From positions 1,088,001 to 1,152,000 of the forward strand of contig CBDDFZ010000002.1 of the NCBI GenBank assembly GCA_965227515.1: DNA of 64,000 nt, written 5' to 3'. This DNA is from Alphaproteobacteria bacterium. GTDB lineage: Bacteria; Pseudomonadota; Alphaproteobacteria; CALKHQ01. Numbering within the stretch: position 1 is the stretch's first letter; each line of letters begins with the position of its first letter. A program made the position numbers and the translations under genes. Positions 1 through 64,000 of the stretch are shown here, one piece after another. A model generated the notes under the pieces. It saw only the letters and a list, made by a program, of their open reading frames with translations, did no database searches and had not been told where the DNA came from.

Positions 1-1
1 C

Positions 2-661
2 GTGCTCGACGCGCTGGAGGCCGACCACGCGGTGCGTGCCGTGGTGCTGACCGGAGCGGGCGACCGCGCGTTCTGCGCCGGGGCGGACATCGCCGCCTGG
101 GGCGACATGACGCCGTTCGAGTTCTCCCGCCAATGGGTGGTGCTGGGCCATCGGCTGTTCGACCGGCTGGCGGCCTTGCCGGTGCCGGTGATCGCCGCCG
201 TCAATGGCCTGGCGCTAGGCGGCGGGCTGGAACTGGCGACCGCCTGCGATTTGCGCATCGCTACGCCTGCCGCGTCATTCGGCCTGCCGGAGGCGACCAT
301 CGGCGTCGTCCCCGGTTGGTCCGGCGCCAACCGGCTGTTGCGTCACATGCCGCAGGCGCTGGTGCGGGAAATGGCGCTGACCGGTGCGCACATCGGCGCT
401 GACCGGGCGCACCAGGTGGGCTTCGTCAATGAACTGAACGACGATCCGCGCGCCGCGGCGCTATCGATGGCCGACCAGGTCGCAGCACTAGCGCCCCGCG
501 CGGTGGAGGTGGCGAAGACCGTGCTGTCGGCCGCGACGGGCGAGGGGGCCGCCGCCGCCATCGACGCACTTGCTGGCGGGCTGGTTGCGTCTACCGCCGA
601 CAAGGCGGAGGGCGTCTCCAGCTTCCGCGAAAAACGCAAGCCGGTTTTTAAGGGTGATTAG
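2..661 (+). CDS. Enoyl-CoA hydratase/isomerase family protein (5' end truncated by window edge)
   Basis: Crotonase motifs AFCAGADI, AVNGLALGGGLELA, FGLPEATIG; C-terminal EGVSSFREKRKPVF. Confidence 0.93.
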   Translation: MLDALEADHAVRAVVLTGAGDRAFCAGADIAAWGDMTPFEFSRQWVVLGHRLFDRLAALPVPVIAAVNGLALGGGLELATACDLRIATPAASFGLPEATIGVVPGWSGANRLLRHMPQALVREMALTGAHIGADRAHQVGFVNELNDDPRAAALSMADQVAALAPRAVEVAKTVLSAATGEGAAAAIDALAGGLVASTADKAEGVSSFREKRKPVFKGD

Positions 662-1616
662 CTGGCTCGGCGGCTGAGGGCGTCGCCGTGGGCGCTTGGC
701 TCGGCCGGCCCCTTCGGCCGACGGCAACAAGTGCAAGAATTATTGCGATTGTGATGCCGCACCATACAGCGATGGTGCGCCACTGGGCTGCCGTGACACT
801 GACCGCTGAGTAGACGACCGCGTTGCCGGTGTGAATGGCCACGACCTCGACCGGATCGCGTTTCGCTTCGATCATAGCGCGGGCGGCCTGCTGGCCGATG
901 TCGTAGGTCTCGTCGCTGTCAGGCACCAGCGCCATCAGTTGCGTGCGCATGCGATGCCATGCATCCCCATTCACGCTCATTGTCAGGGTGTCTCCAGGGC
1001 TCAGGTTCTGGGCTGCCTCCAGCCAGCGGTCGCCCGAAGTATCGAAGATACCGTACGCTATCACGTCGCCATCGAGGAACAGCAGTGCGCGCAGCGACCC
1101 GCTGTGCCCTCGCAAAGCCGAGTAGCTGCCAATCGCGACCTCTGTTCGGTCGAGTGTGCCACCAATTTCAACAGTTTCCGGCGGCCAGAACGATGGCAGC
1201 CGAATGGCAATCATGACGATTGCGAATAGCAGCGCGCCCGCAAGCGGCAGCACCGCCCAGCTCAGGACCTGCTTTTTTCCGCCGCCGCCGCTGCTCGGAC
1301 CTTTTGGGCCGTGTGGACCGACAGGTGGTTTTCCGGGCGGCTCTTCGTCGTGCTCTCTGAGTGCGCGTCGGCAGGCGCCATCCAGCTTTCCCAGCCGTTC
1401 CCACCAGTCGCTCAGGCTGATGTTCTCGACGTGGCGGTCGCCCAATGCGCGCACGTGGCACAGGCTTATCAGGCGTTCGAGAGCGCCAGACCGTGTCTCC
1501 GGCCGGTCGAGAGCGCTGACTAGGCGCTCCAACCTGGCAGTTGAACTCTCGCTCCCGCCATTGCGCAATACTTCGATAACCCGCCCGGCGTGATATTTGA
1601 CACTGTTGATCGACAT
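648..1616 (-). CDS. Hypothetical membrane protein (two predicted TM segments, Pro/Gly linker)
   Basis: Long ORF; GGAG RBS before ATG at 1616 (alternative start 1637); hydrophobic stretches WAVLPLAGALLFAIVMIAI and IAVWCGITIAIILALVAV. Confidence 0.6.
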   Translation of the reverse strand: MSINSVKYHAGRVIEVLRNGGSESSTARLERLVSALDRPETRSGALERLISLCHVRALGDRHVENISLSDWWERLGKLDGACRRALREHDEEPPGKPPVGPHGPKGPSSGGGGKKQVLSWAVLPLAGALLFAIVMIAIRLPSFWPPETVEIGGTLDRTEVAIGSYSALRGHSGSLRALLFLDGDVIAYGIFDTSGDRWLEAAQNLSPGDTLTMSVNGDAWHRMRTQLMALVPDSDETYDIGQQAARAMIEAKRDPVEVVAIHTGNAVVYSAVSVTAAQWRTIAVWCGITIAIILALVAVGRRGRPSQAPTATPSAAEPANHP

Positions 1617-1679
1617 CGATGTGCTCCACGTCACCATAGTCGCGTGGTGCAGTTAATTTTCCCTTGGGAGGCGGCGGCC

Positions 1680-2042
1680 ATGCGTCTTGACCTGACCCGC
1701 GACAGTGTTGCTGCCGGCGACGATGCGGACGCACCGCACCGGCGGTCGGCCGACCTGCCGGACGACACATCGGTGGAGGCTCTGGTGGCCTGGATCGTCA
1801 ACGCGGGCTACCTGCCGCGAATCGGCGGCGGGCAGGCCACATGGTCGTTCGTGTCACGCCGCCCGTTTGCGGTCGCGGCACAGCAGTGGCCGCTGCCCCG
1901 CATGCTGTCGTCAATCCCGTTTGACCTTGAAGACCTGAACTGGGCTGACGGCGTGTTGAGGGTGCACGCGGTCTATCATGTGCAGCAGGACCCACAGGCG
2001 GTGTTTGACGTGCTGGAACGCATGGTTTGGGACGCGTTTTAG
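1680..2042 (+). CDS. Hypothetical protein (RDSV-x-x-GDD-x-x-APH N-terminal motif)
   Basis: GGGAGG RBS upstream of ATG 1680; protein-like composition. Confidence 0.65.
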   Translation: MRLDLTRDSVAAGDDADAPHRRSADLPDDTSVEALVAWIVNAGYLPRIGGGQATWSFVSRRPFAVAAQQWPLPRMLSSIPFDLEDLNWADGVLRVHAVYHVQQDPQAVFDVLERMVWDAF

Positions 2043-2052
2043 GAGCGCGAGG

Positions 2053-2520
2053 CTAGTGCGCCTCGACAAGCCACATGGGCAAGGTCACTTCCTCGCCGTG
2101 TTCGTACAGCGCCTCGAACACACCGTCATTGTCGGTGTCGATGATGTTGAACGCGCGGTCCTGGGTGACCAGGTGGTAGCCGTAGACCGACCCGCCATAG
2201 GCCATGGTGCCCACGGTGAGATGGAGATGAATGTCGTAGAGCGTCTGGCGGGTCTCGTCGCCGGGAATGTCGCGCAGGATGTCGACGTCGACGATCTCAA
2301 CCGGTATGCGCGCCGCCAGGTCGCGTGGGATCAGGTGGTTGTAGCCGGAAGGCTCGGGAACGCCGCGCAGGCCCGTGTCGGCATGGCCGGTGCCACCGCC
2401 TGTCCCGAGCGACTCCACGGCCACCGCGCCCAGCATCGCGACGCTGGCCAGGGTGCAGAACAGACTGATCCACAGGGCACGACGCGAACCGCGCCGGTCT
2501 CCCGATGATTGTGCACGCAC
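2053..2520 (-). CDS. Hypothetical exported/membrane-anchored protein with DxDxDG Ca-binding-like motif
   Basis: GGGAGG RBS before GTG; basic N-terminus plus hydrophobic segment; DTDNDGVFE motif. Confidence 0.6.
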   Translation of the reverse strand: MRAQSSGDRRGSRRALWISLFCTLASVAMLGAVAVESLGTGGGTGHADTGLRGVPEPSGYNHLIPRDLAARIPVEIVDVDILRDIPGDETRQTLYDIHLHLTVGTMAYGGSVYGYHLVTQDRAFNIIDTDNDGVFEALYEHGEEVTLPMWLVEAH

Positions 2521-2751
2521 GGCGGCCTCCCAACCGTCATGGTGGCAATGCCCTCGGGCATAGGTCGCGGCCGGTGGGGAGAATGTTCAAAATTGTTGAT
2601 GGCGACGGGACAACGTAGGGACGGGGCGGCGCGGCGAGGCCGGCGGCGTGGAGCAGGATGGCCAAGGCCTGCTGATGGCGCACGAAAGCTCTTGGGTTGA
2701 TGCCAACCGAAACCCTGGCATGGGGGCGGCAGGCCGGCTCATCAGGGGCTA

Positions 2752-2803
2752 GATTCCCGGATCGGATTCCCGGATCGGATTCCCGCATCAGATTCTGGGA
2801 ATC
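2752..2803. repeat. 13-bp tandem repeat (GATTCCCGGATCG x2, GATTCCCGCATCA, degenerate fourth unit)
   Basis: Read directly; overlaps the SDR stop codon. Confidence 0.8.
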
Positions 2804-3555
2804 AGCAACCCACCATCCACCTGCACCGCTTGCCCGGTGGAGTAGGCGAGGCGGCCGGTCGCCATCGCCGCCGCCACCGCGCCGACGTCGGCCGGCTGGC
2901 CAGTGCGCGGGGTGACCGTCAGCCCGTCGGCGATGCGGCGCTTGTAGTCGGTCATCACCGGGGCGGTCATGGCGGTCTCGATGACGCCGGGCTGGATCTC
3001 GTAGCAGCCGATCCCGGCTTCGCCCAGCCGCACCGCGAACAGCCGCGACACCATCGACATCGCCGCCTTGGAGACGCAGTACTCGCCGCGCGCGATGGAG
3101 ACCGCTTGCGCGTTGGACGACGTCACCGAGATCACCGAGTGGTGCACGTCGGGCGCGCGGTCACGGCCCAGCACCAGCCGTGCCCACGCCTGGGTGAGGA
3201 AGAAGCCGGCGCGGGTGTTGATCGCCTGGCAGCGGTCATAGCTCTCCGGCGTCACGTCCAGCAGGTCGCCGCGCGACATTGCGGTTACCCCGGCGTTGTT
3301 GACCAGGGTGGTCAGCGGGCCGAGCGCCGCCTCGGCCGCGCCCAGCATGCCGGCATGGCCGTCGATAGCGGCGACGTCGCCGGGGACGGCCGCTGCACGC
3401 GCGCCGCTGCGGGTCAGCGCGTCGACCGTGGATTGCAGCTCGTCGTCCATCGCCGGGCCGTTGATGGCGACCGCGAACCCCTCCGCGGCCAGGGCCTCGG
3501 CGATGGCGCGGCCAATGCCCCGGCTCGACCCGGTGATCAGTGCCGCGCCCGTCAT
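2788..3555 (-). CDS. Short-chain dehydrogenase/reductase (3-ketoacyl-ACP reductase-like)
   Basis: TGSSRGIG, NNAG and YCVSK motifs; ATG 3555 overlaps the ACAD stop (ATGA). Confidence 0.92.
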   Translation of the reverse strand: MTGAALITGSSRGIGRAIAEALAAEGFAVAINGPAMDDELQSTVDALTRSGARAAAVPGDVAAIDGHAGMLGAAEAALGPLTTLVNNAGVTAMSRGDLLDVTPESYDRCQAINTRAGFFLTQAWARLVLGRDRAPDVHHSVISVTSSNAQAVSIARGEYCVSKAAMSMVSRLFAVRLGEAGIGCYEIQPGVIETAMTAPVMTDYKRRIADGLTVTPRTGQPADVGAVAAAMATGRLAYSTGQAVQVDGGLLIPRI

Positions 3556-4712
3556 GCGGCGGCGCCGTGCTTCAGCAGCTCGCGCGCGATGATGGTGCGC
3601 TGGATCTGCTGGGTGCCTTCGTAGATCTGGGTGATCTTGGCGTCGCGGTAGAGGCGTTCCACTTCGAACCCCTGGATGTAGCCGGAACCGCCGAAAATCT
3701 GCACCGCATTGGCGGTTTGCGCCACCGCGACGTCGCCGGCCATGCACTTGGCCATGGAGCAGGCCGCGTTCGCCGGCACGTCGTTGTCGAGCATGATCGC
3801 GGCGCGGTGGACCAGCGCGCGGGCGGCGGTAATGTCTTTCGCCATATCGGCCAGCATCCACTGGATGCCCTGGTTGTCGCTGATGACGGCGCCGAACTGC
3901 TTGCGGGTCTGGGCGTAGTCCAGTGCGGCTTCCAAGCCGGCCTGGGCGATGCCGACCGCGAGCGCGGCGATGCCGACCCGGCCCTTCTCCAGCACGCTCA
4001 TCATCATGTGGAAGCCGCGCCCCTCGGTGCCGAGCAGGGCGTCCGCCGGCAGCGCCACATTGTCGAAATTGAGCGCGCCGACCTGGCTCGCCCGCTGGCC
4101 CATCTTGTGTTCTTTCGGGCCGCGGGTGACGCCGCTTGCGTTGAGGTCGACGATGAAGATCGACATGCCGCGATGGCCCGCGGCCGGGTCGGTCCGCGCC
4201 AGCACGAAGCCGAGATCGGCCACCGGCGCGTTGTGGATCCACAGCTTCTCGCCATTGAGCCGCCATCCATCTCCGTCGCGGGTAGCGGTGCAGCGGATGC
4301 CGGACACGTCGGACCCGGCTTCCGCTTCGGTGATGCAATAGGCGACCAGCTTGCGGGCGGCGAGCACGTCCGCCATGTAGACCTGCTGCTGTTCGGCAGT
4401 GCCGTAGCGTGTCAGCAACGTGCCGATCAGTTCGATCAGCCCGCACTGATCGGCGACGGACGCATATCCGCGTGACAGTTCCTCCATCACCAGGGCATAG
4501 GCATAGGCATCGAGGCCGACACCGCCCAGTTCGGCCGGAACGCCGATGCCGAACAGCCCGAGGTCGGCCATCTCCCGATAGAGGTCCACCGGGAACGACG
4601 CATCGCGGTCCAGCTCGCCGGCGATCGGTCGGATGCGCTCGTCGGCGAACCGGCGCGTCATCTCTCGCACCTGGGCGTAGGTCTCGGCGTCGCCTTTCGG
4701 GATCGGCAGCAT
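3552..4712 (-). CDS. Acyl-CoA dehydrogenase
   Basis: CITEAEAGSD, LNGEKLWI, RKQFG, QIFGGSGY, RDAKITQIYEGT motifs. Confidence 0.95.
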   Translation of the reverse strand: MLPIPKGDAETYAQVREMTRRFADERIRPIAGELDRDASFPVDLYREMADLGLFGIGVPAELGGVGLDAYAYALVMEELSRGYASVADQCGLIELIGTLLTRYGTAEQQQVYMADVLAARKLVAYCITEAEAGSDVSGIRCTATRDGDGWRLNGEKLWIHNAPVADLGFVLARTDPAAGHRGMSIFIVDLNASGVTRGPKEHKMGQRASQVGALNFDNVALPADALLGTEGRGFHMMMSVLEKGRVGIAALAVGIAQAGLEAALDYAQTRKQFGAVISDNQGIQWMLADMAKDITAARALVHRAAIMLDNDVPANAACSMAKCMAGDVAVAQTANAVQIFGGSGYIQGFEVERLYRDAKITQIYEGTQQIQRTIIARELLKHGAAA

Positions 4713-4737
4713 GGTAGAGCTCGTGCGGTGATCTAAG

Positions 4738-4751
4738 TAACCAGTTGGTTA
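4738..4751. promoter_or_regulatory. Palindromic operator TAACCAGTTGGTTA upstream of ACAD (TetR/GntR-type candidate)
   Basis: TAACCA-GT-TGGTTA inverted repeat in an AT-rich patch about 25 bp upstream of the start codon. Confidence 0.55.
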
Positions 4752-4801
4752 TTTATGCGATCGCAGCGCGGGCGTCAAACACCCATCCCAGACGCGCGAA
4801 A

Positions 4802-4828
4802 GCCGCCGGCGCATGCAGCACCGGCGGC
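4802..4828 (-). terminator. GC hairpin downstream of RTX gene 1
   Basis: GCCGCCGG...CCGGCGGC stem followed by only a short T run on the minus strand; a similar hairpin follows RTX gene 2. Confidence 0.45.
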
Positions 4829-4850
4829 CCTCGTCGCGCGCGGGTCGGGA

Positions 4851-6692
4851 TCAGACGAACGAGAAATCGTCTGCCGTCAACGCGGTGACGTCATGGAGCC
4901 CGATGTACCCCTCGGCGAACAGAAGGACGGAAAAGTCGCCGCTGGTGATCATCGGCGCGTCGGTGCCGCTGAGCACGCCGTCGCCATTGGTGTCGAGTGC
5001 TGCAAAGCTGTCGACCGCGGTACCGTCGGCAAGGCTCAGGCCGGCCAGCTCCAGGATGTCGTCATCGACGCTGAAATCGGTGATCAGGTCATAGCCGAAA
5101 TTGCCGGCCGCGCCGTCATACACAAAGGTATCGTCGCCCGCGCCGCCGGTCAGCGCGTCGAAGCCGCCACGACCCTCGAACCGGTTGTCCTCGACATTGC
5201 CGGCCAGGATGTCGCCGTAGTCGGAGCCGACGACGCCCTCGATCTCGTCATAGGTGTGGGTGAACGAGGCACCGCTATCGTAGTCGTGCACGGTGCCCGT
5301 GCCGGCGAACAGATCGACCTCGACCTTGCCGCCGAAGGCTCGGTAGTCGACAGTGTCGAGGGCATTCGCGCCTGAAATGTCGCTCGTCGGAAGGTCATCA
5401 CCGTAGAAATGGTCGTTGCCCAGGCTGCCGCGAAACACGTCGTTGCCAAGGTAGCCATAGAACCATTCGTCGACCGACGGGTCGTCGGTGCCACGGATGG
5501 TGTCATCGAATTGGGTGGCGATGAATTGCTCGAAGCCGGAGATCGTATCGGTGTATTCGGCGATGATGATGAAGCCGCCGCCCTGCGTGACGGTCGGCGT
5601 GCCGGCCGCGTGACCCTGGACGATCCCGCTTTCGGCATTGATGTACGCGCTGCCGGGGGCATTGCGGTAGTCCAGCGTGTCGGCCCTGCTCTGGTCGCCG
5701 GTCACGACACTGTCGTCGCCGTCGCCGCCGTGGAACGTGTCGTTGTCGCTGTCGCCGACCGACCAAGCGTGCACGACGTCCGCACCCGAGCCGCCCAGGA
5801 CGGTGTCCGACCCGATGCTGTTGTACAAGTTATCATCGCCCGTACCGCCGGACAGATAGTCGTCGCCCGCCTGGCCGCGGAGCTCGTCGTCACCGCCTTG
5901 GCCGAACAGCCAGTCATCGCCGGATTCCCCGTACAGAATGTCCGCACCCCCTTCGCCATAAGCGGTGTCGTGGCCTTTGCCCCCGTGAACGATGTCGTCG
6001 CCTTCGGCGCCGTAGATGCGGTCATCGCCTTCCCGTCCGTACAACGTGTCGTTGCCTGCACCGCCGTCGAAATTGTCGGCGCCGTACGAGCCCAGGATTT
6101 GATCGTCGAAATCCGAGCCGATGAAGGAGTCGATGTCGTCGAACTCAATCGTGCCCGCGGTCGTGGTGTAGTTCTCAGTGGCGATTTCGTACCAGGCGTC
6201 GATATAGACCCCGTGGCCGAGGTCGCCGAAGTCCAGCCGGTCATAGCCCTCGCCACCGTCGATGGTGTGGTCGCCCAGCTTTTGGACATGGAAGGTGTCG
6301 CGGCCCTTGCCGCCGAATGCCGTCACGTCGCCGGTGCCGCCGATGGTGAGACGGTCGTTGCCGTCGCCAAGATCGATCACATAGTCCGCCGAACCGTGCA
6401 GGCTCACGATGTCATTGCCGCCAAAGGTCTGAATGCTGGTGTCGACGTGGCGCAGCACGCTCAGCCAGTCGGCGTATTCGGTGCCCGAGAGCACGGTTGC
6501 CGAGCTGTTGTTGGCATCCGGCGCCGTTACCGGCGCTGGCGTGGTGTCGTCGGTCTGATCCTTGTCCGATGTCAGCGCCCGCGGGTCGGCCAAGCCTTGC
6601 TGCGTCGGCGCCAGCGGATCGGCCAACGGGTCGGCCAGCGTGGTGTTCAGCGAAGAGGGGGCCAGCCAAGTGGGGTCCAGGGTACGTGCCAT
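4851..6692 (-). CDS. RTX/hemolysin-type Ca-binding repeat protein, probable T1SS substrate (paralogue 1)
   Basis: Many GGxGxDxLx nonapeptides, very acidic, no Sec signal; C-terminal DLITDF...DTNGDG...TADDFSFV secretion-type tail. Confidence 0.9.
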   Translation of the reverse strand: MARTLDPTWLAPSSLNTTLADPLADPLAPTQQGLADPRALTSDKDQTDDTTPAPVTAPDANNSSATVLSGTEYADWLSVLRHVDTSIQTFGGNDIVSLHGSADYVIDLGDGNDRLTIGGTGDVTAFGGKGRDTFHVQKLGDHTIDGGEGYDRLDFGDLGHGVYIDAWYEIATENYTTTAGTIEFDDIDSFIGSDFDDQILGSYGADNFDGGAGNDTLYGREGDDRIYGAEGDDIVHGGKGHDTAYGEGGADILYGESGDDWLFGQGGDDELRGQAGDDYLSGGTGDDNLYNSIGSDTVLGGSGADVVHAWSVGDSDNDTFHGGDGDDSVVTGDQSRADTLDYRNAPGSAYINAESGIVQGHAAGTPTVTQGGGFIIIAEYTDTISGFEQFIATQFDDTIRGTDDPSVDEWFYGYLGNDVFRGSLGNDHFYGDDLPTSDISGANALDTVDYRAFGGKVEVDLFAGTGTVHDYDSGASFTHTYDEIEGVVGSDYGDILAGNVEDNRFEGRGGFDALTGGAGDDTFVYDGAAGNFGYDLITDFSVDDDILELAGLSLADGTAVDSFAALDTNGDGVLSGTDAPMITSGDFSVLLFAEGYIGLHDVTALTADDFSFV

Positions 6693-6834
6693 TGTCGTCG
6701 TCCTCGTTCATGCCGCGTGTGGCGCGGCGGTTGATCTGCACCGGGCTGCTCCCGGCGCCTGAGGACCATCTGGTCAACGGCGTGCGTGCGTGCTTGACCG
6801 GCTTGTGAGGACGATTGGAGGATTTCGTGAGGGC

Positions 6835-6850
6835 CGTGACCGCGGTCACA
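6835..6850 (-). promoter_or_regulatory. CRP/FNR-family-like box TGTGA-CCGCGG-TCACG upstream of RTX gene 1
   Basis: One mismatch from TGTGA-N6-TCACA; conserved in sequence and spacing upstream of RTX gene 2. Confidence 0.65.
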
Positions 6851-6897
6851 GAGGCAGCGGAAATGGCCGCGCCGGTGCAGGTGTTTCACAGGAAACG

Positions 6898-6924
6898 GCC
6901 GCCGGCACGCATGGCGCCGGCGGC
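6898..6924 (-). terminator. GC hairpin downstream of RTX gene 2
   Basis: GCCGCCGGC...GCCGGCGGC stem followed by CGTTT on the minus strand. Confidence 0.5.
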
Positions 6925-6950
6925 TCGCAGTCCGCAGGTCTCGGTTCGGA

Positions 6951-8648
6951 TCAGGCGAAGACGATGTCGTCCTCGGTCAGTCCGCTCACACCCTGCAACT
7001 CGATGACGCCGTCCTGCAGGAGCAGGGCCGTGTTGCCGCTCCACGAGACAGCGGTGCTGTCCGCGCCGTCGATGACGCCGTCACCATTGGTGTCGAGGTC
7101 GGCGAAGCTGTCGATGGCGGTGCCGTCGGTGCGGACCAGGCCCGCCAGCTCCAGAATGTCCTCCTCGACGTCAAAGTCGGTGACGCGGTCGTAGCCGATG
7201 TCGCCCGCGTCGCCGTCGAACACGAAGGTGTCGCTGGCGGCACCGCCGGTGAGCACATCGAAGCCGCCGCGGCCTTCCAGCCGGTTCGCCGCCCCGTCGC
7301 CGGTCAGGATGTCGTTGAAGTCGCTGCCGACCGCGTTCTCGATGCCGCGATAGGTGTGGGTCCACTCGCCGCCGCTGGCGAAGTCGCGGGCGGTGCCGAA
7401 GGCGGCCGCGAGGTCGAGCTCGATCGAGCCGCCATAGTTGCCGTAGTCGACCGTGTCGTTGCCGACGCTCTGCCCCACGCCCGGCAAGGTGTCGCCGTCG
7501 AAATTGTCGTCGCCCTTGCTGGCGATGAAGCGGTCATTGCCGGCCCGGCCATAGAACCACTCGTCGACAAGCGGGTCGTCGGCGCCGCGGAAGGTGTCGT
7601 CGAAGTCGGTGCCGATAATGCGCTCGAAGCCGGAGATGGTGTCGATGAACTCGGTCGTGATGGTGAACGGGCCGCTTTGCTCGACAATCGGAATGCCGGC
7701 TGCCTCGCCCTGCACCTGGCCGAGTTCCGCGTCGAAGTAGCCCGAACCGGTGGCGTAGCGGTAGTCGATGGTGTCGGCATCGGTCTCGACGCCGTCGTTC
7801 ACCCCGGCACCGTGGTTGCCGCCCTTGAACGTGTCGTTGGACTGGTCGTCATGATGCGTGCCGATGACGTAGTCGGCGCCATCGCCGCCGTCGACATAGT
7901 CGCTGCCGGCGTTGCCAGAGAGCAGGTCATCGTCGTCGCCGCCGAGGACGATGTCGTCCCCCAAGCCGCCGCTGAGCGTGTCCCTGCCGTCTTCGCCACT
8001 GATCCAGTCGTCGCCTTTGCCGCCCCAAATGTAGTCGTGGCGGCTGCCGCCCCACCCGGCGTCGTCGCCGTCGCCGAGCCAAATGTCGTCGTCGCCGTCG
8101 CCGCCACGGACACGATCCGCGGCGTTGCCGCCATAGACCTTGTCGTCGCCGCCTTCGGCATAGACGTCGAGCGCGGCATCGGTCGTGCTGAAGACGTCGC
8201 CGTAGTCGGTGCCGTGGATCACTTCGATATTCTCGATCGTCATGAACTCGGTCGGCGCGAGCGGATGATTGCCGACGATGCCGGCGTCGAAATTCACCCG
8301 GATGCCATGATCCAGGCCAAGGAATGTCATGGCATCCCGATCGGCGCCGCCATCGAAGTGATGGTTGTCGAACTCGTTGACGATGAAGCTGTCGTTGCCG
8401 GAGCCGCCGTCGGCGGTCACCGCGCCGGAGCCGTTGACGATCAGGATGTCGTTGCCGGAGCCTAAGTCGACGTCATAGTCGGCCTTGCCGTCGAGTATCA
8501 CGAAGTCATTGCCGCCAAATGTGTAGACGCTGGTAGCGGTGTGCCGGTGCAGGTCCAGGAAGTCGCTGCCGTTGGAGCCGTAGACCGGCCCGCTGTCGAA
8601 CTTGATGGTGGTCGATGCGATGGGGGTGAACAGGGTCTTGCTAGCCAT
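6951..8648 (-). CDS. RTX/hemolysin-type Ca-binding repeat protein, probable T1SS substrate (paralogue 2)
   Basis: GGxGxD repeats; collinear with 4851..6692 (DTISGFE, DEWFYG, THTY blocks); C-terminal DTNGDG...TEDDIVFA. Confidence 0.9.
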   Translation of the reverse strand: MASKTLFTPIASTTIKFDSGPVYGSNGSDFLDLHRHTATSVYTFGGNDFVILDGKADYDVDLGSGNDILIVNGSGAVTADGGSGNDSFIVNEFDNHHFDGGADRDAMTFLGLDHGIRVNFDAGIVGNHPLAPTEFMTIENIEVIHGTDYGDVFSTTDAALDVYAEGGDDKVYGGNAADRVRGGDGDDDIWLGDGDDAGWGGSRHDYIWGGKGDDWISGEDGRDTLSGGLGDDIVLGGDDDDLLSGNAGSDYVDGGDGADYVIGTHHDDQSNDTFKGGNHGAGVNDGVETDADTIDYRYATGSGYFDAELGQVQGEAAGIPIVEQSGPFTITTEFIDTISGFERIIGTDFDDTFRGADDPLVDEWFYGRAGNDRFIASKGDDNFDGDTLPGVGQSVGNDTVDYGNYGGSIELDLAAAFGTARDFASGGEWTHTYRGIENAVGSDFNDILTGDGAANRLEGRGGFDVLTGGAASDTFVFDGDAGDIGYDRVTDFDVEEDILELAGLVRTDGTAIDSFADLDTNGDGVIDGADSTAVSWSGNTALLLQDGVIELQGVSGLTEDDIVFA

Positions 8649-8793
8649 GGTTTGGTCCTCGTCCTCTGCGCCGCAGACGGGGCGGCTGGGGTGTTTGCGC
8701 CGGGCCGTTCCCGGTGCCTGAGGACCAGATGGGCGGCGCGATCTGACGCCGCTTGGCGGAAACCTGTGGGAAGTTTGGGGAGTGATCCGAGGC

Positions 8794-8809
8794 CGTGACC
8801 TGGGTCACA
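8794..8809 (-). promoter_or_regulatory. CRP/FNR-family-like box TGTGA-CCCAGG-TCACG upstream of RTX gene 2
   Basis: Same half-sites as 6835..6850 and the same distance to the conserved leader block. Confidence 0.65.
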
Positions 8810-8825
8810 CACGGGTGGAATTGCG

Positions 8826-8990
8826 CTAGTGTGGTGGTTTCGAAGTTCGCCATACAACTGCGGTGGTAGCTGCGCGAACTTCGAAACCGAAAACCACACT
8901 AGAAACAATATGTTGCTAGTGTCCCAATCGAATCTGAAGTTCGACCGAGGCCAGCAAATACTGTTACGAACTTCAGATTCGGGACACTAG
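8826..8990. repeat. Pair of CTAG-bounded palindromic elements (MITE/REP-like), 8826..8902 and 8916..8990
   Basis: CTAGTGTGGT-GGTTTCGAAGTTCGC...GCGAACTTCGAAACC-GAAA-ACCACACTAG and CTAGTGTCCC-AATC-GAATCTGAAGTTCG...CGAACTTCAGATTC-GGGACACTAG. Confidence 0.85.
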
Positions 8991-9051
8991 AGTTGGGTTG
9001 GGCTTTGAAACGCGGCCGTCAGATGCCGCACGCCCGTGGAAGGAAACGCCG

Positions 9052-10191
9052 ATGTCCGACACCTATCCGCCGCTCGACGAGGTTCGCAGGACATTCAAGG
9101 TCAAGTGGTATCGCTGCCCGGTCGAGCGCGAGACCCTGCGCGAGCTGACCAAACGCAGCGACACGCAAGGGCTGTTGCAGGCGCTGGGTCACCTGTTGCT
9201 GGCGGCCTGCACTGGCGTGCTGGCGTTCCTGTTCTTCGAGCGCGAGATGTGGGTGGCGTTCGCGATCGCGCTGTTCGCCCACGGCACGGTGTCCTCGCAT
9301 TACATATTCGCCTGCCACGAACTGGGCCATGGCACGGTCTTCAGGACCAAGTGGCTGAATGCGTTCTTCCTGCGCGTCTTCTCGGTGCTGGCGTGGTGGA
9401 ACCACCACGAGTACGCCATGAGCCACACCTTCCATCATGTCTATACGCTGCATCCGCGCGGCGACCGCGAGGTGGTGCTGCCGAAGTACCCGTCACTGTC
9501 GCCGCTCTATCTGCTGCAACTGTTCACGTTCAATGTCACCGGCGGGTTCGAAAGCCGCGGCGCCATCAATATCTATGGCGGCATGATCACCACGGCGCTC
9601 GGGCGCTACGCCCTGTTCAGCACGCCTGGCTGGCTGGAGGCGCTGTACGAGGGCCAGCCCGAGGCCCGGCGCCGGGCCGTCAACTGGGCCCGGTTCGTCA
9701 TCGCAGTGCATGTTGCGGTGGCGGCGGTGTCCTTCGCATTCGGGCTCTGGATCGTGCCGGTGCTGTTCACGCTGGCGCCGGCCATCGCCAACTGGCACCG
9801 CTATTTCGTCGGCGCACCGATGCATTGCGGGCTGCGCGACAACGTGCCGGATTTCCGCAAGTGCGTGCGCACCATCAAGCTCGATCCGCTGTCCGAGTTC
9901 CTCTACTGGCGGATGAATTGGCACCTTGAGCACCATATGTTTGCCGCCGTGCCCTGCTACAACCTCGCCGCTCTGCACAAGGCCGCCGCGCACGACATGC
10001 CGACCCCGCGCACGTTCCTGGGGGCTTGGCGCGAGATGCGCGAGACCTGGCGCAGACAGCAGACCGATCCGAGCTATCAGTTCGACACGCCTGTGCCGTC
10101 GCACGACACGTCCGTCGATGCCGCGGACTCGCAGAATCCGGACGCGGCATCCATTGGCGAGTTGGCGCCACGGGAGTTGCGATCGGCGTAA
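9052..10191 (+). CDS. Membrane fatty-acid desaturase family protein
   Basis: Three His boxes HELGH, HTFHH, HLEHH; TM segments; AAGGA RBS before ATG 9052. Confidence 0.9.
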   Translation: MSDTYPPLDEVRRTFKVKWYRCPVERETLRELTKRSDTQGLLQALGHLLLAACTGVLAFLFFEREMWVAFAIALFAHGTVSSHYIFACHELGHGTVFRTKWLNAFFLRVFSVLAWWNHHEYAMSHTFHHVYTLHPRGDREVVLPKYPSLSPLYLLQLFTFNVTGGFESRGAINIYGGMITTALGRYALFSTPGWLEALYEGQPEARRRAVNWARFVIAVHVAVAAVSFAFGLWIVPVLFTLAPAIANWHRYFVGAPMHCGLRDNVPDFRKCVRTIKLDPLSEFLYWRMNWHLEHHMFAAVPCYNLAALHKAAAHDMPTPRTFLGAWREMRETWRRQQTDPSYQFDTPVPSHDTSVDAADSQNPDAASIGELAPRELRSA

Positions 10192-10265
10192 GACGGCCTG
10201 ACGGTTGCAGACGGGGAAGAAGGGGATGCCGGCCAAGCCAGTCCAAGCCGGCGGGGCGGGCCGGT

Positions 10266-10958
10266 CTACCTGCCGTTGGGCCGCAGAACCACGCCCACCG
10301 TCTTCAACATGATGACTGTGTCGCGCGAGAAGCTGACGGATTCGGCATAGTTGGCGTCAAGCGCCACCCGTTCGGCGTAGGAGACGTCGTTGCGGCCGCT
10401 GACCTGCCACAGCCCCGTGATACCGGGACGCACGGACAGGTACTTTTCCTTGTCGTCGCCGTACTTCGACAATTCGTCGCCGGTTACCGGGCGCGGCCCG
10501 ACCAGGCTCATGTCGCCGCGCAGGACGTTCCACAACTGCGGCAGCTCGTCCAGCGAGGACTTGCGCAGGAAACGGCCCAGCCTGGTGATGCGTGGGTCGC
10601 GCTCCAGCTTTTGCGTGCGCTCCCACTCGACACGTGCGCTGGGGTTGTCGGCCAAATATTCGGCAAGAATAGCGTCCGCGTTCGCAACCATGGAGCGGAT
10701 CTTCCAGCACCGGAACGTCCTGCCATCCTTGCCGACGCGGGTATGGCCGTAGAAGCTGGGGCCCGAATCCCTACGGACGATAAGGGCGAGCAGGGCAACG
10801 GCTGGAACGATCAGTGGGCTTGCCGCCAACACAAACAAGACATCGAGCGCACGCTTGATCGTGTCTCGGTAGGGTCTTGCAAGGCTGTAATGAAAAGGCC
10901 GAAAATCGTCGTTCGAACCGCGTTGAAGCAAGTTCTGATCTACGGAATAGTCACTCAT
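10266..10958 (-). CDS. Priming undecaprenyl-phosphate sugar transferase (ExoY/WcaJ/PssA C-terminal-type)
   Basis: KRALD, FRCWKIRSM, DPRITRLGRFLRKSSLDELPQLWNVLRGDMSLVGPRP, PGITGLWQVSGRN. Confidence 0.95.
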   Translation of the reverse strand: MSDYSVDQNLLQRGSNDDFRPFHYSLARPYRDTIKRALDVLFVLAASPLIVPAVALLALIVRRDSGPSFYGHTRVGKDGRTFRCWKIRSMVANADAILAEYLADNPSARVEWERTQKLERDPRITRLGRFLRKSSLDELPQLWNVLRGDMSLVGPRPVTGDELSKYGDDKEKYLSVRPGITGLWQVSGRNDVSYAERVALDANYAESVSFSRDTVIMLKTVGVVLRPNGR

Positions 10959-11093
10959 GCCCTACCTCGACGAGGCAATATTTGTCCCAAGCATCCTGCT
11001 CTGTTGGCCGGCACGGCTTCCCATCCGCTTCCGCGCGCCCAACGGCCGATATTATTGTTAGAAAACTCCCTTACCCCGAGAGGTGTGGTTAGC

Positions 11094-11206
11094 TTAATGC
11101 TATCTTAAGGACCATACAATCGTATTTTTCATACAATTGTATCCAATTGAAATACAATGGTATTTCGCCATTTTCGCGAAGTTGGGTTGTGCGGACTTAT
11201 GGTTAA
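11094..11206 (-). promoter_or_regulatory. CtrA-like sites (TTAA-N7-TTAA at 11094..11108; TTAACCAT at 11199..11206) in an AT-rich promoter
   Basis: TTAATGCTATCTTAA and ATGGTTAA read directly; both match alphaproteobacterial CtrA motifs. Confidence 0.6.
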
Positions 11207-11324
11207 GACACGCACAAGTCGTTGTGATGTGTCGTTAATATTTCTGCGTTGTGCCGGGCCGGCGGTCACGCAAGCGGCGCGCGGGCGGTCCGAAGAGGTT
11301 TCAGACCCAGAAGGTCGCCGAAGG

Positions 11325-12170
11325 TCAGCCGGTTTGGAAGCCGTACAACGTGGCTGGGTTGTCCACCAGCACGGCCCTGCGCTCAGCCGGGTCGGGCACC
11401 CAGTCCTCCAGCAGGTCCAGCAAGGTCACATCGTCCGGCAGGTCGCTGACCGAGACATGCGGCCAGTTGGAGGCCCAGACCATGCGATGCGGGGCTGCGG
11501 CGACCGCGGCCTTGGCCAGCACGCCAACGTCGTCGTACAGCGGCGGTCCGACCTTGGAAGTCTCGTAGGGCGCAGAGAGCTTCAGCCAGGTGCGGCCATT
11601 GGCGAGCAATCGCAGCAACGCCTGGAAGCCGGGGTGGTCCGGCGTCACGGGTTCGATGAACTTGCCCACATGGTCGATCACCAGCGTACAGGGCAGGCGC
11701 TGCAGCACCGCTTCGTGCTCGTGCAAATAGCGGCCGTCCATCTGCAACTGGATATGCCAGCCCAATGGCGTCACACGGGCGGCGATAGGCTCCAAATCCT
11801 CCCAGGTCATCAACCCGCCGGGAAACATCTGGAACCGGGCGGCGCGCACGCCCGCGGCTGTCATGCGCGCAAGCGCGGCATCGTCCATGGAGGGGTCCAG
11901 AATGGCGACTCCGCGCGCCGAGTCGCCGAGCGCTGCCAGGCCGTGCAGGGTCACCGTGTTGTCGCTGCCATAGGCGGTCGGCTGCACGATGACCGACCGG
12001 CTGGTGCCCAGCCTCGCGCACAATGCCTGGAAGGCATCGACCGTTGCCCAGACGGGGCCCGGGGCATTCGCGGTCGGCGCGGTGGGCGCATCGGGGTCGA
12101 ATACGTGCACATGGGTGTCGCAGGCGCCGGCCGGCACCTCGATTCGTGGTCTTGCCGCGTCGTTCGTCAT
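11325..12170 (-). CDS. Amidohydrolase-2 / COG3618 lactonase family; D-galactarolactone isomerase-like (SNWPH)
   Basis: CDTHVH, VQPTAYG, IDHVGKF, KLSAPYE; WASNWPH has Asn where LigI-type lactonases have Asp. Confidence 0.82.
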   Translation of the reverse strand: MTNDAARPRIEVPAGACDTHVHVFDPDAPTAPTANAPGPVWATVDAFQALCARLGTSRSVIVQPTAYGSDNTVTLHGLAALGDSARGVAILDPSMDDAALARMTAAGVRAARFQMFPGGLMTWEDLEPIAARVTPLGWHIQLQMDGRYLHEHEAVLQRLPCTLVIDHVGKFIEPVTPDHPGFQALLRLLANGRTWLKLSAPYETSKVGPPLYDDVGVLAKAAVAAAPHRMVWASNWPHVSVSDLPDDVTLLDLLEDWVPDPAERRAVLVDNPATLYGFQTG

Positions 12171-13171
12171 CGCTTGGCTCCCCCGTGTGCTGCCATCAGC
12201 CGCTTCGCGTGATCCGGATTGACCGCACCCGGCGGCATCTCGCCGGCCAGGATGGCCGCACATTGCGCTGCCGACTCCAGTGCCTGGTGGGCGACGGCCG
12301 CGGGTGTCAGCCCGCCGATATGGGGCGTCGCCACGACCAGCGGATGGGCGGCCAGTGCTGGGGACGGTTTCTGGTCAGGCGCGCGGCCCACGTCCAGCGC
12401 GGCACCGCCGAGATGGCCTGTGTCGAGCGCGGCCGTCAGCGCCGCTTCGTCGACCAGGTTGCCGCGCGACGGGTTGATGAAGAACGCGCCTCGCCGCATG
12501 GCATGGAACGCGCCAGCATCCATCATGTTCTCGGTCTCGGCGTTGGCGACCGCCAGGCAGACCACGAAGTCGGAGTGTGCCAGCAGGTCCGCGAGCGAGA
12601 CCGATTCCAATCCTTCCGGCAGGTCGGTCACGTAAGGGTCTGCAACGCGCACGCGCATGCCAAGCGCCTTGGCCGACTTGCACAGTTCGCGTCCGATGGC
12701 GCCGAAGCCGATGACGCCCAGGACACTGCCGGCGAGCTGCCGGCCTAGCACCACCGGCGGGTCGCCGCCGGCGCGGTAGTCGATCGTGCTTTGCGTGATC
12801 CCGCGCGCCAGGTCGATCATCGCGCCAAGCGTCCATTCGGCAACTGCCGGAGCGAATCCTGGCGTCGCGTGTGTCACGAGCACGCCGTTGGCGGAGGCGG
12901 CCGGGACGTCGATTGTGGAGATGTCGACGGCGGTGCGGACGAAGGCCAGCAGGCCGGGCACACCCTCGAAGACAGCCGCCGGACCAGGCGTTTGGCGGTC
13001 GGCTACCACGATTTCGCACCCCTGGGCGCGGGCGATCAAGTCCTCCAGCGGCAACGGCGCATCGCTGTCGTTGAGCTCCACGTCGGCAACCGCGCGCATG
13101 CGGTCGAGCGCCTCGGGCGGATAGAACTGGTCACGTATCGGGCGCGAGGCGGTGAGCAGGATGGTCGGCAC
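12167..13171 (-). CDS. D-isomer-specific 2-hydroxyacid dehydrogenase
   Basis: GVIGFGAIG Rossmann motif, NPSRG, ALDV, TPHIGG. Confidence 0.9.
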   Translation of the reverse strand: MPTILLTASRPIRDQFYPPEALDRMRAVADVELNDSDAPLPLEDLIARAQGCEIVVADRQTPGPAAVFEGVPGLLAFVRTAVDISTIDVPAASANGVLVTHATPGFAPAVAEWTLGAMIDLARGITQSTIDYRAGGDPPVVLGRQLAGSVLGVIGFGAIGRELCKSAKALGMRVRVADPYVTDLPEGLESVSLADLLAHSDFVVCLAVANAETENMMDAGAFHAMRRGAFFINPSRGNLVDEAALTAALDTGHLGGAALDVGRAPDQKPSPALAAHPLVVATPHIGGLTPAAVAHQALESAAQCAAILAGEMPPGAVNPDHAKRLMAAHGGAKR

Positions 13172-13206
13172 GACGTTGCCCAGGCTGCGAGGAAGGGAGT
13201 GCAGTC

Positions 13207-14475
13207 TTATCGCGCGCCGGCCAGTCGCGCCAGCACGCTGGCCAGCACATCGGCGCCGGCGACAAGTGCCGCGTCGTCGGCGTCCTCATCCGGGTGGTGG
13301 CTGACCCCACGCGTGCAGGGAATGAAGATCATGCCGGTCGGGCTCAGCCCGGCCAGTGCCGCGGCGTCGTGGCTGCCGCCGGAGATGATGTCCATGGCCG
13401 GGTAGGCGAGGGCGGCCGCCGCATCGGCCACGGCCGCACGGACTTGGCCGTCGAACGGCGTCGGCGCCAGACGCTCCAGCACCGCGATCTCACAGTCGCA
13501 CGGGGCAGCCAGTTCGACGGCGATCCGCTCGATGGTCGCGCGCATGCCGTCGAGGGTCGCGGCATCGGGGTGGCGTAGGTCGATGGTGAAGCGGACCCGG
13601 TCGGCGACCGTGTTGGGCGAGTTCGGGTGCGCCTCCAGCCGGCCGACGGTGAAACGGGTGGTGTCGGTGGGGTCGGCCAGTGCCTCGGAAAGGGCGGCGA
13701 CGATGCGGGCGGCGGCCAGCAGTGCGTCGCGGCGGCCGGCCAGCGGCGCCGTGCCCGCATGCGCCTGCTCGCCGGAAATCTCGACCTGCAGCCAGTATAG
13801 CCCCTGCACGCCGGTGACGACGCCTATGGTCTTGGCTTCGCGTTCCAGGATCGGGCCCTGCTCGATGTGCGCCTCCACCAGCCCGGCGAGCGGGTACGGC
13901 GTTGTGCGGACCGGCAGGTCGGGCAGGTCGGCGGCGCAGGCGGCAATCGCGTCGCCGAGCGCGACCCCGTCGGGCGACGTCTGGTTCCGCAGGACATCGA
14001 GATCGAGCGCGCCCTTGAACGCGGTCGAGCCCATCAGGCCTGGGTGGTAGCGGCAACCCTCCTCGTTGACCCAGGCAACCGCCTCGATCGGGCGGCGACG
14101 CGGCACGCCGGCATCCTTGATCGCTTGCAAGGCCTCGATGGCGGCGACCACGCCATAGGCACCGTCCAGCCAGCCGCCGGCCGGCTGGGTGTCGATATGG
14201 CTGCCGGACAGAACCGGCGCCGCCGCCTCATCGGAGTCGCCTGTATTTGCCGACAGGCGCAGGTAGAGGTTGCCGATGGCGTCGGTGGCGGGCTCCAAAC
14301 CGATATCTGCCGCCCACGCAAGCGCGAGCCGCCGCGCAGCCGCATCGGTGGGCGTGAAGGCCTGGCGGTTGACCCCGCCGCCGGGCCGCGCGCCGATCTC
14401 CGCCAGCGCACGCAGCCGCGACAGCAGCCGGGGTCCATCGACCCGAACCACCGTTGTCGCGCCGCTATCAGCCAC
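13207..14475 (-). CDS. M20 Zn-dependent amidohydrolase (N-carbamoyl-amino acid hydrolase/allantoate amidohydrolase family)
   Basis: GSHIDTQPAGG, LDGAYGV, NEEG, EAHIEQGP, HAGT, GGSHDA, SHHPDE. Confidence 0.92.
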   Translation of the reverse strand: MADSGATTVVRVDGPRLLSRLRALAEIGARPGGGVNRQAFTPTDAAARRLALAWAADIGLEPATDAIGNLYLRLSANTGDSDEAAAPVLSGSHIDTQPAGGWLDGAYGVVAAIEALQAIKDAGVPRRRPIEAVAWVNEEGCRYHPGLMGSTAFKGALDLDVLRNQTSPDGVALGDAIAACAADLPDLPVRTTPYPLAGLVEAHIEQGPILEREAKTIGVVTGVQGLYWLQVEISGEQAHAGTAPLAGRRDALLAAARIVAALSEALADPTDTTRFTVGRLEAHPNSPNTVADRVRFTIDLRHPDAATLDGMRATIERIAVELAAPCDCEIAVLERLAPTPFDGQVRAAVADAAAALAYPAMDIISGGSHDAAALAGLSPTGMIFIPCTRGVSHHPDEDADDAALVAGADVLASVLARLAGAR

Positions 14476-15292
14476 GCAGGAAACCGCCGGTCAGCCTGGC
14501 TTCCATCTGGCGCAGATGGTCGTAGGCCTGTTCCATGTGAAACCGCATCGCCGCGCGGGCGGCTTCCGGGTCGCGGGCACGGAAGGCGTCGATGATGGCG
14601 CGGTGGGCGACGATGCCGTCTGCAGCCATCTGGTCGACATTTCCCGCCTGCGCGCGCCGCTGCCCGCCCGGATCGTCCTCTTCGTAGAGCGTCTGGTAGA
14701 CGATACCGTTCTTGATCAGCGCACTGATGAAGCGGCAGGCGAAGCGCAGCAGCGGGTTGTCGCACCGCTCCGCCAGCAGGTCGTGGAAATCGAGCTCCGC
14801 CCAGCGCTGCCCGCGTTCGGCATGGCGGTCTTCGGGCACGCAATCGCTGATCGCCACCAGCCGCTCCAGCGCATCGATGTCCTCATCGCTCAGCCGTGGC
14901 GTGACTTCCGCCGCCAGCTCCGGTTCCAGCATCAGGCGGAGCGCATAGAGGTCGTCGACCGACACCTGCTCGAAATGGAAGTAGTTGCCCAACAGCCGGG
15001 CCGCGGTCTCCAGCGGCACCTTGGCGATGCGCGCGCCGCCCTTGGGGCCGGTCGACACCTGCACTAGCCCTTGCGCTTCCAGTGCCGCCAGCGTCTCGCG
15101 CATGGTGCCCTTGGAGACGCCGAACCGTTCGCACAGGGCGCGTTCCTGCGGCAGCCGATCGCCCGGTGCCAGACCCTCGCGCACGATCCATTGCTTGATC
15201 TCGTCGGCGATCAGGTCCGCGCGCTTGCGAAAGCGCGGGGCACGCGGCGGGCGCGGCCCCAGATCCTCATCCCGATCATCGGTCTCCAACAT
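14468..15292 (-). CDS. GntR/FadR family regulator (FCD domain)
   Basis: GDRLPQERALCERFGVSKGTMRE wHTH; C-terminal FCD-type His residues. Confidence 0.92.
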   Translation of the reverse strand: MLETDDRDEDLGPRPPRAPRFRKRADLIADEIKQWIVREGLAPGDRLPQERALCERFGVSKGTMRETLAALEAQGLVQVSTGPKGGARIAKVPLETAARLLGNYFHFEQVSVDDLYALRLMLEPELAAEVTPRLSDEDIDALERLVAISDCVPEDRHAERGQRWAELDFHDLLAERCDNPLLRFACRFISALIKNGIVYQTLYEEDDPGGQRRAQAGNVDQMAADGIVAHRAIIDAFRARDPEAARAAMRFHMEQAYDHLRQMEARLTGGFLRG

Positions 15293-15343
15293 CGCTGGAA
15301 AGCAGTCCTTCGGTGGCGTTCGTGGGCGCGTGATTGGCCATCA

Positions 15344-15361
15344 TATTTATCATGATAAATA
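15344..15361. promoter_or_regulatory. Perfect 18-bp palindrome TATTTATCATGATAAATA, probable operator of the adjacent GntR
   Basis: Perfect inverted repeat in the divergent promoter region between the GntR and SBP genes. Confidence 0.7.
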
Positions 15362-15527
15362 ATTGACTCCAAGCGCGCGGCTTTGCCAGACTTCGCCCAA
15401 TGGCTGGCGCCAGCACGCATTCCCGGCGCACAGATTGCATGCCGCCGCATCAGAACAACCTAAGGCGGATCGATCGCAAACATTGCAGTCGCATTTCGCG
15501 CGGCTGCCGACAGGAGGGAGATCACGG

Positions 15528-17120
15528 ATGAGAACGCAAATTTTCGCGCGGCTGGCGAGGCCGGCGACCGCAGCGCTGCTTGGCGCCGCACTGGCCATGC
15601 CGCTGGCGGCTGGCGCCGCATTCGCGCAGACGCCGGACGACGTTCTAGTCATCGGCCAGGTCGCTGAGCCGAAGTCGCTGGACCCGGCGGCCGTGACCGC
15701 CGTCAACGACTTCCGTATCCTGGTCAACATGTACGACGGGCTGGTGCGCTACAAGACCGGCACTCTGGAGGTCGAGCCGTCGCTGGCCGAGAGCTGGGAA
15801 GTCAGCGAGGACGGCACCGTCTACACCTTCAGCTTGCGGCAAGGCGTCAGCTTCCACGACGGCACCGCGTTCAATGCCGAGGCGGTGGCGTTCAACTTCA
15901 ACCGCATGCTGGACGAAGAGCACCCGTACCATGACACCGGGCCGTTCCCGCTGTCGTTCTTCTTCAGCGCCGTGCAGTCGGTCGACGTGATCGACGACTA
16001 CACCGTGCAGTTCACGCTGGATGCGCCCTACGCGCCGTTGCTCTCCAATCTCGCCTACCCGACCGGGCTGATCATCTCGCCGCAGGCGGTGATGGATAAT
16101 GGCGCGGACGTGGGCCGCAACCCGGCCGGCACCGGTGCCTATAGCTTCGCGGTGTGGGAGGCGAACCGCCAGGTCGCGCTGCAGGCCAATCCCGACTATT
16201 GGGACGGCGCGCCGTCGCTGGCTGGCCTGGTGTTCCGGCCGATCACCGATGCCAATGCGCGGGTGAACGAGATGCTGTCGGGCGGTATCGACCTGATGGT
16301 CGAGGTGCCGCCGAGCATGGTGGCGACCTTCGTCGAGGACGAGGCCTATACCATGCACGAGCAGGCCGGCCCGCACCTGTGGTTCCTGATCCTGAATTTG
16401 CGCGAGGGGCCATTCACCGACGTGCGCATGCGCCAGGCCCTGAACTATGCTATCGACAAGGAAAGCCTGGTCCGCGACGTGCTGCAGGGCACGGCCACGG
16501 TGGCGGCAAGCCCGATCCCGCCGGCATTCGCCTGGGCCTACAACGAGTCTCTCGAGCCCTATCCCTACGATCCGGAGCAGGCCAAGGCGCTGATGGCCGA
16601 GGCCGGCTATGGCGATGGCGCCGAGGTCACCTTCCTGGTCACCGAAGGCGGCTCCGGCATGCTCGACCCGGTCGCGATGGGTACGGCGATCCAGGCCGAT
16701 CTGGCCGAGGTTGGCATCACCGCCAACATCGAGACATACGAGTGGAACACCTTCCTGGGCGTGGTGAACCCCGGCCTTGAGGGCAAGGGCGACATGGCCG
16801 AGATGGCGTGGATGACCAACGACCCGGACACCCTGCCGTTCCTGGCCCTGCGTACGGCGGCGTGGCCGGAGGAGGGCGGCTTCAATTCCGGCTACTACTC
16901 CAACCCGGAAGTCGACGCGCTGCTGGAGCAGGCCCGTGCCGCCACCGACCAGGCGGTCCGCGCGGACCTCTATCGCCAGGTGCAGGAGATCGTCTACGAG
17001 GACGCGCCGTGGGCATTCATCGCCAACTGGAAGCAGAACGCGGTGACGACGGACAGCGTGGGCAACTTCAACCTGGAGCCCTCGTTCCTGCTGTTGCTGC
17101 ATAACGCGACCAAGGGCTGA
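15528..17120 (+). CDS. Peptide/nickel-type (family 5) ABC transporter substrate-binding protein
   Basis: Signal peptide ending AFA-Q; LAESWEVSEDG..YTFSLRQGVSFHDG motif; AGGAGG RBS. Confidence 0.93.
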   Translation: MRTQIFARLARPATAALLGAALAMPLAAGAAFAQTPDDVLVIGQVAEPKSLDPAAVTAVNDFRILVNMYDGLVRYKTGTLEVEPSLAESWEVSEDGTVYTFSLRQGVSFHDGTAFNAEAVAFNFNRMLDEEHPYHDTGPFPLSFFFSAVQSVDVIDDYTVQFTLDAPYAPLLSNLAYPTGLIISPQAVMDNGADVGRNPAGTGAYSFAVWEANRQVALQANPDYWDGAPSLAGLVFRPITDANARVNEMLSGGIDLMVEVPPSMVATFVEDEAYTMHEQAGPHLWFLILNLREGPFTDVRMRQALNYAIDKESLVRDVLQGTATVAASPIPPAFAWAYNESLEPYPYDPEQAKALMAEAGYGDGAEVTFLVTEGGSGMLDPVAMGTAIQADLAEVGITANIETYEWNTFLGVVNPGLEGKGDMAEMAWMTNDPDTLPFLALRTAAWPEEGGFNSGYYSNPEVDALLEQARAATDQAVRADLYRQVQEIVYEDAPWAFIANWKQNAVTTDSVGNFNLEPSFLLLLHNATKG

Positions 17121-17257
17121 AAAACGGCCCGAGGCAGCACCCGGTGGGCCGTGTCCTCCCTCGGCCACCGGGTGTTGTGTCATTTGCCAATTCGCCTTCC
17201 TCGTCCTCGCCCACGTGGCAAAGATATTGACGTTCCTCCGCGATCCTTCGCTTGAGC

Positions 17258-17506
17258 CCCTCTCCCATTTCGGGAGAGGGAGGGGCCCAAACCCGCCCTT
17301 GGGCCGGCCGCAGGTCGCGCCCGAGGGTCGTCAGGTTTGGGAGGGTGAGGGCAGGCGCGGGCCGATGCCAACGCACGAGGCGCGGGCAAGGGGAATGACA
17401 ACGGCTGGCGAAAACACGTCTGCGCCAACCGCGCGGCTTCGCCGCCACCCTCACCCTCCCGTCGCCCATGGCGCCGGGCCCCTCCCTCTCCCGAAATGGG
17501 AGAGGG
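17258..17506. repeat. CCCTCTCCC-type nested palindromic element with perfect 31-bp terminal inverted repeats
   Basis: CCCTCTCCCATTTCGGGAGAGGGAGGGGCCC (17258..17288) and its exact reverse complement (17476..17506); inner GGGAGGGTGAGGG/CCCTCACCCTCCC arms. Confidence 0.88.
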
Positions 17507-17513
17507 TTTTTCC

Positions 17514-18464
17514 ATGCTGACCTACATTGTTCGGCGGCTGCTGTGGGCGGTGCCGGTGCTGTTCGGCATCTCGGTGCTGGTGTTCCTGATCATCGCGGCC
17601 ATTCCCGGCGACACCGCCACCGCTATCCTCGGCGCCTATGCCACGCCGGATAACGTGGCCCGCGTCAACGCGCAATACGGCCTCGATGCGCCGGTGTGGG
17701 AGCGCTATTTCATCTGGCTCGGCGGCGTTCTGGAGGGCGAGCTGGGCCGCTCCTATGCGCTCAACCGGCCGGTGGCGGCGGAAATCGGCGAACGTGTCGG
17801 CCCGACCGCGATCCTGGCGGTCGCGGCGCTCATCCTGTGCTCCATCTTCGGCCTGATCGCCGGCACGGCCGCCGCTGTGCGGCAATACGGTTGGACCGAC
17901 CGCATCCTCAGCCTTGTGGTGCTGGTCGGCATCTCCACGCCGTCGTTCTGGCTCGGCGTGATGGCGATCATCGTGTTCGGCCTGTGGCTGGAATGGTTCC
18001 CGACCGGCGACATGTATTCACTGTTCGGCGACGGCGGACTGTGGGACATGCTGTGGCACCTGGTGATGCCGGCGACCACGCTCGCCATCGTCGCCACAGG
18101 CGTGCTCGCCCGCCTGACCCGCGCCAACATGCTGGAGGTGCTGCGGCAGGACTTCGTGCGCACCGCCCGCGCCAAGGGCCTGCGTGAGCGCCAGGTGATC
18201 ATGGGCCACGCCTTCCGGGCCGCCCTCGGCAATCTGGTGCCGGTCATCGGCATCCAGGCCGGCTTCGTCATCGGCGGCTCGGTCTACGTGGAGGAAGTCT
18301 TCCAGTGGCCCGGCATGGGCCGCATGCTGGTCAACGCCATCTCCCAGCGCGACATCCTGCTGGTGCAGGCCGGCGTGCTGATCATCGCCGCCGCGTTCGT
18401 GCTGATCAACCTGATCGCCGACGTGGTGCAGTCGATCCTCGATCCCCGGGTGCGCGCCCGATGA
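17514..18464 (+). CDS. Peptide ABC transporter permease (DppB-like)
   Basis: YIVRRLL start, RTARAKGL EAA loop, VFQWPGMG. Confidence 0.93.
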   Translation: MLTYIVRRLLWAVPVLFGISVLVFLIIAAIPGDTATAILGAYATPDNVARVNAQYGLDAPVWERYFIWLGGVLEGELGRSYALNRPVAAEIGERVGPTAILAVAALILCSIFGLIAGTAAAVRQYGWTDRILSLVVLVGISTPSFWLGVMAIIVFGLWLEWFPTGDMYSLFGDGGLWDMLWHLVMPATTLAIVATGVLARLTRANMLEVLRQDFVRTARAKGLRERQVIMGHAFRAALGNLVPVIGIQAGFVIGGSVYVEEVFQWPGMGRMLVNAISQRDILLVQAGVLIIAAAFVLINLIADVVQSILDPRVRAR

Positions 18465-20337
18465 ACGCCTTCGCCCGCCTGACCGCCAACCCGATGACCG
18501 TGTTCGGCATGGTCATCCTGGGCTTCATCCTTATCGTCACCGTGCTGGCGCCGGTGCTGCCGCTGGCCGACCCGGACCTGCAGCGCAATGTCAGCCAGCC
18601 GATCCCGCCGTTCTCGGAGGGCGCGTTTCTGGGCACCGACCGCTATGGCCGCGACCTGCTGTCCCGGCTGATCTGGGGCACCGGGCTCAGCCTGCTGGTC
18701 GGGCTGGCGGCGACCCTGATCGCCGGCATCATCGGCTCGGCCATCGGCCTCCTCGCCGCGTATTACGGGCGGCTGACCGACACCATCCTGATGCGCAGCA
18801 TCGACACGCTGATGGCGTTCCCCTACCTGCTGCTGGCGCTCGCCATCGTCGCCGCGTTCGGCTCCGGGCTGATGAACGCGCTGCTGGCCATCGCGGTGGT
18901 CAACATCCCGTTCTTCGCCCGCGCGGTCCGGGGACAGGCGCTGTCCATCGTCCACCAGGACTACGTCTCCGCCGCACGGCTCAGCGGGTTCTCCGACGCG
19001 CGCATCATCCTGGGCGAGATCCTGCCAAACGTGTTCCCGGTCGTCGTCGTCACCATGTCGACCACGCTGTCGTGGATGATCCTGGAGACGGCGGGCCTGA
19101 GCTTCCTCGGCCTTGGCGCCCAGCCGCCGACGGCCGACCTTGGCTCGATGCTCGCCGGCGGCCGCGAGCTGATCCACAACGCGCCCTTCGTCGCCCTGTT
19201 GCCGGGGCTGGTGATCTTCCTGCTGGCCATCGGTCTCAATCTGGTCGGCGACGGGGTGCGAGACATGCTGGACCCCAGGCTGACGTCCGGCGCGCTGACC
19301 CGCCCCGCCGCCGTCACAGCCCGCGCCGCCAGGCCTGCCGCACTGCCGGACGCGACGCCGCTGCTCGACGTGCGCAACCTCGACGTTTCGTTCCAGATGG
19401 GCGCGCGGCGGCTGGATGTGGCGCGCGACGTCAGCTTTCAGATCGCGCGGGGCGAACGGTTGGGCGTGGTCGGCGAGAGCGGGTCCGGCAAGTCGGTGAC
19501 TGCGCTCGCGCTGTTGGGGCTGGTGCCGTCGCCGCCGGGCATCGTGCGCGGCGGGCAGGCCTGGTTCCGGCCCGATCCGGACGAGCCGCCGGTGGACCTG
19601 ATCCAGGCCCCGCTGCGCCGGCTGCAGGACATTCGCGGTCGTCAGATCGCCTGCATTTTCCAGGACCCGCTGACCGCGCTGAACCCGGTGCGTCCGGTCG
19701 GCCGCCAGATCGCCGAGGCCATCGTGCGCCACCAGGGGCTGACGAGCAGCGCGGCACAGGCGGAGGCGGTGCGCCAGCTCGAACTGGTGCAGTTGCCGCA
19801 GGCCAAGACCAAGGCGCTCTCGTACCCGCACGAGCTGTCCGGCGGCCAGCAGCAGCGGGTGATGATCGCGATGGCGCTGGCCAATCGGCCGCAGCTGCTG
19901 ATCGCCGACGAGCCGACCACGGCGCTGGACGTCACCACCCAGAAGCGGGTGCTGGAGTTGCTGGAGGAACTGCGCCAGGAAGTCGGCGCCGCCTTGCTGT
20001 TCATCAGCCACGACTTCGGCGTTGTCGCCGACCTCTGCGACCGGGTGCAGGTGATGTACGGCGGCCAGATCGTCGAGAGTGGTAATGCCGCCGCCGTACT
20101 GTCGGCACCCAGTCATCCCTACACCCGCGCGCTGTTGGACTGCGTGCCGGAGATCGGGGTCGACAAGTCGATCCGCGCCATTCCCGGCCTGCCGCCGGCC
20201 GCCGATGCGCTGCCGCCGGGCTGCGCGTTCGCGCCGCGCTGCGCAAATGCGGTCGACGCTTGCGGGGCAGGGGTGCCCGATCTGCGTGGTCTCGACGGTC
20301 GTCAGGTGCGCTGCATCCGCGCCGAGGAGTTGGCGGG

Positions 20338-20341
<4 letters not shown>
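18461..20341 (+). CDS. Fused peptide ABC permease + ATPase (DppC-DppD)
   Basis: N-half LGTDRYGRD and LSFLGLG; C-half GESGSGKS, LSGGQQQR, ADEPT and Cys-rich oligopeptide tail, in one reading frame. Confidence 0.9.
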
Positions 20342-21144
<803 letters not shown>

Positions 21145-21165
21145 GTCTGCTATGCTGCGTGCGGC

Positions 21166-21798
21166 ATGACGTTCACCATCCTGGCACGAGACCCGCAGAC
21201 CAGCGACATGGGCGCGGCAGTGGCCAGCCGCTGGCCGGGCGTCGGCGGCGTGGTGCCGTACCATCGCGCCGGGGTCGGCATCGCTGCCTCGCAGTCGGTG
21301 GCGAACGCGGCCATCGGGGCTGCGATCCTCGACCGGATGGCGGCGGGCGACGCGCCGGCACAGGCTCTCAATGCAGCGGTCGCCGGCGGCATCACGCCCG
21401 AGCGGCGTCAGGTGCTGGCCCTGAGCGCGGACGGCGAGACCGCGCTGTGGTCCGGCGGCGAATGCGTGCCGAACGTTGCCGAGGCCCGGGGCGACAACTG
21501 CGTCGCCGCCGGCAACATGCTGGCCGATCCGGGCGTGGCCGACGCGATGATCGCCGCCTTTGCCGGGGCAGGCGCCCTGCCATTCTCGGAACGCCTCCTC
21601 GCCGCCCTGATGGCGGGGGAGGCGGCCGGCGGCGACCGGCGTGGGCGGGAAGCGGCAGGTCTGATGGTATGGCCGGCGGACCATCCGTCGCCGAACCGGC
21701 TGCCGCTCGACCTGCGCGCCGACCACCACGATGACCCGATTGCCATGCTGGCAACGCTGCTCGCCCGCCGCCGCGAGGTCGATCCGGGCACGTATTGA
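21166..21798 (+). CDS. DUF1028 family (Ntn-hydrolase-like) protein
   Basis: MTFTILARD N-terminus (Thr2), GAAVAS, AGNML, AGGDRRG, LDLRADHH. Confidence 0.85.
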   Translation: MTFTILARDPQTSDMGAAVASRWPGVGGVVPYHRAGVGIAASQSVANAAIGAAILDRMAAGDAPAQALNAAVAGGITPERRQVLALSADGETALWSGGECVPNVAEARGDNCVAAGNMLADPGVADAMIAAFAGAGALPFSERLLAALMAGEAAGGDRRGREAAGLMVWPADHPSPNRLPLDLRADHHDDPIAMLATLLARRREVDPGTY

Positions 21799-21808
21799 CT
21801 ACCCCTCC

Positions 21809-21918
21809 CGTCATTGCGAGGAGCGCCCGATGCGGCGCGACGCGGCAATCCAGAGCAACCTCACCGACGACACGGTAATCGCCTGGATCGCTTCGTCGCT
21901 TCACTCCTCGCGATGACG
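21809..21918. repeat. GTCATTGCGAG-type palindromic repeat (REP/RPE-like)
   Basis: CGTCATTGCGAGGAG...GCAATCCAG...CTGGATCGC...CTCCTCGCGATGACG; second copy at 27460..27589. Confidence 0.85.
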
Positions 21919-21957
21919 CAATGAATATTGGGTGAGTCGATCGCTATTCACGTCGAC

Positions 21958-22773
21958 CTACACGTCCACAACGCCGTCACCACGGCGCAGCATCGCGGCC
22001 ACTGCCAGCGCCAGTACGGTCGAGGCGATCAGCACCACTGTCACCAGCGCGTTGATCTCGGCGCTGAAGCCGGTGCGCATCATCGCCCACATCCGCGTCG
22101 GCAGCGTGTTGGTGTCGCCGACCAGGAACAGCGTGATCAGCGTCTCGTCGAAGCTGAGGGTGAAGGCGAGCAGGCCGGAGGCGATGGCGGCCGACTTGAT
22201 CTGCGGCGCCAGCACGTAGCGGAAGGTCTGCCAGCCGGTGGCGCCCAGGTCCATCGACGCCTCGACCTGGCTGCGGCTGAGCTGCTGCAGCCGGTTGAGG
22301 ATGGTGCGGTAGACGATGGCGAGCACGAACAGGGTGTGGCCCGCCGTCACTGCGATCAACCCTCGCGGGATGTCGAACTCGCGGGTGAAGATCAACAGCG
22401 CCAGCCCGGTGATAATCGGCGGCAGCAGGAACGGCAGGAAGACCACGAACTGCAGCGGCCATCGCCAGCGGCTGTTGGAGCTGTTGACGTAGAACGCAAT
22501 CGCCGACGCCAGGATCAGCGCGAAGAAGACGGCGAAGAAGCCGACCACCAGGGTGTTGAGAAGGGAATTGACGACGGTCTCGTTGTCGAACAGCCCGCCG
22601 TACCATTCCAGGGTGAAGCTGTCCCACTGCACCCGGCCGCGCCGCACGTTGAACAGGCTGGAGACCGCGACCACGAACACCGGGGCATAAAGCGCCACGA
22701 ACACGGCCGCCACCAGCAGGCCGAGCAGGATGCGCGCGGCCTTCTGGCCGGATGTCGTTCCCGTAGCAGTCAT
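21958..22773 (-). CDS. ABC permease (PotC-like)
   Basis: EASMDLGA loop, FTLSFDE, TLP motif; ATG 22773 overlaps the upstream stop. Confidence 0.9.
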   Translation of the reverse strand: MTATGTTSGQKAARILLGLLVAAVFVALYAPVFVVAVSSLFNVRRGRVQWDSFTLEWYGGLFDNETVVNSLLNTLVVGFFAVFFALILASAIAFYVNSSNSRWRWPLQFVVFLPFLLPPIITGLALLIFTREFDIPRGLIAVTAGHTLFVLAIVYRTILNRLQQLSRSQVEASMDLGATGWQTFRYVLAPQIKSAAIASGLLAFTLSFDETLITLFLVGDTNTLPTRMWAMMRTGFSAEINALVTVVLIASTVLALAVAAMLRRGDGVVDV

Positions 22774-23645
22774 TGCACCCGCACCAGCCGGGCCAGTGCC
22801 GCGCTCAGCGCGATCACTGCCAGCGAGACCATCAGCAGGATCGCGCCCATGGCCGCCCCCATCGGCCAGTTGAACGCCATGCCGAACTGGGTCTCGACCA
22901 GCCGGCCATAGGTGAAGCCGCCGGTGCCGCCGACCATCTGCGGGGTCAGGAAGTCGCCCATGGCAAGCACGAACGAGAACAGGCCGCCGACCGCCGCCCC
23001 CGGCAGGCTGAGCGGCAGGGTGACGTGCACGAAGGTCTGCCACGGCCGCCCGCCCAGGTCCGCCGACGCATGGCTCAGGCTCTTGCCGATCTTCTCCAGC
23101 GACACATAGATCGGCACCACCACGAACGGCAGGTAGACCACCGTCATGGTGATCAGGATCGCCTCGCGGTTGTAGAGGAAGTCGCGCGACGGCTCGTCCA
23201 GGATGCCGATGCCGACCAGGATCTGGTTGAGGAAGCCGTGGTAGTCCAGGATCGTGCGCATGGCATAGAGCTTGATGATGTAGCTCATGAACAGCGGCAC
23301 GATGGTCAGCAGCAGCAACGCGTAGCGCAGGCGCGGCCGGAGCGAATGGATGAAGTAGGCGACCGCGTAGCCCAGCACCAGGTCGATCGCCATCACCTCC
23401 AGCGCCAGCAGCAGGGTGAAGCCGAACACCGCCATGTTCGGCGCGTCGGCGTCGAACCACGCGATGTAGTTGTGCAGCGACAGCGCGGGGATGATCTCGG
23501 TGTCGGTGCGCTGAAAGAAGCTGTAGGCGAGGAAGGAGACGATGGGCAGCAGCACGATGATGGCCGGCACGCCATAGACTGCGCCAACCCAAAACAGACG
23601 GCCGGGCCGCCAGCGCAAGGTTGGGCCTGCCTCGGTCGCGCTCAC
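22770..23645 (-). CDS. ABC permease (PotB-like)
   Basis: YLPF, ASADLGG, LPLSLPG, GDFLTPQMVGG, FNWPMGAA; GTG start overlaps the ATPase stop. Confidence 0.9.
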   Translation of the reverse strand: MSATEAGPTLRWRPGRLFWVGAVYGVPAIIVLLPIVSFLAYSFFQRTDTEIIPALSLHNYIAWFDADAPNMAVFGFTLLLALEVMAIDLVLGYAVAYFIHSLRPRLRYALLLLTIVPLFMSYIIKLYAMRTILDYHGFLNQILVGIGILDEPSRDFLYNREAILITMTVVYLPFVVVPIYVSLEKIGKSLSHASADLGGRPWQTFVHVTLPLSLPGAAVGGLFSFVLAMGDFLTPQMVGGTGGFTYGRLVETQFGMAFNWPMGAAMGAILLMVSLAVIALSAALARLVRVQ

Positions 23646-24735
23646 GAGGGACCCCGCGCCACCACCGCCATGTCGGCGGTATCCCAGCCGATGCGCACCG
23701 TTGCCCCGCCCTCCGGCGCGCGCGACTGCTTCTCGCTGGTCAGCATGACGCGGAGCGGCGGCGTGTCGCCATCGCCGGTGCGCAGCATCAGGTGCGAGGT
23801 CGGGCCGACGAAGACGACCTCGTCGACGGTGGCCTCGACGGTCACTTCGGCGCTCTCGTCGGCGGCCAGCGGGCGGATTGCTTCCGGCCGGATCGCGGCG
23901 TAGACCGCACCGCCGGGCGCGTCGGCTGGCGCCGGCAAGCGGCCGAGCGGGGTGTCGACCTGGCCACCGCTGCACGTTCCCGGGATCAGATTGTTCTCGC
24001 CGAAGAAGCCGGCCACGAACTCGGTGGTCGGCCGGTAGTAGACGTCGCGCGGGGTGCCGATTTGCTCGATCCGCCCGTCGTTCATCACCACCACCCGATC
24101 GGACATGGTGATCGCCTCCTCCTGATCGTGGGTGACGAACAGGAAGGTGGTGTCGATGCGCCGTTGCAGTCGCTTGAGGAAGAGCTGCATCTGCCGCCTG
24201 AGCTCGGCGTCCAGCGCGGCCAGCGGCTCGTCGAGCAGGATCAGCCGCGGCTCGCAGACGATGGCGCGGGCCAATGCGACGCGCTGCTTCTGGCCGCCGG
24301 AGAGCTGGCCCGGATAGCGGCCGGCCAGCGCATCCAGCCCCACGGTCTCCAGCACCTCGGCGACCTTGCGGGAAATCTCCGACTTCGGCGCGTGGCGCAC
24401 CATCAGCCCGTAGCCGACGTTCTTCGCCACTGTCATGTGCGGGAACAACGCGTAGTCCTGGAACACGGTGTTGAACGGCCGCTTGAAGATCGGCACCTGG
24501 GCGATATCGCGCCCTTCGAACAGGATCGACCCCTGGGTCGGGGCCAGCAGGCCGCAATCAGGCGCAGGATCGTGGTCTTGCCCGAGCCGCTGGGGCCGAG
24601 CAGGGTGACGAACTCGCCGTCGAGAATTTCGAGGTCGACGCCATGCAGCACCTGGGTGTCGCCAAAGCGCATGACGACATCGCGCAACTCCAGGGCCACT
24701 GGCCCGCCGGCTCCATTCGCCGTCGTCTCAGGCAA
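23642..24735 (-). pseudogene. PotA-like ABC ATPase with a 1-nt frameshift near 24551-24555 (real lesion or sequencing error)
   Basis: Walker [10 protein letters not shown] lies in one frame; [17 protein letters not shown] and LLDEP lie in another; inserting one G (GCGGC to GCGGGC) restores [19 protein letters not shown]. Confidence 0.85.
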
Positions 24736-25897
24736 CGGTGTAGCGCTCCAGAGCCTCCCGGTTGAGCTCGATGCCCAGGCCCGGCCGGGTCGGCAGCGGG
24801 ATCACGCCGTCGACCAGGTCCAGTTCCTCGGCCACCAGTTCCTTGCGCAGTGTCTCGACGCAGAGCTGCGGCGGCAGGTACTCGATGAACGTGCAGTGCG
24901 GCGTGTTGAACGCCAGGTGCGCGGTGGCGGAGATCGAGATGCCGGTCTTCCAGCAGTGGGGCACGATGATGCGGTCGCGTTCCGCGGCCATGTCGCAGAC
25001 GATCTTGGCCTCGCCCAGCCCGCCGACCCGGCCCACATCGGGCTGCGCCACGTCCACCATGCCGCGGTCCATCAGGTCCTCGAACTCATAGCGGGTGGCC
25101 AGCCACTCGCCGGCCGCGATCGGCATCGGTGCCGCCTCGTGCAGCTTGCGGTACTCGTCCAGGCTGTCGGACCAGATCGGCGTTTCCAGGAAATAGACGT
25201 CATAGTCCGCCCAGTCCTTCACTGTTTCCAGGCAGGTGGCGGCATCTTCCCACAAATACTGGACGTCGACCATCAGGGTGATATCGGGGCCTATGGCCTC
25301 GCGCACCGCTTCCACCACCTTCGTGTGCAGGTGGAACGGCTCGCGCATGCCGCTGTGGGCATAGGGGCCGTTCATGGTGACTTCGCTCTTCATGGCGCGG
25401 AAGCCCAAGTCCTTCGCTTTCTTCGCTGATTCCACCAGCGCGTCGCGATAGGCGGCGAAGTCGTGGCCCGCCGGCTGCAGCGAGGCGTAGGGCACCACAT
25501 GGTCCTTCACAGCACCACCCAGCAGTTCGTGCACCGGCTTGCCCTCGACCTTGCCCTTCAGGTCCCACAGCGCCATGTCGACCGCGCTCATCGCGTGCAC
25601 CACCACGCCGCGGCGCCCGTTCATGGCGGTGCCCAGGTACATGCGCCGCCAGATGCCCTCGATATCCGCCGGGTCGGTGCCGATCAGCATGTCGCGCACG
25701 CACAGCCCCATGGTGTGGGTGCCCGGCGCTTCGATGCAGGCCTTGGCCATCCACGGGTTCACGTCGGACTCGCCGATGCCGGTGTGGCCGCTGTCGGTCG
25801 TGATGATGACGACGAAGCTGTCCTGCGCCGACGACGTGAACGTGGGGTCGTAATTAGGCGCCAGCAGCACGTGGCAAGTGATATCGGTGATCTTCAT
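24728..25897 (-). CDS. Mandelate racemase/muconate lactonizing enzyme family (enolase superfamily), copy 1
   Basis: [37 protein letters not shown]. Confidence 0.92.
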
Positions 25898-25965
25898 CGT
25901 CGGCAGTGCTTTCTCATTCTTCCGGTGTCATGCGCGGAGCTTGACGCAGCTGTCACCATCAAGTT

Positions 25966-26142
25966 GTCATCCTCGGGCTTGTCCCGAGGATCCATTTTTG
26001 TCCAACACACCAACGGGTTACTCGCTTTTCCGCGGACTGTGTGGCAATCGCTTCGCAAGCATCACCGCCTCGGCAACGCGCGTATATCGGACTCATTGAG
26101 CCCCGCATCGCGATGGGCCCTCGCAACAAGTACGAGGGCGAC
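25966..26142. repeat. GTCATCCTCGGG-type palindromic repeat (degenerate right arm)
   Basis: GTCATCCTCGGGCTTGTCCCGAGGATCCAT ... ATGGGCCCTCGCAACAAGTACGAGGGCGAC. Confidence 0.75.
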
Positions 26143-26231
26143 GAATGGCTCTTGGTGAGGTTCGATTTGAGGTGGAGGCATCTCTCGATCGTTCAGTGGC
26201 TAGGAAGGGCCTGCAATTGCGATTGGCTGCT

Positions 26232-27401
26232 CTAGGCGACGGTGTAGCGGTCGAGCACGTCGCGGTTGAGCTCGATGCCGAGCCCGGGCCCGGTGGGCAG
26301 CGGTATTGTGCCGTCGACAAGGTCCAGTTTCTCGGCGACCAGTTCCTTGCGCAGGGTCTCGACGCAGAGTTGCGACGGCAGGTATTCGATGAACGCGCAG
26401 TGCGGGGTGGCAAACGCCAGGTGCGCGGTGGCGGAAATCGAGATGCCGGTCTTCCAGCAATGCGGCACCACGATGCGACGTCGCTCCGCGGCCATGTCGC
26501 AGACGATCTTGGCCTCGCTGATGCCGCCCACCCGCCCGACGTCGGGCTGCACCACGTCGGCACGGCCCCGGTCCATCAGTTCCTCGAACTCGTAGCGGGT
26601 GGCGAGCCACTCGCCGGCGGCGACCTTCATTGGTGCAGCGTCATGGACGCGCCCGAAGCCGTCGACATCGTCGGACCAGACCGGGGTCTCCAGGAAGAAC
26701 AGGTCGAATTCGGCCCACTCGGTCACCGTGCTGAGCGCGGTCTCGGCATCCGGCCACAGATAGCCGACGTCGACCATCATAGTGATGTCGGGGCCTATTT
26801 CGGCCCGCACCGCGGCCACCACCTCGGTGTGGGCGTCGTAGGAGGCCTCCAGCCCGGCGTGGGCGTAGGGGCCGTTCATGATCACCTCGGCTTTCACCGC
26901 CTTGAAGCCGAGCGCCACCGCATCGGACGCGGCCTTGACCAGGGCGTCGCGGTACTCCGGCACCGTGTGGCCGGTGGGCAGCAGCGAGGCATAGGGGATG
27001 ACGTGGTCCTTCACCGCGCCGCCGATCAGCGCGTGGACCGGCTTTCCCTCCGCCTTGCCCTTCAGGTCCCACAGCGCCATGTCGATGGCGCTCATGGCGT
27101 GGATCACCACGCCGCGCCGGCCGTTCATGGCGGTGCCGAGATAGATGCGGCGCCAGATACCGGCGATGTCGTCCGGGTCGGCGCCGACCAGTATGTCCTT
27201 GATGCACAGGCCCATGGTGTGGGTGCCCGGCGCCTCGACGCAGGCCTTGGCCATCCACGGGTTGACGTCGGCCTCGCCGATGCCGGTCAGGCCTTCGTCG
27301 GTGTGGATCAGGACCACGAACGAGTCCTGCGCCGACGAGGTCAGCGACGGGTCGTAGTTCGGCGCCAGCAGCACGCGGCATTCGATGTCGGTGATACGCA
27401 T
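26232..27401 (-). CDS. Mandelate racemase/muconate lactonizing enzyme family, copy 2 (tandem paralogue)
   Basis: Same length (1170 bp) as and collinear with copy 1; start MRITDIECRV. Confidence 0.92.
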   Translation of the reverse strand: MRITDIECRVLLAPNYDPSLTSSAQDSFVVLIHTDEGLTGIGEADVNPWMAKACVEAPGTHTMGLCIKDILVGADPDDIAGIWRRIYLGTAMNGRRGVVIHAMSAIDMALWDLKGKAEGKPVHALIGGAVKDHVIPYASLLPTGHTVPEYRDALVKAASDAVALGFKAVKAEVIMNGPYAHAGLEASYDAHTEVVAAVRAEIGPDITMMVDVGYLWPDAETALSTVTEWAEFDLFFLETPVWSDDVDGFGRVHDAAPMKVAAGEWLATRYEFEELMDRGRADVVQPDVGRVGGISEAKIVCDMAAERRRIVVPHCWKTGISISATAHLAFATPHCAFIEYLPSQLCVETLRKELVAEKLDLVDGTIPLPTGPGLGIELNRDVLDRYTVA

Positions 27402-27459
27402 GTTCTTTTTGGGTGTCGTCGGCAAGCGCCCGCCGTTGCGGGACGCGCAAATCATGCTG

Positions 27460-27589
27460 CCGTCATTGCGAGCCCGCGTCCGCGGGCGCGGCAATCCAGG
27501 CGTCAGCTCAAGCCTTGCAGGAAAACCCCTGGATTGCCGCGTCGCGCCGCCCCATTCCAAGTGATGGGCGGCGCTCCTCGCAATGACGG
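27460..27589. repeat. GTCATTGCGAG-type palindromic repeat, copy 2
   Basis: CCGTCATTGCGAG...GCGGCAATCCAGG...CCTGGATTGCCGC...CTCGCAATGACGG. Confidence 0.85.
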
Positions 27590-27611
27590 TCGTTTGGTTG
27601 GCGCGCCCGCC

Positions 27612-28658
27612 CTACTGCACCGGCGCCGCCTTGATCTCGTTCCACAGCGACACGCGGCGCTCGAAGTCCTCCGGCGGCAGCAGCCAGTTCAGCCGGTCGG
27701 CATAGTCCAGGCCCTCGGACTCCGACGTGGTGTTGCCATAGCCATAGGTGGCCGACATCGCCTCGCCGATTTTCTTCTCAAGGAAGAAGTTGATCCACTG
27801 CAGGGCCAATTCCTCGTCGCCGACGCCGCGGCTCATCACCCAGCAGTCGAGCCAGCCGATGCCGCCTTCCTCGGGGATGATGTACTGCACGTTCAGCCCA
27901 CGGTCGGCCATGCCGACCTTCTGGAACTCGCCCATGGCGAACATCGCCACCACGTCGGACTGCTCCCAGATATCCATGCCTTCCTCGAAGCCGGCGTAAT
28001 AGGTCTGCAACAGCGCCTTCTGCGCCAGCAGCGCCTCCTTCACCGCCTCGAACTCCTCGTCGGAGAGGTCGTAGGGGTTCTCGAAGCCGAGATAGATCGC
28101 GGTGTTGACGATGTTGTTGTTGGCGTCGTCCAGCGCGATCATGCGGCCGCGGTACTGCTCGTCCCACAGCACCTCCCACGAGGTCGGCGGGGTGTCGCCG
28201 AACTCGTCGACGTCGTAGATCAGGCCAAGCGAGCCCCAGGCCATCGGCACGCCATAGACGCCGCCGTCGATCTGCACTTCGGCCACATCCTGGAACGCCG
28301 GCAGCAGGTTCGCTGTATTGGCGATCTGGCTGACGTCGATCGCCTTCAGCAGGCCCTGCTCGTAGTAGCGCGGGATGCCGCTGGTATCGAGCGAGATCAG
28401 GTCGTAGTCGTCGCCGTTGGAGCCGGCCATCTTGGCGAACATCTCGTCCACGCTGCCGGTGTAGGTCACGTTGACCTCGGCGCCGGTCATCTCCTCGAAC
28501 TCGTCGACCCAGGCCTGGTCGGCATAGCCGTCGAAGATGAACAGGCGCAGCACGCCGTCCTCGGCCGACGCGGCTCCCGAAAACGCGATGCCGGCGCCTG
28601 CGCCGATCAGCGCGGCCACGGCGACCGACCGGGTGCGGTTGAACTGCCTATTGGTCAT
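27612..28658 (-). CDS. PotD/PotF-like ABC substrate-binding protein
   Basis: Signal peptide ending ASA-E; FEEMTG, YGVPMAWG, SWEVLWD, PEEGGIGWLD. Confidence 0.88.
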   Translation of the reverse strand: MTNRQFNRTRSVAVAALIGAGAGIAFSGAASAEDGVLRLFIFDGYADQAWVDEFEEMTGAEVNVTYTGSVDEMFAKMAGSNGDDYDLISLDTSGIPRYYEQGLLKAIDVSQIANTANLLPAFQDVAEVQIDGGVYGVPMAWGSLGLIYDVDEFGDTPPTSWEVLWDEQYRGRMIALDDANNNIVNTAIYLGFENPYDLSDEEFEAVKEALLAQKALLQTYYAGFEEGMDIWEQSDVVAMFAMGEFQKVGMADRGLNVQYIIPEEGGIGWLDCWVMSRGVGDEELALQWINFFLEKKIGEAMSATYGYGNTTSESEGLDYADRLNWLLPPEDFERRVSLWNEIKAAPVQ

Positions 28659-29434
28659 GCCTTGTCTCCCTCGGTTGAGTTGGTGGAATGACGGGTGGTG
28701 GTGCGGGCGGGCGGCAACGTCTCTGCGGTGCCCAGCGTGCGTGCGCCAGCGATGTGGCGCTCGACCTCGGCATCGAGGGCGTCGTCGTCGCCGGCCCTGA
28801 TGGCATTGCAGAGCTGGACGTGCTCCAGCGTGATCATCTCGGGGTCGGGCACGCGCGCGATCTCGCCGGCGAAGATGATCTCCACCTGGCGCGCGATGGT
28901 GCGCCACAGGGTGACCAGCGTGTCGCTGCCCGATGCGTGGTAGAGCGCATCGTGGAACGCGATGTCGGCCCGGTTCATCCCGGGCACGTCGCGCGCCTCC
29001 GCGCAGGTGCGCATGGTGGCGATGGCATCGGTCAGCGGGTCCAGCACGCCGGGGTCGTCGGCGACCTGACGGCTGACCAGGCGCGCGGCCAAGCGCTCCA
29101 GCGCCACCCGCGCCGATTTCACCTCATTGGTCTTTGCGGCGTCGAAGCGGACCACGCGCACGCCGCGATTGGGCTCGGCACGAACGATACCTTGGGTCAC
29201 CAGCGTGCGCAGCGCATCGCGCACCGGCGCGCGGCTGACCGCGAGTTCGTTGGCGAGGTCGGCCTCGATCAGCCGTTCGTCGGCCTTCAGGATGCCGCGC
29301 CCGATGGCGTGGACGATCCGGTCGGCCACCTGCTCGGGCAGCGTGCGTGGCATCAGCGGCGCCAGGCGCCGTCCTTCCCCGGTGTCCAACAGACCCGCAT
29401 CCGTAATGGACGCGCGGCGCAGCGTGTCGCTCAA
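28655..29434 (-). CDS. GntR family regulator (FCD domain)
   Basis: LIEADLANELAVSRAPVRDAL wHTH; DIAFH, EH motifs. Confidence 0.9.
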   Translation of the reverse strand: MSDTLRRASITDAGLLDTGEGRRLAPLMPRTLPEQVADRIVHAIGRGILKADERLIEADLANELAVSRAPVRDALRTLVTQGIVRAEPNRGVRVVRFDAAKTNEVKSARVALERLAARLVSRQVADDPGVLDPLTDAIATMRTCAEARDVPGMNRADIAFHDALYHASGSDTLVTLWRTIARQVEIIFAGEIARVPDPEMITLEHVQLCNAIRAGDDDALDAEVERHIAGARTLGTAETLPPARTTTRHSTNSTEGDKA

Positions 29435-29470
29435 CGTCGTTCCCCCGATCTGCTGCGCCCAGCGTATGCA

Positions 29471-29491
29471 GATTGTATATTTTATGCAATC
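29471..29491. promoter_or_regulatory. Imperfect palindrome GATTGTATA-TTT-TATGCAATC, probable GntR operator
   Basis: AT-rich inverted repeat about 37 bp upstream of the GntR start. Confidence 0.55.
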
Positions 29492-29569
29492 AGCGAATTC
29501 GCATGGAGATGCATGCGGACGGAGGCGCCGCCAGTCTCAGCGTGAGAGGGAAACGATCTAAGTGTTGTC

Positions 29570-30352
29570 TTACAGCGTGAAAGCCGCGCGGAACGCCTCC
29601 AGGGCGTCTTCCGGATCGCCCGAGGCATAGCTTTCCAGCGCGATTGGGCCGCTATAGCCCATCGCGTGTAGGGCGCGCGCGACGCCCGGCCAGTTGACCT
29701 CGCCGGTGCCTGGCTCCAGGCGGCCGGGCACGTCGGCGACCTGGATCTCGCCGATCCAGGGCAGGCACCGCCGGCACATCTCGATCAAATTCCCCTCGCC
29801 GATCTGGACATGATAGAGGTCGAGATTGAGGCGCAGCGACGGCCGGTCGATGCTGGAGACGAGCGCCAGTGTGTCCTCGGCCAGCGCGAACGGCACGCCA
29901 GGGTGGTCGACCGGCAGGTTCAGATTCTCCAGCGTGAAGGTGACACCTTCAGCGTCGCCCAGGTCGGCGATCCGCATCAGGGTGTCGCGCGCCTTCAGCC
30001 ACATGGCACCGGTGACGACCTCGCACGGCACCACGGGCAAGCCGCCTTCGCCGAGCCCGGTACCGTGCAGGTTCAGGCGCGCCACGCCCAGGCGCTTACC
30101 CACCGCCGCCGTTTCCTTCGCGGTGGCCAGCATTTCGGCCGCGCCCTCATCGTCGGCAAGTCGGCCGCGCAGATAGCCGTTCATGATCGAGAAGGTGGCG
30201 CCCGACCGTTCCAGCATGTCGAGGTCGTGGTTCGGCCAGTCCCACAGGCCAACTTCGAAGCCCATCTCGGTCAGGCGCTTGACGCGCCATTCGACGGGCC
30301 GGTCGCGCCACAGCATCTCGGCGCATGCGGCAAGTGTGAAAGGTTGGTCCAT
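29570..30352 (-). CDS. Hydroxypyruvate isomerase family TIM-barrel protein
   Basis: LENLN, LDLYHVQIGEG, IQVADVPGRLEPGTGEVN. Confidence 0.85.
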   Translation of the reverse strand: MDQPFTLAACAEMLWRDRPVEWRVKRLTEMGFEVGLWDWPNHDLDMLERSGATFSIMNGYLRGRLADDEGAAEMLATAKETAAVGKRLGVARLNLHGTGLGEGGLPVVPCEVVTGAMWLKARDTLMRIADLGDAEGVTFTLENLNLPVDHPGVPFALAEDTLALVSSIDRPSLRLNLDLYHVQIGEGNLIEMCRRCLPWIGEIQVADVPGRLEPGTGEVNWPGVARALHAMGYSGPIALESYASGDPEDALEAFRAAFTL

Positions 30353-30514
30353 GGTCAGCTCGCGTGGGAAAGACAGTCCTGGTGGGGATCCGCATCTTCC
30401 CCGATGTTGGCGTCCAGGTCAGCCCTGGATTTGCCTCCGGTCCCCCGATCGCTGGTTCTCTCGCGAGTCTTGTGTGGTAAGCGCGTTGGATCGGGGTCAG
30501 CTTACGCTGAATCT

Positions 30515-30592
30515 GCGCCAGCCCTCTCCCCACCCGGCCGCCCACGAAAGTATCCTGCTGGGTGGCCGGGTGGGGGAGAGGGCCGGTGCCGA
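30515..30592. repeat. GCACCGGCCC-type palindromic repeat, copy 1
   Basis: GCCCTCTCCCCACCCGGCCGCCCA...TGGGTGGCCGGGTGGGGGAGAGGGCCGGTGCCGA; second copy at 54741..54823. Confidence 0.8.
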
Positions 30593-30608
30593 CCGAAACG
30601 ATCCCAAT

Positions 30609-31616
30609 CTAGTTATACCAGGCGACCACGGCGCGGGTGCGGCAGCCCATCACGATCGGCACCGCGGTCATGGTGGTGAGGCCGGCGGCGGCCGAGGCGG
30701 CGACGACGGCTGGGTGCTCGCCGGAACCTTGCGACAGGTCGGTGGCAATGGCCGGAATGCCGCTTTGCCAGACATGCGCCAGCGTGCCGTCGCCGGCGCG
30801 GACGATGGCATCGGCATGCATCGCGGCCATGTCGCCGGTCAGCTCGCAGAAACCGTCATCGCAGCGCAGGCCACCGGCGCGGGCGTCGGGCACCCAGCAC
30901 TCGAAGCGGCGCGCGATCGGTGTGCCCAGGGCTGACAGCAAGGTCAGCACCCAGGGGCCGGCATCGTCGCGGCCGCAGGGGATGCCGATACCCCGATTGA
31001 TGCCGACACGGCGCGCATCGTCGCGGCGCAGGAAGCGGTGGGAGCGGCCCAGATCGTCCATCATCACCGGCATCGCGGTCTCCCACACCGTGCCCGGCAG
31101 GCCATAGCCGCGCCGAAACTTGGTCTTGGAGGCGGAGAACGCGAAGGTCTCCGCGGTGCCGAAATAGCCATCGACCAGGCCCATCTCGGCGGACCCGTCC
31201 GGCGTGTGCCACAGCTCGATAGCGCCGACATGCTCGGCATCGTCGCCGCAGAACATCACCAGCACCGCCATGATGAAGGGGCCGGCGAACACCGGCACCG
31301 CGACCGCGCATGTCAGGCCCGCCGCGTCTGCAGCCGCGCCGCGCTTGAAGTACGAGCCGGTTAGGTCCTTCAGCACGATGGGCCGGCCGGATGCCCAGGC
31401 CTTACCGGGCAGGCCCTCGTCGTGGGCGAAGGTCGTGGCCCGGCTGACAGAGGCGAACTCCGTCAGCGGCCCGTAGGCGCCGTCGCCGAACACGAGCCGC
31501 GAGCGGTCGGCGCTCGGCACCCAGATCTCGGTGGCGCGAATGAAGCTGCGGGCGGCTGTTGCGCGGATCGGCGCCGCCGCGCCGTTCCCGTCGGCGTGAA
31601 CTGAGTCCATGAGCAT
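30609..31616 (-). CDS. Stand-alone protein of three tandem GAF-like repeats, no output domain
   Basis: GGAGG RBS; three units of about 110 aa: EIWVP..GLPGKAW..AAGL..AVPV, IELW..GLPGTVW..GIGIP, ECWVP..GTLAHVW..AAGL..AVPI. Confidence 0.8.
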   Translation of the reverse strand: MLMDSVHADGNGAAAPIRATAARSFIRATEIWVPSADRSRLVFGDGAYGPLTEFASVSRATTFAHDEGLPGKAWASGRPIVLKDLTGSYFKRGAAADAAGLTCAVAVPVFAGPFIMAVLVMFCGDDAEHVGAIELWHTPDGSAEMGLVDGYFGTAETFAFSASKTKFRRGYGLPGTVWETAMPVMMDDLGRSHRFLRRDDARRVGINRGIGIPCGRDDAGPWVLTLLSALGTPIARRFECWVPDARAGGLRCDDGFCELTGDMAAMHADAIVRAGDGTLAHVWQSGIPAIATDLSQGSGEHPAVVAASAAAGLTTMTAVPIVMGCRTRAVVAWYN

Positions 31617-31643
31617 GGCATCCTCCCGAAAATCGGCATTCAA

Positions 31644-33083
31644 TCAGGCCGTGCAGGCCGTGCAGGCCAGCGGCATCGTGGCCAGGCGGTTCGCCGGGGC
31701 GGCGGCCGCGCGCATCGCCTCGCCGACCAACAGCAGCACCGGCCGGTCGGTGTGGCGCTCGTAGTCGAGCAGATCCTTCAGGCACATGGACCGGTAGCGC
31801 TCGTCGGCGTGGCTGATGCCTTCGGCGACCACCACGGGCGTATCGCCGGAGCGGCCCGCCAGCATCAGTCGGCGCGCCAAGCGGGGCGCCACCTTGCCGC
31901 CCATATAGATCGCCAGCGTGCCGGTGGGCTCGGCCAGAGCCGCCCAGTCCAGGCCGTCGGGCACCGCATGGTCGCGGGTGAAGCCGGTCATGCAGGTCAC
32001 CGTGCGGGCGTGGTCGCGATGGGTCAGCGAGCGCTTGAGGCCGGCGGCGGCGGCGCTGGCGGCGGTGATGCCCGGCACAACGTCGACAGGGATGCCGGCC
32101 GCTTCCAGTGCGTCGATCTCCTCGCTGGCGCGGCCGAACACCATCGGGTCGCCCGACTTCAGCCGCACGACGCGCAGCCCCTCCCGCGCAAGACCGATCA
32201 TGGTGGCGACGATGTCGTTCTGGCGGCAGCTCGCCGCCCCGCCGCGCTTGCCGACCGCGATGCGCCGCGCCTCGCGCCGACCGAGCTCCAGCACCGAGCC
32301 GTCCACCAGATCGTCGAACAGGATCACGTCGGCCGCCTGCAGGGCGCGCACCGCGCGCAGGGTCATGAGGTCGGCGGCGCCCGGTCCGGCGCCGACCAGG
32401 GTGACGCGGCCCGCGGGCGTTTCGGTCTCCGTCAGATCCTGCTGCAGCACGGCGTCGGGGTCGGCAGGCACCGCCTCGAAGGCGCGGCGCGCAAAGCGGC
32501 GCCAGAAGGTGCGGCGCGCCAGACCGTTCAGCCGTGCGCCGACCGTTGCGCGGATGCGCCCGGCCGCCTCGGCCCAGGCGGCAAGGCCGGCCGGCAGCAT
32601 CGCCTCGATCCGGGCGCGGATTTCCTGGCCCAGCACCGGCGCCGTGCCGGCGGTCGAGATGCCGATCACCACCGGAGAGCGGTTTACGATGGACCCGATC
32701 TCGAAGCTGCACAGATCGGGCTGGTCGATGACGTTCGCCGGCACGCCAATGGCCTTGGCGGCGGCAGCGAAGCGCGCGCCGTCGGCCTCCTCCAGGTCGG
32801 CGATGGCGATGGCGCAGCCGGCGAGGTCGGCTTGCGCCCAGTCGCGGGCATGCACGCTGACCGCGCCGTCCGCCGACAAGGCCGCCATCGCCGGGTCGGC
32901 CGATGTTGCGCAGACCGTCACCTCGGCCCCTGCGGCGGCCAGCAGTTCCGCCTTCCACGCCGCGGCGGCGCTGCCGCCGGCCACCAGGACGCGGCGGCCC
33001 TGCAGGTTCAAGAACACCGGCAGGCGCGACAGCGGCGCCAGCCGGGCGGGCCGGCGCTCAGCCGGCTTCCTTGAGACGGGCAT
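31644..33083 (-). CDS. cysG: Siroheme synthase (precorrin-2 dehydrogenase/chelatase + uroporphyrinogen-III methyltransferase)
   Basis: LPVFLNL..VAGG, LVGAGPG, RLKSGDPMVFGR, VPGITAA. Confidence 0.93.
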   Translation of the reverse strand: MPVSRKPAERRPARLAPLSRLPVFLNLQGRRVLVAGGSAAAAWKAELLAAAGAEVTVCATSADPAMAALSADGAVSVHARDWAQADLAGCAIAIADLEEADGARFAAAAKAIGVPANVIDQPDLCSFEIGSIVNRSPVVIGISTAGTAPVLGQEIRARIEAMLPAGLAAWAEAAGRIRATVGARLNGLARRTFWRRFARRAFEAVPADPDAVLQQDLTETETPAGRVTLVGAGPGAADLMTLRAVRALQAADVILFDDLVDGSVLELGRREARRIAVGKRGGAASCRQNDIVATMIGLAREGLRVVRLKSGDPMVFGRASEEIDALEAAGIPVDVVPGITAASAAAAGLKRSLTHRDHARTVTCMTGFTRDHAVPDGLDWAALAEPTGTLAIYMGGKVAPRLARRLMLAGRSGDTPVVVAEGISHADERYRSMCLKDLLDYERHTDRPVLLLVGEAMRAAAAPANRLATMPLACTACTA

Positions 33084-35739
33084 GGTCGATGATCCTCTGG
33101 ATTTCTGCGCGGCAGGAGCCGCAATTGGTGCCGGCGCGGCAAGCGGCGCCGACTTGCGCCACCGTGGTGCAGCCATCCTTGGTAACGGCGGCGGCGATGG
33201 CGTTGATGCCCACGTACTCGCAGGAGCAGATGATGGCGCCGGGGTCCTCACCGCCGCCGCCGGCACGGCCGGCAAGCAGCGTCTTGCGCCCGGTGGCGTC
33301 GATGGTGTCCGCTCCCAGCCAACGGCAGGCCCACTCCCGCGATACCGAGACCGGGCTGGCCGCGAGAAACAGAAGGGCATGGACACGACCGTCGCGCAGC
33401 ACTGCCAGCCGAGCGGTTCCCCCGTCCTTGTCGGCATATGCCAGGGTCTCGTCGCCAATCCGTGAGGGGCCGAACAGGCGTGCCGCCAGCGTGCCGACGT
33501 CGGGCGCAGAGCCGGTGCCGGCACATTCCAGCCGCCAGCCGCCGTCGGTCCGCGCGAGCGACCAGTAGTCGAGCCCCTGCGGTGTCGGCCGCGCCCGGCA
33601 AACGGCGAACCCGTACCAGCCGGCCTCGAAGCGGGTCAGCGACACCGGCGTCGCCTTGAATTCGGGCTGGCCGGACAACGGGTCGGTCGCGGCACCCACC
33701 ACGGCATCTATGCGCGCGGCGGCGGCAAGGCTGTCGTTCCAGTGCATCGGTACGAAGACGCGCCCGGGCCGCTGCCGGTCGCCGACCAGCACCCGCACCA
33801 CCGCGCGTCCATGCCGGCTGGAGACCACCGCCAGATCAGCGGGGCGGAGCTTGGTTCGCACCGCGTCCTCCGGGCAGATTTCGACGAACGGCTCAGCGAT
33901 ATGGCGCATCAGCCGCGCCGTCTTTGCGGTGCGGGTCATGGTGTGCCACTGGTCGCGCACCCGCCCGGTGTTCAGCACGAACGGCCGGTCGGCGTCGATA
34001 TCGACAGCGGGCGCGCGATATGCGGTCGGCACCATCCGCGCCTTGCCGTCGGGATGGTAGAAGCGGCCATCGGCGAAGAACCGGGTGCGCCCCGACTCCG
34101 CCGCCGGTGCCGGCCACAATACGGGGGCCAGGGCGTCATAGGCGCCGCGATCCAGGCCCGCCAGGGCACCGATCTCCAGGTCGCGGGTTCCGCTATTCTC
34201 CAACGCCGTCAATGCCGCGTGCTCACGGAAGATCGCGTCCGGCCCGTCGTAGGCAAAAGCCGCCCCGTGACCCAGCCGCTGGCCCAGCTCGGCGAGTGTC
34301 CACCAGTCCGGCCGCACCTCGCCCGGCGGGGCGAGAAACGCGCGCTGGCGGGAGATGCGCCGCTCCGAGTTGGTGACGGTGCCGTCCTTTTCGCCCCACG
34401 CGGCGGCCGGCAGCAGCACATGGGCCAGGCGGGCGGTGTCGGTGTCGGCGGTGACGTCCGCCACCGCGACGAACGGACAGGCGGCGAGGGCGGCGCGCAC
34501 CTTGTCGGCCTCCGGCAGGCTGACCACCGGGTTGGTCGCCATGATCAGGATCGCCTTGATCCGTCCGTCGGCGACGGCGTCGAACATCTCCACCGCCTTC
34601 AGCCCGGGCGTGTCGGCGATGGTGGGGGCGCGCCAGAAGCGCTGCACCCGGGCGCGGTCGTCGGGGTTCGCCAGCTCCATGTGGGCGGCGAGCTGGTTGG
34701 CGAGCCCACCGACCTCGCGCCCGCCCATGGCGTTCGGCTGCCCGGTCACCGAGAACGGGCCCATGCCGGGGCGGCCGATGCGCCCGGTCGCCAGATGACA
34801 ATTGAGGATGGCGCTGACCTTGGCGGTGCCCGAGGTCGACTGGTTCACGCCCTGGGAATAGACGGTGACCACCCGTTCGGTCGCCACGAACCAGTCGCAG
34901 AACCGGGCGATATCGGCCGGATCGAGGGCGGTGATGCCAGCCACGTCCCGAACGTCTCGGGCGGTCGCAAGCGCCTCACCCAGCCCCTCGACATGCGCCG
35001 CCGTGAAGGCTGTGTGCACCGCGCCACGGCGGTCGATCTCGGCCAGCAGGTGGGCGAACAGCGCGACATCGGACCCGGGCGCCAGCGCCAGGTGCAGGTC
35101 GGCGATCTCGCAAGTCGCGGTCTCGCGCGGGTCGATCACCACCACCCGCATGCCGGGCCGGGCGGCCTTGGCCGCCGCCAGCCGCTGGTAAAGCACCGGG
35201 TGGCACCAGGCCAGGTTGCTGCCGGCGAGTACGACCAGGTCGGCCAGTTCCAGGTCCTCATACAGGCCCGGCACGGTGTCGGCGCCGAACGCCCGCTTGT
35301 GGCCGGCCACCGAAGAGGCCATGCACAGGCGCGAGTTGGTGTCGATGTTGGCGGCGCCGATGAAGCCCTTCATCAGCTTGTTGGCGACGTAATAGTCCTC
35401 GGTCAGCAACTGTCCGGAGACGTAGAAGGCGACGCTTTCCGGTCCGTGCGCGGCGATGGCGTCGCGGAACGCGGCGGCGGTGCGGTCGAGTGCCGTATCC
35501 CATGTGGCCTGGGCGCCATCCACCACAGGATGCAGCAGCCGGTCCTCCAGGCTCAGGGTCTCGCCGAGCGCGGCCCCCTTCGAGCAGAGCCGGCCGAAAT
35601 TGGCCGGATGGTCGGGGTCGCCGGCGATCTCGACACCGCCATCGGGGCCGGGCGTCGCCAGCACGCCGCACCCGACACCGCAATAGGCGCAGGTGGTGCG
35701 CACCGTCGTCGGCGGCTTGTTGGCCGGTGGCCGGGTCAT
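33058..35739 (-). CDS. nasA: Assimilatory nitrate reductase catalytic subunit (Mo-bisPGD, C-terminal BFD-like Fe-S)
   Basis: TTCAYCGVGCG, NSRLCM, GQPNAMGGRE, TGRVRDQWHTMTRT, C-terminal CSC...GTNCGSC. Confidence 0.96.
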   Translation of the reverse strand: MTRPPANKPPTTVRTTCAYCGVGCGVLATPGPDGGVEIAGDPDHPANFGRLCSKGAALGETLSLEDRLLHPVVDGAQATWDTALDRTAAAFRDAIAAHGPESVAFYVSGQLLTEDYYVANKLMKGFIGAANIDTNSRLCMASSVAGHKRAFGADTVPGLYEDLELADLVVLAGSNLAWCHPVLYQRLAAAKAARPGMRVVVIDPRETATCEIADLHLALAPGSDVALFAHLLAEIDRRGAVHTAFTAAHVEGLGEALATARDVRDVAGITALDPADIARFCDWFVATERVVTVYSQGVNQSTSGTAKVSAILNCHLATGRIGRPGMGPFSVTGQPNAMGGREVGGLANQLAAHMELANPDDRARVQRFWRAPTIADTPGLKAVEMFDAVADGRIKAILIMATNPVVSLPEADKVRAALAACPFVAVADVTADTDTARLAHVLLPAAAWGEKDGTVTNSERRISRQRAFLAPPGEVRPDWWTLAELGQRLGHGAAFAYDGPDAIFREHAALTALENSGTRDLEIGALAGLDRGAYDALAPVLWPAPAAESGRTRFFADGRFYHPDGKARMVPTAYRAPAVDIDADRPFVLNTGRVRDQWHTMTRTAKTARLMRHIAEPFVEICPEDAVRTKLRPADLAVVSSRHGRAVVRVLVGDRQRPGRVFVPMHWNDSLAAAARIDAVVGAATDPLSGQPEFKATPVSLTRFEAGWYGFAVCRARPTPQGLDYWSLARTDGGWRLECAGTGSAPDVGTLAARLFGPSRIGDETLAYADKDGGTARLAVLRDGRVHALLFLAASPVSVSREWACRWLGADTIDATGRKTLLAGRAGGGGEDPGAIICSCEYVGINAIAAAVTKDGCTTVAQVGAACRAGTNCGSCRAEIQRIIDHARLKEAG

Positions 35740-36089
35740 CGCGTGCGCGCCGCCCAGGCCGCCAGGTCGCGGGAATCGATCTGAACCCGCGCGCCATGCA
35801 AGCGCACGTTCAGCGTCGGCACCGTGGCCTCGTCGGGACCCTGCACCCGGCCGTCGCCAAGTCCGATGACCCAGTTGTGCAACGGGCAGGTCACCAGGTC
35901 GCCATGGACGATGCCCTGGCTCAGCGGCCCGCCCTTGTGCGGGCAGCGATCCTCCAGCGCGAACACCTGGTCGTCGGCGGTGCGGAACAGGGCCAGGCAG
36001 CCGGCCGGGGTCTTCACCACCCGGGCACCCTGGGGCGGTATCTCGTCCAGCGCGCCGAGGTCGACCCAGTCATCGACAATCACGTTCAT
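35736..36089 (-). CDS. nirD: Nitrite reductase small Rieske subunit
   Basis: CPHKGGPLSQG, CPLHNW; located between nirB and the nitrate reductase. Confidence 0.93.
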   Translation of the reverse strand: MNVIVDDWVDLGALDEIPPQGARVVKTPAGCLALFRTADDQVFALEDRCPHKGGPLSQGIVHGDLVTCPLHNWVIGLGDGRVQGPDEATVPTLNVRLHGARVQIDSRDLAAWAARTR

Positions 36090-38542
36090 GCCGGCACTCC
36101 TTCGCGTTCCCGCATCTCCAATTCGGCAATCGGCTTGAACTCGTGGGCGTCGCGGCCGGCGGCCCGCTCCGACCAGGGGTCGTGCTGGGAATAGCGCTGC
36201 GAGAGCACGAAGCGGTCATGGAGCGCGCGGCGGCGGTCGGCGTCCTCGACCACCAGCTCGCGGATCGCGTCCATGCCGACCCGGACCAGCCACTTGTAGA
36301 TGCGCTCCAGATAGTGGCCCTGCTCGCGGTAGAGCTGGACCAGGGCGGCGCAGTACTCGATCACCTCGTCCTCGGTGGCGACCTTGCACATCACCTCGGT
36401 CTCGCGGACGTGGAGGCCCGCCGCGCCGCCGATGTGGAGCTCGTAGCCGCTGTCGACGCAGACGACGCCGAAGTCCTTGCAGGTGGCCTCGGCGCAGTTC
36501 CTGGGGCAGCCCGACACGCCCATCTTGACCTTGGCCGGCGTCCACGAGCCCCAGAGGAACTTCTCCATCCGTACGCCAAGCCCGGTGGAGTCCTGGGTAC
36601 CGAAGCGGCACCAGTCGGTGCCGACGCACGTCTTCACGGTCCTGAGTGCCTTGCCGTAGGCGTGTCCGGAAACGAGGCCCGCCTTGCCCAGGTCGCCCCA
36701 GACCGCCGGCAGGTCCTCCTTGCGCACGCCCAACAAGTCGATGCGCTGGCCGCCGGTCACCTTCACGGTCGGGATCGCGAACTTGTCGACCACGTCGGCA
36801 ATGGCGCGCAACTCGTTGGCGGAGGTGACGCCGCCCCACATCCGCGGCACCACAGAGTATGTGCCGTCCTTCTGGATGTTGGCGTGCACCCGCTCGTTGA
36901 TGAAGCGCGACTGGCTGTCGTCGCGGTACTCGCCCGGCCATGTCGCCAGCAGGTAGTAGTTCAGCGCCGGCCGGCACTTGGCGCAGCCGCCCGATGTGGC
37001 CCACTCCAACTCGTGCATGACCGCCGGGATCGACTTCAGCTCCTTGGCGACGATCAGCCGGCGCACGTCGTCGTGGCCAAGCTCGGTGCAGCCGCAGACG
37101 GGTTCCACCGCCGCGGTCACGTAGCCATCGCCCAGCGCGACCGACAGCAGGCCCTCGACCAGGCTGGTGCAGGTGCCGCACGACGACGACGCCTTGGTGT
37201 GGGCGCGCACCTCGGCCAGCGTGGTCAGGCCCTTTTCGGCGATGGCGCCGGTGATGACGCCCTTGCAAACGCCGTTGCAGCCGCAGATCTCCGCATCATC
37301 CGGCAAGGCTGCAACGGCCGCCGTAGGGTCCAGCGGAACCCCTCCGGCGAAACTCTGACCGAAGATCAGGGTATCGCGCATCTCGGAGATGTCGGTGCCA
37401 CGGCGCAATTGGTCGAAGAACCAGGGTCCGTCGGCGGTGTCGCCATAGAGCACGACGCCGAGAATGCGGTCGTCCTGCAACACCAGCCGCTTGTAGATGC
37501 CCGCCGTGGCGTCGCGGAACACGATCTCCTCGCGGTCCGGCGCATCGGCAAAGTCGCCGGCCGAGTAGAGGTTGACGCCGGTGACCTTCAGCTTGGTGGC
37601 GGTGACCGCGCCGGCGAACGCGGCCTCGGTGTCACCGGTCAGGCGGCGGCCGATCACCTTGGCCATCTCATAGAGCGGCGCGACCAGCCCGTAACACATG
37701 CCGTCGTGCTCGACGCACTCACCGACGGCGTAGATGTCCGCGTCGGAGGTCTGCAGGCTGTCGTTGACGACGATGCCGCGATTGACCTCCAGCCCGGCCT
37801 CCTTGGCCAGCGCCGTGTTGGGGCGGATGCCGACCGCCATCACCACGATGTCGGCGGGGATCTCGGTCCCGTCTTCCAGGTGGACCGCCTCGACTTTGCC
37901 GTCGCCGACGATGGCCTGGGTGTTGGACTTGGTGAGGACGGCGATGCCACGCTCGGCAATCGCCTTTTCCAGCAGATAGCCGGCGGAGGGATCGAGCTGG
38001 CGCTCCATCAGCGTCGGCATCAGGTGCACCACGGTCACCTCCATGCCCCGCATGCGCAGGCCCGCCGCCGCCTCCAGGCCGAGCAGGCCGCCGCCGATCA
38101 CGACCGCTCGCCCGCCGCGGCCGGCCGCCTCCAGCATCGCCTCGACATCGTCCAGGTCGCGATAGGTCAGCACGCCCGGCAGGTCGTGGCCCGGCACCGG
38201 CACGATGAACGGATTGGAGCCGGTCGCGATCAGCAGCTTGTCGTAGGGGGCGACAGTGCCGTCCTGGCCGGTGACGGTCTTCGCGTCCCGGTCGATGGCG
38301 ACCACCGGGTTGCCGCGCAGCAGGGTGACCCCATGCTCGGCATACCAGTCATCGCCATGGATGATGATGTCCTCATAGGCCTTCTCGCCGGACAGCACGG
38401 GCGACAGCATGATGCGGTCGTAGTTCACGCGCGGCTCGGCGTTGAAGATGGTGACGTCGACGTCCGCGTCGCGGTCGAACAGGGTCTCCAGCACGCGCCC
38501 CGGCGCCATGCCGTTGCCGATGACAACGAGTTTCTGGGTCAT
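36086..38542 (-). CDS. nirB: NAD(P)H-dependent siroheme nitrite reductase large subunit
   Basis: VIGNGMA, GGGLLGLEAA, HANIQKDGTYSVVPR, KTCVGTDWC, SGCPRNC. Confidence 0.96.
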   Translation of the reverse strand: MTQKLVVIGNGMAPGRVLETLFDRDADVDVTIFNAEPRVNYDRIMLSPVLSGEKAYEDIIIHGDDWYAEHGVTLLRGNPVVAIDRDAKTVTGQDGTVAPYDKLLIATGSNPFIVPVPGHDLPGVLTYRDLDDVEAMLEAAGRGGRAVVIGGGLLGLEAAAGLRMRGMEVTVVHLMPTLMERQLDPSAGYLLEKAIAERGIAVLTKSNTQAIVGDGKVEAVHLEDGTEIPADIVVMAVGIRPNTALAKEAGLEVNRGIVVNDSLQTSDADIYAVGECVEHDGMCYGLVAPLYEMAKVIGRRLTGDTEAAFAGAVTATKLKVTGVNLYSAGDFADAPDREEIVFRDATAGIYKRLVLQDDRILGVVLYGDTADGPWFFDQLRRGTDISEMRDTLIFGQSFAGGVPLDPTAAVAALPDDAEICGCNGVCKGVITGAIAEKGLTTLAEVRAHTKASSSCGTCTSLVEGLLSVALGDGYVTAAVEPVCGCTELGHDDVRRLIVAKELKSIPAVMHELEWATSGGCAKCRPALNYYLLATWPGEYRDDSQSRFINERVHANIQKDGTYSVVPRMWGGVTSANELRAIADVVDKFAIPTVKVTGGQRIDLLGVRKEDLPAVWGDLGKAGLVSGHAYGKALRTVKTCVGTDWCRFGTQDSTGLGVRMEKFLWGSWTPAKVKMGVSGCPRNCAEATCKDFGVVCVDSGYELHIGGAAGLHVRETEVMCKVATEDEVIEYCAALVQLYREQGHYLERIYKWLVRVGMDAIRELVVEDADRRRALHDRFVLSQRYSQHDPWSERAAGRDAHEFKPIAELEMREREGVPA

Positions 38543-38561
38543 CTCGCTGATCCTTTCCACG

Positions 38562-40322
38562 TCATGCCGCTTCAGCGGGCGCGGGCGTGGCCGCCTCGCC
38601 GGTCTCGGCAACCGCCGGCTTCGGCTTGGCGCCGCCCTCGTATTCCTCCAGGAAGTCCAGGAGTTCGTGGCGATAGGCGTAGTAGTCCGGGTGCTCCAGC
38701 AGCGCCTTGCGGGTGCGCGGGCGCGGCAGGTCGACCTCCATGATCTTGCCGATCTTGGCGTTGGGGCCGTTGGTCATCATCACCACCCGGTCGGCCAGCA
38801 GGATCGCCTCGTCGACGTCGTGGGTGACGCAGATGGCGGTGACCTTGGTGCGCCGCCACACCTCCATCAGCACTTCCTGCAGCTCCCAGCGGGTCAAGCT
38901 GTCGAGCATGCCGAACGGCTCGTCGAGGAGGAGGAGCTTGGGCGACAGCGCGAACGCGCGGGCGATGCCGACCCGCTGCTTCATGCCGTTGGACAGCGCG
39001 TGCGCCGGGCGGTGCATGGCGTCGGCCAGCCCCACCTGCTCCAGGTAGTATTCGACGATTTCGCGCCGCTCGGCGGGCTTGGCGGACGGATAGACCTTGT
39101 CCACGCCCAGCGCCACGTTCTCGCGCGCGGTCAGCCACGGCATCAGCGAGGGCGCCTGGAACACCACCGCGCGCTCCGGCCCGGCCGACTTCACCTCCTT
39201 GCCGTTGAGCACGATGCCGCCGGCGGAGATCTCGTTCAGCCCGGCAACCATCGACAGCACGGTCGACTTGCCGCAGCCGGAGTGGCCGATCAGCGAGACG
39301 AACTCGCCCTTCTTCATGTTGAGGTCGAAGCCGTCGACCACCGTCAAAGGCCCGTTCGGCGTCGGGTAGACCTTCTTGACGTCGAAGAACTCGACATAGC
39401 GCTCGACGATGGGGGAGGCCGCAGCTTCCTTGGCGGCCGCCGGAATCTCCGCGGCGCGAATCTCGTCCGCTTGCGTGATCGGGACGACGTTGGGCAGCAC
39501 GCGCGGGTCGGCGTCGTTCTCCGCGCCACGCTCCATGCCGACGTCCATCAGGTACTGGGTCACCGCGCCGCGCACCTGCTTGAACGCCGGGTCGTCGTTG
39601 ATCGCCGCCCGGTCGCGCGGGCGCGGCAGGTCGACCTTGAACTCCGGGCCGAGCACGGCGTTGGGACCGGGATTGAGCGGGATGATGCGGTCGGCGAGCA
39701 GGATTGCCTCGTCGACATCGTTGGTGATCATCACCACGGTCTTGCGCTCTTTCGCCCAGATCTCCTCGATCTCGGTTTGCAGCTTGGCGCGGGTCAGCGC
39801 GTCCAGGGCGGAGAGCGGCTCGTCCAGCAGCAGCAGTTCCGGGTTCATCGCCAGTGCGCGCGCCACCGCCACCCGCTGGCGCATCCCGCCGCTGAGTTCC
39901 GCCGGCCGCCGGCCCGTGGCATGGCTGAGGCCCACCATGTCGATGTAGCGGCGGGTGCGCGCCTGGCGCTCGGCCTTGCTCTCCTTGGCGAACACCGTGT
40001 CGACCGCCAGCGCCACATTGCCGTGCACGGTCAGCCACGGCATCAAGGAGTAGCTCTGGAACACCACGCCGCGCTCGGACGCCGGGCCCCGCACCGGCTG
40101 GCCCTTGAAATTGACGCTGCCGGCGGTCGGCGCCGCCAGCCCGGCGATGGTGTTGATCAGCGTCGTCTTGCCGGAGCCGGAGAAGCCGACGATGGCGATG
40201 AATTCGCCGTCCGCGACCTGCAAGTCGATGCCGCCCAGCACCGGCGTGGCCTTGTCGCCGGTGCCGTAGGTGACGCACACGTTCTTGAGTTCCAAGATTG
40301 GATTCTGTTCCACGAAGGACAT
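38562..40322 (-). CDS. nrtC: Nitrate ABC transporter ATPase with two fused ABC domains
   Basis: GFSGSGKT/LSGGMRQR/LLDEP and GHSGCGKST/LSNGMKQR/LLDEP. Confidence 0.92.
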   Translation of the reverse strand: MSFVEQNPILELKNVCVTYGTGDKATPVLGGIDLQVADGEFIAIVGFSGSGKTTLINTIAGLAAPTAGSVNFKGQPVRGPASERGVVFQSYSLMPWLTVHGNVALAVDTVFAKESKAERQARTRRYIDMVGLSHATGRRPAELSGGMRQRVAVARALAMNPELLLLDEPLSALDALTRAKLQTEIEEIWAKERKTVVMITNDVDEAILLADRIIPLNPGPNAVLGPEFKVDLPRPRDRAAINDDPAFKQVRGAVTQYLMDVGMERGAENDADPRVLPNVVPITQADEIRAAEIPAAAKEAAASPIVERYVEFFDVKKVYPTPNGPLTVVDGFDLNMKKGEFVSLIGHSGCGKSTVLSMVAGLNEISAGGIVLNGKEVKSAGPERAVVFQAPSLMPWLTARENVALGVDKVYPSAKPAERREIVEYYLEQVGLADAMHRPAHALSNGMKQRVGIARAFALSPKLLLLDEPFGMLDSLTRWELQEVLMEVWRRTKVTAICVTHDVDEAILLADRVVMMTNGPNAKIGKIMEVDLPRPRTRKALLEHPDYYAYRHELLDFLEEYEGGAKPKPAVAETGEAATPAPAEAA

Positions 40323-40338
40323 GGGTCGTGCTCCGGTC

Positions 40339-41427
40339 TCAGCGGGTGGCGGAGTAGGTGAGGGCGGACTGGAGCGCGTACATCAGCCGGTCGAGCAGGA
40401 AGCCGATCAGGCCGATGGTCAGCACCGCGACCATGATCTTGGCGAGCGACGAGGAACTGCCGTTCTGGAACTCGTCCCAGACGAACTTGCCCAAGCCCGG
40501 GTTCTGCGCCAGCATCTCGGCCGCGATCAGCACCATCCAGCCGACGCCGAGCGACAGCCGGAGCCCGGTGAAGATCAGCGGCAGGGCCGACGGCAGCACC
40601 AGCTTGGTGATGGTCTTCCAGGTCGGGAGCTGCAGCACCCGTCCGACGTTCATCAAATCCTTGTCGATGGACGCCACGCCGAGCGCTGTGTTGATCAGGG
40701 TCAGCCACAACGAGCACAGGGTGACGGTGATGGCCGAGGTCACCAGGCTCTTCGGGAACGCATCCGACGCGTCGACGTAGACCGCGGAGACCACCATGGT
40801 GACGATGGGCAGCCAGGCCAGCGGCGACACCGGCTTGAACACCTGGATGACCGGGTTCAAAGCGCCGTTGACCGTGCGCGACAGGCCGCAGAATACGCCC
40901 AGCGGCACGGCCAGCAGGGTGGCGAGTATGAAGCCCAGCGCCACGGTCTTCAGAGAGGTGACGATCTGGTCCAGATAGGTCGGACGGCCGGTGTAGTCGC
41001 GCCAGCGCACCCGGTCCTCGCGCCCTTCCGCGATCAGCTCGGCGTTGCGCCGTTCCTGCTCGACATAGAAGTCTTCCGCCTTCTGGCGCTCGGCCAGGTG
41101 GTCGTCCCACAGCACGCCGGCCTGCTCGGCCACCTCGGCGGGGCCGGGGATGGTGCCGAGAGAGGTTTCGACCTGCGGCGCGAAGATCGCCCACAGGGCC
41201 AGGAAAGCACCGATGCCCAGCAGCGGCACGCCGAGGCCGTGCCAGATCTCGCGCAGTTGCTGGCGCGGGTTCTCGCCGGCGGCCATGCGCACCAGCGGTG
41301 CGATGAAGCCGAGGCCGAACAGGCCCAAGGTGCCGGATGCCTTGTTGGCCATGCGGCCGATCTTCTGCCGCCGCTCCTCACGCCTGGTGTCGGCCGTGGT
41401 CTGCAGCGTGTCGTCAACAGTGGTCAT
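40339..41427 (-). CDS. nrtB: Nitrate ABC transporter permease
   Basis: KPVSPLAWLP, TGLRLSLGVGWMVLIAAEML. Confidence 0.93.
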   Translation of the reverse strand: MTTVDDTLQTTADTRREERRQKIGRMANKASGTLGLFGLGFIAPLVRMAAGENPRQQLREIWHGLGVPLLGIGAFLALWAIFAPQVETSLGTIPGPAEVAEQAGVLWDDHLAERQKAEDFYVEQERRNAELIAEGREDRVRWRDYTGRPTYLDQIVTSLKTVALGFILATLLAVPLGVFCGLSRTVNGALNPVIQVFKPVSPLAWLPIVTMVVSAVYVDASDAFPKSLVTSAITVTLCSLWLTLINTALGVASIDKDLMNVGRVLQLPTWKTITKLVLPSALPLIFTGLRLSLGVGWMVLIAAEMLAQNPGLGKFVWDEFQNGSSSSLAKIMVAVLTIGLIGFLLDRLMYALQSALTYSATR

Positions 41428-41523
41428 GGATTTCTAGCTCCGTCGCGGGCCAAAGGCGGGCGGATCGCGCCGGGCGAAGCTGGGCTCCGCCCGGCCGTTC
41501 GATGTCGATGAGAGCCGCCGGGG

Positions 41524-42948
41524 TCAGCCGCCAGGCACCACGTCGACGCCGTCGATCTGCTCGGTGCCGCGCAGGCCGATCTCCAGCGAGTCCAGGTATG
41601 CGTTGGGCTGGCGGCCGTCGTAGGCGAGGCCGTCGATGAAGGCGTCGGTGGGCTCGCGGAAGCCGTCGGTGTCCCAGGGGAAGTCGGCTTCGTCGGCCAG
41701 CCCTTCCTCGACCAGCAGGCGGGCCGCCTCCAGGTACACGTCCGGCAGGTAGACCTTCGCCGCGACGTCGAAGAACCACTGGTCGTCCTTGTACTCGGTG
41801 ATCTGGCCCCAGCGGCGCATCTGGGTCAGGTACCAGATCGCGTCGGAGTAGTAGGGATAGGTCGCGTAGTAGCGGAAGAAGGTATTGAAATCAGGCACTT
41901 CGCGGATATCGCCCTTCTCGTACTCGAAGGTGCCGGTCATGGAGTTGGCGATCACCGGGGCGTCGGCGCCGACATATTCGGGCCGGGCCAGGATCTCGAC
42001 CGCTTCCATCCGGTTGGCGTTGTCGTTCTCGTCCAGCCAGATGGCGGCGCGGATCAGCGCCTTCACGATCGCCAGCGTGGTGTTCGGGTTCTCCTCCACG
42101 AAGTCGGCGCGCAGCCCGAAGACCTTCTCCGGGTTGTTCTGCCATAGCTCGTAGTCGGTGATGACCGGCACGCCGATGCCCATGAACACCGCTTGCTGGT
42201 TCCATGGCTCGCCGACGCAGTAGCCGGAGATGGTGCCGGCCTCCATGGTCGCCGGCATTTGCGGCGGTGGCGTCACCGACAACAGCGCCTCGGCCAGGAT
42301 CTGGCCCGACACATCGTCTTCCGAGTAGTAGCCGGGGTGGATGCCGCCGGCGGCGAGCCAATAGCGCAGCTCGTAATTGTGGGTCGAGACCGGGAACACC
42401 ATGCCCATGTTGAACGGGCGGCCCTGGGCGGCGAACTCGTCGAGCACCGGGCGCAGGGCGGCGGCCGAGATCGGATGCACCGGCCGACCGTCGTCCTGTG
42501 ACGGGATGTGCGGGCGCATCAGTTCCCACACCTCGTTCGACACGGTGATGCCGTTGCCGTTCAGGTCCATCGAGAACGGGGTGACGATGTGGGCCTCGGT
42601 CCCGAAGCCGATGGTGGCAGCCAGCGGCTGGCCGGCCAGCATGTGGGCACCGTCCAGCTCGCCGGTGATCACCCGGTCCAGCAGCACCTTCCAGTTCGCC
42701 TGCGGCTCCAGGGTGACGTAGAGGCCCTCATCCCAGAAGTAGCCGAGCTCCTGGGCGACGGCGAGCGGCGCCATGTCGGTCAGCTTGATGAAGCCGAAGG
42801 TCAGCTCGTCGACTTCCAGGTCCAGCATCTCGGCACTGGCGGGGGTGGCCAGCAGGGCAGCGGCCAGAGTAGTGGCGGCCAGAGCAGTGGCGGCCACGCC
42901 GGCCCGACCGGCGCGGGCATTACGGTGCATCGGCACATACGCAGTCAT
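41524..42948 (-). CDS. nrtA: CmpA/NrtA family nitrate-binding protein
   Basis: Signal peptide; [34 protein letters not shown]. Confidence 0.93.
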
Positions 42949-43008
42949 CGCGTCTTATCTCCTCCTCGGCACAGACCGCGGGCGCATCGCTCCCGCGGGG
43001 CACGAACG

Positions 43009-43129
43009 AAAAAAAACGCTGCGACAAGCGCACATGCCCGAGCGATCTCGGGTACGCACGTGTCGGCAGCGTTGCCGGCGCCCGCCGTTGGGCGCGTTAA
43101 TTGTCTGGGGTGTGGCCGCCTTTAGCCAC
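43009..43129 (-). promoter_or_regulatory. NasT/ANTAR antitermination leader with intrinsic terminator
   Basis: Minus-strand stem-loops with A-N-N-G loops (AAAGGC, AACGGC, AACGCT); the last overlaps the terminator stem AACGCTGC..GCAGCGTT followed by a T run. Confidence 0.85.
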
Positions 43130-43141
43130 GCAATCAGTGCA

Positions 43142-43156
43142 GCAACATCCGTGCCA
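43142..43156 (-). promoter_or_regulatory. Sigma54 (-24/-12) promoter of the nas operon
   Basis: TGGCAC-GGATG-TTGC. Confidence 0.88.
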
Positions 43157-43224
43157 AACCGGACGAATCCGGCAAACTATTGAAGTGCGGGAATTAATTC
43201 GGCTCCAGGTCGGGTGGGCGCGGT

Positions 43225-43259
43225 TGCATGATCTTGTTGCGCTGCACAAGAATCTGGCA
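43225..43259. promoter_or_regulatory. Tandem NtrC-like enhancer sites
   Basis: TGCATGATCTTGTTGCG and TGCACAAGAATCTGGCA, about 70-100 bp upstream of the sigma54 element. Confidence 0.55.
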
Positions 43260-43309
43260 GCGGCTGCCAGCCGCGCATGCATAAGACGCTCTCCGGCAAG
43301 GGCGCCCCG

Positions 43310-44551
43310 TCAGTCGATACCGAGTTCCGTCAGGTAGGCGCGTGCGTCGCGCGGGTCGAAGACGGTGCCGTCGAAGAAGCCATCGGGACCAATGTTCAGC
43401 AAGCCGAGAACGCCTGGGATTTGGGCGCCCTGACTGGCGGCCCCCTCAACCTTCCAGTCGTCGGCCGGCATGTTGATCTCGGCGGCGCTCAAAGCATCTC
43501 GGCACAGGTCCGGGCGGAACACGTCGCGCGCCCTTGCCGCCAGGTCGTCGGACCAGCCCACCTGGCCCCACCGCACCATCTGGGTGAACAGCCAGGTCGC
43601 ATGGCTCTGCCACGGGAAGGTCGCCGCACCCCGCGCGAAGGCGATGTAGTCGCCGATCTGGCGCGGCTCGGCGCCGGCGGTGCGGACCCGGCCCTCCAGC
43701 ACGTCGGCGATGATGTCCGCAGGTACGCCGACCAGGGATTCGCGGGCCAGCAGTTCGGCCAGGGTGCGCCGGTTCGCCGGGTTGTCGGCCCAGATCGCGG
43801 CACGCTGGCAGGCCCGCACCAGGGCCGCCAGTGTGCGCGGGTTGGCGTCGGCCCAGTCCTTGCGCATGCCGAGCGCCTTGTCCGGGCTGCCGCGCCATAT
43901 CTGGGCCGTGGCGGCGACGATCTGGCCGGTGCCGGCGCTGACCGCGAGCGTGTTCCAGGGCTCGCCGGCGCAGAAGCCGTCGACCCGGCCCGAGGCCAGG
44001 GCATCGCCCATCAAGGGTGGCGGCAACACGATGAGTTCGACGTCTCGATCCGGGTCGATGCCGGAGGCCGCCAGCCAGTAGCGCAGCTCGTAATTGTGGC
44101 TGGAGAACGGGTAGACGATGGCGAGCACTGGCTTGGCGCTACCGGCTTCGCGCCGCCGGCGAACGGCGGCCGCCAGTGCCCGCCCGACGGTCTCAGGCGC
44201 ATCCAGCGAGATCGCGCCCCCACCCATCTCAGCGAACAGGGCGTTGCTGACGGTAATGGCGTTACCGCCCGCGCCCAGCATCATCGGCGCCACCATCGGC
44301 TGCTGCAGGTAGTTGATGCCCAGCGTTGCGGCGATCGGCATGCCGGCCAGCATCTGCGCCGCGTCCAGATGGCCGACGAAGATGCGGTCGCGCACGTTCG
44401 CCCACGAGATCTCGCGCACCAGCTCCAGGCGGATGCCTTCCTCGGCCGCGAACCCCAGCGCATCGGCGACCGCGACGACGGCGCAGTCGACCAGCGGGAC
44501 GAAGCCCACCCGCACCACCTTGCGCTCCGGCGGCTGGGCACGCGCGCTCAT
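43310..44551 (-). CDS. nasS: Cytoplasmic nitrate sensor (NrtA-like, no signal peptide)
   Basis: [29 protein letters not shown]; translationally coupled to the ANTAR regulator. Confidence 0.9.
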   Translation of the reverse strand: MSARAQPPERKVVRVGFVPLVDCAVVAVADALGFAAEEGIRLELVREISWANVRDRIFVGHLDAAQMLAGMPIAATLGINYLQQPMVAPMMLGAGGNAITVSNALFAEMGGGAISLDAPETVGRALAAAVRRRREAGSAKPVLAIVYPFSSHNYELRYWLAASGIDPDRDVELIVLPPPLMGDALASGRVDGFCAGEPWNTLAVSAGTGQIVAATAQIWRGSPDKALGMRKDWADANPRTLAALVRACQRAAIWADNPANRRTLAELLARESLVGVPADIIADVLEGRVRTAGAEPRQIGDYIAFARGAATFPWQSHATWLFTQMVRWGQVGWSDDLAARARDVFRPDLCRDALSAAEINMPADDWKVEGAASQGAQIPGVLGLLNIGPDGFFDGTVFDPRDARAYLTELGID

Positions 44552-45147
44552 ACCCGGTCCCCTAACAGGTCGGCCGCCGTGACCAGGCTTTGCGCCACTT
44601 CCACAAGGCGTTGGTTCTGGTTCATGGCATTGCGGCGCAACAGGGCATAGGCCTCCTCCTCGCCGATGTTGCGGGCCTTCATCAGCAAACCCTTGGCGCG
44701 CTCGATCAGCTTGCGCTCGGCAAGCTGGGTGCGCGCATCGTCCAGCTCGCGCCGCAGCCGGCGGAACGCATCGAAGCGGTGGATCGCCATGTCGGCGATG
44801 GTGCGCACTCGTTCCTTCTGCAAGCCGTTGACGACGTAGGCCGACACGCCGGCCTCGATGGCGGCGCGGGTCATGTCGGGGTCGGAGTGGTCGACGAACA
44901 TCCCGACCGGACGGTCGCCGGACCGGCTCGCCCGCAGCACCTGTTCCAGTGCGTCGCGGCTGGGATTCTCGATCGCGATCAGGATGACGTCGGGATCGAT
45001 GGCGCTGACCCGCGCCTCCAGGTTGCGCATATCGGAAATGCGCTCGATCGTGCAGTCGGCGCCCTCGCGCAGGCCCTCCTCGATGATCGAGGCGCGGATC
45101 GGCTCGTCATCTATGATCAGAACCCGCAGGTGAGAGGCTGAGCCCAT
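44548..45147 (-). CDS. nasT: ANTAR-domain antiterminator/response regulator
   Basis: Pseudo-receiver domain with AGVSAYVV; ANTAR motif ERKLIERAKGLLM..EAYALLR..AM. Confidence 0.93.
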   Translation of the reverse strand: MGSASHLRVLIIDDEPIRASIIEEGLREGADCTIERISDMRNLEARVSAIDPDVILIAIENPSRDALEQVLRASRSGDRPVGMFVDHSDPDMTRAAIEAGVSAYVVNGLQKERVRTIADMAIHRFDAFRRLRRELDDARTQLAERKLIERAKGLLMKARNIGEEEAYALLRRNAMNQNQRLVEVAQSLVTAADLLGDRV

Positions 45148-45302
45148 TGCTACCTATCGACCGAACCGAAATGTCGCGCCGGTCGAAGCAATAACCGCGC
45201 CATGGTCGCCGGCCCGGAGCGGCACCTGGATGGCGCGGCCCGTGCATGGGAGCGGTGCAATGAAGATCGACGGTCCAGGCAAGCTGCAATAGCATTGAGC
45301 GC

Positions 45303-46031
45303 ATGAGCGACATCAGAGTTTCACGCGACAAGACCGGGAACGGCCAGCAGAAGCGCACCCGGGCCGAGACGCTGCGCGATGCGCTGATGGACGCCATCAT
45401 CGCCGGGCGCTACCCCCCGGGCCACCGCCTGGACGAGATGGAGCTGGCGGAGGCCTTCGAGGTCTCCCGCACGCCGGTTCGCGAGGCGCTCAAGCAACTG
45501 GCGGCCATGGACATGATCGACCTGCGGCCGCACCGCGGCGCGGTGGTCAGCGATCATCCGCCGGAACGGGTGGCCGAGCTGTTCGAGGCGCTGGCGGAGA
45601 ACGAGGCCGCGTGCGCGCGCCTGGCCGCGATCAAGATGGGAACCAGCGAGCGCGAAGCGCTGGAAAGCCACCATGCCGCCTGCCGCGCCGCCATGCAGGC
45701 CAACCAGATCGACCGCATCTACGACACCAACAAGGCGTTCCACGAGGCGATCTATGCCGGCGCCCACAATGCGTTTCTCGCCGAGCAGGTGCATTCCCTT
45801 CGGCGGCGGCTGGCGCCGTTCACCCGTGCGCAGTTCCGGCGCTCGGGCCGCCCCACCCATTCCGCCGACGAGCACGACGCGGTGATGACGGCGCTGCGCA
45901 ACCGCAGCGGCACGGCGGCGGAGGAAGCCATGCGCCAGCACATCAGGCTGATTGCCCAGACCTACGTCGCATACCAGTTGGAGCTTGGCAGCCAGTCGCT
46001 TCAGGACCTCGTTGTCGCCAAGGAGGCCTGA
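45303..46031 (+). CDS. GntR family regulator (FCD domain), convergent with and overlapping atzF
   Basis: LDEMELAEAFEVSRTPVREAL; NKAFH, EHDAV. Confidence 0.92.
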   Translation: MSDIRVSRDKTGNGQQKRTRAETLRDALMDAIIAGRYPPGHRLDEMELAEAFEVSRTPVREALKQLAAMDMIDLRPHRGAVVSDHPPERVAELFEALAENEAACARLAAIKMGTSEREALESHHAACRAAMQANQIDRIYDTNKAFHEAIYAGAHNAFLAEQVHSLRRRLAPFTRAQFRRSGRPTHSADEHDAVMTALRNRSGTAAEEAMRQHIRLIAQTYVAYQLELGSQSLQDLVVAKEA

Positions 46032-47824
46032 TAGGCGCGCCAGCCGCCGAACGCGGTGATGTCGCGCGCGCCATCCAGGGCCAGCGGCTCACAGATGAAG
46101 CCCTTGACCGCACGGCCGTCGGCCAGCTCCACGCTGCCGATGCCCAGCGGCGCCGGCACGGCGGCGGCGAAGCGGCCGAACGCCTCCGACGACAGGGCAT
46201 AGACCTCCACGTCGATCGCGCGCCCCTGGCCGGGCCCCACCCGCATCAGCCCCGGTTTCGGCGGTGTCGTGCCGTTGAGCGCAAACAGGCGATAGGCATC
46301 CGCCGTGGTGGTCGATGCCTGCAACGTCGCCCCCAATGCCGCCAGTTCGCCGGCCAGCGGCTCGCCGCTCAGGTGGGCGCCGACCACGGCCAGCAGCACG
46401 CCGTCAGTGCTCGCGGTTTGCGACGGTGACGGCAGTTGCTGGCCTGTCGCCCCCAAGGGCAGTCCCGTGGCGCGCTGCCAGCCGCCGCCCAATCGCGCCA
46501 GCGCCGCATCGTGGAAAGCCGGCGCAATGAACGTGACGCCCGCCGGCAATCCGTTCGGCAGGAAACCGTTGGGCAGCGCGATGGCGCTGAGGTCCAGCAG
46601 GTTGACGAAATTGGTATAGGTACCCAGCCGGCTGTTGAGCAGCACCGGCTCCGCAGCCTCTTCGGCGACGGTGTAGATGGTCGGCGACGTTGGCACGAGC
46701 ATGACGTCGATGTCGTGCCAGACATTCGCACAGACCCGCCGCAGGTCCTCGAGCCGATACATGCTCTTGAAAGCGTGGACGGCGGAAATGTCGGCGGCGC
46801 CACCGATGATCTGGCGGGTCACCGGCCACAGGCTGTCGGCATGGCCGGCAATGAAGTCCTCCACCGCCGCCAGCCGTTCGGCGACCCACGGCCCCTGATA
46901 CAGCAGGGCCGCCACCTCGGCGAACGGCGCGAAGTCTATCTCGGTGACGGTTGCTCCGAGCGACCTGGCCCGCGCCGCCGCATCCGCAAACAGGGCCTCG
47001 GTCTCGGCATCGCCATCGAAGAACAGGTCCTGCGGTTTCGGAACGCCGATCTGCAGACCCGACCAGACAAGATCCCCCACGTCCTGCCTGACGCGCGAAT
47101 AGGCATCGGCGGCATCGTACTGGGCCGCGACGGAGAGCACGCGAGACGCATCCTCCGCCGTCAGCGCGAAGATGGAGACGCAGTCCAGCGTGCGGCAGGC
47201 CGGCACAACGCCGGAGCACGAGATCAGGCCGCGGCTGGGCTTCAGCCCCACGATGTTGTTGAAGCCGGCGGGCACCCGGCCGGAGCCCGCGGTGTCGGTG
47301 CCAAAGGCGAAGCTGACCAGGCCGGAGGACACCGCCACCGCCGATCCGGAGCTCGACCCACCGGGCAGATAGTCCGCATCGAACGCGTTGCGGGCGACGC
47401 CATATGGCGTTCGGGTGCCGACCAGGCCGGTCGCGAACTGGTCGAGGTTGGTCTTGCCGACCAGCATGGCGCCGGCCGCGATGAGATGGGCAACGGCGGG
47501 CGCCGTCGCCTCGGCGACATAGGCGAAGTCGGGGCACGCCGCCGTGGTCGTCATGCCCGCCACGTCGATATTGTCCTTCACCGCGAAGGGCACGCCATAG
47601 AGCGGCAGCGCCGCGCGCTCCGCCGGGCCGAGTGCGTCGAGCGCCGCGGCCCGGTCCATGAGCGCCTGGTCGTCCGCACGTGAGATCCAGACCGCGTCGT
47701 CGCCGGCTGCCGCGATGCGCGAGAGGATGTCTGCCGCCACGGTGCCGGGGGATGCCGCGCCGGTCAGATAGCTGCGCTTGAGCGTGGCCAGGTCCAGGCT
47801 CATCGGTGCTTCGCTCACGGTCAT
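46001..47824 (-). CDS. atzF: Allophanate hydrolase
   Basis: Amidase signature KDNIDV, GGSSSGS, GTDTAGSGRVPA; C-domain VVGAHLSG..GGWRAY; alternative start 47803. Confidence 0.95.
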   Translation of the reverse strand: MTVSEAPMSLDLATLKRSYLTGAASPGTVAADILSRIAAAGDDAVWISRADDQALMDRAAALDALGPAERAALPLYGVPFAVKDNIDVAGMTTTAACPDFAYVAEATAPAVAHLIAAGAMLVGKTNLDQFATGLVGTRTPYGVARNAFDADYLPGGSSSGSAVAVSSGLVSFAFGTDTAGSGRVPAGFNNIVGLKPSRGLISCSGVVPACRTLDCVSIFALTAEDASRVLSVAAQYDAADAYSRVRQDVGDLVWSGLQIGVPKPQDLFFDGDAETEALFADAAARARSLGATVTEIDFAPFAEVAALLYQGPWVAERLAAVEDFIAGHADSLWPVTRQIIGGAADISAVHAFKSMYRLEDLRRVCANVWHDIDVMLVPTSPTIYTVAEEAAEPVLLNSRLGTYTNFVNLLDLSAIALPNGFLPNGLPAGVTFIAPAFHDAALARLGGGWQRATGLPLGATGQQLPSPSQTASTDGVLLAVVGAHLSGEPLAGELAALGATLQASTTTADAYRLFALNGTTPPKPGLMRVGPGQGRAIDVEVYALSSEAFGRFAAAVPAPLGIGSVELADGRAVKGFICEPLALDGARDITAFGGWRAYQASLATTRS

Positions 47825-47900
47825 CCCCTTCGTTGTTCCCTCCTCCACGCGTGGCGGCCCGCCCAGCACTGCTGACCCGTCAATCTGCCCACGTGGCGAT

Positions 47901-48056
47901 AGATTGTATGCAATTTGAATACCACGCCGCGATCTCGCGCCGAACCTCGATCTCCACACGTGCCTTGGAAAGCCCTGTAGGGCGCAAGAATGCCCGTATT
48001 TTGTGCGATGCCCGAAGATTGGTCAATTTTGGCCGTCCACAGATTGCATACAATCC
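47901..48056. promoter_or_regulatory. Two GntR-type operators (AGATTGTATGCAATTT 47901..47916; AGATTGCATACAATCC 48041..48056) flanking NtrC-like sites (47991..48025)
   Basis: TTGTATGCAA and TTGCATACAA are reverse complements, each a near-palindrome; TGCCCGTATTTTGTGCG and TGCCCGAAGATTGGTCA lie between them. Confidence 0.65.
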
Positions 48057-48079
48057 AGAAAAAGTCGCCCGCTTCGAGT

Positions 48080-48094
48080 TGGCACGTCGATTGC
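48080..48094 (+). promoter_or_regulatory. Sigma54 promoter of the BMP-ABC/biuH/trtA/atzD operon
   Basis: TGGCAC-GTCGA-TTGC. Confidence 0.85.
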
Positions 48095-48193
48095 TGAGCA
48101 GTTGTCAGAAGTGGATCGGACTGCGGGCGCATGGCGCGCTCATGGCCGGCCGATGGCGCGACAAGCCGCGCTCGGACAGCGACTACGGAGGGG

Positions 48194-49336
48194 ATGATGA
48201 AAGCAACAGGATCGACCCGACATGGCCTCAGCCGCCGCAGCGTGCTGCGCGGTGCCGGCGCGGCGGCAGGCGCCGGCGTTCTTGGCTCGGCCTTGCCGAT
48301 GCGCCGCGCCTACGCGGACGACCTGACCGTCGGCTTTATCTATGTCGGGCCGAAGGACGACTATGGCTACAACCAGGCCCACGCCGAGGGGGCGGCCGCG
48401 ATCAAGGATATCGAGGGCCTGACCCTGGTCGAGGAAGAGAACGTGGCCGAGACCATCGACGTCGAGAAGTCGATGGAGAGCATGATCAATTTCGACGGCG
48501 CGACGCTCCTGTTCCCAACGTCGTTCGGCTATTTCGACCCGCACATGCTGAAGATGTGCGAGTCCTATCCGGACTTGCAGTTCCGCCACTGCGGCGGGCT
48601 GTGGAACGCCGACGCCCACCCCGCCAACGCCGGCTCGTACTTCGGCTATATCGGCATGGGCCAGTACCTGAACGGCATTGTCGCCGGCCACATGTCGCAG
48701 ACCAAGAAGCTGGGCTTCGTCGCCGCCAAGCCGATCCCGCAGGTGCTGCTGAACGTGAACAGCTTCACGCTTGGCGCGCGCAGCGTCGACCCGTCGATCA
48801 CCACCCAGGTGATCTTCACCGGTGAGTGGTCGATGCCGGTCAAGGAGGCGGAGGCAACCAACGCGCTGATCGACCAAGGCGCGGATGTGGTGACCTGCCA
48901 CGTCGACGGTCCGAAGGTGGTGATCGAGACGTCCGAGCGCCGCGGCATCTACACCTGCGGCTACCACGCCAATCAGGCACCGCTGGCGCCCAACGGCTAC
49001 CTGACCGGCGCCGAATGGAATTGGGCCGAAGTCTACAAGATGTTCGTCGAGACCATGATGGCGGGCGAGGCGTTGCCGAACTTCGTGCGCGGCGGCCTGG
49101 CCGAGGGCTTCATCAAGACCAGCCCCTACGGACCCGCGGTGACGCCCGAGGCGGCGGCCCATGCCGACGCGGTGAAAGAAGAGATCATGGCTGGCGGATT
49201 CTCGGTCATCAAGGGCCCGCTCAGCGACAACGAGGGCAACATGGTGGTGGCGGACGGTACCGCGTTCGAGGAGACCGCCATCGAGCTTGAGAGCATGGAC
49301 TACCTGGTCGAGGGCGTCGTCGGCTCGACGAGCTGA
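48194..49336 (+). CDS. BMP family ABC substrate-binding protein with Tat signal
   Basis: SRRSVL twin-arginine motif; GFIYVGP.DD.GYNQAH, TSFGY. Confidence 0.9.
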   Translation: MMKATGSTRHGLSRRSVLRGAGAAAGAGVLGSALPMRRAYADDLTVGFIYVGPKDDYGYNQAHAEGAAAIKDIEGLTLVEEENVAETIDVEKSMESMINFDGATLLFPTSFGYFDPHMLKMCESYPDLQFRHCGGLWNADAHPANAGSYFGYIGMGQYLNGIVAGHMSQTKKLGFVAAKPIPQVLLNVNSFTLGARSVDPSITTQVIFTGEWSMPVKEAEATNALIDQGADVVTCHVDGPKVVIETSERRGIYTCGYHANQAPLAPNGYLTGAEWNWAEVYKMFVETMMAGEALPNFVRGGLAEGFIKTSPYGPAVTPEAAAHADAVKEEIMAGGFSVIKGPLSDNEGNMVVADGTAFEETAIELESMDYLVEGVVGSTS

Positions 49337-49365
49337 CGCGGCGCCCGGCGGATCGGGTCCCGAAG

Positions 49366-50487
49366 ATGGCCGACGCGACGTTCACGCAGGTGACCGGCGC
49401 TGCCACGCCGGGCACGGCACCGTCCGACCGCACGGTCCGCCTGAAGAAGGCGGCCGAGGCGGTGGCGGTGCCGGCGCTTGCCCTCGTCGTGTCCGCCATC
49501 ATCTTCGCCATCTTCCTGGCCGCCCTGGGCCATTCGCCGATCGAGTTCTACGAGCTGATGTTCCAGGGCGGCTTCGGCACCTGGTTCTCGTGGCAGAACA
49601 CGTTGCAGCGCGCCGCGCCGTTCCTGCTGACGGCGCTGTGCGTGGCGGTGCCGGCGCAGCTTGGCATGGTCGTTATCGGCGGCGAAGGGGCATTGGTGCT
49701 AGGGGGCCTCGCCGCCGCCGCCATCGCGATCCCGCTGCAGGGCGCCGACCCTGTGATCGTCCAGATCGGCATGGCGGTGGCGGCGATGGTCCTGGGCGGC
49801 CTGTGGATCGGCCTCGTCGGCGTGCTGCGCCACAAGCGCGGCGTCAACGAGACCATTGCCAGCCTGCTGCTCGCCTACATCGCCATTGCGCTGATGAACC
49901 ATTTCGTCGAAGGGCCGCTGCGCGATCCGGAGAGCCTGAACAAGCCGTCCACCGACCACATCGGCGAGGCCAACATGATGGGCCAGATCCCCGGCATGGA
50001 CGTGCATTGGGGGCTGGTCATCGGCGCGATCGCCTGCGTGCTGCTTTGGGTGTTGATCAGCCGCACCACAATCGGCTTCGCCGCGCGCATGGCCGGCGGC
50101 AACGTGCGCGCCGCATTGTTGCAAGGCCTGCCGGTCGGATGGCTGGTCATCGGCTTCTGCGTCATCGCCGGCGCCTGCGCCGGGCTTGCCGGCATGATCG
50201 AGGTCGCCGCCGTGCACGGCCGCGCCAACGCCTCGCTGATCGCCGGCTACGGCTATACCGGCATCCTGGTCGCGTTCCTGGCCCGCCACAACCCGCTCGC
50301 GATCATCCCGGTCGCGATCCTGTTCGGCGGCATCACCGCGTCGGGCGGCCTGATCCAGCGCCGCATGGACCTGCCGGACGCCACCGTGCTGGTGCTGCAG
50401 GGCGTGATCTTCGTCGTCATCCTGGTCGGCGAGACGCTGTACGGCCGGTTCCGCATCTTCCAACCGAAACGCCTGGACGAGCGCTGA
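49366..50487 (+). CDS. Nucleoside/simple-sugar-type ABC permease 1
   Basis: IGGEGAL, VNETIASL, GYGYTGILVAFL. Confidence 0.9.
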   Translation: MADATFTQVTGAATPGTAPSDRTVRLKKAAEAVAVPALALVVSAIIFAIFLAALGHSPIEFYELMFQGGFGTWFSWQNTLQRAAPFLLTALCVAVPAQLGMVVIGGEGALVLGGLAAAAIAIPLQGADPVIVQIGMAVAAMVLGGLWIGLVGVLRHKRGVNETIASLLLAYIAIALMNHFVEGPLRDPESLNKPSTDHIGEANMMGQIPGMDVHWGLVIGAIACVLLWVLISRTTIGFAARMAGGNVRAALLQGLPVGWLVIGFCVIAGACAGLAGMIEVAAVHGRANASLIAGYGYTGILVAFLARHNPLAIIPVAILFGGITASGGLIQRRMDLPDATVLVLQGVIFVVILVGETLYGRFRIFQPKRLDER

Positions 50488-50490
50488 GCC

Positions 50491-51426
50491 ATGGAAACCG
50501 CCGTAGCCGTCGATATCGGATGGTGGGGGGTGCCGCTGGCGGTGCTGGCCGGCGCGATCCGGGTGTCGACCCCATTCCTGTTCGTCAGCCTGGGCGAGTG
50601 CCTGACCGAGAAGAGCGGGCGCATCAATCTGGGGCTGGAAGGCACCCTGGTGCTGGGCGCGATGTCGGCCTACGCCATCTCCTACGAGACCGGCTCGCCC
50701 TGGCTGGGCACCCTGTTCGCCGGCATCGTCGGCTCGATGTTCGGCGCGCTGCACGGCTATATCTGCAAGTTCCCCAAGGTCAACGACATCGCCATCGGCA
50801 TCGCCTTGATGCTGCTCGGCACCGGTTTGGCGTTCTTCTTCGGCAAGCCCTACATCCAGCCGACCGCGCCGATCCTGCCGGCGATCCCGCTCGGCTGGTG
50901 GTCGGACATCCCGCAGGTGCGTTCGGCCCTCGACATCAACGTGCTGTTCGTCATCGGCATCGCGGTCGCCTTCGTGATGGCCTGGATGTTCCGCAACACG
51001 CGCGTCGGGCTCATCGTGCGGATGACGGGCGACAGCGCGGATGCGGCGCGCGCCATGGGCTATTCGGTCGACATGGTGCGCTTCCTCGCCACCATGGCCG
51101 GCGGCTTCCTGGCCGGCATCGGCGGGGCGTTCCTGTCGCTCTACTACCCCGGCAGCTGGAACGAGGGCCTGTCGTCGGGCCAGGGCCTGATGGCGGTGGC
51201 ACTGGTGATCTTCGCGCGCTGGGACCCGAAGCTCTGTTTCCTGGCGGCACTGCTGTTCGGCGGCGCCGGCGCGCTGGGCCCGGCCCTGCAGTCGGTCGGC
51301 GTGTCCGAAGGGTACTACCTGTTCAACGCAGCGCCCTACGTGCTGACGCTGGCGATCATGATCCTGACCGTGTCGCCGCGCCGCAATCTGGCCGGCGCAC
51401 CCGGCGAATTGTCGATTACCAAGTGA
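50491..51426 (+). CDS. Nucleoside/simple-sugar-type ABC permease 2
   Basis: EKSGRINLGLEG, GQGLMAVALV, PYVLT. Confidence 0.9.
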   Translation: METAVAVDIGWWGVPLAVLAGAIRVSTPFLFVSLGECLTEKSGRINLGLEGTLVLGAMSAYAISYETGSPWLGTLFAGIVGSMFGALHGYICKFPKVNDIAIGIALMLLGTGLAFFFGKPYIQPTAPILPAIPLGWWSDIPQVRSALDINVLFVIGIAVAFVMAWMFRNTRVGLIVRMTGDSADAARAMGYSVDMVRFLATMAGGFLAGIGGAFLSLYYPGSWNEGLSSGQGLMAVALVIFARWDPKLCFLAALLFGGAGALGPALQSVGVSEGYYLFNAAPYVLTLAIMILTVSPRRNLAGAPGELSITK

Positions 51427-51453
51427 CCGGCACCAAATGAGGGAGATGGCCGA

Positions 51454-52458
51454 ATGAGCGGACTGGGCGGGCTGAACAAGTCACCGGGCGGCGTGGTGGT
51501 AGGGCTGGTCCAGCTCCAGCTTCCGGTGGTGGACACGCCCGATCAGCTCGCGGCGCAAGCCGACAAGATCGTCGCCATGGTCGCCAAGGCACGGCGCGGC
51601 ATGCCGACCATGGACCTGGTCGTGTTCCCCGAATACGCGCTGCACGGGCTCTCCATGGCCACCGACCCGGCGATCATGTGCAGCCTGGACGGGCCGGAGG
51701 TCGCCGCGTTCAAGAAGGCCTGCGTCGATAACGCGATCTGGGGCTGCTTCTCGATCATGGAGGCGAATCCCGACGGCAACCCCTACAACTCCGGCCTGAT
51801 CATCGACGATACCGGCGAGATCCGGCTCTACTACCGCAAGCTCCACCCCTGGGTGCCCGTCGAGCCGTGGGAGCCCGGCGACCTGGGCATATCGGTCTGC
51901 GACGGGCCGAACGGCAGTCGTATCGGGCTGATCATCTGCCACGACGGCATGTTCCCGGAGATGGCGCGGGAGTGCGCGTACAAGGGTGCGGAGATCATGA
52001 TCCGCACCGCCGGCTACACCGCGCCGATCCGCCATGCCTGGCAAGTGACCAACCAGTCCAACGCCTTCTGCAACCTGATGGCCACCGCCAGCGTGTGCAT
52101 GTGCGGCAGCGACGGCACGTTCAACTCCATGGGCGAGGCGATGGTGTGCAATTTCGACGGCACAATCATGGTCGAGGGCAACGGGCTCGCCGACGAGATC
52201 GTCACCGCCGAGCTCAGGCCCGACCTGATCCGCGAGGCGCGGCGCGAATGGGCGGTGGAGAACAATATCTACCAGTTCGGCCACCGCGGATTCACCGCCG
52301 TGCTCGGCGGCGCGCAGGACTGTCCCTACACCTACATGCACGACCTTGCGGCGGGCCAGTACCGGCTGCCGTGGGAGGACGAGGTCAAGGTGACCGACGG
52401 GACGTCCTGCGGTTTTGCGGTGCCGAACCGCACCTACAAGCAAGCGATGAGCGAGTGA
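51454..52458 (+). CDS. amiF: Formamidase (nitrilase superfamily)
   Basis: Catalytic E-K-C in [16 protein letters not shown] (formamidase-type CHD); MSGLGGLNK start. Confidence 0.9.
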
Positions 52459-52472
52459 ACGGAGGCGCACCG

Positions 52473-53156
52473 GTGCCGGAGACCTACATTTCCGCCGACC
52501 CCTATCCCTGGCCCTACAACGGCGACCTGAGGCCGGAAAACACCGCGCTGGTGGTGATCGACATGCAGACCGACTTCTGCGGCGCGGGCGGCTATGTGGA
52601 TTCGATGGGCTACGACCTGTCGCTGACCCGCGCGCCGATCGAGCCGATCAGGAAGGTGCTCGGCGCGATGCGATCCAAGGGTTACCACATCTTCCACACG
52701 CGTGAGGGGCACCGGCCCGACCTCGCCGACCTGCCCGCCAACAAGCGCTGGCGCTCCCAACGCATCAATGCCGGCATCGGCGACCCCGGCCCGTGCGGGC
52801 GCATCCTGGTGCGCGGCGAGCCTGGCTGGGACATCATCCCGGAACTGGCGCCGCTTGACGGCGAGCCGGTCATCGACAAGCCCGGCAAGGGCACGTTCTG
52901 CGCCACCGATTTCGACATGATGCTGCGCCAGCGCGGCATCGAGAATATCGTGCTGACCGGCATCACTACCGACGTGTGCGTGCACACCACCATGCGCGAG
53001 GCCAACGACCGGGGTTATGAGTGCGTGCTGCTGGAGGACTGTTGCGGTGCCACCGACCGCAACAACCACCTCGCCGCGATCCAGATGATCAAGATGCAGG
53101 GCGGCGTATTCGGCAGTGTCTCGAACGCCGACGACTTCGTGGCCGGCCTGCCGTGA
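52473..53156 (+). CDS. biuH: Biuret hydrolase (cysteine hydrolase/isochorismatase family)
   Basis: [48 protein letters not shown] typical of BiuH; GGAGG RBS before GTG. Confidence 0.9.
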
Positions 53157-54718
53157 GCACCGCCGCCACAACAGCCTCTGGCACCGGCGCCATCGGCATC
53201 GAGACGATCTCGGTCACCAAGCGGTTCGGCCCGTTCACCGCGCTGGATGCGGTGTCGATGCAGGTCGCACCCGGCGAGATGCACGCGCTGTTGGGCGAGA
53301 ACGGCGCCGGCAAGTCGACGCTGGTCAAGTGCGTGATGGGCTACTACCACGCCGACGACGGCAATATCGTCATCGACGGGCGCGAGCGCGAGATCGCCAA
53401 CCCCCGCGACGCCCACAGCCACGGGCTGGGCATGGTCTATCAGCACTTCACGCTGGTGCCGTCGATGACCGTTGCCGAGAACCTGGTGATGGCCCGTGCC
53501 GACGTGCCGACGGTGATCGACTGGAAGCGCGAGTTCGAGGCGCTGGAGGCGTTTCTGGCGCGGATGCCGTTCAAGGTGCCGCTGCGCAAGGCGGTGGCCG
53601 ATCTCGCGGCCGGTGAGCGTCAGAAGACCGAGATCCTGAAGCAGCTCTATCTGGAGCGCCGGTTCCTGATCCTGGACGAGCCCACGTCGGTGCTGACGCC
53701 GGGCGAGGCCGACGAGATGCTGGGCCTGCTGCGCGGGCTGACCCGCGACGGCGTGCTGTCGATCCTGATGATCACCCACAAGTTCCGCGAGGTGATGGGC
53801 TATGCCGACGCGGTGACGGTGCTGCGGCGCGGCAAGCTCGCCGGCACCGGCGCGGTCGCCGACCTGACCCGCGAGGATCTGGCCGCGATGATGATCGGCA
53901 GCGCCACCCTGCCGGAGAGTGCCGCGCGCGAGGGCACGCCCGCCGCGCGCACCATGCTGACGCTGAGCGGGCTGACGGCAGAGGATGCCTCCGGCCACAA
54001 GGGCATCGATATCGCCGACCTGAAGGTCCATGCCGGCGAGGTCGTCGGTATCGCCGGTGTCTCCGGCAACGGCCAGAAGGAACTGGTCGAGGTGATCGGC
54101 GGCCAGCGCCCGCCGACCGGCGGTGCGATGCGGGTGGAGGACGCGGACTATGGCGCCACCCGGCGCCAGGCCCAGGCGCTGAAGGTGCGCTGCCTGCCCG
54201 AGGAGCCGCTGCGCAATGCCTGCGTGCCGCGCATGTCGGTGGCCGACAACCTTTCGTTCCGCGAATTCGACCGCACCGGTAAGACAAACGGCAAGGCCAA
54301 TGGCGCGGCCCGGCCCGCGATGTGGCTGAACCGGGGGCGGATCGGCCGCCGCGCCGCCGAACTGATCGGACGCTACCAGATCAAGACGGCGTCGAAGGAG
54401 TCGGAGATCGCAACCCTTTCCGGCGGCAACGTGCAGCGCACGGTGCTGGCGCGCGAGCTTTCCGGCGAGGTGCATCTGCTGATCGCCGCCAACCCGTGCT
54501 TCGGGCTGGATTTCGCGGCGGTTGCCGAGATCCGCGGCCAGATCATGGCCGCACGCAACCGAGGCGTCGGCGTGCTGCTGATCAGCGAGGATCTGGACGA
54601 GTTGTTCGAGCTGTCCGACCGCATCCTGGTGATGTCGGAAGGCAAGATCGTCTACGAGACGCCGATCGAGACCGCCGACGTGCAGACCATCGGCACCCAC
54701 ATGGCCGGGCATCATTAG
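53153..54718 (+). CDS. ABC ATPase (two-domain, nucleoside/sugar type)
   Basis: [33 protein letters not shown]. Confidence 0.92.
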
Positions 54719-54740
54719 ATCATGTCAGCTTTCGCTGAAG

Positions 54741-54823
54741 TCGGCACCGGCCCGCTCCCCCACCCGACCACCCATCAATCATACTGTCGTTGGGCGGCCG
54801 GCTGGGCATGCGGGCCTGTGCCA
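54741..54823. repeat. GCACCGGCCC-type palindromic repeat, copy 2
   Basis: TCGGCACCGGCCCGCTCCCCCACCCGACCACCCA...TGGGCGGCCGGCTGGGCATGCGGGCCTGTGCC. Confidence 0.75.
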
Positions 54824-54849
54824 AAGCGAAAGACAGGCCAGAGAACCTT

Positions 54850-55515
54850 ATGACCGCCGTTTCCGCCCAGCCTTTCGACTTCGACCTGGACCCCGCGCGC
54901 GTGGCGCTGATCGTCATCGACATGCAGCGCGACTTCATCGAGTCTGGCGGCTTTGGCGCCAGCTTGGGCAACGACGTCAGCCTGCTTGCCGCCATCGTGC
55001 CGGCAGTGAAGCGGGCGATCGAGGCGTTCCGGGCACATGGCCTGCCCATCGTCCACACCCGCGAGTGCCACCGTCCCGACCTTTCCGACTGCCCGCCGGC
55101 CAAGCGCGAGCGCGGCAGCCCGAGCCTGCGCATCGGCGATCCGGGACCGATGGGCCGCGTGCTGATTGCCGGCGAACCGGGGGCGGAGATCGTGCCCGAC
55201 CTGCTGCCGGCCGACGGCGAGATCGTTATCGACAAGCCCGGCAAGGGCGCGTTCTACGCCACCGACTTGACGGCGGCGCTGGAAGCGCGCGGCATCCGCC
55301 AACTCGTTTTCACCGGCGTCACCACGGAGGTGTGCGTGCAGACCACCATGCGCGAAGCCAACGACCGTGGCTATGAGTGCCTGTTGCTGGAGGACGGGAC
55401 CGAGAGCTACTTCCCGGCCTTCAAGGCGGCGGCGATTGAGATGATCCGCGCCCAGGGCGCCATCGTCGGGTGGACCACCGATACCGACACGCTGATCGCG
55501 GCTCTAGATGCCTGA
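54850..55515 (+). CDS. trtA: Triuret hydrolase-like cysteine hydrolase
   Basis: [41 protein letters not shown] distinguish it from BiuH. Confidence 0.82.
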
Positions 55516-55861
55516 ACCTTTTTCTTATAGCGGCTTGATCAATGGCGGCTGGCGCGCGCTGGAGTTCGCGCCGTTCCGCGACGGTGTCGAGATCCATCGT
55601 CTCTATGCGGAGGGCGACGACGGGCCGGCGGCGGCGCTGCTGCGCTACGCCCCCGGCGCACAGGTGCCGCGCCACCTGCATCCCGGCTACGAGCACGTGA
55701 TCGTGCTGGAAGGGTCGCAGCGCGATGCCAACGGCCTGCACCAGACCGGCGACGTTGTCGTCAACACGCCGGGCAGCAGCCACGACGTGACCAGCGAAGA
55801 AGGCTGCGTTGTGCTGGTGATCTGGGGCCGGCCGGTGCGGTTTGAAGAGGCGGAAGCATGA
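55508..55861 (+). CDS. Single-domain cupin (ChrR-like) of unknown function
   Basis: [32 protein letters not shown]; overlaps both neighbours. Confidence 0.85.
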
Positions 55862-56937
55862 GGCGCGCCGACGTGGTGTGCCTGCCCGCAGCCGGGCCGG
55901 ACGACACCTCGGCAATCGAGGCCGCCGTTGCCGTGGGCGACATCGACCCCGCGGCCATCGTCGCCATCCTCGGCAAGACCGAGGGCAATGGGTGCGTCAA
56001 CGATTTCACCCGCGGCTACGCGGTGCAGAACCTGAAGGCCATGCTCGCACGATACATTCGCGCGCCGGACGTGGACCGTGTCGCCATGGTCATGTCCGGC
56101 GGCACCGAGGGCGGGTTGTCGCCGCACTGGTTGGTGTTCTGTGCATACGATGCCGGTCGGACGTTCGCACCGAACGGCGGCGCGCTGGCCGTGACCGTCG
56201 CCCGCTCGCAAGAGCTCCGGCCTGAGGAAATCGGCCGCCGGGCGCAGGTCGATGCGGTGGCCGAAGCCGTTCGCGCGGCGATGGCGGATGCCGGCATCGC
56301 CGACGCCGGCGACGTGCACTACGTCCAGGTCAAATGCCCGCTGCTGACCGCCGCCAAGGTTGCCGATGCGGCGGTGCGCAGCAAGACCGCGGCCACCGCC
56401 GACACTCTGAAATCGATGGGGCTGTCGCGCGGCGCATCGGCGCTCGGCGTGGCCGTGGCGTTGGGCGAAATTCCGGAAAGCGCGGTCACCGATGGCATGA
56501 TCGGCACCGACACGGCGTTCTGGTCGAGCCGGGCAAGCTGCTCGGCGGGAGTCGAACTCGACGACTGCGAAATCGTGCTGATGGGCAACAGCGCGGGCTG
56601 GACCGGGCCGCTGCGCATCGCCCACGACGTGATGGCGGACGCTATCGACACCGCCGCCGCCGGCCGGGTGTTGCAGACCCTGGCCCTGCACCCCGGCTCG
56701 GACCATCTCCAGGCGGTGCTGGCCAAGGCCGAGGCCGCGCCCGATGGCCGTATTCGCGGCCGCCGGCACACCATGCTCGACGACAGCGACATTTCCTCCA
56801 CCCGCCATGCCCGCGCGCTGGTTGGGGGCGCCCTGGCCGGTTTCATCGGCCGCACCGACCTGTTCGTATCCGGCGGCGCGGAGCACCAGGGGCCGGCCGG
56901 CGGCGGCCCGATCGCCATGATTGCCTGCGCGCCATAG
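55858..56937 (+). CDS. atzD: Cyanuric acid amidohydrolase (AtzD/barbiturase family)
   Basis: GKTEGNGCVNDFTR, MSGGTEG, QVKCPLL, SRASCSAG, SGGAEHQGP; Arg in SRGASALG and HARA favours cyanuric acid hydrolase. Confidence 0.88.
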   Translation: MRRADVVCLPAAGPDDTSAIEAAVAVGDIDPAAIVAILGKTEGNGCVNDFTRGYAVQNLKAMLARYIRAPDVDRVAMVMSGGTEGGLSPHWLVFCAYDAGRTFAPNGGALAVTVARSQELRPEEIGRRAQVDAVAEAVRAAMADAGIADAGDVHYVQVKCPLLTAAKVADAAVRSKTAATADTLKSMGLSRGASALGVAVALGEIPESAVTDGMIGTDTAFWSSRASCSAGVELDDCEIVLMGNSAGWTGPLRIAHDVMADAIDTAAAGRVLQTLALHPGSDHLQAVLAKAEAAPDGRIRGRRHTMLDDSDISSTRHARALVGGALAGFIGRTDLFVSGGAEHQGPAGGGPIAMIACAP

Positions 56938-57222
56938 GGACCAAACGGGTTGCGGCACGACCGCTATTCCGGTGCGTTGTGCCGGCTCGCCGATGCATCC
57001 GGCATCGCGGTCGCCCATTGGTCCCTGGGCACGCCTGCCGCTCCGACAATCAGGCCCGCAACGCTGACCTTGCGGCGTTTCTCAGCAGCCTGCTCGGCGG
57101 CCGACAGCAAGCTATCGCGACCAGCGACCCGCACGATCAAACAGATCGCAGTCCAAGTGGCGCAGACACCTCGAATGTCGGTGGATGATCGCGAGCTTCG
57201 CCGGATCGAGCGGCCGGCGCGA

Positions 57223-57530
57223 TCAGGGTCTGGCGGAGATGTTGTCCGCCACAATCAGATGCGGAAACAGCGCATAGGACTGGAAGCACATCGCGGTATC
57301 GCGCCGCTCGTGCGGGGCGGTTGTCACGTCCATATCGCCGATTTCGATCCTGCCCCTGGTCGGGGCGTGGAAACCGGCGATGGTCTTCAGCAGGATGGTC
57401 TTGCCGCACCCCGGCGGCCCAAGCAGGGTCACGAACTCGCCGGGCGCCACGGTCAACGACACGTCCGACAGCGCCTCGAACCCGTCGTCGAAAATCTTGG
57501 TAACGGCGATGACCTTCAGCGCGGACAAGG
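57223..57530 (-). pseudogene. Truncated remnant of a PotA/MalK-like ABC ATPase
   Basis: [15 protein letters not shown] and [13 protein letters not shown], then a stop; no signature motif or Walker B found downstream. Confidence 0.75.
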
Positions 57531-57659
57531 CTCCGACCCGCAAGAGTGGTAGGCACGACCGAGGCCACGTCCGGTGCAAGGACCGACGGGTGAAACGGCG
57601 CTTCAGGCGTGATTAGCCGCGCGGCGGGTCGCTTTCGTGAAGGTTCGGCGAAATATTTG

Positions 57660-58271
57660 TTATGGGCAGGGACAGTTGCGACGGCGGGCGGGCCATATGG
57701 CCAGCACGCTTTCCGGATTTGTCATCGTCCTGGGGCGCGGCGGGTCGGCGACTGTGCCGACGGAGATGAAGCCGGCCAGTCGCTCCACGTCCGCGATGCC
57801 GAGCCAATCCCGGATCACCGGGTCTTCGCAGCGATAGCCGGAGACGATCTTCGCGCCGAAGCCATGCGCTTCGATGGCGAGCAGCATGTTCTGCAGCGCG
57901 GTACCGACCGCAATCCACTGCTCATGGACTGGAATGTCCGCATGGCATGCATCGACCCGGGCGACCAGGGCCAGTTGCACTGGCGCGTTCAGCGCCTTGC
58001 CGCGCTCGCGCGCGAGTTCTTCGTCAGAGGCGTCTGCCCGGCGCGCGGTCAATGCCGCCGCAAAGGCATGCGCGAGGGCCTCGCGATCCAGGTTCAGCAG
58101 GCGCCAGGGCCTGAGCAGGCCATGATCCGGCGCCGCCAGTCCAGCAGCCGCGATATCGCGGAGCACCGCCAATGACGGCCCCGGTGGACGGAGCCGCCGC
58201 GGCGACACCGATCGCCGGCCATGGATGGCCGCCAGGATCGGCGATGGCATGTGCCGTTGGATCGCGTTCAT
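57660..58271 (-). CDS. Nitroreductase family protein (YdjA-like) downstream of aioA
   Basis: RRSV, APDHGLLRPWR, QNMLLAIEAHGFG, GFISVGT. Confidence 0.85.
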   Translation of the reverse strand: MNAIQRHMPSPILAAIHGRRSVSPRRLRPPGPSLAVLRDIAAAGLAAPDHGLLRPWRLLNLDREALAHAFAAALTARRADASDEELARERGKALNAPVQLALVARVDACHADIPVHEQWIAVGTALQNMLLAIEAHGFGAKIVSGYRCEDPVIRDWLGIADVERLAGFISVGTVADPPRPRTMTNPESVLAIWPARRRNCPCP

Positions 58272-58348
58272 CGGGCGGGACTCCGGCGGGCCACACGAGA
58301 TGCCGGTGAGTGGGGACTCACCTGTCCCCACCCACGGCAGCGCGGGAA

Positions 58349-60811
58349 CTAGACCTGATACTCTTTCGACTTGAATGTCAGGTGCCGGGTGACCTCCGGC
58401 GCGTTGGCGATCTTGCGGATGTCACCCCAGGTCTGCTTGTAGTTGGGGATAATCAACTCGTTGACCCCTTCGGAGATCACGTTCCCCATCACGCCGGTCG
58501 GGTAGGCGAACAGCATGAAGGTCTCATTCGGCTTGGCGGTCGGCGTCGGGTAGGCCATGGCCTGGGTGGCGCCGTTGGCATTGTAGATCTCGACCAGGTC
58601 GCCCTCGCCAATGCCCAGTTCTGCCATGTCATCGGGGTTCATCTCGATGAACGGCAGCGGCCAGCGGTCCATCACGAAGTCGTTCTGCTGGTCCAGATAG
58701 GCCGACTGCCAGACGTGGTTGGCGCGCCCGTTGTTGATCAGGAAGCGGTATGCTGCCTGCTCCTCGGCCTTGCCGGGAGCCTGCAGGCCACGCCACTGAG
58801 TGGACGCGAAAACCGCCCTGCCGTCTTCGCCACCGAAGACCCCATCGGCATAGAGGCGCTTGGTGCCGACGATGGTGTCGCCGTCCAGGCCCGTCGCTGG
58901 CTCCTGGAACCCGTTGGTCCCCATCGCACGCAACCGGTCGTAGGTGACGAACTCGCCGCCGCCCGCATTGGCGTGATAGCCGTCCATGAAGGCGTCTTCC
59001 TCGGTCGCCCAGTCATAGCCCTGGAACTTGGCCGCGGTCTCGCTGTCGCCAGCGGCCGCGAACGCGCGCTCCAACGCCTGCGCCAACCTGGCTGCTATCA
59101 GGCAGTCGGGCAACGCCTGCCCTGGCGGGTCCATGTACCGCTCGGTCAGGCGCATCCTGCGCTCGCCGTTCATCGACGTCAGGTTCATCTCACCCGACGT
59201 CGCCGCCGGCAGCACGACATGGCTGTACTCGCCAATTTTGGTCGGCACGATATCGACGTCGACCGAGAACAGGCCGCCCGCGCGGATCGCGCCCATGATC
59301 GCCTCGATCATGCCCTCGCGATCGCCATAGGGCACCGACGACATGGCATCGCGCACCATGTCGGTGCGGCGCTTATAGGCGCGCTTGAAGGCGGACGCAT
59401 TCAGCGTGGTCTTGAAGTGATCGCACGCCCAGATGTGATGGACGCCGCCCTGGCCGTCGATCAGTAGCTGGTCGACATAGGGTGCCGGCCGGCCGATGAA
59501 GCCGTCCGCCGGCCGGACATAGCCTTCCTGGTGACCGCCCATGCGCACGCAGCCGCCGCCGGGCCGGCCGATGTTGCCGGTCGCCAGCGCCACGTTCACC
59601 AGCGCCTGGTTGGTGCGGTAGTTGTCGTTGCCCCAGATCAGGCCCTTCTCGTAACAGAACATGGTGCGCCGCCGGGCGCCGCCCTCCTTGGGCTCGGCGA
59701 TCCAGTGCGCCGCCTGCTGGATCTGGTCGACGGTGAGCCCGGTAATCTCCGCGGCCTCTTCCAACGTGGTGCGGTTGTCGGCGACCGCCGCATCGAAATT
59801 GCTGGTCGAGGCCTCGATGAAGTCGCTGTCGGTCCAGCCCTGGTCGGCGATGTAGGTGAACAGCGCGTTGAACAGCGCCAGGTCGGTGCCGGAGTTGATG
59901 GCGAGGTGCAGCACGTTGTCCGCGCCCGCCGCCGTCTCGCAGGCATTGACGGTTACCGTCCGCCGTGGATCGACGATCACGATCCGGCCCGCCGCGTGCG
60001 GCTCGTCAGGCAGTTCCTCGCCCTTCAGACCCAGAGAGGTGCCGCGCAGGTTCGGAATCCAGTGGTTGAGGAAATAGTTGGTCTGAGTCTCCAGGGCATT
60101 GGTGCCGACGGCGAAGATGGTGTCGGCCAGTTCCGCATCCTGGTAGCAGTTGTTGAGTTCGCCCACACCCATGTCGCGGCTGCCGTGGACCTCCGAATTG
60201 TAGGCCGGCCGGTTGTGGATGCGGATGTTGCGCACCTTCATGCTCTCGAAATAGAGCTTGCCGGTCGCCCAGGTGTTCTCGTAGCCGCCGCCGGCCCCGC
60301 CATGGTCGAAGGCGGAGACGAACAGCCCGTCCTCGCCCTGTTCGGCAATGACCCGGCGGGTCACCTCAGCAACCAGGTCGATGGCGTCGTCCCATGAGGT
60401 CGGGTGCATGCCGGAATAGCGCCAGACCAGCGGATTGGTCAGCCGCTGCATCTGGGTGCCGGTGGTCTCCGAATAGCTGAGCTCGCCCTGGCGCGCGCCA
60501 CGGATGGAGCCCAGGCCCGAATTGACCTCGCACTCATGGTCCGGCTGGATGACCATGTGCACGTCACGGCCATCCTGCTTGACGATGTTGTACATCGACG
60601 GTGAGTACCAAGCCGTCGTTTCCGGCGACTGCTGCTCGCCGAGATCGACACCATAGTAGTTGCCGCCGGGATCGCTGGTGCCCTGGCGGTTGACCGGCCA
60701 GGTCAGCGCCTTGTAGCCGCAACCGACGATGCAGTAGTGGCAGGTCACGTTGCGGACCTCGGCGTCGGCCGGCGGAATCGGAAGGCGGTCGATATTGCGC
60801 TTGTATGCCAT
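58349..60811 (-). CDS. aioA: Arsenite oxidase large subunit
   Basis: MAYKRNIDRLPIPP, CHYCIVGC [3Fe-4S] motif with Ser in GLGSIRG, HNRPAYNSE, YEKG, GGHQEG. Confidence 0.97.
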   Translation of the reverse strand: MAYKRNIDRLPIPPADAEVRNVTCHYCIVGCGYKALTWPVNRQGTSDPGGNYYGVDLGEQQSPETTAWYSPSMYNIVKQDGRDVHMVIQPDHECEVNSGLGSIRGARQGELSYSETTGTQMQRLTNPLVWRYSGMHPTSWDDAIDLVAEVTRRVIAEQGEDGLFVSAFDHGGAGGGYENTWATGKLYFESMKVRNIRIHNRPAYNSEVHGSRDMGVGELNNCYQDAELADTIFAVGTNALETQTNYFLNHWIPNLRGTSLGLKGEELPDEPHAAGRIVIVDPRRTVTVNACETAAGADNVLHLAINSGTDLALFNALFTYIADQGWTDSDFIEASTSNFDAAVADNRTTLEEAAEITGLTVDQIQQAAHWIAEPKEGGARRRTMFCYEKGLIWGNDNYRTNQALVNVALATGNIGRPGGGCVRMGGHQEGYVRPADGFIGRPAPYVDQLLIDGQGGVHHIWACDHFKTTLNASAFKRAYKRRTDMVRDAMSSVPYGDREGMIEAIMGAIRAGGLFSVDVDIVPTKIGEYSHVVLPAATSGEMNLTSMNGERRMRLTERYMDPPGQALPDCLIAARLAQALERAFAAAGDSETAAKFQGYDWATEEDAFMDGYHANAGGGEFVTYDRLRAMGTNGFQEPATGLDGDTIVGTKRLYADGVFGGEDGRAVFASTQWRGLQAPGKAEEQAAYRFLINNGRANHVWQSAYLDQQNDFVMDRWPLPFIEMNPDDMAELGIGEGDLVEIYNANGATQAMAYPTPTAKPNETFMLFAYPTGVMGNVISEGVNELIIPNYKQTWGDIRKIANAPEVTRHLTFKSKEYQV

Positions 60812-60828
60812 GACAGATCCTCCCTCGC

Positions 60829-61356
60829 TCAGCCGGCCAGCACGTTGGTGAGACGGCCGTAGATCAGGTCGTCGACGCCCTCGGCGAAGATGTCGCCGGC
60901 ATCGTCGACCCGCAGGTGAAACTGCGGCAGGTTCGATGTCGCCTGGCCCCAGATCTGCAGGCCGCTCTTCTCGCAGTCGAAGCGGCTGTAGTGCCCCGGG
61001 CAGTTCAGCGACCGGTCTTCGGCGACGTAGGACAGCGGATAGCCCTTGTGCGGGCAGAGGATGGAGAAGCCGACGATGTCACCGTCCGGGCCCACGCCGG
61101 CCTCGGCCGCGGTGCCGAGCTTCAGCAGGACGCCGGGCGAGCGCTCGTCGGGGTAGCTGACGAACTGGGGCTGGTTCTCGACCAGGTCGGCCACATTGGC
61201 GAGCCGGGTCGACGGGTATTCGACCCGTGCCAGTGCCGGGGTCGCCTTGGCCTGTGTCGACGACGTGGCAACCAGCGCCGCGCCGGCGATGGCACCGCCG
61301 GACCTGCGCAGGAATTGGCGCCGGCCGACGCCAACCAGTTTCTCGCAGCCCTTCAT
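60829..61356 (-). CDS. aioB: Arsenite oxidase small Rieske subunit (Tat signal)
   Basis: GRRQFL Tat motif; CPHKG...CPGHYS; LIYGR; GGAGGAG RBS. Confidence 0.95.
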   Translation of the reverse strand: MKGCEKLVGVGRRQFLRRSGGAIAGAALVATSSTQAKATPALARVEYPSTRLANVADLVENQPQFVSYPDERSPGVLLKLGTAAEAGVGPDGDIVGFSILCPHKGYPLSYVAEDRSLNCPGHYSRFDCEKSGLQIWGQATSNLPQFHLRVDDAGDIFAEGVDDLIYGRLTNVLAG

Positions 61357-61402
61357 GGATCGAACTCCTCCCACAGTTGTCGGCATTGTTGCCGAACCAT
61401 GG

Positions 61403-61417
61403 GCAAGCTGCGTGCCA
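61403..61417 (-). promoter_or_regulatory. Sigma54 promoter of aioBA
   Basis: TGGCAC-GCAGC-TTGC. Confidence 0.9.
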
Positions 61418-61468
61418 GCGCCGAACCCGCCGATTTCCGCGGGTTCGTGCATGAGGCGGGGCTGAAAT

Positions 61469-61516
61469 GTTCGGAAATCCGAACGGGCGGGGCGGGACGT
61501 GTTCGGGAAGCCGAAC
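61469..61516. promoter_or_regulatory. Two AioR-type enhancer palindromes GTTCG-N6-CGAAC
   Basis: GTTCGGAAATCCGAAC (61469..61484) and GTTCGGGAAGCCGAAC (61501..61516). Confidence 0.8.
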
Positions 61517-61523
61517 GCCGCGA

Positions 61524-62852
61524 TTAGCCGGATCGAACCGCGATGCCCATACGGCGCATCCGCTCCCACAGGGTGGTGCGCGATATGCCCAACAGGCGGG
61601 CCGCATCCTGGATCTGGCCGCCCGTTGCCTCCAACACGGAGACGATGTGCTGGCGCTCCGCCTGCTCGCGGACGGCCTCAAGGGTCTGCGGAGCGGTGTC
61701 GTCGGCAAGTGCGTCCTCGGGGAACAGGTCGCTGGCCGTGATCGCCGGGCCCGCGCAAAGGGCGACGGCGCGCTCGGCACGGTTACGCAATTCGCGCACG
61801 TTGCCGCGCCACCGGTGATCGCGCGCGGCCGCCATGGCATCGGCACCGACCCTTGGCGCGGGCACCCGGCCCATGACGCCCGCGAACTCCGCCACGAACG
61901 CCGGTAGCAAGGTTGCGATGTCCTCCGGCCGATCGCGCAGCGGCGGAATATGGACCGGGATGACATTGATGCGGAACAGCAGGTCCTCGCGAAATCGCTC
62001 GGCGCGCACCAGGTCGTCCAGGTCGGCGTGGGTGGCAGTAACGATGCGGGCGTCGAAATGCTGCGCCCGCTCGCCCCCCACCGGGGTGAACCGGCGTTCC
62101 TGCAGCACCCGCAACAGCTTGGCCTGCACGGCCAGCGGCAGGTCGCCAATCTCGTCGAGGAACAGGACGCCGCCGGCGGCGCGTTCCAGGTAGCCGCGAT
62201 GCGATGCGACGGCGCCGGTGAACGCACCCTTCACGTGGCCGAAAAGCTCGCTCTCGATCAGGTCGGCCGGGATCGCCGCGCAGTTGACGGCCACGAACGG
62301 CAGCGACGACCGGTTCGATCGCGCATGCAGGAAACGGGCGGCCACCTCCTTGCCGGCGCCGCTCTCACCGGTCAGAAGCACGGTGGAGTCGATATCGACC
62401 AGACGTTCGAGCAAGTGCTGCACCCGGCGCATGGCGGGCGAGGTGCCGAGGTCATTGTCACCGTCAAGACGATCCGAGGTGCCGATCGTGCTCGACACCT
62501 TCTCCAGGAACGCCGTCATTTCGAACGGCTTCGTCACGTAGTCTGCCGCGCCTTCGCGCATCAAGGTGACCGCCTGATCGATATCGCCATAGGCCGTGGT
62601 CAGGATCACCGGCACTTCCTGGCCGGTGGCGAGCAGGTGCCGGAACACCTCCGCGCCACTGATATCCGGCAGGCGGATGTCACAGATCAGAACGTCGAGT
62701 GCGGTGCCGTCCAGGCCGCGGATGGCATCGCGACCGCAGCTCCAGTGCAAGGCGTCATAGCCTTCCAGCCGCAATCGCTGCACCAGCGACTGGGCCATGA
62801 TCGGGTCGTCTTCCAGAACGCCGACACGCGGCGCGCTTTCATGCGGCGTCAT
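61524..62852 (-). CDS. aioR: Sigma54-dependent response regulator of arsenite oxidation
   Basis: LEDDPIMAQSLVQRL receiver, GESGAGKE, GAFTGA, C-terminal ISRTTLWERM HTH; adjacent to aioB. Confidence 0.93.
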   Translation of the reverse strand: MTPHESAPRVGVLEDDPIMAQSLVQRLRLEGYDALHWSCGRDAIRGLDGTALDVLICDIRLPDISGAEVFRHLLATGQEVPVILTTAYGDIDQAVTLMREGAADYVTKPFEMTAFLEKVSSTIGTSDRLDGDNDLGTSPAMRRVQHLLERLVDIDSTVLLTGESGAGKEVAARFLHARSNRSSLPFVAVNCAAIPADLIESELFGHVKGAFTGAVASHRGYLERAAGGVLFLDEIGDLPLAVQAKLLRVLQERRFTPVGGERAQHFDARIVTATHADLDDLVRAERFREDLLFRINVIPVHIPPLRDRPEDIATLLPAFVAEFAGVMGRVPAPRVGADAMAAARDHRWRGNVRELRNRAERAVALCAGPAITASDLFPEDALADDTAPQTLEAVREQAERQHIVSVLEATGGQIQDAARLLGISRTTLWERMRRMGIAVRSG

Positions 62853-64000
62853 GGCTCAACATCTCCCCCTCGACGATGCAGACGGTGACCGACGTTCCTT
62901 CGTCGGTCATCTCGACCGCGATACTGCCCTGTTCGCGCAAGGCCAACTCGCGCACGGTCCACAATCCCAGCGCGCCGGAATCCGGAGGCTCACGCGCGGC
63001 CTCGCCGCATTGCAAGAAGTCCCGCCACGCTGCGGGAATGCCGGGGCCGTCGTCCTGCACCCGCAGCACCAGGCTGCCGCCCCGGGCCTCGCAGAACAGT
63101 CTCACTTCCCCGCCGACGGGCGCGGCGTTGGTGGCATTGATCAACAGATTAAGGGCGATCTGGCGCGCCGCACCGGCGGAGACGGCAACCGGCCGGGCGA
63201 CGCGGTTGTCCCACGCCAGTTGCAGCGCCTTGCGCCGGACTTGCGGACCGATCAGGGCCTTCAGATCGTCGATGGCGTCGGCGACCAGCCAGGGCGCGCC
63301 ATCGTCGCGGCGCCAGGCGACCAGCATGCCGCCAACCACGTCGCGGATGCCGTTGAGACCGCGCCGCAACAGGCCGATGCTTTCCCGGCGCGCCTCCGGC
63401 ACATCGCCGTGACGATCCAGTGTGTCGACCGCATTGAGCAGACCGCCGAGCGGGTTGTTGACCTCGTGCGCCATCGACGCGGCAAGCTTGCCCATCAGCG
63501 CGGCTTTTTCCTCCCGGGCCAGCTGGCCTGCCAGGCGTTCACGGTCCTTGGCGGCGTCCACCACGGCATTAAACCGCCGGTAGAGCGTCGCGTATTCCGG
63601 TGGCGCGGTCGCGATGTCGGCCTGGTCGACCGGCTGGAAACCGCCACTTGTCGCCAACTCGATGCGGTGCATGAACCGCTCGGCCGGAGCCACCATGTGG
63701 CGGACGACGACATAGCCTGCGCCTGCCATCAGCAGGGTCAGCACGGCATTGACCGCGATCAGCGTCAGCAGCACCTCGCGCCGCTCCGCCACCAGATGAT
63801 CGGTCTCGAATGCGATCGCTAATTGGCCGACCTGACGGCCGCCCTGGCGCAGCGGGATCATGCGGCCGACTGCGTTGGTGCCGTCGTCCAGCGAAATGTC
63901 GGCTGTGTCGGTGGCGCGAAGGATATCCGCGGGCGGCGCGGTTCCTACCGGAAAGTCCATCGGCCGGCTCGAGGCCAGGATCAGGCCGTTATCGTCGATA
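62839..64000 (-). CDS. aioS: Sensor histidine kinase (5' end beyond the window)
   Basis: TM + HAMP, AHEVNNPLGG H-box, NLLINA, DDGPG; directly upstream of aioR. Confidence 0.88.
   Translation of the reverse strand, partial: IDDNGLILASSRPMDFPVGTAPPADILRATDTADISLDDGTNAVGRMIPLRQGGRQVGQLAIAFETDHLVAERREVLLTLIAVNAVLTLLMAGAGYVVVRHMVAPAERFMHRIELATSGGFQPVDQADIATAPPEYATLYRRFNAVVDAAKDRERLAGQLAREEKAALMGKLAASMAHEVNNPLGGLLNAVDTLDRHGDVPEARRESIGLLRRGLNGIRDVVGGMLVAWRRDDGAPWLVADAIDDLKALIGPQVRRKALQLAWDNRVARPVAVSAGAARQIALNLLINATNAAPVGGEVRLFCEARGGSLVLRVQDDGPGIPAAWRDFLQCGEAAREPPDSGALGLWTVRELALREQGSIAVEMTDEGTSVTVCIVEGEMLSHDAA

Follow-up and report, generated by a model that had tools for sequence, protein, structure and literature searches.

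The window, a 64,000-nucleotide stretch of alphaproteobacterial DNA, carries at 45303-56937 eleven genes (positions are those of the window; plus strand unless stated otherwise), all of which were confirmed under the names proposed in the earlier note by open reading frames and by Pfam, NCBIfam and PDB sequence searches; sequence and structure-sequence family matches were obtained for every gene of the locus. A GntR/FCD-family regulator (45303-46031; PF00392 and PF07729), probably a local repressor, comes first, and its gene also flanks related loci, as well as the rhizobial pRL10 cluster considered below. The allophanate hydrolase AtzF is encoded on the minus strand (46001-47824; TIGR02713 804 bits, cut-off 511; Amidase and AH_C domains; 600 bits to PDB 4GYR), in a frame that is open to 47959, with the ATG at 47824 as the likely start. 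Divergently from atzF runs an operon that begins with the BMP-family periplasmic binding protein of an ABC importer (48194-49336; PF02608); here the frame is open from 48131, GGAGG precedes the ATG at 48194, and the best PDB relative of the product is AtzT (6PI5, 209 bits). Two ABC permeases (49366-50487 and 50491-51426; both PF02653) are followed by an AmiF-type formamidase of the nitrilase superfamily (51454-52458; NF009803 573 bits, cut-off 406), by the biuret hydrolase BiuH (52455-53156; NF050097 417.7 bits, cut-off 370; 439 bits to the Rhizobium leguminosarum BiuH structure 6AZO) and by an ABC ATPase with two nucleotide-binding domains (53153-54718; PF00005 twice). The GTG start of BiuH overlaps the stop codon of AmiF (GTGA), and the GTG start of the ATPase overlaps the stop codon of BiuH.

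The distal part of the operon encodes two further hydrolases and a cupin. The TrtA-like member of the isochorismatase family (54850-55515, frame open from 54790) is probably a triuret hydrolase: its best PDB matches are 6XIX, 6XJ4 and 6XJE, at 295 bits as compared to 230 bits to BiuH, it scores 268 bits on the BiuH model, under the cut-off, and it has F47, V170 and I218 in common with its paralogue class. The small metal-binding cupin (55508-55861; PF12973), possibly a decarboxylase for carboxy-ureides, has four residues, H56, H58, E62 and H92, that are invariant in 21/21 sequences; its structure model (pLDDT 94) finds generic cupin folds only. In the related loci compared, the cupin and AtzH-like proteins never share a locus, and the window's genome, in which no AtzH-like protein was found, has the cupin where other loci carry an AtzH-like gene. 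The last gene is atzD (55858-56937), the product of which, scoring 523 bits on NF052395 (cut-off 360) and 399 bits to the solved cyanuric acid hydrolase 4NQ3 vs 262 bits to barbiturase 5HWE, appears to be a canonical cyanuric acid hydrolase. The neighbours of the locus are nitrate-assimilation and arsenite-oxidase genes.

An exact match to the sigma-54 -24/-12 promoter motif, TGGCACGTCGATTGC (48080-48094, plus strand), is located 100 nt upstream of the ATG of the binding-protein gene and would serve the transporter/hydrolase operon. The window contains three exact sigma-54 matches vs 0.24 expected, a number reached in 0/100 shuffles; the motif is found in the equivalent position in 29/65 related loci, pRL10 among them, and both rpoN and ntrC were found in the window's genome. 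A weak sigma-54-like site, TGGTATTCAAATTGC (47910-47924, minus strand; two mismatches to the consensus), may face atzF. Its -12 part is overlapped by the first copy of a candidate GntR operator, ATTGTATGCAAT (47903-47914, unstranded), the second copy of which, ATTGCATACAAT (48043-48054, unstranded), is the reverse complement of the first and lies 26 nt before the -24 element of the operon promoter. Across the 64 kb of the window, the pattern TTG[TC]AT[GA]CAA has no occurrences other than these two, both of which fall in the intergenic region between atzF and the binding-protein gene; in 14/65 related loci, too, the pattern precedes the binding-protein gene. Nitrogen limitation probably activates the operon, with the local GntR protein probably acting as a gate via the two ATTGYATRCAAT candidate sites. 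ORF, domain and motif searches thus bore out the earlier note on the genes present, on the divergent orientation of atzF and on the GntR regulator and the sigma-54 promoter. Of the 18 flanking ORFs scanned, from 33 to 64 kb of the window, none has a transposase or integrase domain.

Judging from these matches, we consider it very likely that the locus is a nitrogen-scavenging cluster of a known kind, in which an importer and a set of hydrolases under sigma-54/GntR control would take up and degrade cyanuric acid, triuret and biuret. Upon transcription from the sigma-54 promoter, the BMP-type ABC importer, akin to purine- and triazine-binding proteins, would bring in small planar ureides. The ring of cyanuric acid would be opened by AtzD to yield carboxybiuret, which would also be formed from triuret upon deamidation by TrtA; carboxybiuret would lose CO2 to give biuret, biuret would be converted to allophanate by BiuH, and allophanate to ammonia and CO2 by the divergently transcribed AtzF.

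The whole arrangement, formamidase included, is already present on the symbiosis plasmid pRL10 of Rhizobium johnstonii 3841 (formerly R. leguminosarum bv. viciae), in a biuH/atzD cluster that has been studied experimentally, so that the locus as such is not new. The gene set is the same, with a GntR gene followed by those for the binding protein, two permeases, formamidase, BiuH, AtzD, ATPase, a cysteine hydrolase and the cupin; the sigma-54 motif occupies the same relative place, the two BiuH proteins are 81% identical, and a nitrate ABC transporter adjoins both clusters. The differences concern AtzD, which is encoded between BiuH and the ATPase in pRL10 but last in the window, atzF, which is not adjacent in pRL10 but divergent from the operon in the window, and the replicon, the window locus being on the second contig of a two-contig assembly. 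The triuret pathway of Herbaspirillum sp. BH-1, as far as its description in PMC7948467 goes, consists of TrtA, TrtB, BiuH and AtzF, and the pair of TrtA-like protein and BiuH, together with AtzF, recurs in the window. The atzDGEHF operon of Pseudomonas sp. ADP (PMC6219798) has in common with the window the AtzD and AtzF homologues and the substrate, cyanuric acid, but lacks BiuH, TrtA, an importer and a formamidase; it converts carboxybiuret to dicarboxyurea and then allophanate through AtzEG and AtzH, whereas the window is devoid of an AtzH-like gene. In the literature searched, we found no link between formamidase and biuret: the string 'formamid' has 0 occurrences in the BiuH structure paper (PMC5806882), and 'formam' has 0 in the TrtA paper (PMC7948467).

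The AmiF enzymes of Helicobacter pylori and Bacillus cereus are encoded by stand-alone nitrogen-acquisition genes; unlike these, the AmiF of the window is translationally coupled to BiuH within an importer operon. To our knowledge, the substrate of the characterised AmiF enzymes is essentially formamide alone. The window protein, the sole copy above the NF009803 cut-off in its genome, aligns over its full length with the B. cereus (5G3O, 372 bits) and H. pylori (2DYU, 340 bits) formamidases and retains the FPEY, YRKL and CHDG catalytic segments. In the AmiF tree, BiuH-linked and stand-alone sequences interleave and are 76-85% identical, which suggests the same enzyme everywhere; by sequence, the AmiF of the locus is an orthodox formamidase.

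The distribution of AmiF was assessed in a class sample and a phylum sample of 401 genomes each. Besides the window's own, 17 genomes of the two samples encode an AmiF-type formamidase; all 17 also have BiuH, in 16 cases within 8 kb of AmiF, which is the opposite of the sporadic linkage that the earlier note had named as grounds for abandoning its proposal. AmiF abuts BiuH in 7/7 cases in the class sample, and in the phylum sample 12/12 AmiF genomes are among the 23 with BiuH. The converse association is looser, with AmiF present in 17/41 BiuH genomes of the two samples and missing from 13/20 in the class sample and 11/23 in the phylum sample. Among the 80 AmiF loci of the genome collection closest to that of the window, BiuH is directly downstream in 52, or in 33 of the 43 that have 9-kb flanks on both sides, and 30 of these 33 complete AmiF-BiuH loci have the transporter directly upstream as well. 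In 11 AmiF genomes of the phylum sample, the window's own left out, the position of AmiF varies: between permease 2 and BiuH (six genomes), after the ATPase (one), 0.5-4.7 kb before the binding-protein gene (three) or on a contig separate from the operon (one); its occurrence in three gene orders argues for selection and not for one frozen insertion.

TrtA is no commoner with AmiF (20/33 loci) than without it (9/13), and AtzD is encoded in only 5/33 complete AmiF-BiuH loci and 6/72 loci overall, so that the presence of AmiF is independent of AtzD. The core is made up of AmiF, BiuH and the transporter, with AtzD as an occasional companion. Two loci of one genus with 91-92% identical DNA differ solely by a clean 1,060-bp AmiF indel, which indicates that the transporter does not change with AmiF. 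Three loci (L015, L016 and L059) combine AmiF and the transporter, with neither BiuH nor TrtA nearby on the contig; of five genomes with such an arrangement that were searched, four have a hydrolase of this kind elsewhere. The formamidase is, thus, a widely conserved companion of biuret/triuret/cyanurate clusters and, at the same time, an optional, dispensable but tightly linked accessory of these operons.

Where could the formamide come from? The known steps of cyanurate, triuret and biuret breakdown, as given in the legend to Fig. 1 of PMC7948467, do not yield it, and our analysis bears out the earlier statement to this effect: since all carbons of these compounds are urea-type carbonyls and the operon has no redox enzyme, formamide is not obtainable from them hydrolytically. 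Formimidoylglutamase, an internal source of formamide, was not found above the family cut-off in the window's genome. We tentatively favor, at somewhat less than an even chance, the possibility that AmiF completes the breakdown of formyl-ureides, namely formylurea and perhaps 1-formylbiuret, with formamide supplied by TrtA- or BiuH-catalyzed deamidation. Ureides of the formylurea type, biuret-like in shape, would enter by the importer of the operon; TrtA or BiuH would cleave off their terminal amide to release ammonia and leave N-formylcarbamate; this would presumably lose CO2 to give formamide, which AmiF would hydrolyze to formate and ammonia. The guanylurea hydrolase GuuH, of the isochorismatase family, removes the terminal amide of an X-NH-CO-NH2 compound with loss of CO2 to leave X-NH2, thereby converting guanylurea to guanidine; as a different paralogue acting on a different substrate, it is a precedent for the reaction type only. 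According to Table 2 of PMC7948467, formylurea is the second-best substrate of TrtA, with ammonia released at 0.07 U/mg, or 0.3% of the rate with triuret. This weak activity is the only experimental hint of a formamide-yielding step, since one would expect CO2 and formamide to be formed alongside the ammonia. AtzT, the protein of known structure nearest to the binding protein, is reported to bind guanine and 2-hydroxyatrazine, which fits ring-sized ligands rather than formamide. As to BiuH, Asp36, Lys142, Lys145, Thr171 and Cys175 are kept in 79/79 BiuH-type sequences, and Gln215, which binds the distal amide absent from formylurea, in 77/79, whether AmiF is present or not; BiuH, thus, looks orthodox in sequence, with no sign of altered specificity, and its turnover of formylurea would be a side activity. 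On the whole, the interpretation given in the earlier note is supported in part.

The main rival explanation, which we consider rather unlikely but worth taking seriously, is that AmiF works in parallel, scavenging free environmental formamide (from, e.g., fungal cyanide hydratase or histidine breakdown by other microbes) that enters by diffusion or through the importer, and belongs to the operon only for the sake of nitrogen-limitation control and joint travel. The behavior of AmiF as an optional cassette, cleanly present or absent between nearly identical loci and confined to a part of the BiuH genomes, its association with the transporter alone in the three loci mentioned above, the constancy of the BiuH active site and the interleaving of BiuH-linked and stand-alone AmiF sequences are all in line with such a role. 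However, co-regulation alone predicts AmiF in other nitrogen-regulated operons as well, whereas it keeps within 8 kb of BiuH in all but one of the 17 sampled genomes and in three orders; no partner was found to recur beside the stand-alone AmiF genes, most of which are cyanobacterial; and the reported ligands of the binding protein's nearest solved relative are of purine or triazine size, whereas formamide has three heavy atoms.

It is improbable that the formyl compounds arise through AtzD, by opening of 5-azauracil or decarboxylated oxonate to formylbiuret, which BiuH and TrtA would process to formylurea and formamide. AtzD and AmiF do occur together in the window and in pRL10, the binding protein has a triazine- and purine-binding relative, and oxidised purine fragments are, judging from the legend to Fig. 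1 of PMC7948467, plausible natural substrates. Nevertheless, with AtzD in so few of the AmiF-BiuH loci, such ring opening fails as a general explanation of AmiF, and the AtzD of the window scores as a canonical enzyme, with barbiturase more distant from it than the solved cyanuric acid hydrolases are. Finally, there is little to recommend the idea that the family name misleads and AmiF acts on some other small amide, such as another by-product of the pathway: the name derives from homology, and the literature searched contained no assay of an AmiF from a BiuH operon, but the protein far exceeds the cut-off of the formamidase equivalog model, matches two crystallised formamidases throughout, catalytic segments included, and belongs to no diverged subgroup of the tree.

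The hydrolytic route to which the operons considered here belong is well known: AtzD and TrtA both yield carboxybiuret, which gives biuret, BiuH converts biuret to allophanate, and AtzF releases ammonia and CO2. This biuret/triuret/cyanurate pathway is established, and its natural substrates are still debated. A formamidase that, among the sampled Pseudomonadota, is found almost only beside BiuH, and whose substrate comes from no known step, is a concrete clue that these operons handle at least one additional class of compounds.

The locus (45303-56937), which lies on the second contig of a two-contig, 5.5-Mb assembly, has exactly the gene content listed in the earlier note, as judged from ORFs, Pfam and NCBIfam. 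A gene for a GntR/FCD regulator (45303-46031, + strand; Pfam) is convergent with atzF, encoding allophanate hydrolase (46001-47824, - strand, with the ORF open to 47959), whose product scores 804 bits with TIGR02713 (cut-off 511) and 600 bits with the structure 4GYR, and contains the amidase signature domain PF01425 and the allophanate hydrolase C-terminal domain PF21986. Divergent from atzF is a tightly packed transporter/hydrolase unit on the + strand that consists of genes for a BMP-family binding protein (48194-49336; Pfam), permease 1 and permease 2 (49366-50487 and 50491-51426; Pfam), an AmiF-type formamidase (51454-52458; NF009803, 573 bits versus a cut-off of 406), BiuH (52455-53156; NF050097, 417.7 bits versus 370), a double ABC ATPase (53153-54718; Pfam), a second, TrtA-like hydrolase of the isochorismatase family (54850-55515), a cupin of 117 residues (55508-55861; Pfam), and the cyanuric acid hydrolase AtzD (55858-56937; NF052395, 523 bits versus 360). 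The stop codon of the AmiF gene overlaps the start of the BiuH gene in the sequence GTGA, as does the BiuH stop with the start of the ATPase gene; the cupin gene overlaps its neighbours on both sides, and the one sizeable gap inside the unit, of about 130 nt, is 5' of the TrtA-like gene.

A BiuH protein search of a plasmid collection retrieved a related cluster on pRL10, a plasmid of Rhizobium johnstonii 3841 (formerly R. leguminosarum bv. viciae), the strain in which BiuH was characterized and crystallized (PMC5806882). The order annotated there is GntR, BMP binding protein, permease, permease, formamidase, isochorismatase-family cysteine hydrolase, atzD, ATPase, cysteine hydrolase, cupin. 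The complete gene set, formamidase included, is common to the two clusters, which differ only in the position of atzD and in the adjacent atzF of the window; furthermore, a nitrate ABC transporter flanks the pRL10 cluster, and the nitrate-assimilation island of the window is near the locus too. Since its gene set is shared with the pRL10 annotation, the locus belongs to a known kind. What appears to be unreported in the literature searched is the strength of the association between AmiF and BiuH, as well as any role of the formamidase. The BiuH structure paper mentions the cluster but contains no word starting with "formamid" (PMC5806882), and the TrtA paper contains none starting with "formam" (PMC7948467). 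In the literature searched, there was no relevant paper joining a formamidase with biuret, or with biuret hydrolase and cyanuric acid; formylurea occurs, within the biuret-hydrolase literature searched, only in the TrtA paper (PMC7948467), and no literature mention of the pRL10 locus tags pRL100350 to pRL100355 was found.

By homology, the enzymes of the window are predicted to follow the known carboxybiuret/biuret/allophanate route. For the pRL10 BiuH, hydrolysis of biuret to allophanate has been demonstrated, with Asp36, Lys142 and Cys175 as the catalytic triad, Lys145, Thr171 and Gln215 as biuret-binding residues, and Gln215 in contact with the distal amide of biuret (PMC5806882). The window's BiuH, which is 81% identical to the characterized pRL10 enzyme and matches the R. 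leguminosarum BiuH structure 6AZO with 439 bits, is predicted to be an orthodox biuret hydrolase. In an alignment of BiuH-type sequences (pRL10 BiuH numbering), D36, K142, K145, T171 and C175 are found in 79 of 79 sequences, that of the window included, and Q215 in 77 of the 79, be they accompanied by AmiF or not; given these constant active-site residues, an altered BiuH specificity in the AmiF-containing loci is rejected.

The second isochorismatase-family hydrolase scores 295 bits with 6XIX/6XJ4, which are presumably structures of TrtA, given their joint release with the BiuH entry of the TrtA paper, 6XJM, as compared to 230 and 222 bits with the BiuH structures. In the TrtA-class paralogues (46 sequences, namely the window's and 45 from related loci), three pocket positions that are Tyr47, Ile170 and Val218 in BiuH are occupied by F47 (46/46), V170 (46/46) and I218 (43/46), the numbering being that of pRL10 BiuH. 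If the TrtA structure agrees, Phe47/Val170/Ile218 could be a simple sequence discriminator of TrtA from BiuH; the TrtA paper stresses where Q202 lies rather than its identity (PMC7948467). AtzD scores from 399 to 328 bits with five solved cyanuric acid hydrolases versus 262 bits with barbiturase. As for the binding protein, its nearest solved relative is AtzT (209 bits), which is reported to have held guanine and to bind 2-hydroxyatrazine.

The AmiF of the window, in turn, is an orthodox formamidase by prediction from its sequence. It matches, over the full length, the formamidases of Bacillus cereus (5G3O, 372 bits) and Helicobacter pylori (2DYU, 340 bits), and on the model of the aliphatic amidase AmiE it reaches 231 bits, under the cut-off of 427. 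Its FPEY, YRKL and ICHDG segments, presumably the carriers of the Glu/Lys/Cys catalytic triad, align with those of 5G3O and 2DYU. Whether linked to BiuH or standing alone, the AmiF proteins share 76-85% identity with that of the window, and in the AmiF tree the two kinds interleave, the topology largely tracking taxonomy.

How regularly AmiF accompanies BiuH was assessed by scanning AmiF relatives, one genome per species, and searching the 80 closest loci with all proteins of the window. BiuH is directly 3' of AmiF in 52 of these 80 loci (51 of 75 once loci with less than 900 nt of sequence there are set aside) and in 33 of the 43 with 9-kb flanks on both sides. These 33 AmiF-BiuH loci contain a BMP transporter directly upstream in 30 cases, a TrtA-class gene in 20, AtzF in 14, the cupin in 9 and AtzD in 5. 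Taxonomically, the AmiF-BiuH loci are spread over Alpha-, Beta- and Gammaproteobacteria and Cyanobacteria, with a single Chloroflexota genome in addition; most AmiF loci that lack BiuH are from Cyanobacteria, and the neighbours seen next to the stand-alone genes (P450, amidohydrolase, GGDEF/EAL, nitrate-type binding protein) include no recurrent partner. A different view is provided by two sets of 401 genomes each, one drawn from the class and one from the phylum, in which BiuH has a prevalence of about 5-6%. In the class sample, 20 genomes have a BiuH above the cut-off and 7 have an AmiF, which abuts BiuH in every case; the phylum sample has 23 genomes with BiuH, and its 12 genomes with AmiF all belong to these 23. 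Besides the window's own genome, the phylum sample has 11 AmiF genomes, where AmiF is located between permease 2 and BiuH (6), after the ATPase (1), 0.5-4.7 kb 5' of the binding-protein gene (3) or on another contig (1). Hence the linkage of amiF is not sporadic, the outcome by which the earlier note had proposed that its claim be refuted: across three gene orders, AmiF is within 8 kb of BiuH in 16 of the 17 sampled AmiF genomes besides the window's. Because the sampled genomes are related, these counts are non-independent, and no P value is attached to the linkage.

The dependence does not extend the other way. BiuH occurs without AmiF in 13 of the 20 BiuH genomes of the class sample and in 11 of the 23 of the phylum sample, and in 10 of those 13 class-sample loci the operon is otherwise the same, BiuH following directly after permease 2. 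Two loci of the same genus, L100 with AmiF and L103 without it, align with 91-92% DNA identity over about 20 kb; what separates them is a clean indel of 1,060 bp between permease 2 and BiuH, corresponding exactly to the AmiF gene. Given this indel and the AmiF-less BiuH operons, AmiF can be considered an optional cassette; and since the pair differs by the AmiF indel, the transporter is unchanged by the presence of AmiF, so that a distinct transporter in AmiF loci is rejected for this one comparable close pair. AmiF accompanied by a BMP importer with BiuH not nearby is seen on five betaproteobacterial and unclassified metagenome contigs (L015, L016, L050, L059 and L070), of which L070 retains a TrtA-class gene only.

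What, then, would be the source of formamide? None of the known steps can supply it, because all carbons are urea-type carbonyls and the operon encodes no redox enzyme; the earlier note was correct in stating that no known reaction of AtzD, TrtA, BiuH or AtzF makes formamide. We consider it nearly, if not quite, an even chance that AmiF completes the breakdown of a formyl-ureide. A formyl-ureide resembling biuret in shape, in the simplest case formylurea, would enter via the same importer, its terminal amide would be removed by TrtA or BiuH, the resulting N-formylcarbamate would lose CO2 to yield formamide, and AmiF would hydrolyse that formamide. As two enzymes would thereby free both nitrogens of formylurea, the minimal module of transporter, AmiF and BiuH would need no AtzF. 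A published result that favours this role of AmiF is that formylurea is the second-best substrate of TrtA, with ammonia released at 0.07 U/mg versus 24 U/mg for triuret (PMC7948467, Table 2). Tentatively, and with confidence that stays below even, we suggest that AmiF may mark an undescribed formyl-ureide branch of the widespread BiuH/TrtA importer operons, in which formylurea, and perhaps 1-formylbiuret, arising when nucleobases and urate are broken down by oxidation or photochemically, would undergo deamidation by the isochorismatase-family hydrolases and decarboxylation to formamide, the last nitrogen being recovered by AmiF. In that case, oxidised nucleobase fragments, not fertiliser impurities, would be what these operons naturally act on, and AmiF in Pseudomonadota would be essentially an enzyme of ureide catabolism.

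The main alternative is that AmiF uses free formamide from the environment and has nothing more in common with the operon than its control and its transmission as a unit; the finding would then be ordinary. The optional character of AmiF in BiuH operons and the BiuH active site that stays the same with or without it are both in line with such a role, and so are the few contigs that combine AmiF and the transporter with no hydrolase nearby (L015, L016 and L059). However, of the five genomes with AmiF and the importer away from BiuH, four have a BiuH- or TrtA-like gene on another contig. Against this alternative, AmiF is near-exclusive to one type of operon, and the binding protein is suited to ring-sized ligands; we consider the use of environmental formamide less likely than formyl-ureide breakdown. 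The earlier note had traced the formyl group to the opening of rings such as 5-azauracil or oxonate by AtzD, which is a special case of formyl-ureide breakdown and, because AtzD is rare among the AmiF-BiuH loci (5 of 33), is unsupported as a general cause. Internal formamide from histidine breakdown is rejected, the best match to formimidoylglutamase in this genome reaching 129.6 bits versus a family cut-off of 229.

The transporter/hydrolase unit is preceded by a sigma-54 -24/-12 element, TGGCACGTCGATTGC, with the exact pattern TGGCAC-N5-TTGC at 48080-48094, 100 nt 5' of the ATG of the binding-protein gene. Exact matches to this pattern number 3 in the window, versus 0.24 expected, a count reached in none of 100 shuffles, and each of the three faces an operon. 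Among the 65 related loci with enough upstream sequence, a sigma-54-type motif is at the equivalent position in 29, pRL10 being one of them. The genome encodes RpoN (404 bits versus a cut-off of 277) and a bona fide NtrC (684 bits); neither an NtrC site nor other activator-binding sites were recognised for the sigma-54 promoter, and the sole activator gene in the window (61524-62852) adjoins the arsenite-oxidase genes, to which it is assigned by position. The intergenic region also contains the near-palindrome ATTGTATGCAAT at 47903 and its reverse complement at 48043, the only matches to TTG[TC]AT[GA]CAA in the 64-kb window; of the 65 related loci, 14 have this motif 5' of the gene for the binding protein, and most of the 14 have an adjacent GntR gene. 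The ATTGTATGCAAT pair (ATTGYATRCAAT) is probably the GntR operator. A scan of 45000-57600 for sigma-70 promoters and terminators gave nothing exceeding chance.

The cupin has an invariant metal site (His-x-His-x3-Glu ... His), and its model, with a pLDDT of 94, retrieved in a Foldseek search of the PDB only generic small cupins (such as the C-terminal domain of ChrR, DddK and dioxygenases), none of which points to a function. In 72 related loci, the cupin gene is present in 21 and a gene for an AtzH-like (DUF3225) protein in 10, the two never occurring together and often occupying the same slot, after the TrtA-class gene; the cupin is present in 5 of the 6 AtzD-bearing loci, and the window's genome lacks an AtzH-like protein. 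The cupin and the AtzH-like proteins may be non-homologous alternatives for one step, the decarboxylation of a carboxy-ureide, and by its position the cupin is a candidate for TrtB, the carboxybiuret decarboxylase; no profile of that name matched, and none of the literature searched names the family of TrtB.

In a subgroup of loci with the minimal AmiF-BiuH module (L025, L026, L032, L042, L044, L049, L055, L066 and L087), a 2OG-Fe(II) oxygenase gene (DIOX_N and 2OG-FeII_Oxy domains) adjoins the binding-protein gene, and most of them have a CDA-type zinc deaminase gene directly after the ATPase gene or a few kb upstream, L055 having the deaminase only. The oxygenase and the deaminase hint that the substrate derives from a heterocycle that has been oxidised and deaminated. 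The oxygenase was considered as an AmiF-specific partner and rejected: its 9 loci out of 9 have AmiF, which is not significant because the set of loci is AmiF-biased (59 AmiF-positive versus 13 AmiF-negative).

As for the surroundings, upstream on the - strand is the nitrate-assimilation island (33058-45147), comprising nasA, nirBD (nirD, nirB), nrtABC (ATPase, permease, binding protein), a nasS-like gene and nasT, the product of which is a response regulator with an ANTAR domain; the nrtA-like gene of the island is faced by an exact sigma-54 motif (43142-43156, - strand). Transposase and integrase domains were absent from the 18 flanking ORFs scanned. Downstream are a nitroreductase gene and the arsenite-oxidase genes with their two-component system: the region 58349-63960 (- strand) contains genes for a Rieske subunit and for an arsenite-oxidase-like large subunit with Rieske_3 and molybdopterin domains, and upstream of these are the genes for the sigma-54 activator and for a histidine kinase. 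Since the exact sigma-54 motif at 61403-61417 (- strand) falls within the listed Rieske ORF, the start of this ORF may be further in. Just past atzD, an ORF of 118 residues (57223-57579, - strand) matches the ABC ATPase domain (137 positions) over its first 79 positions only and is probably the remnant of a truncated transporter gene.
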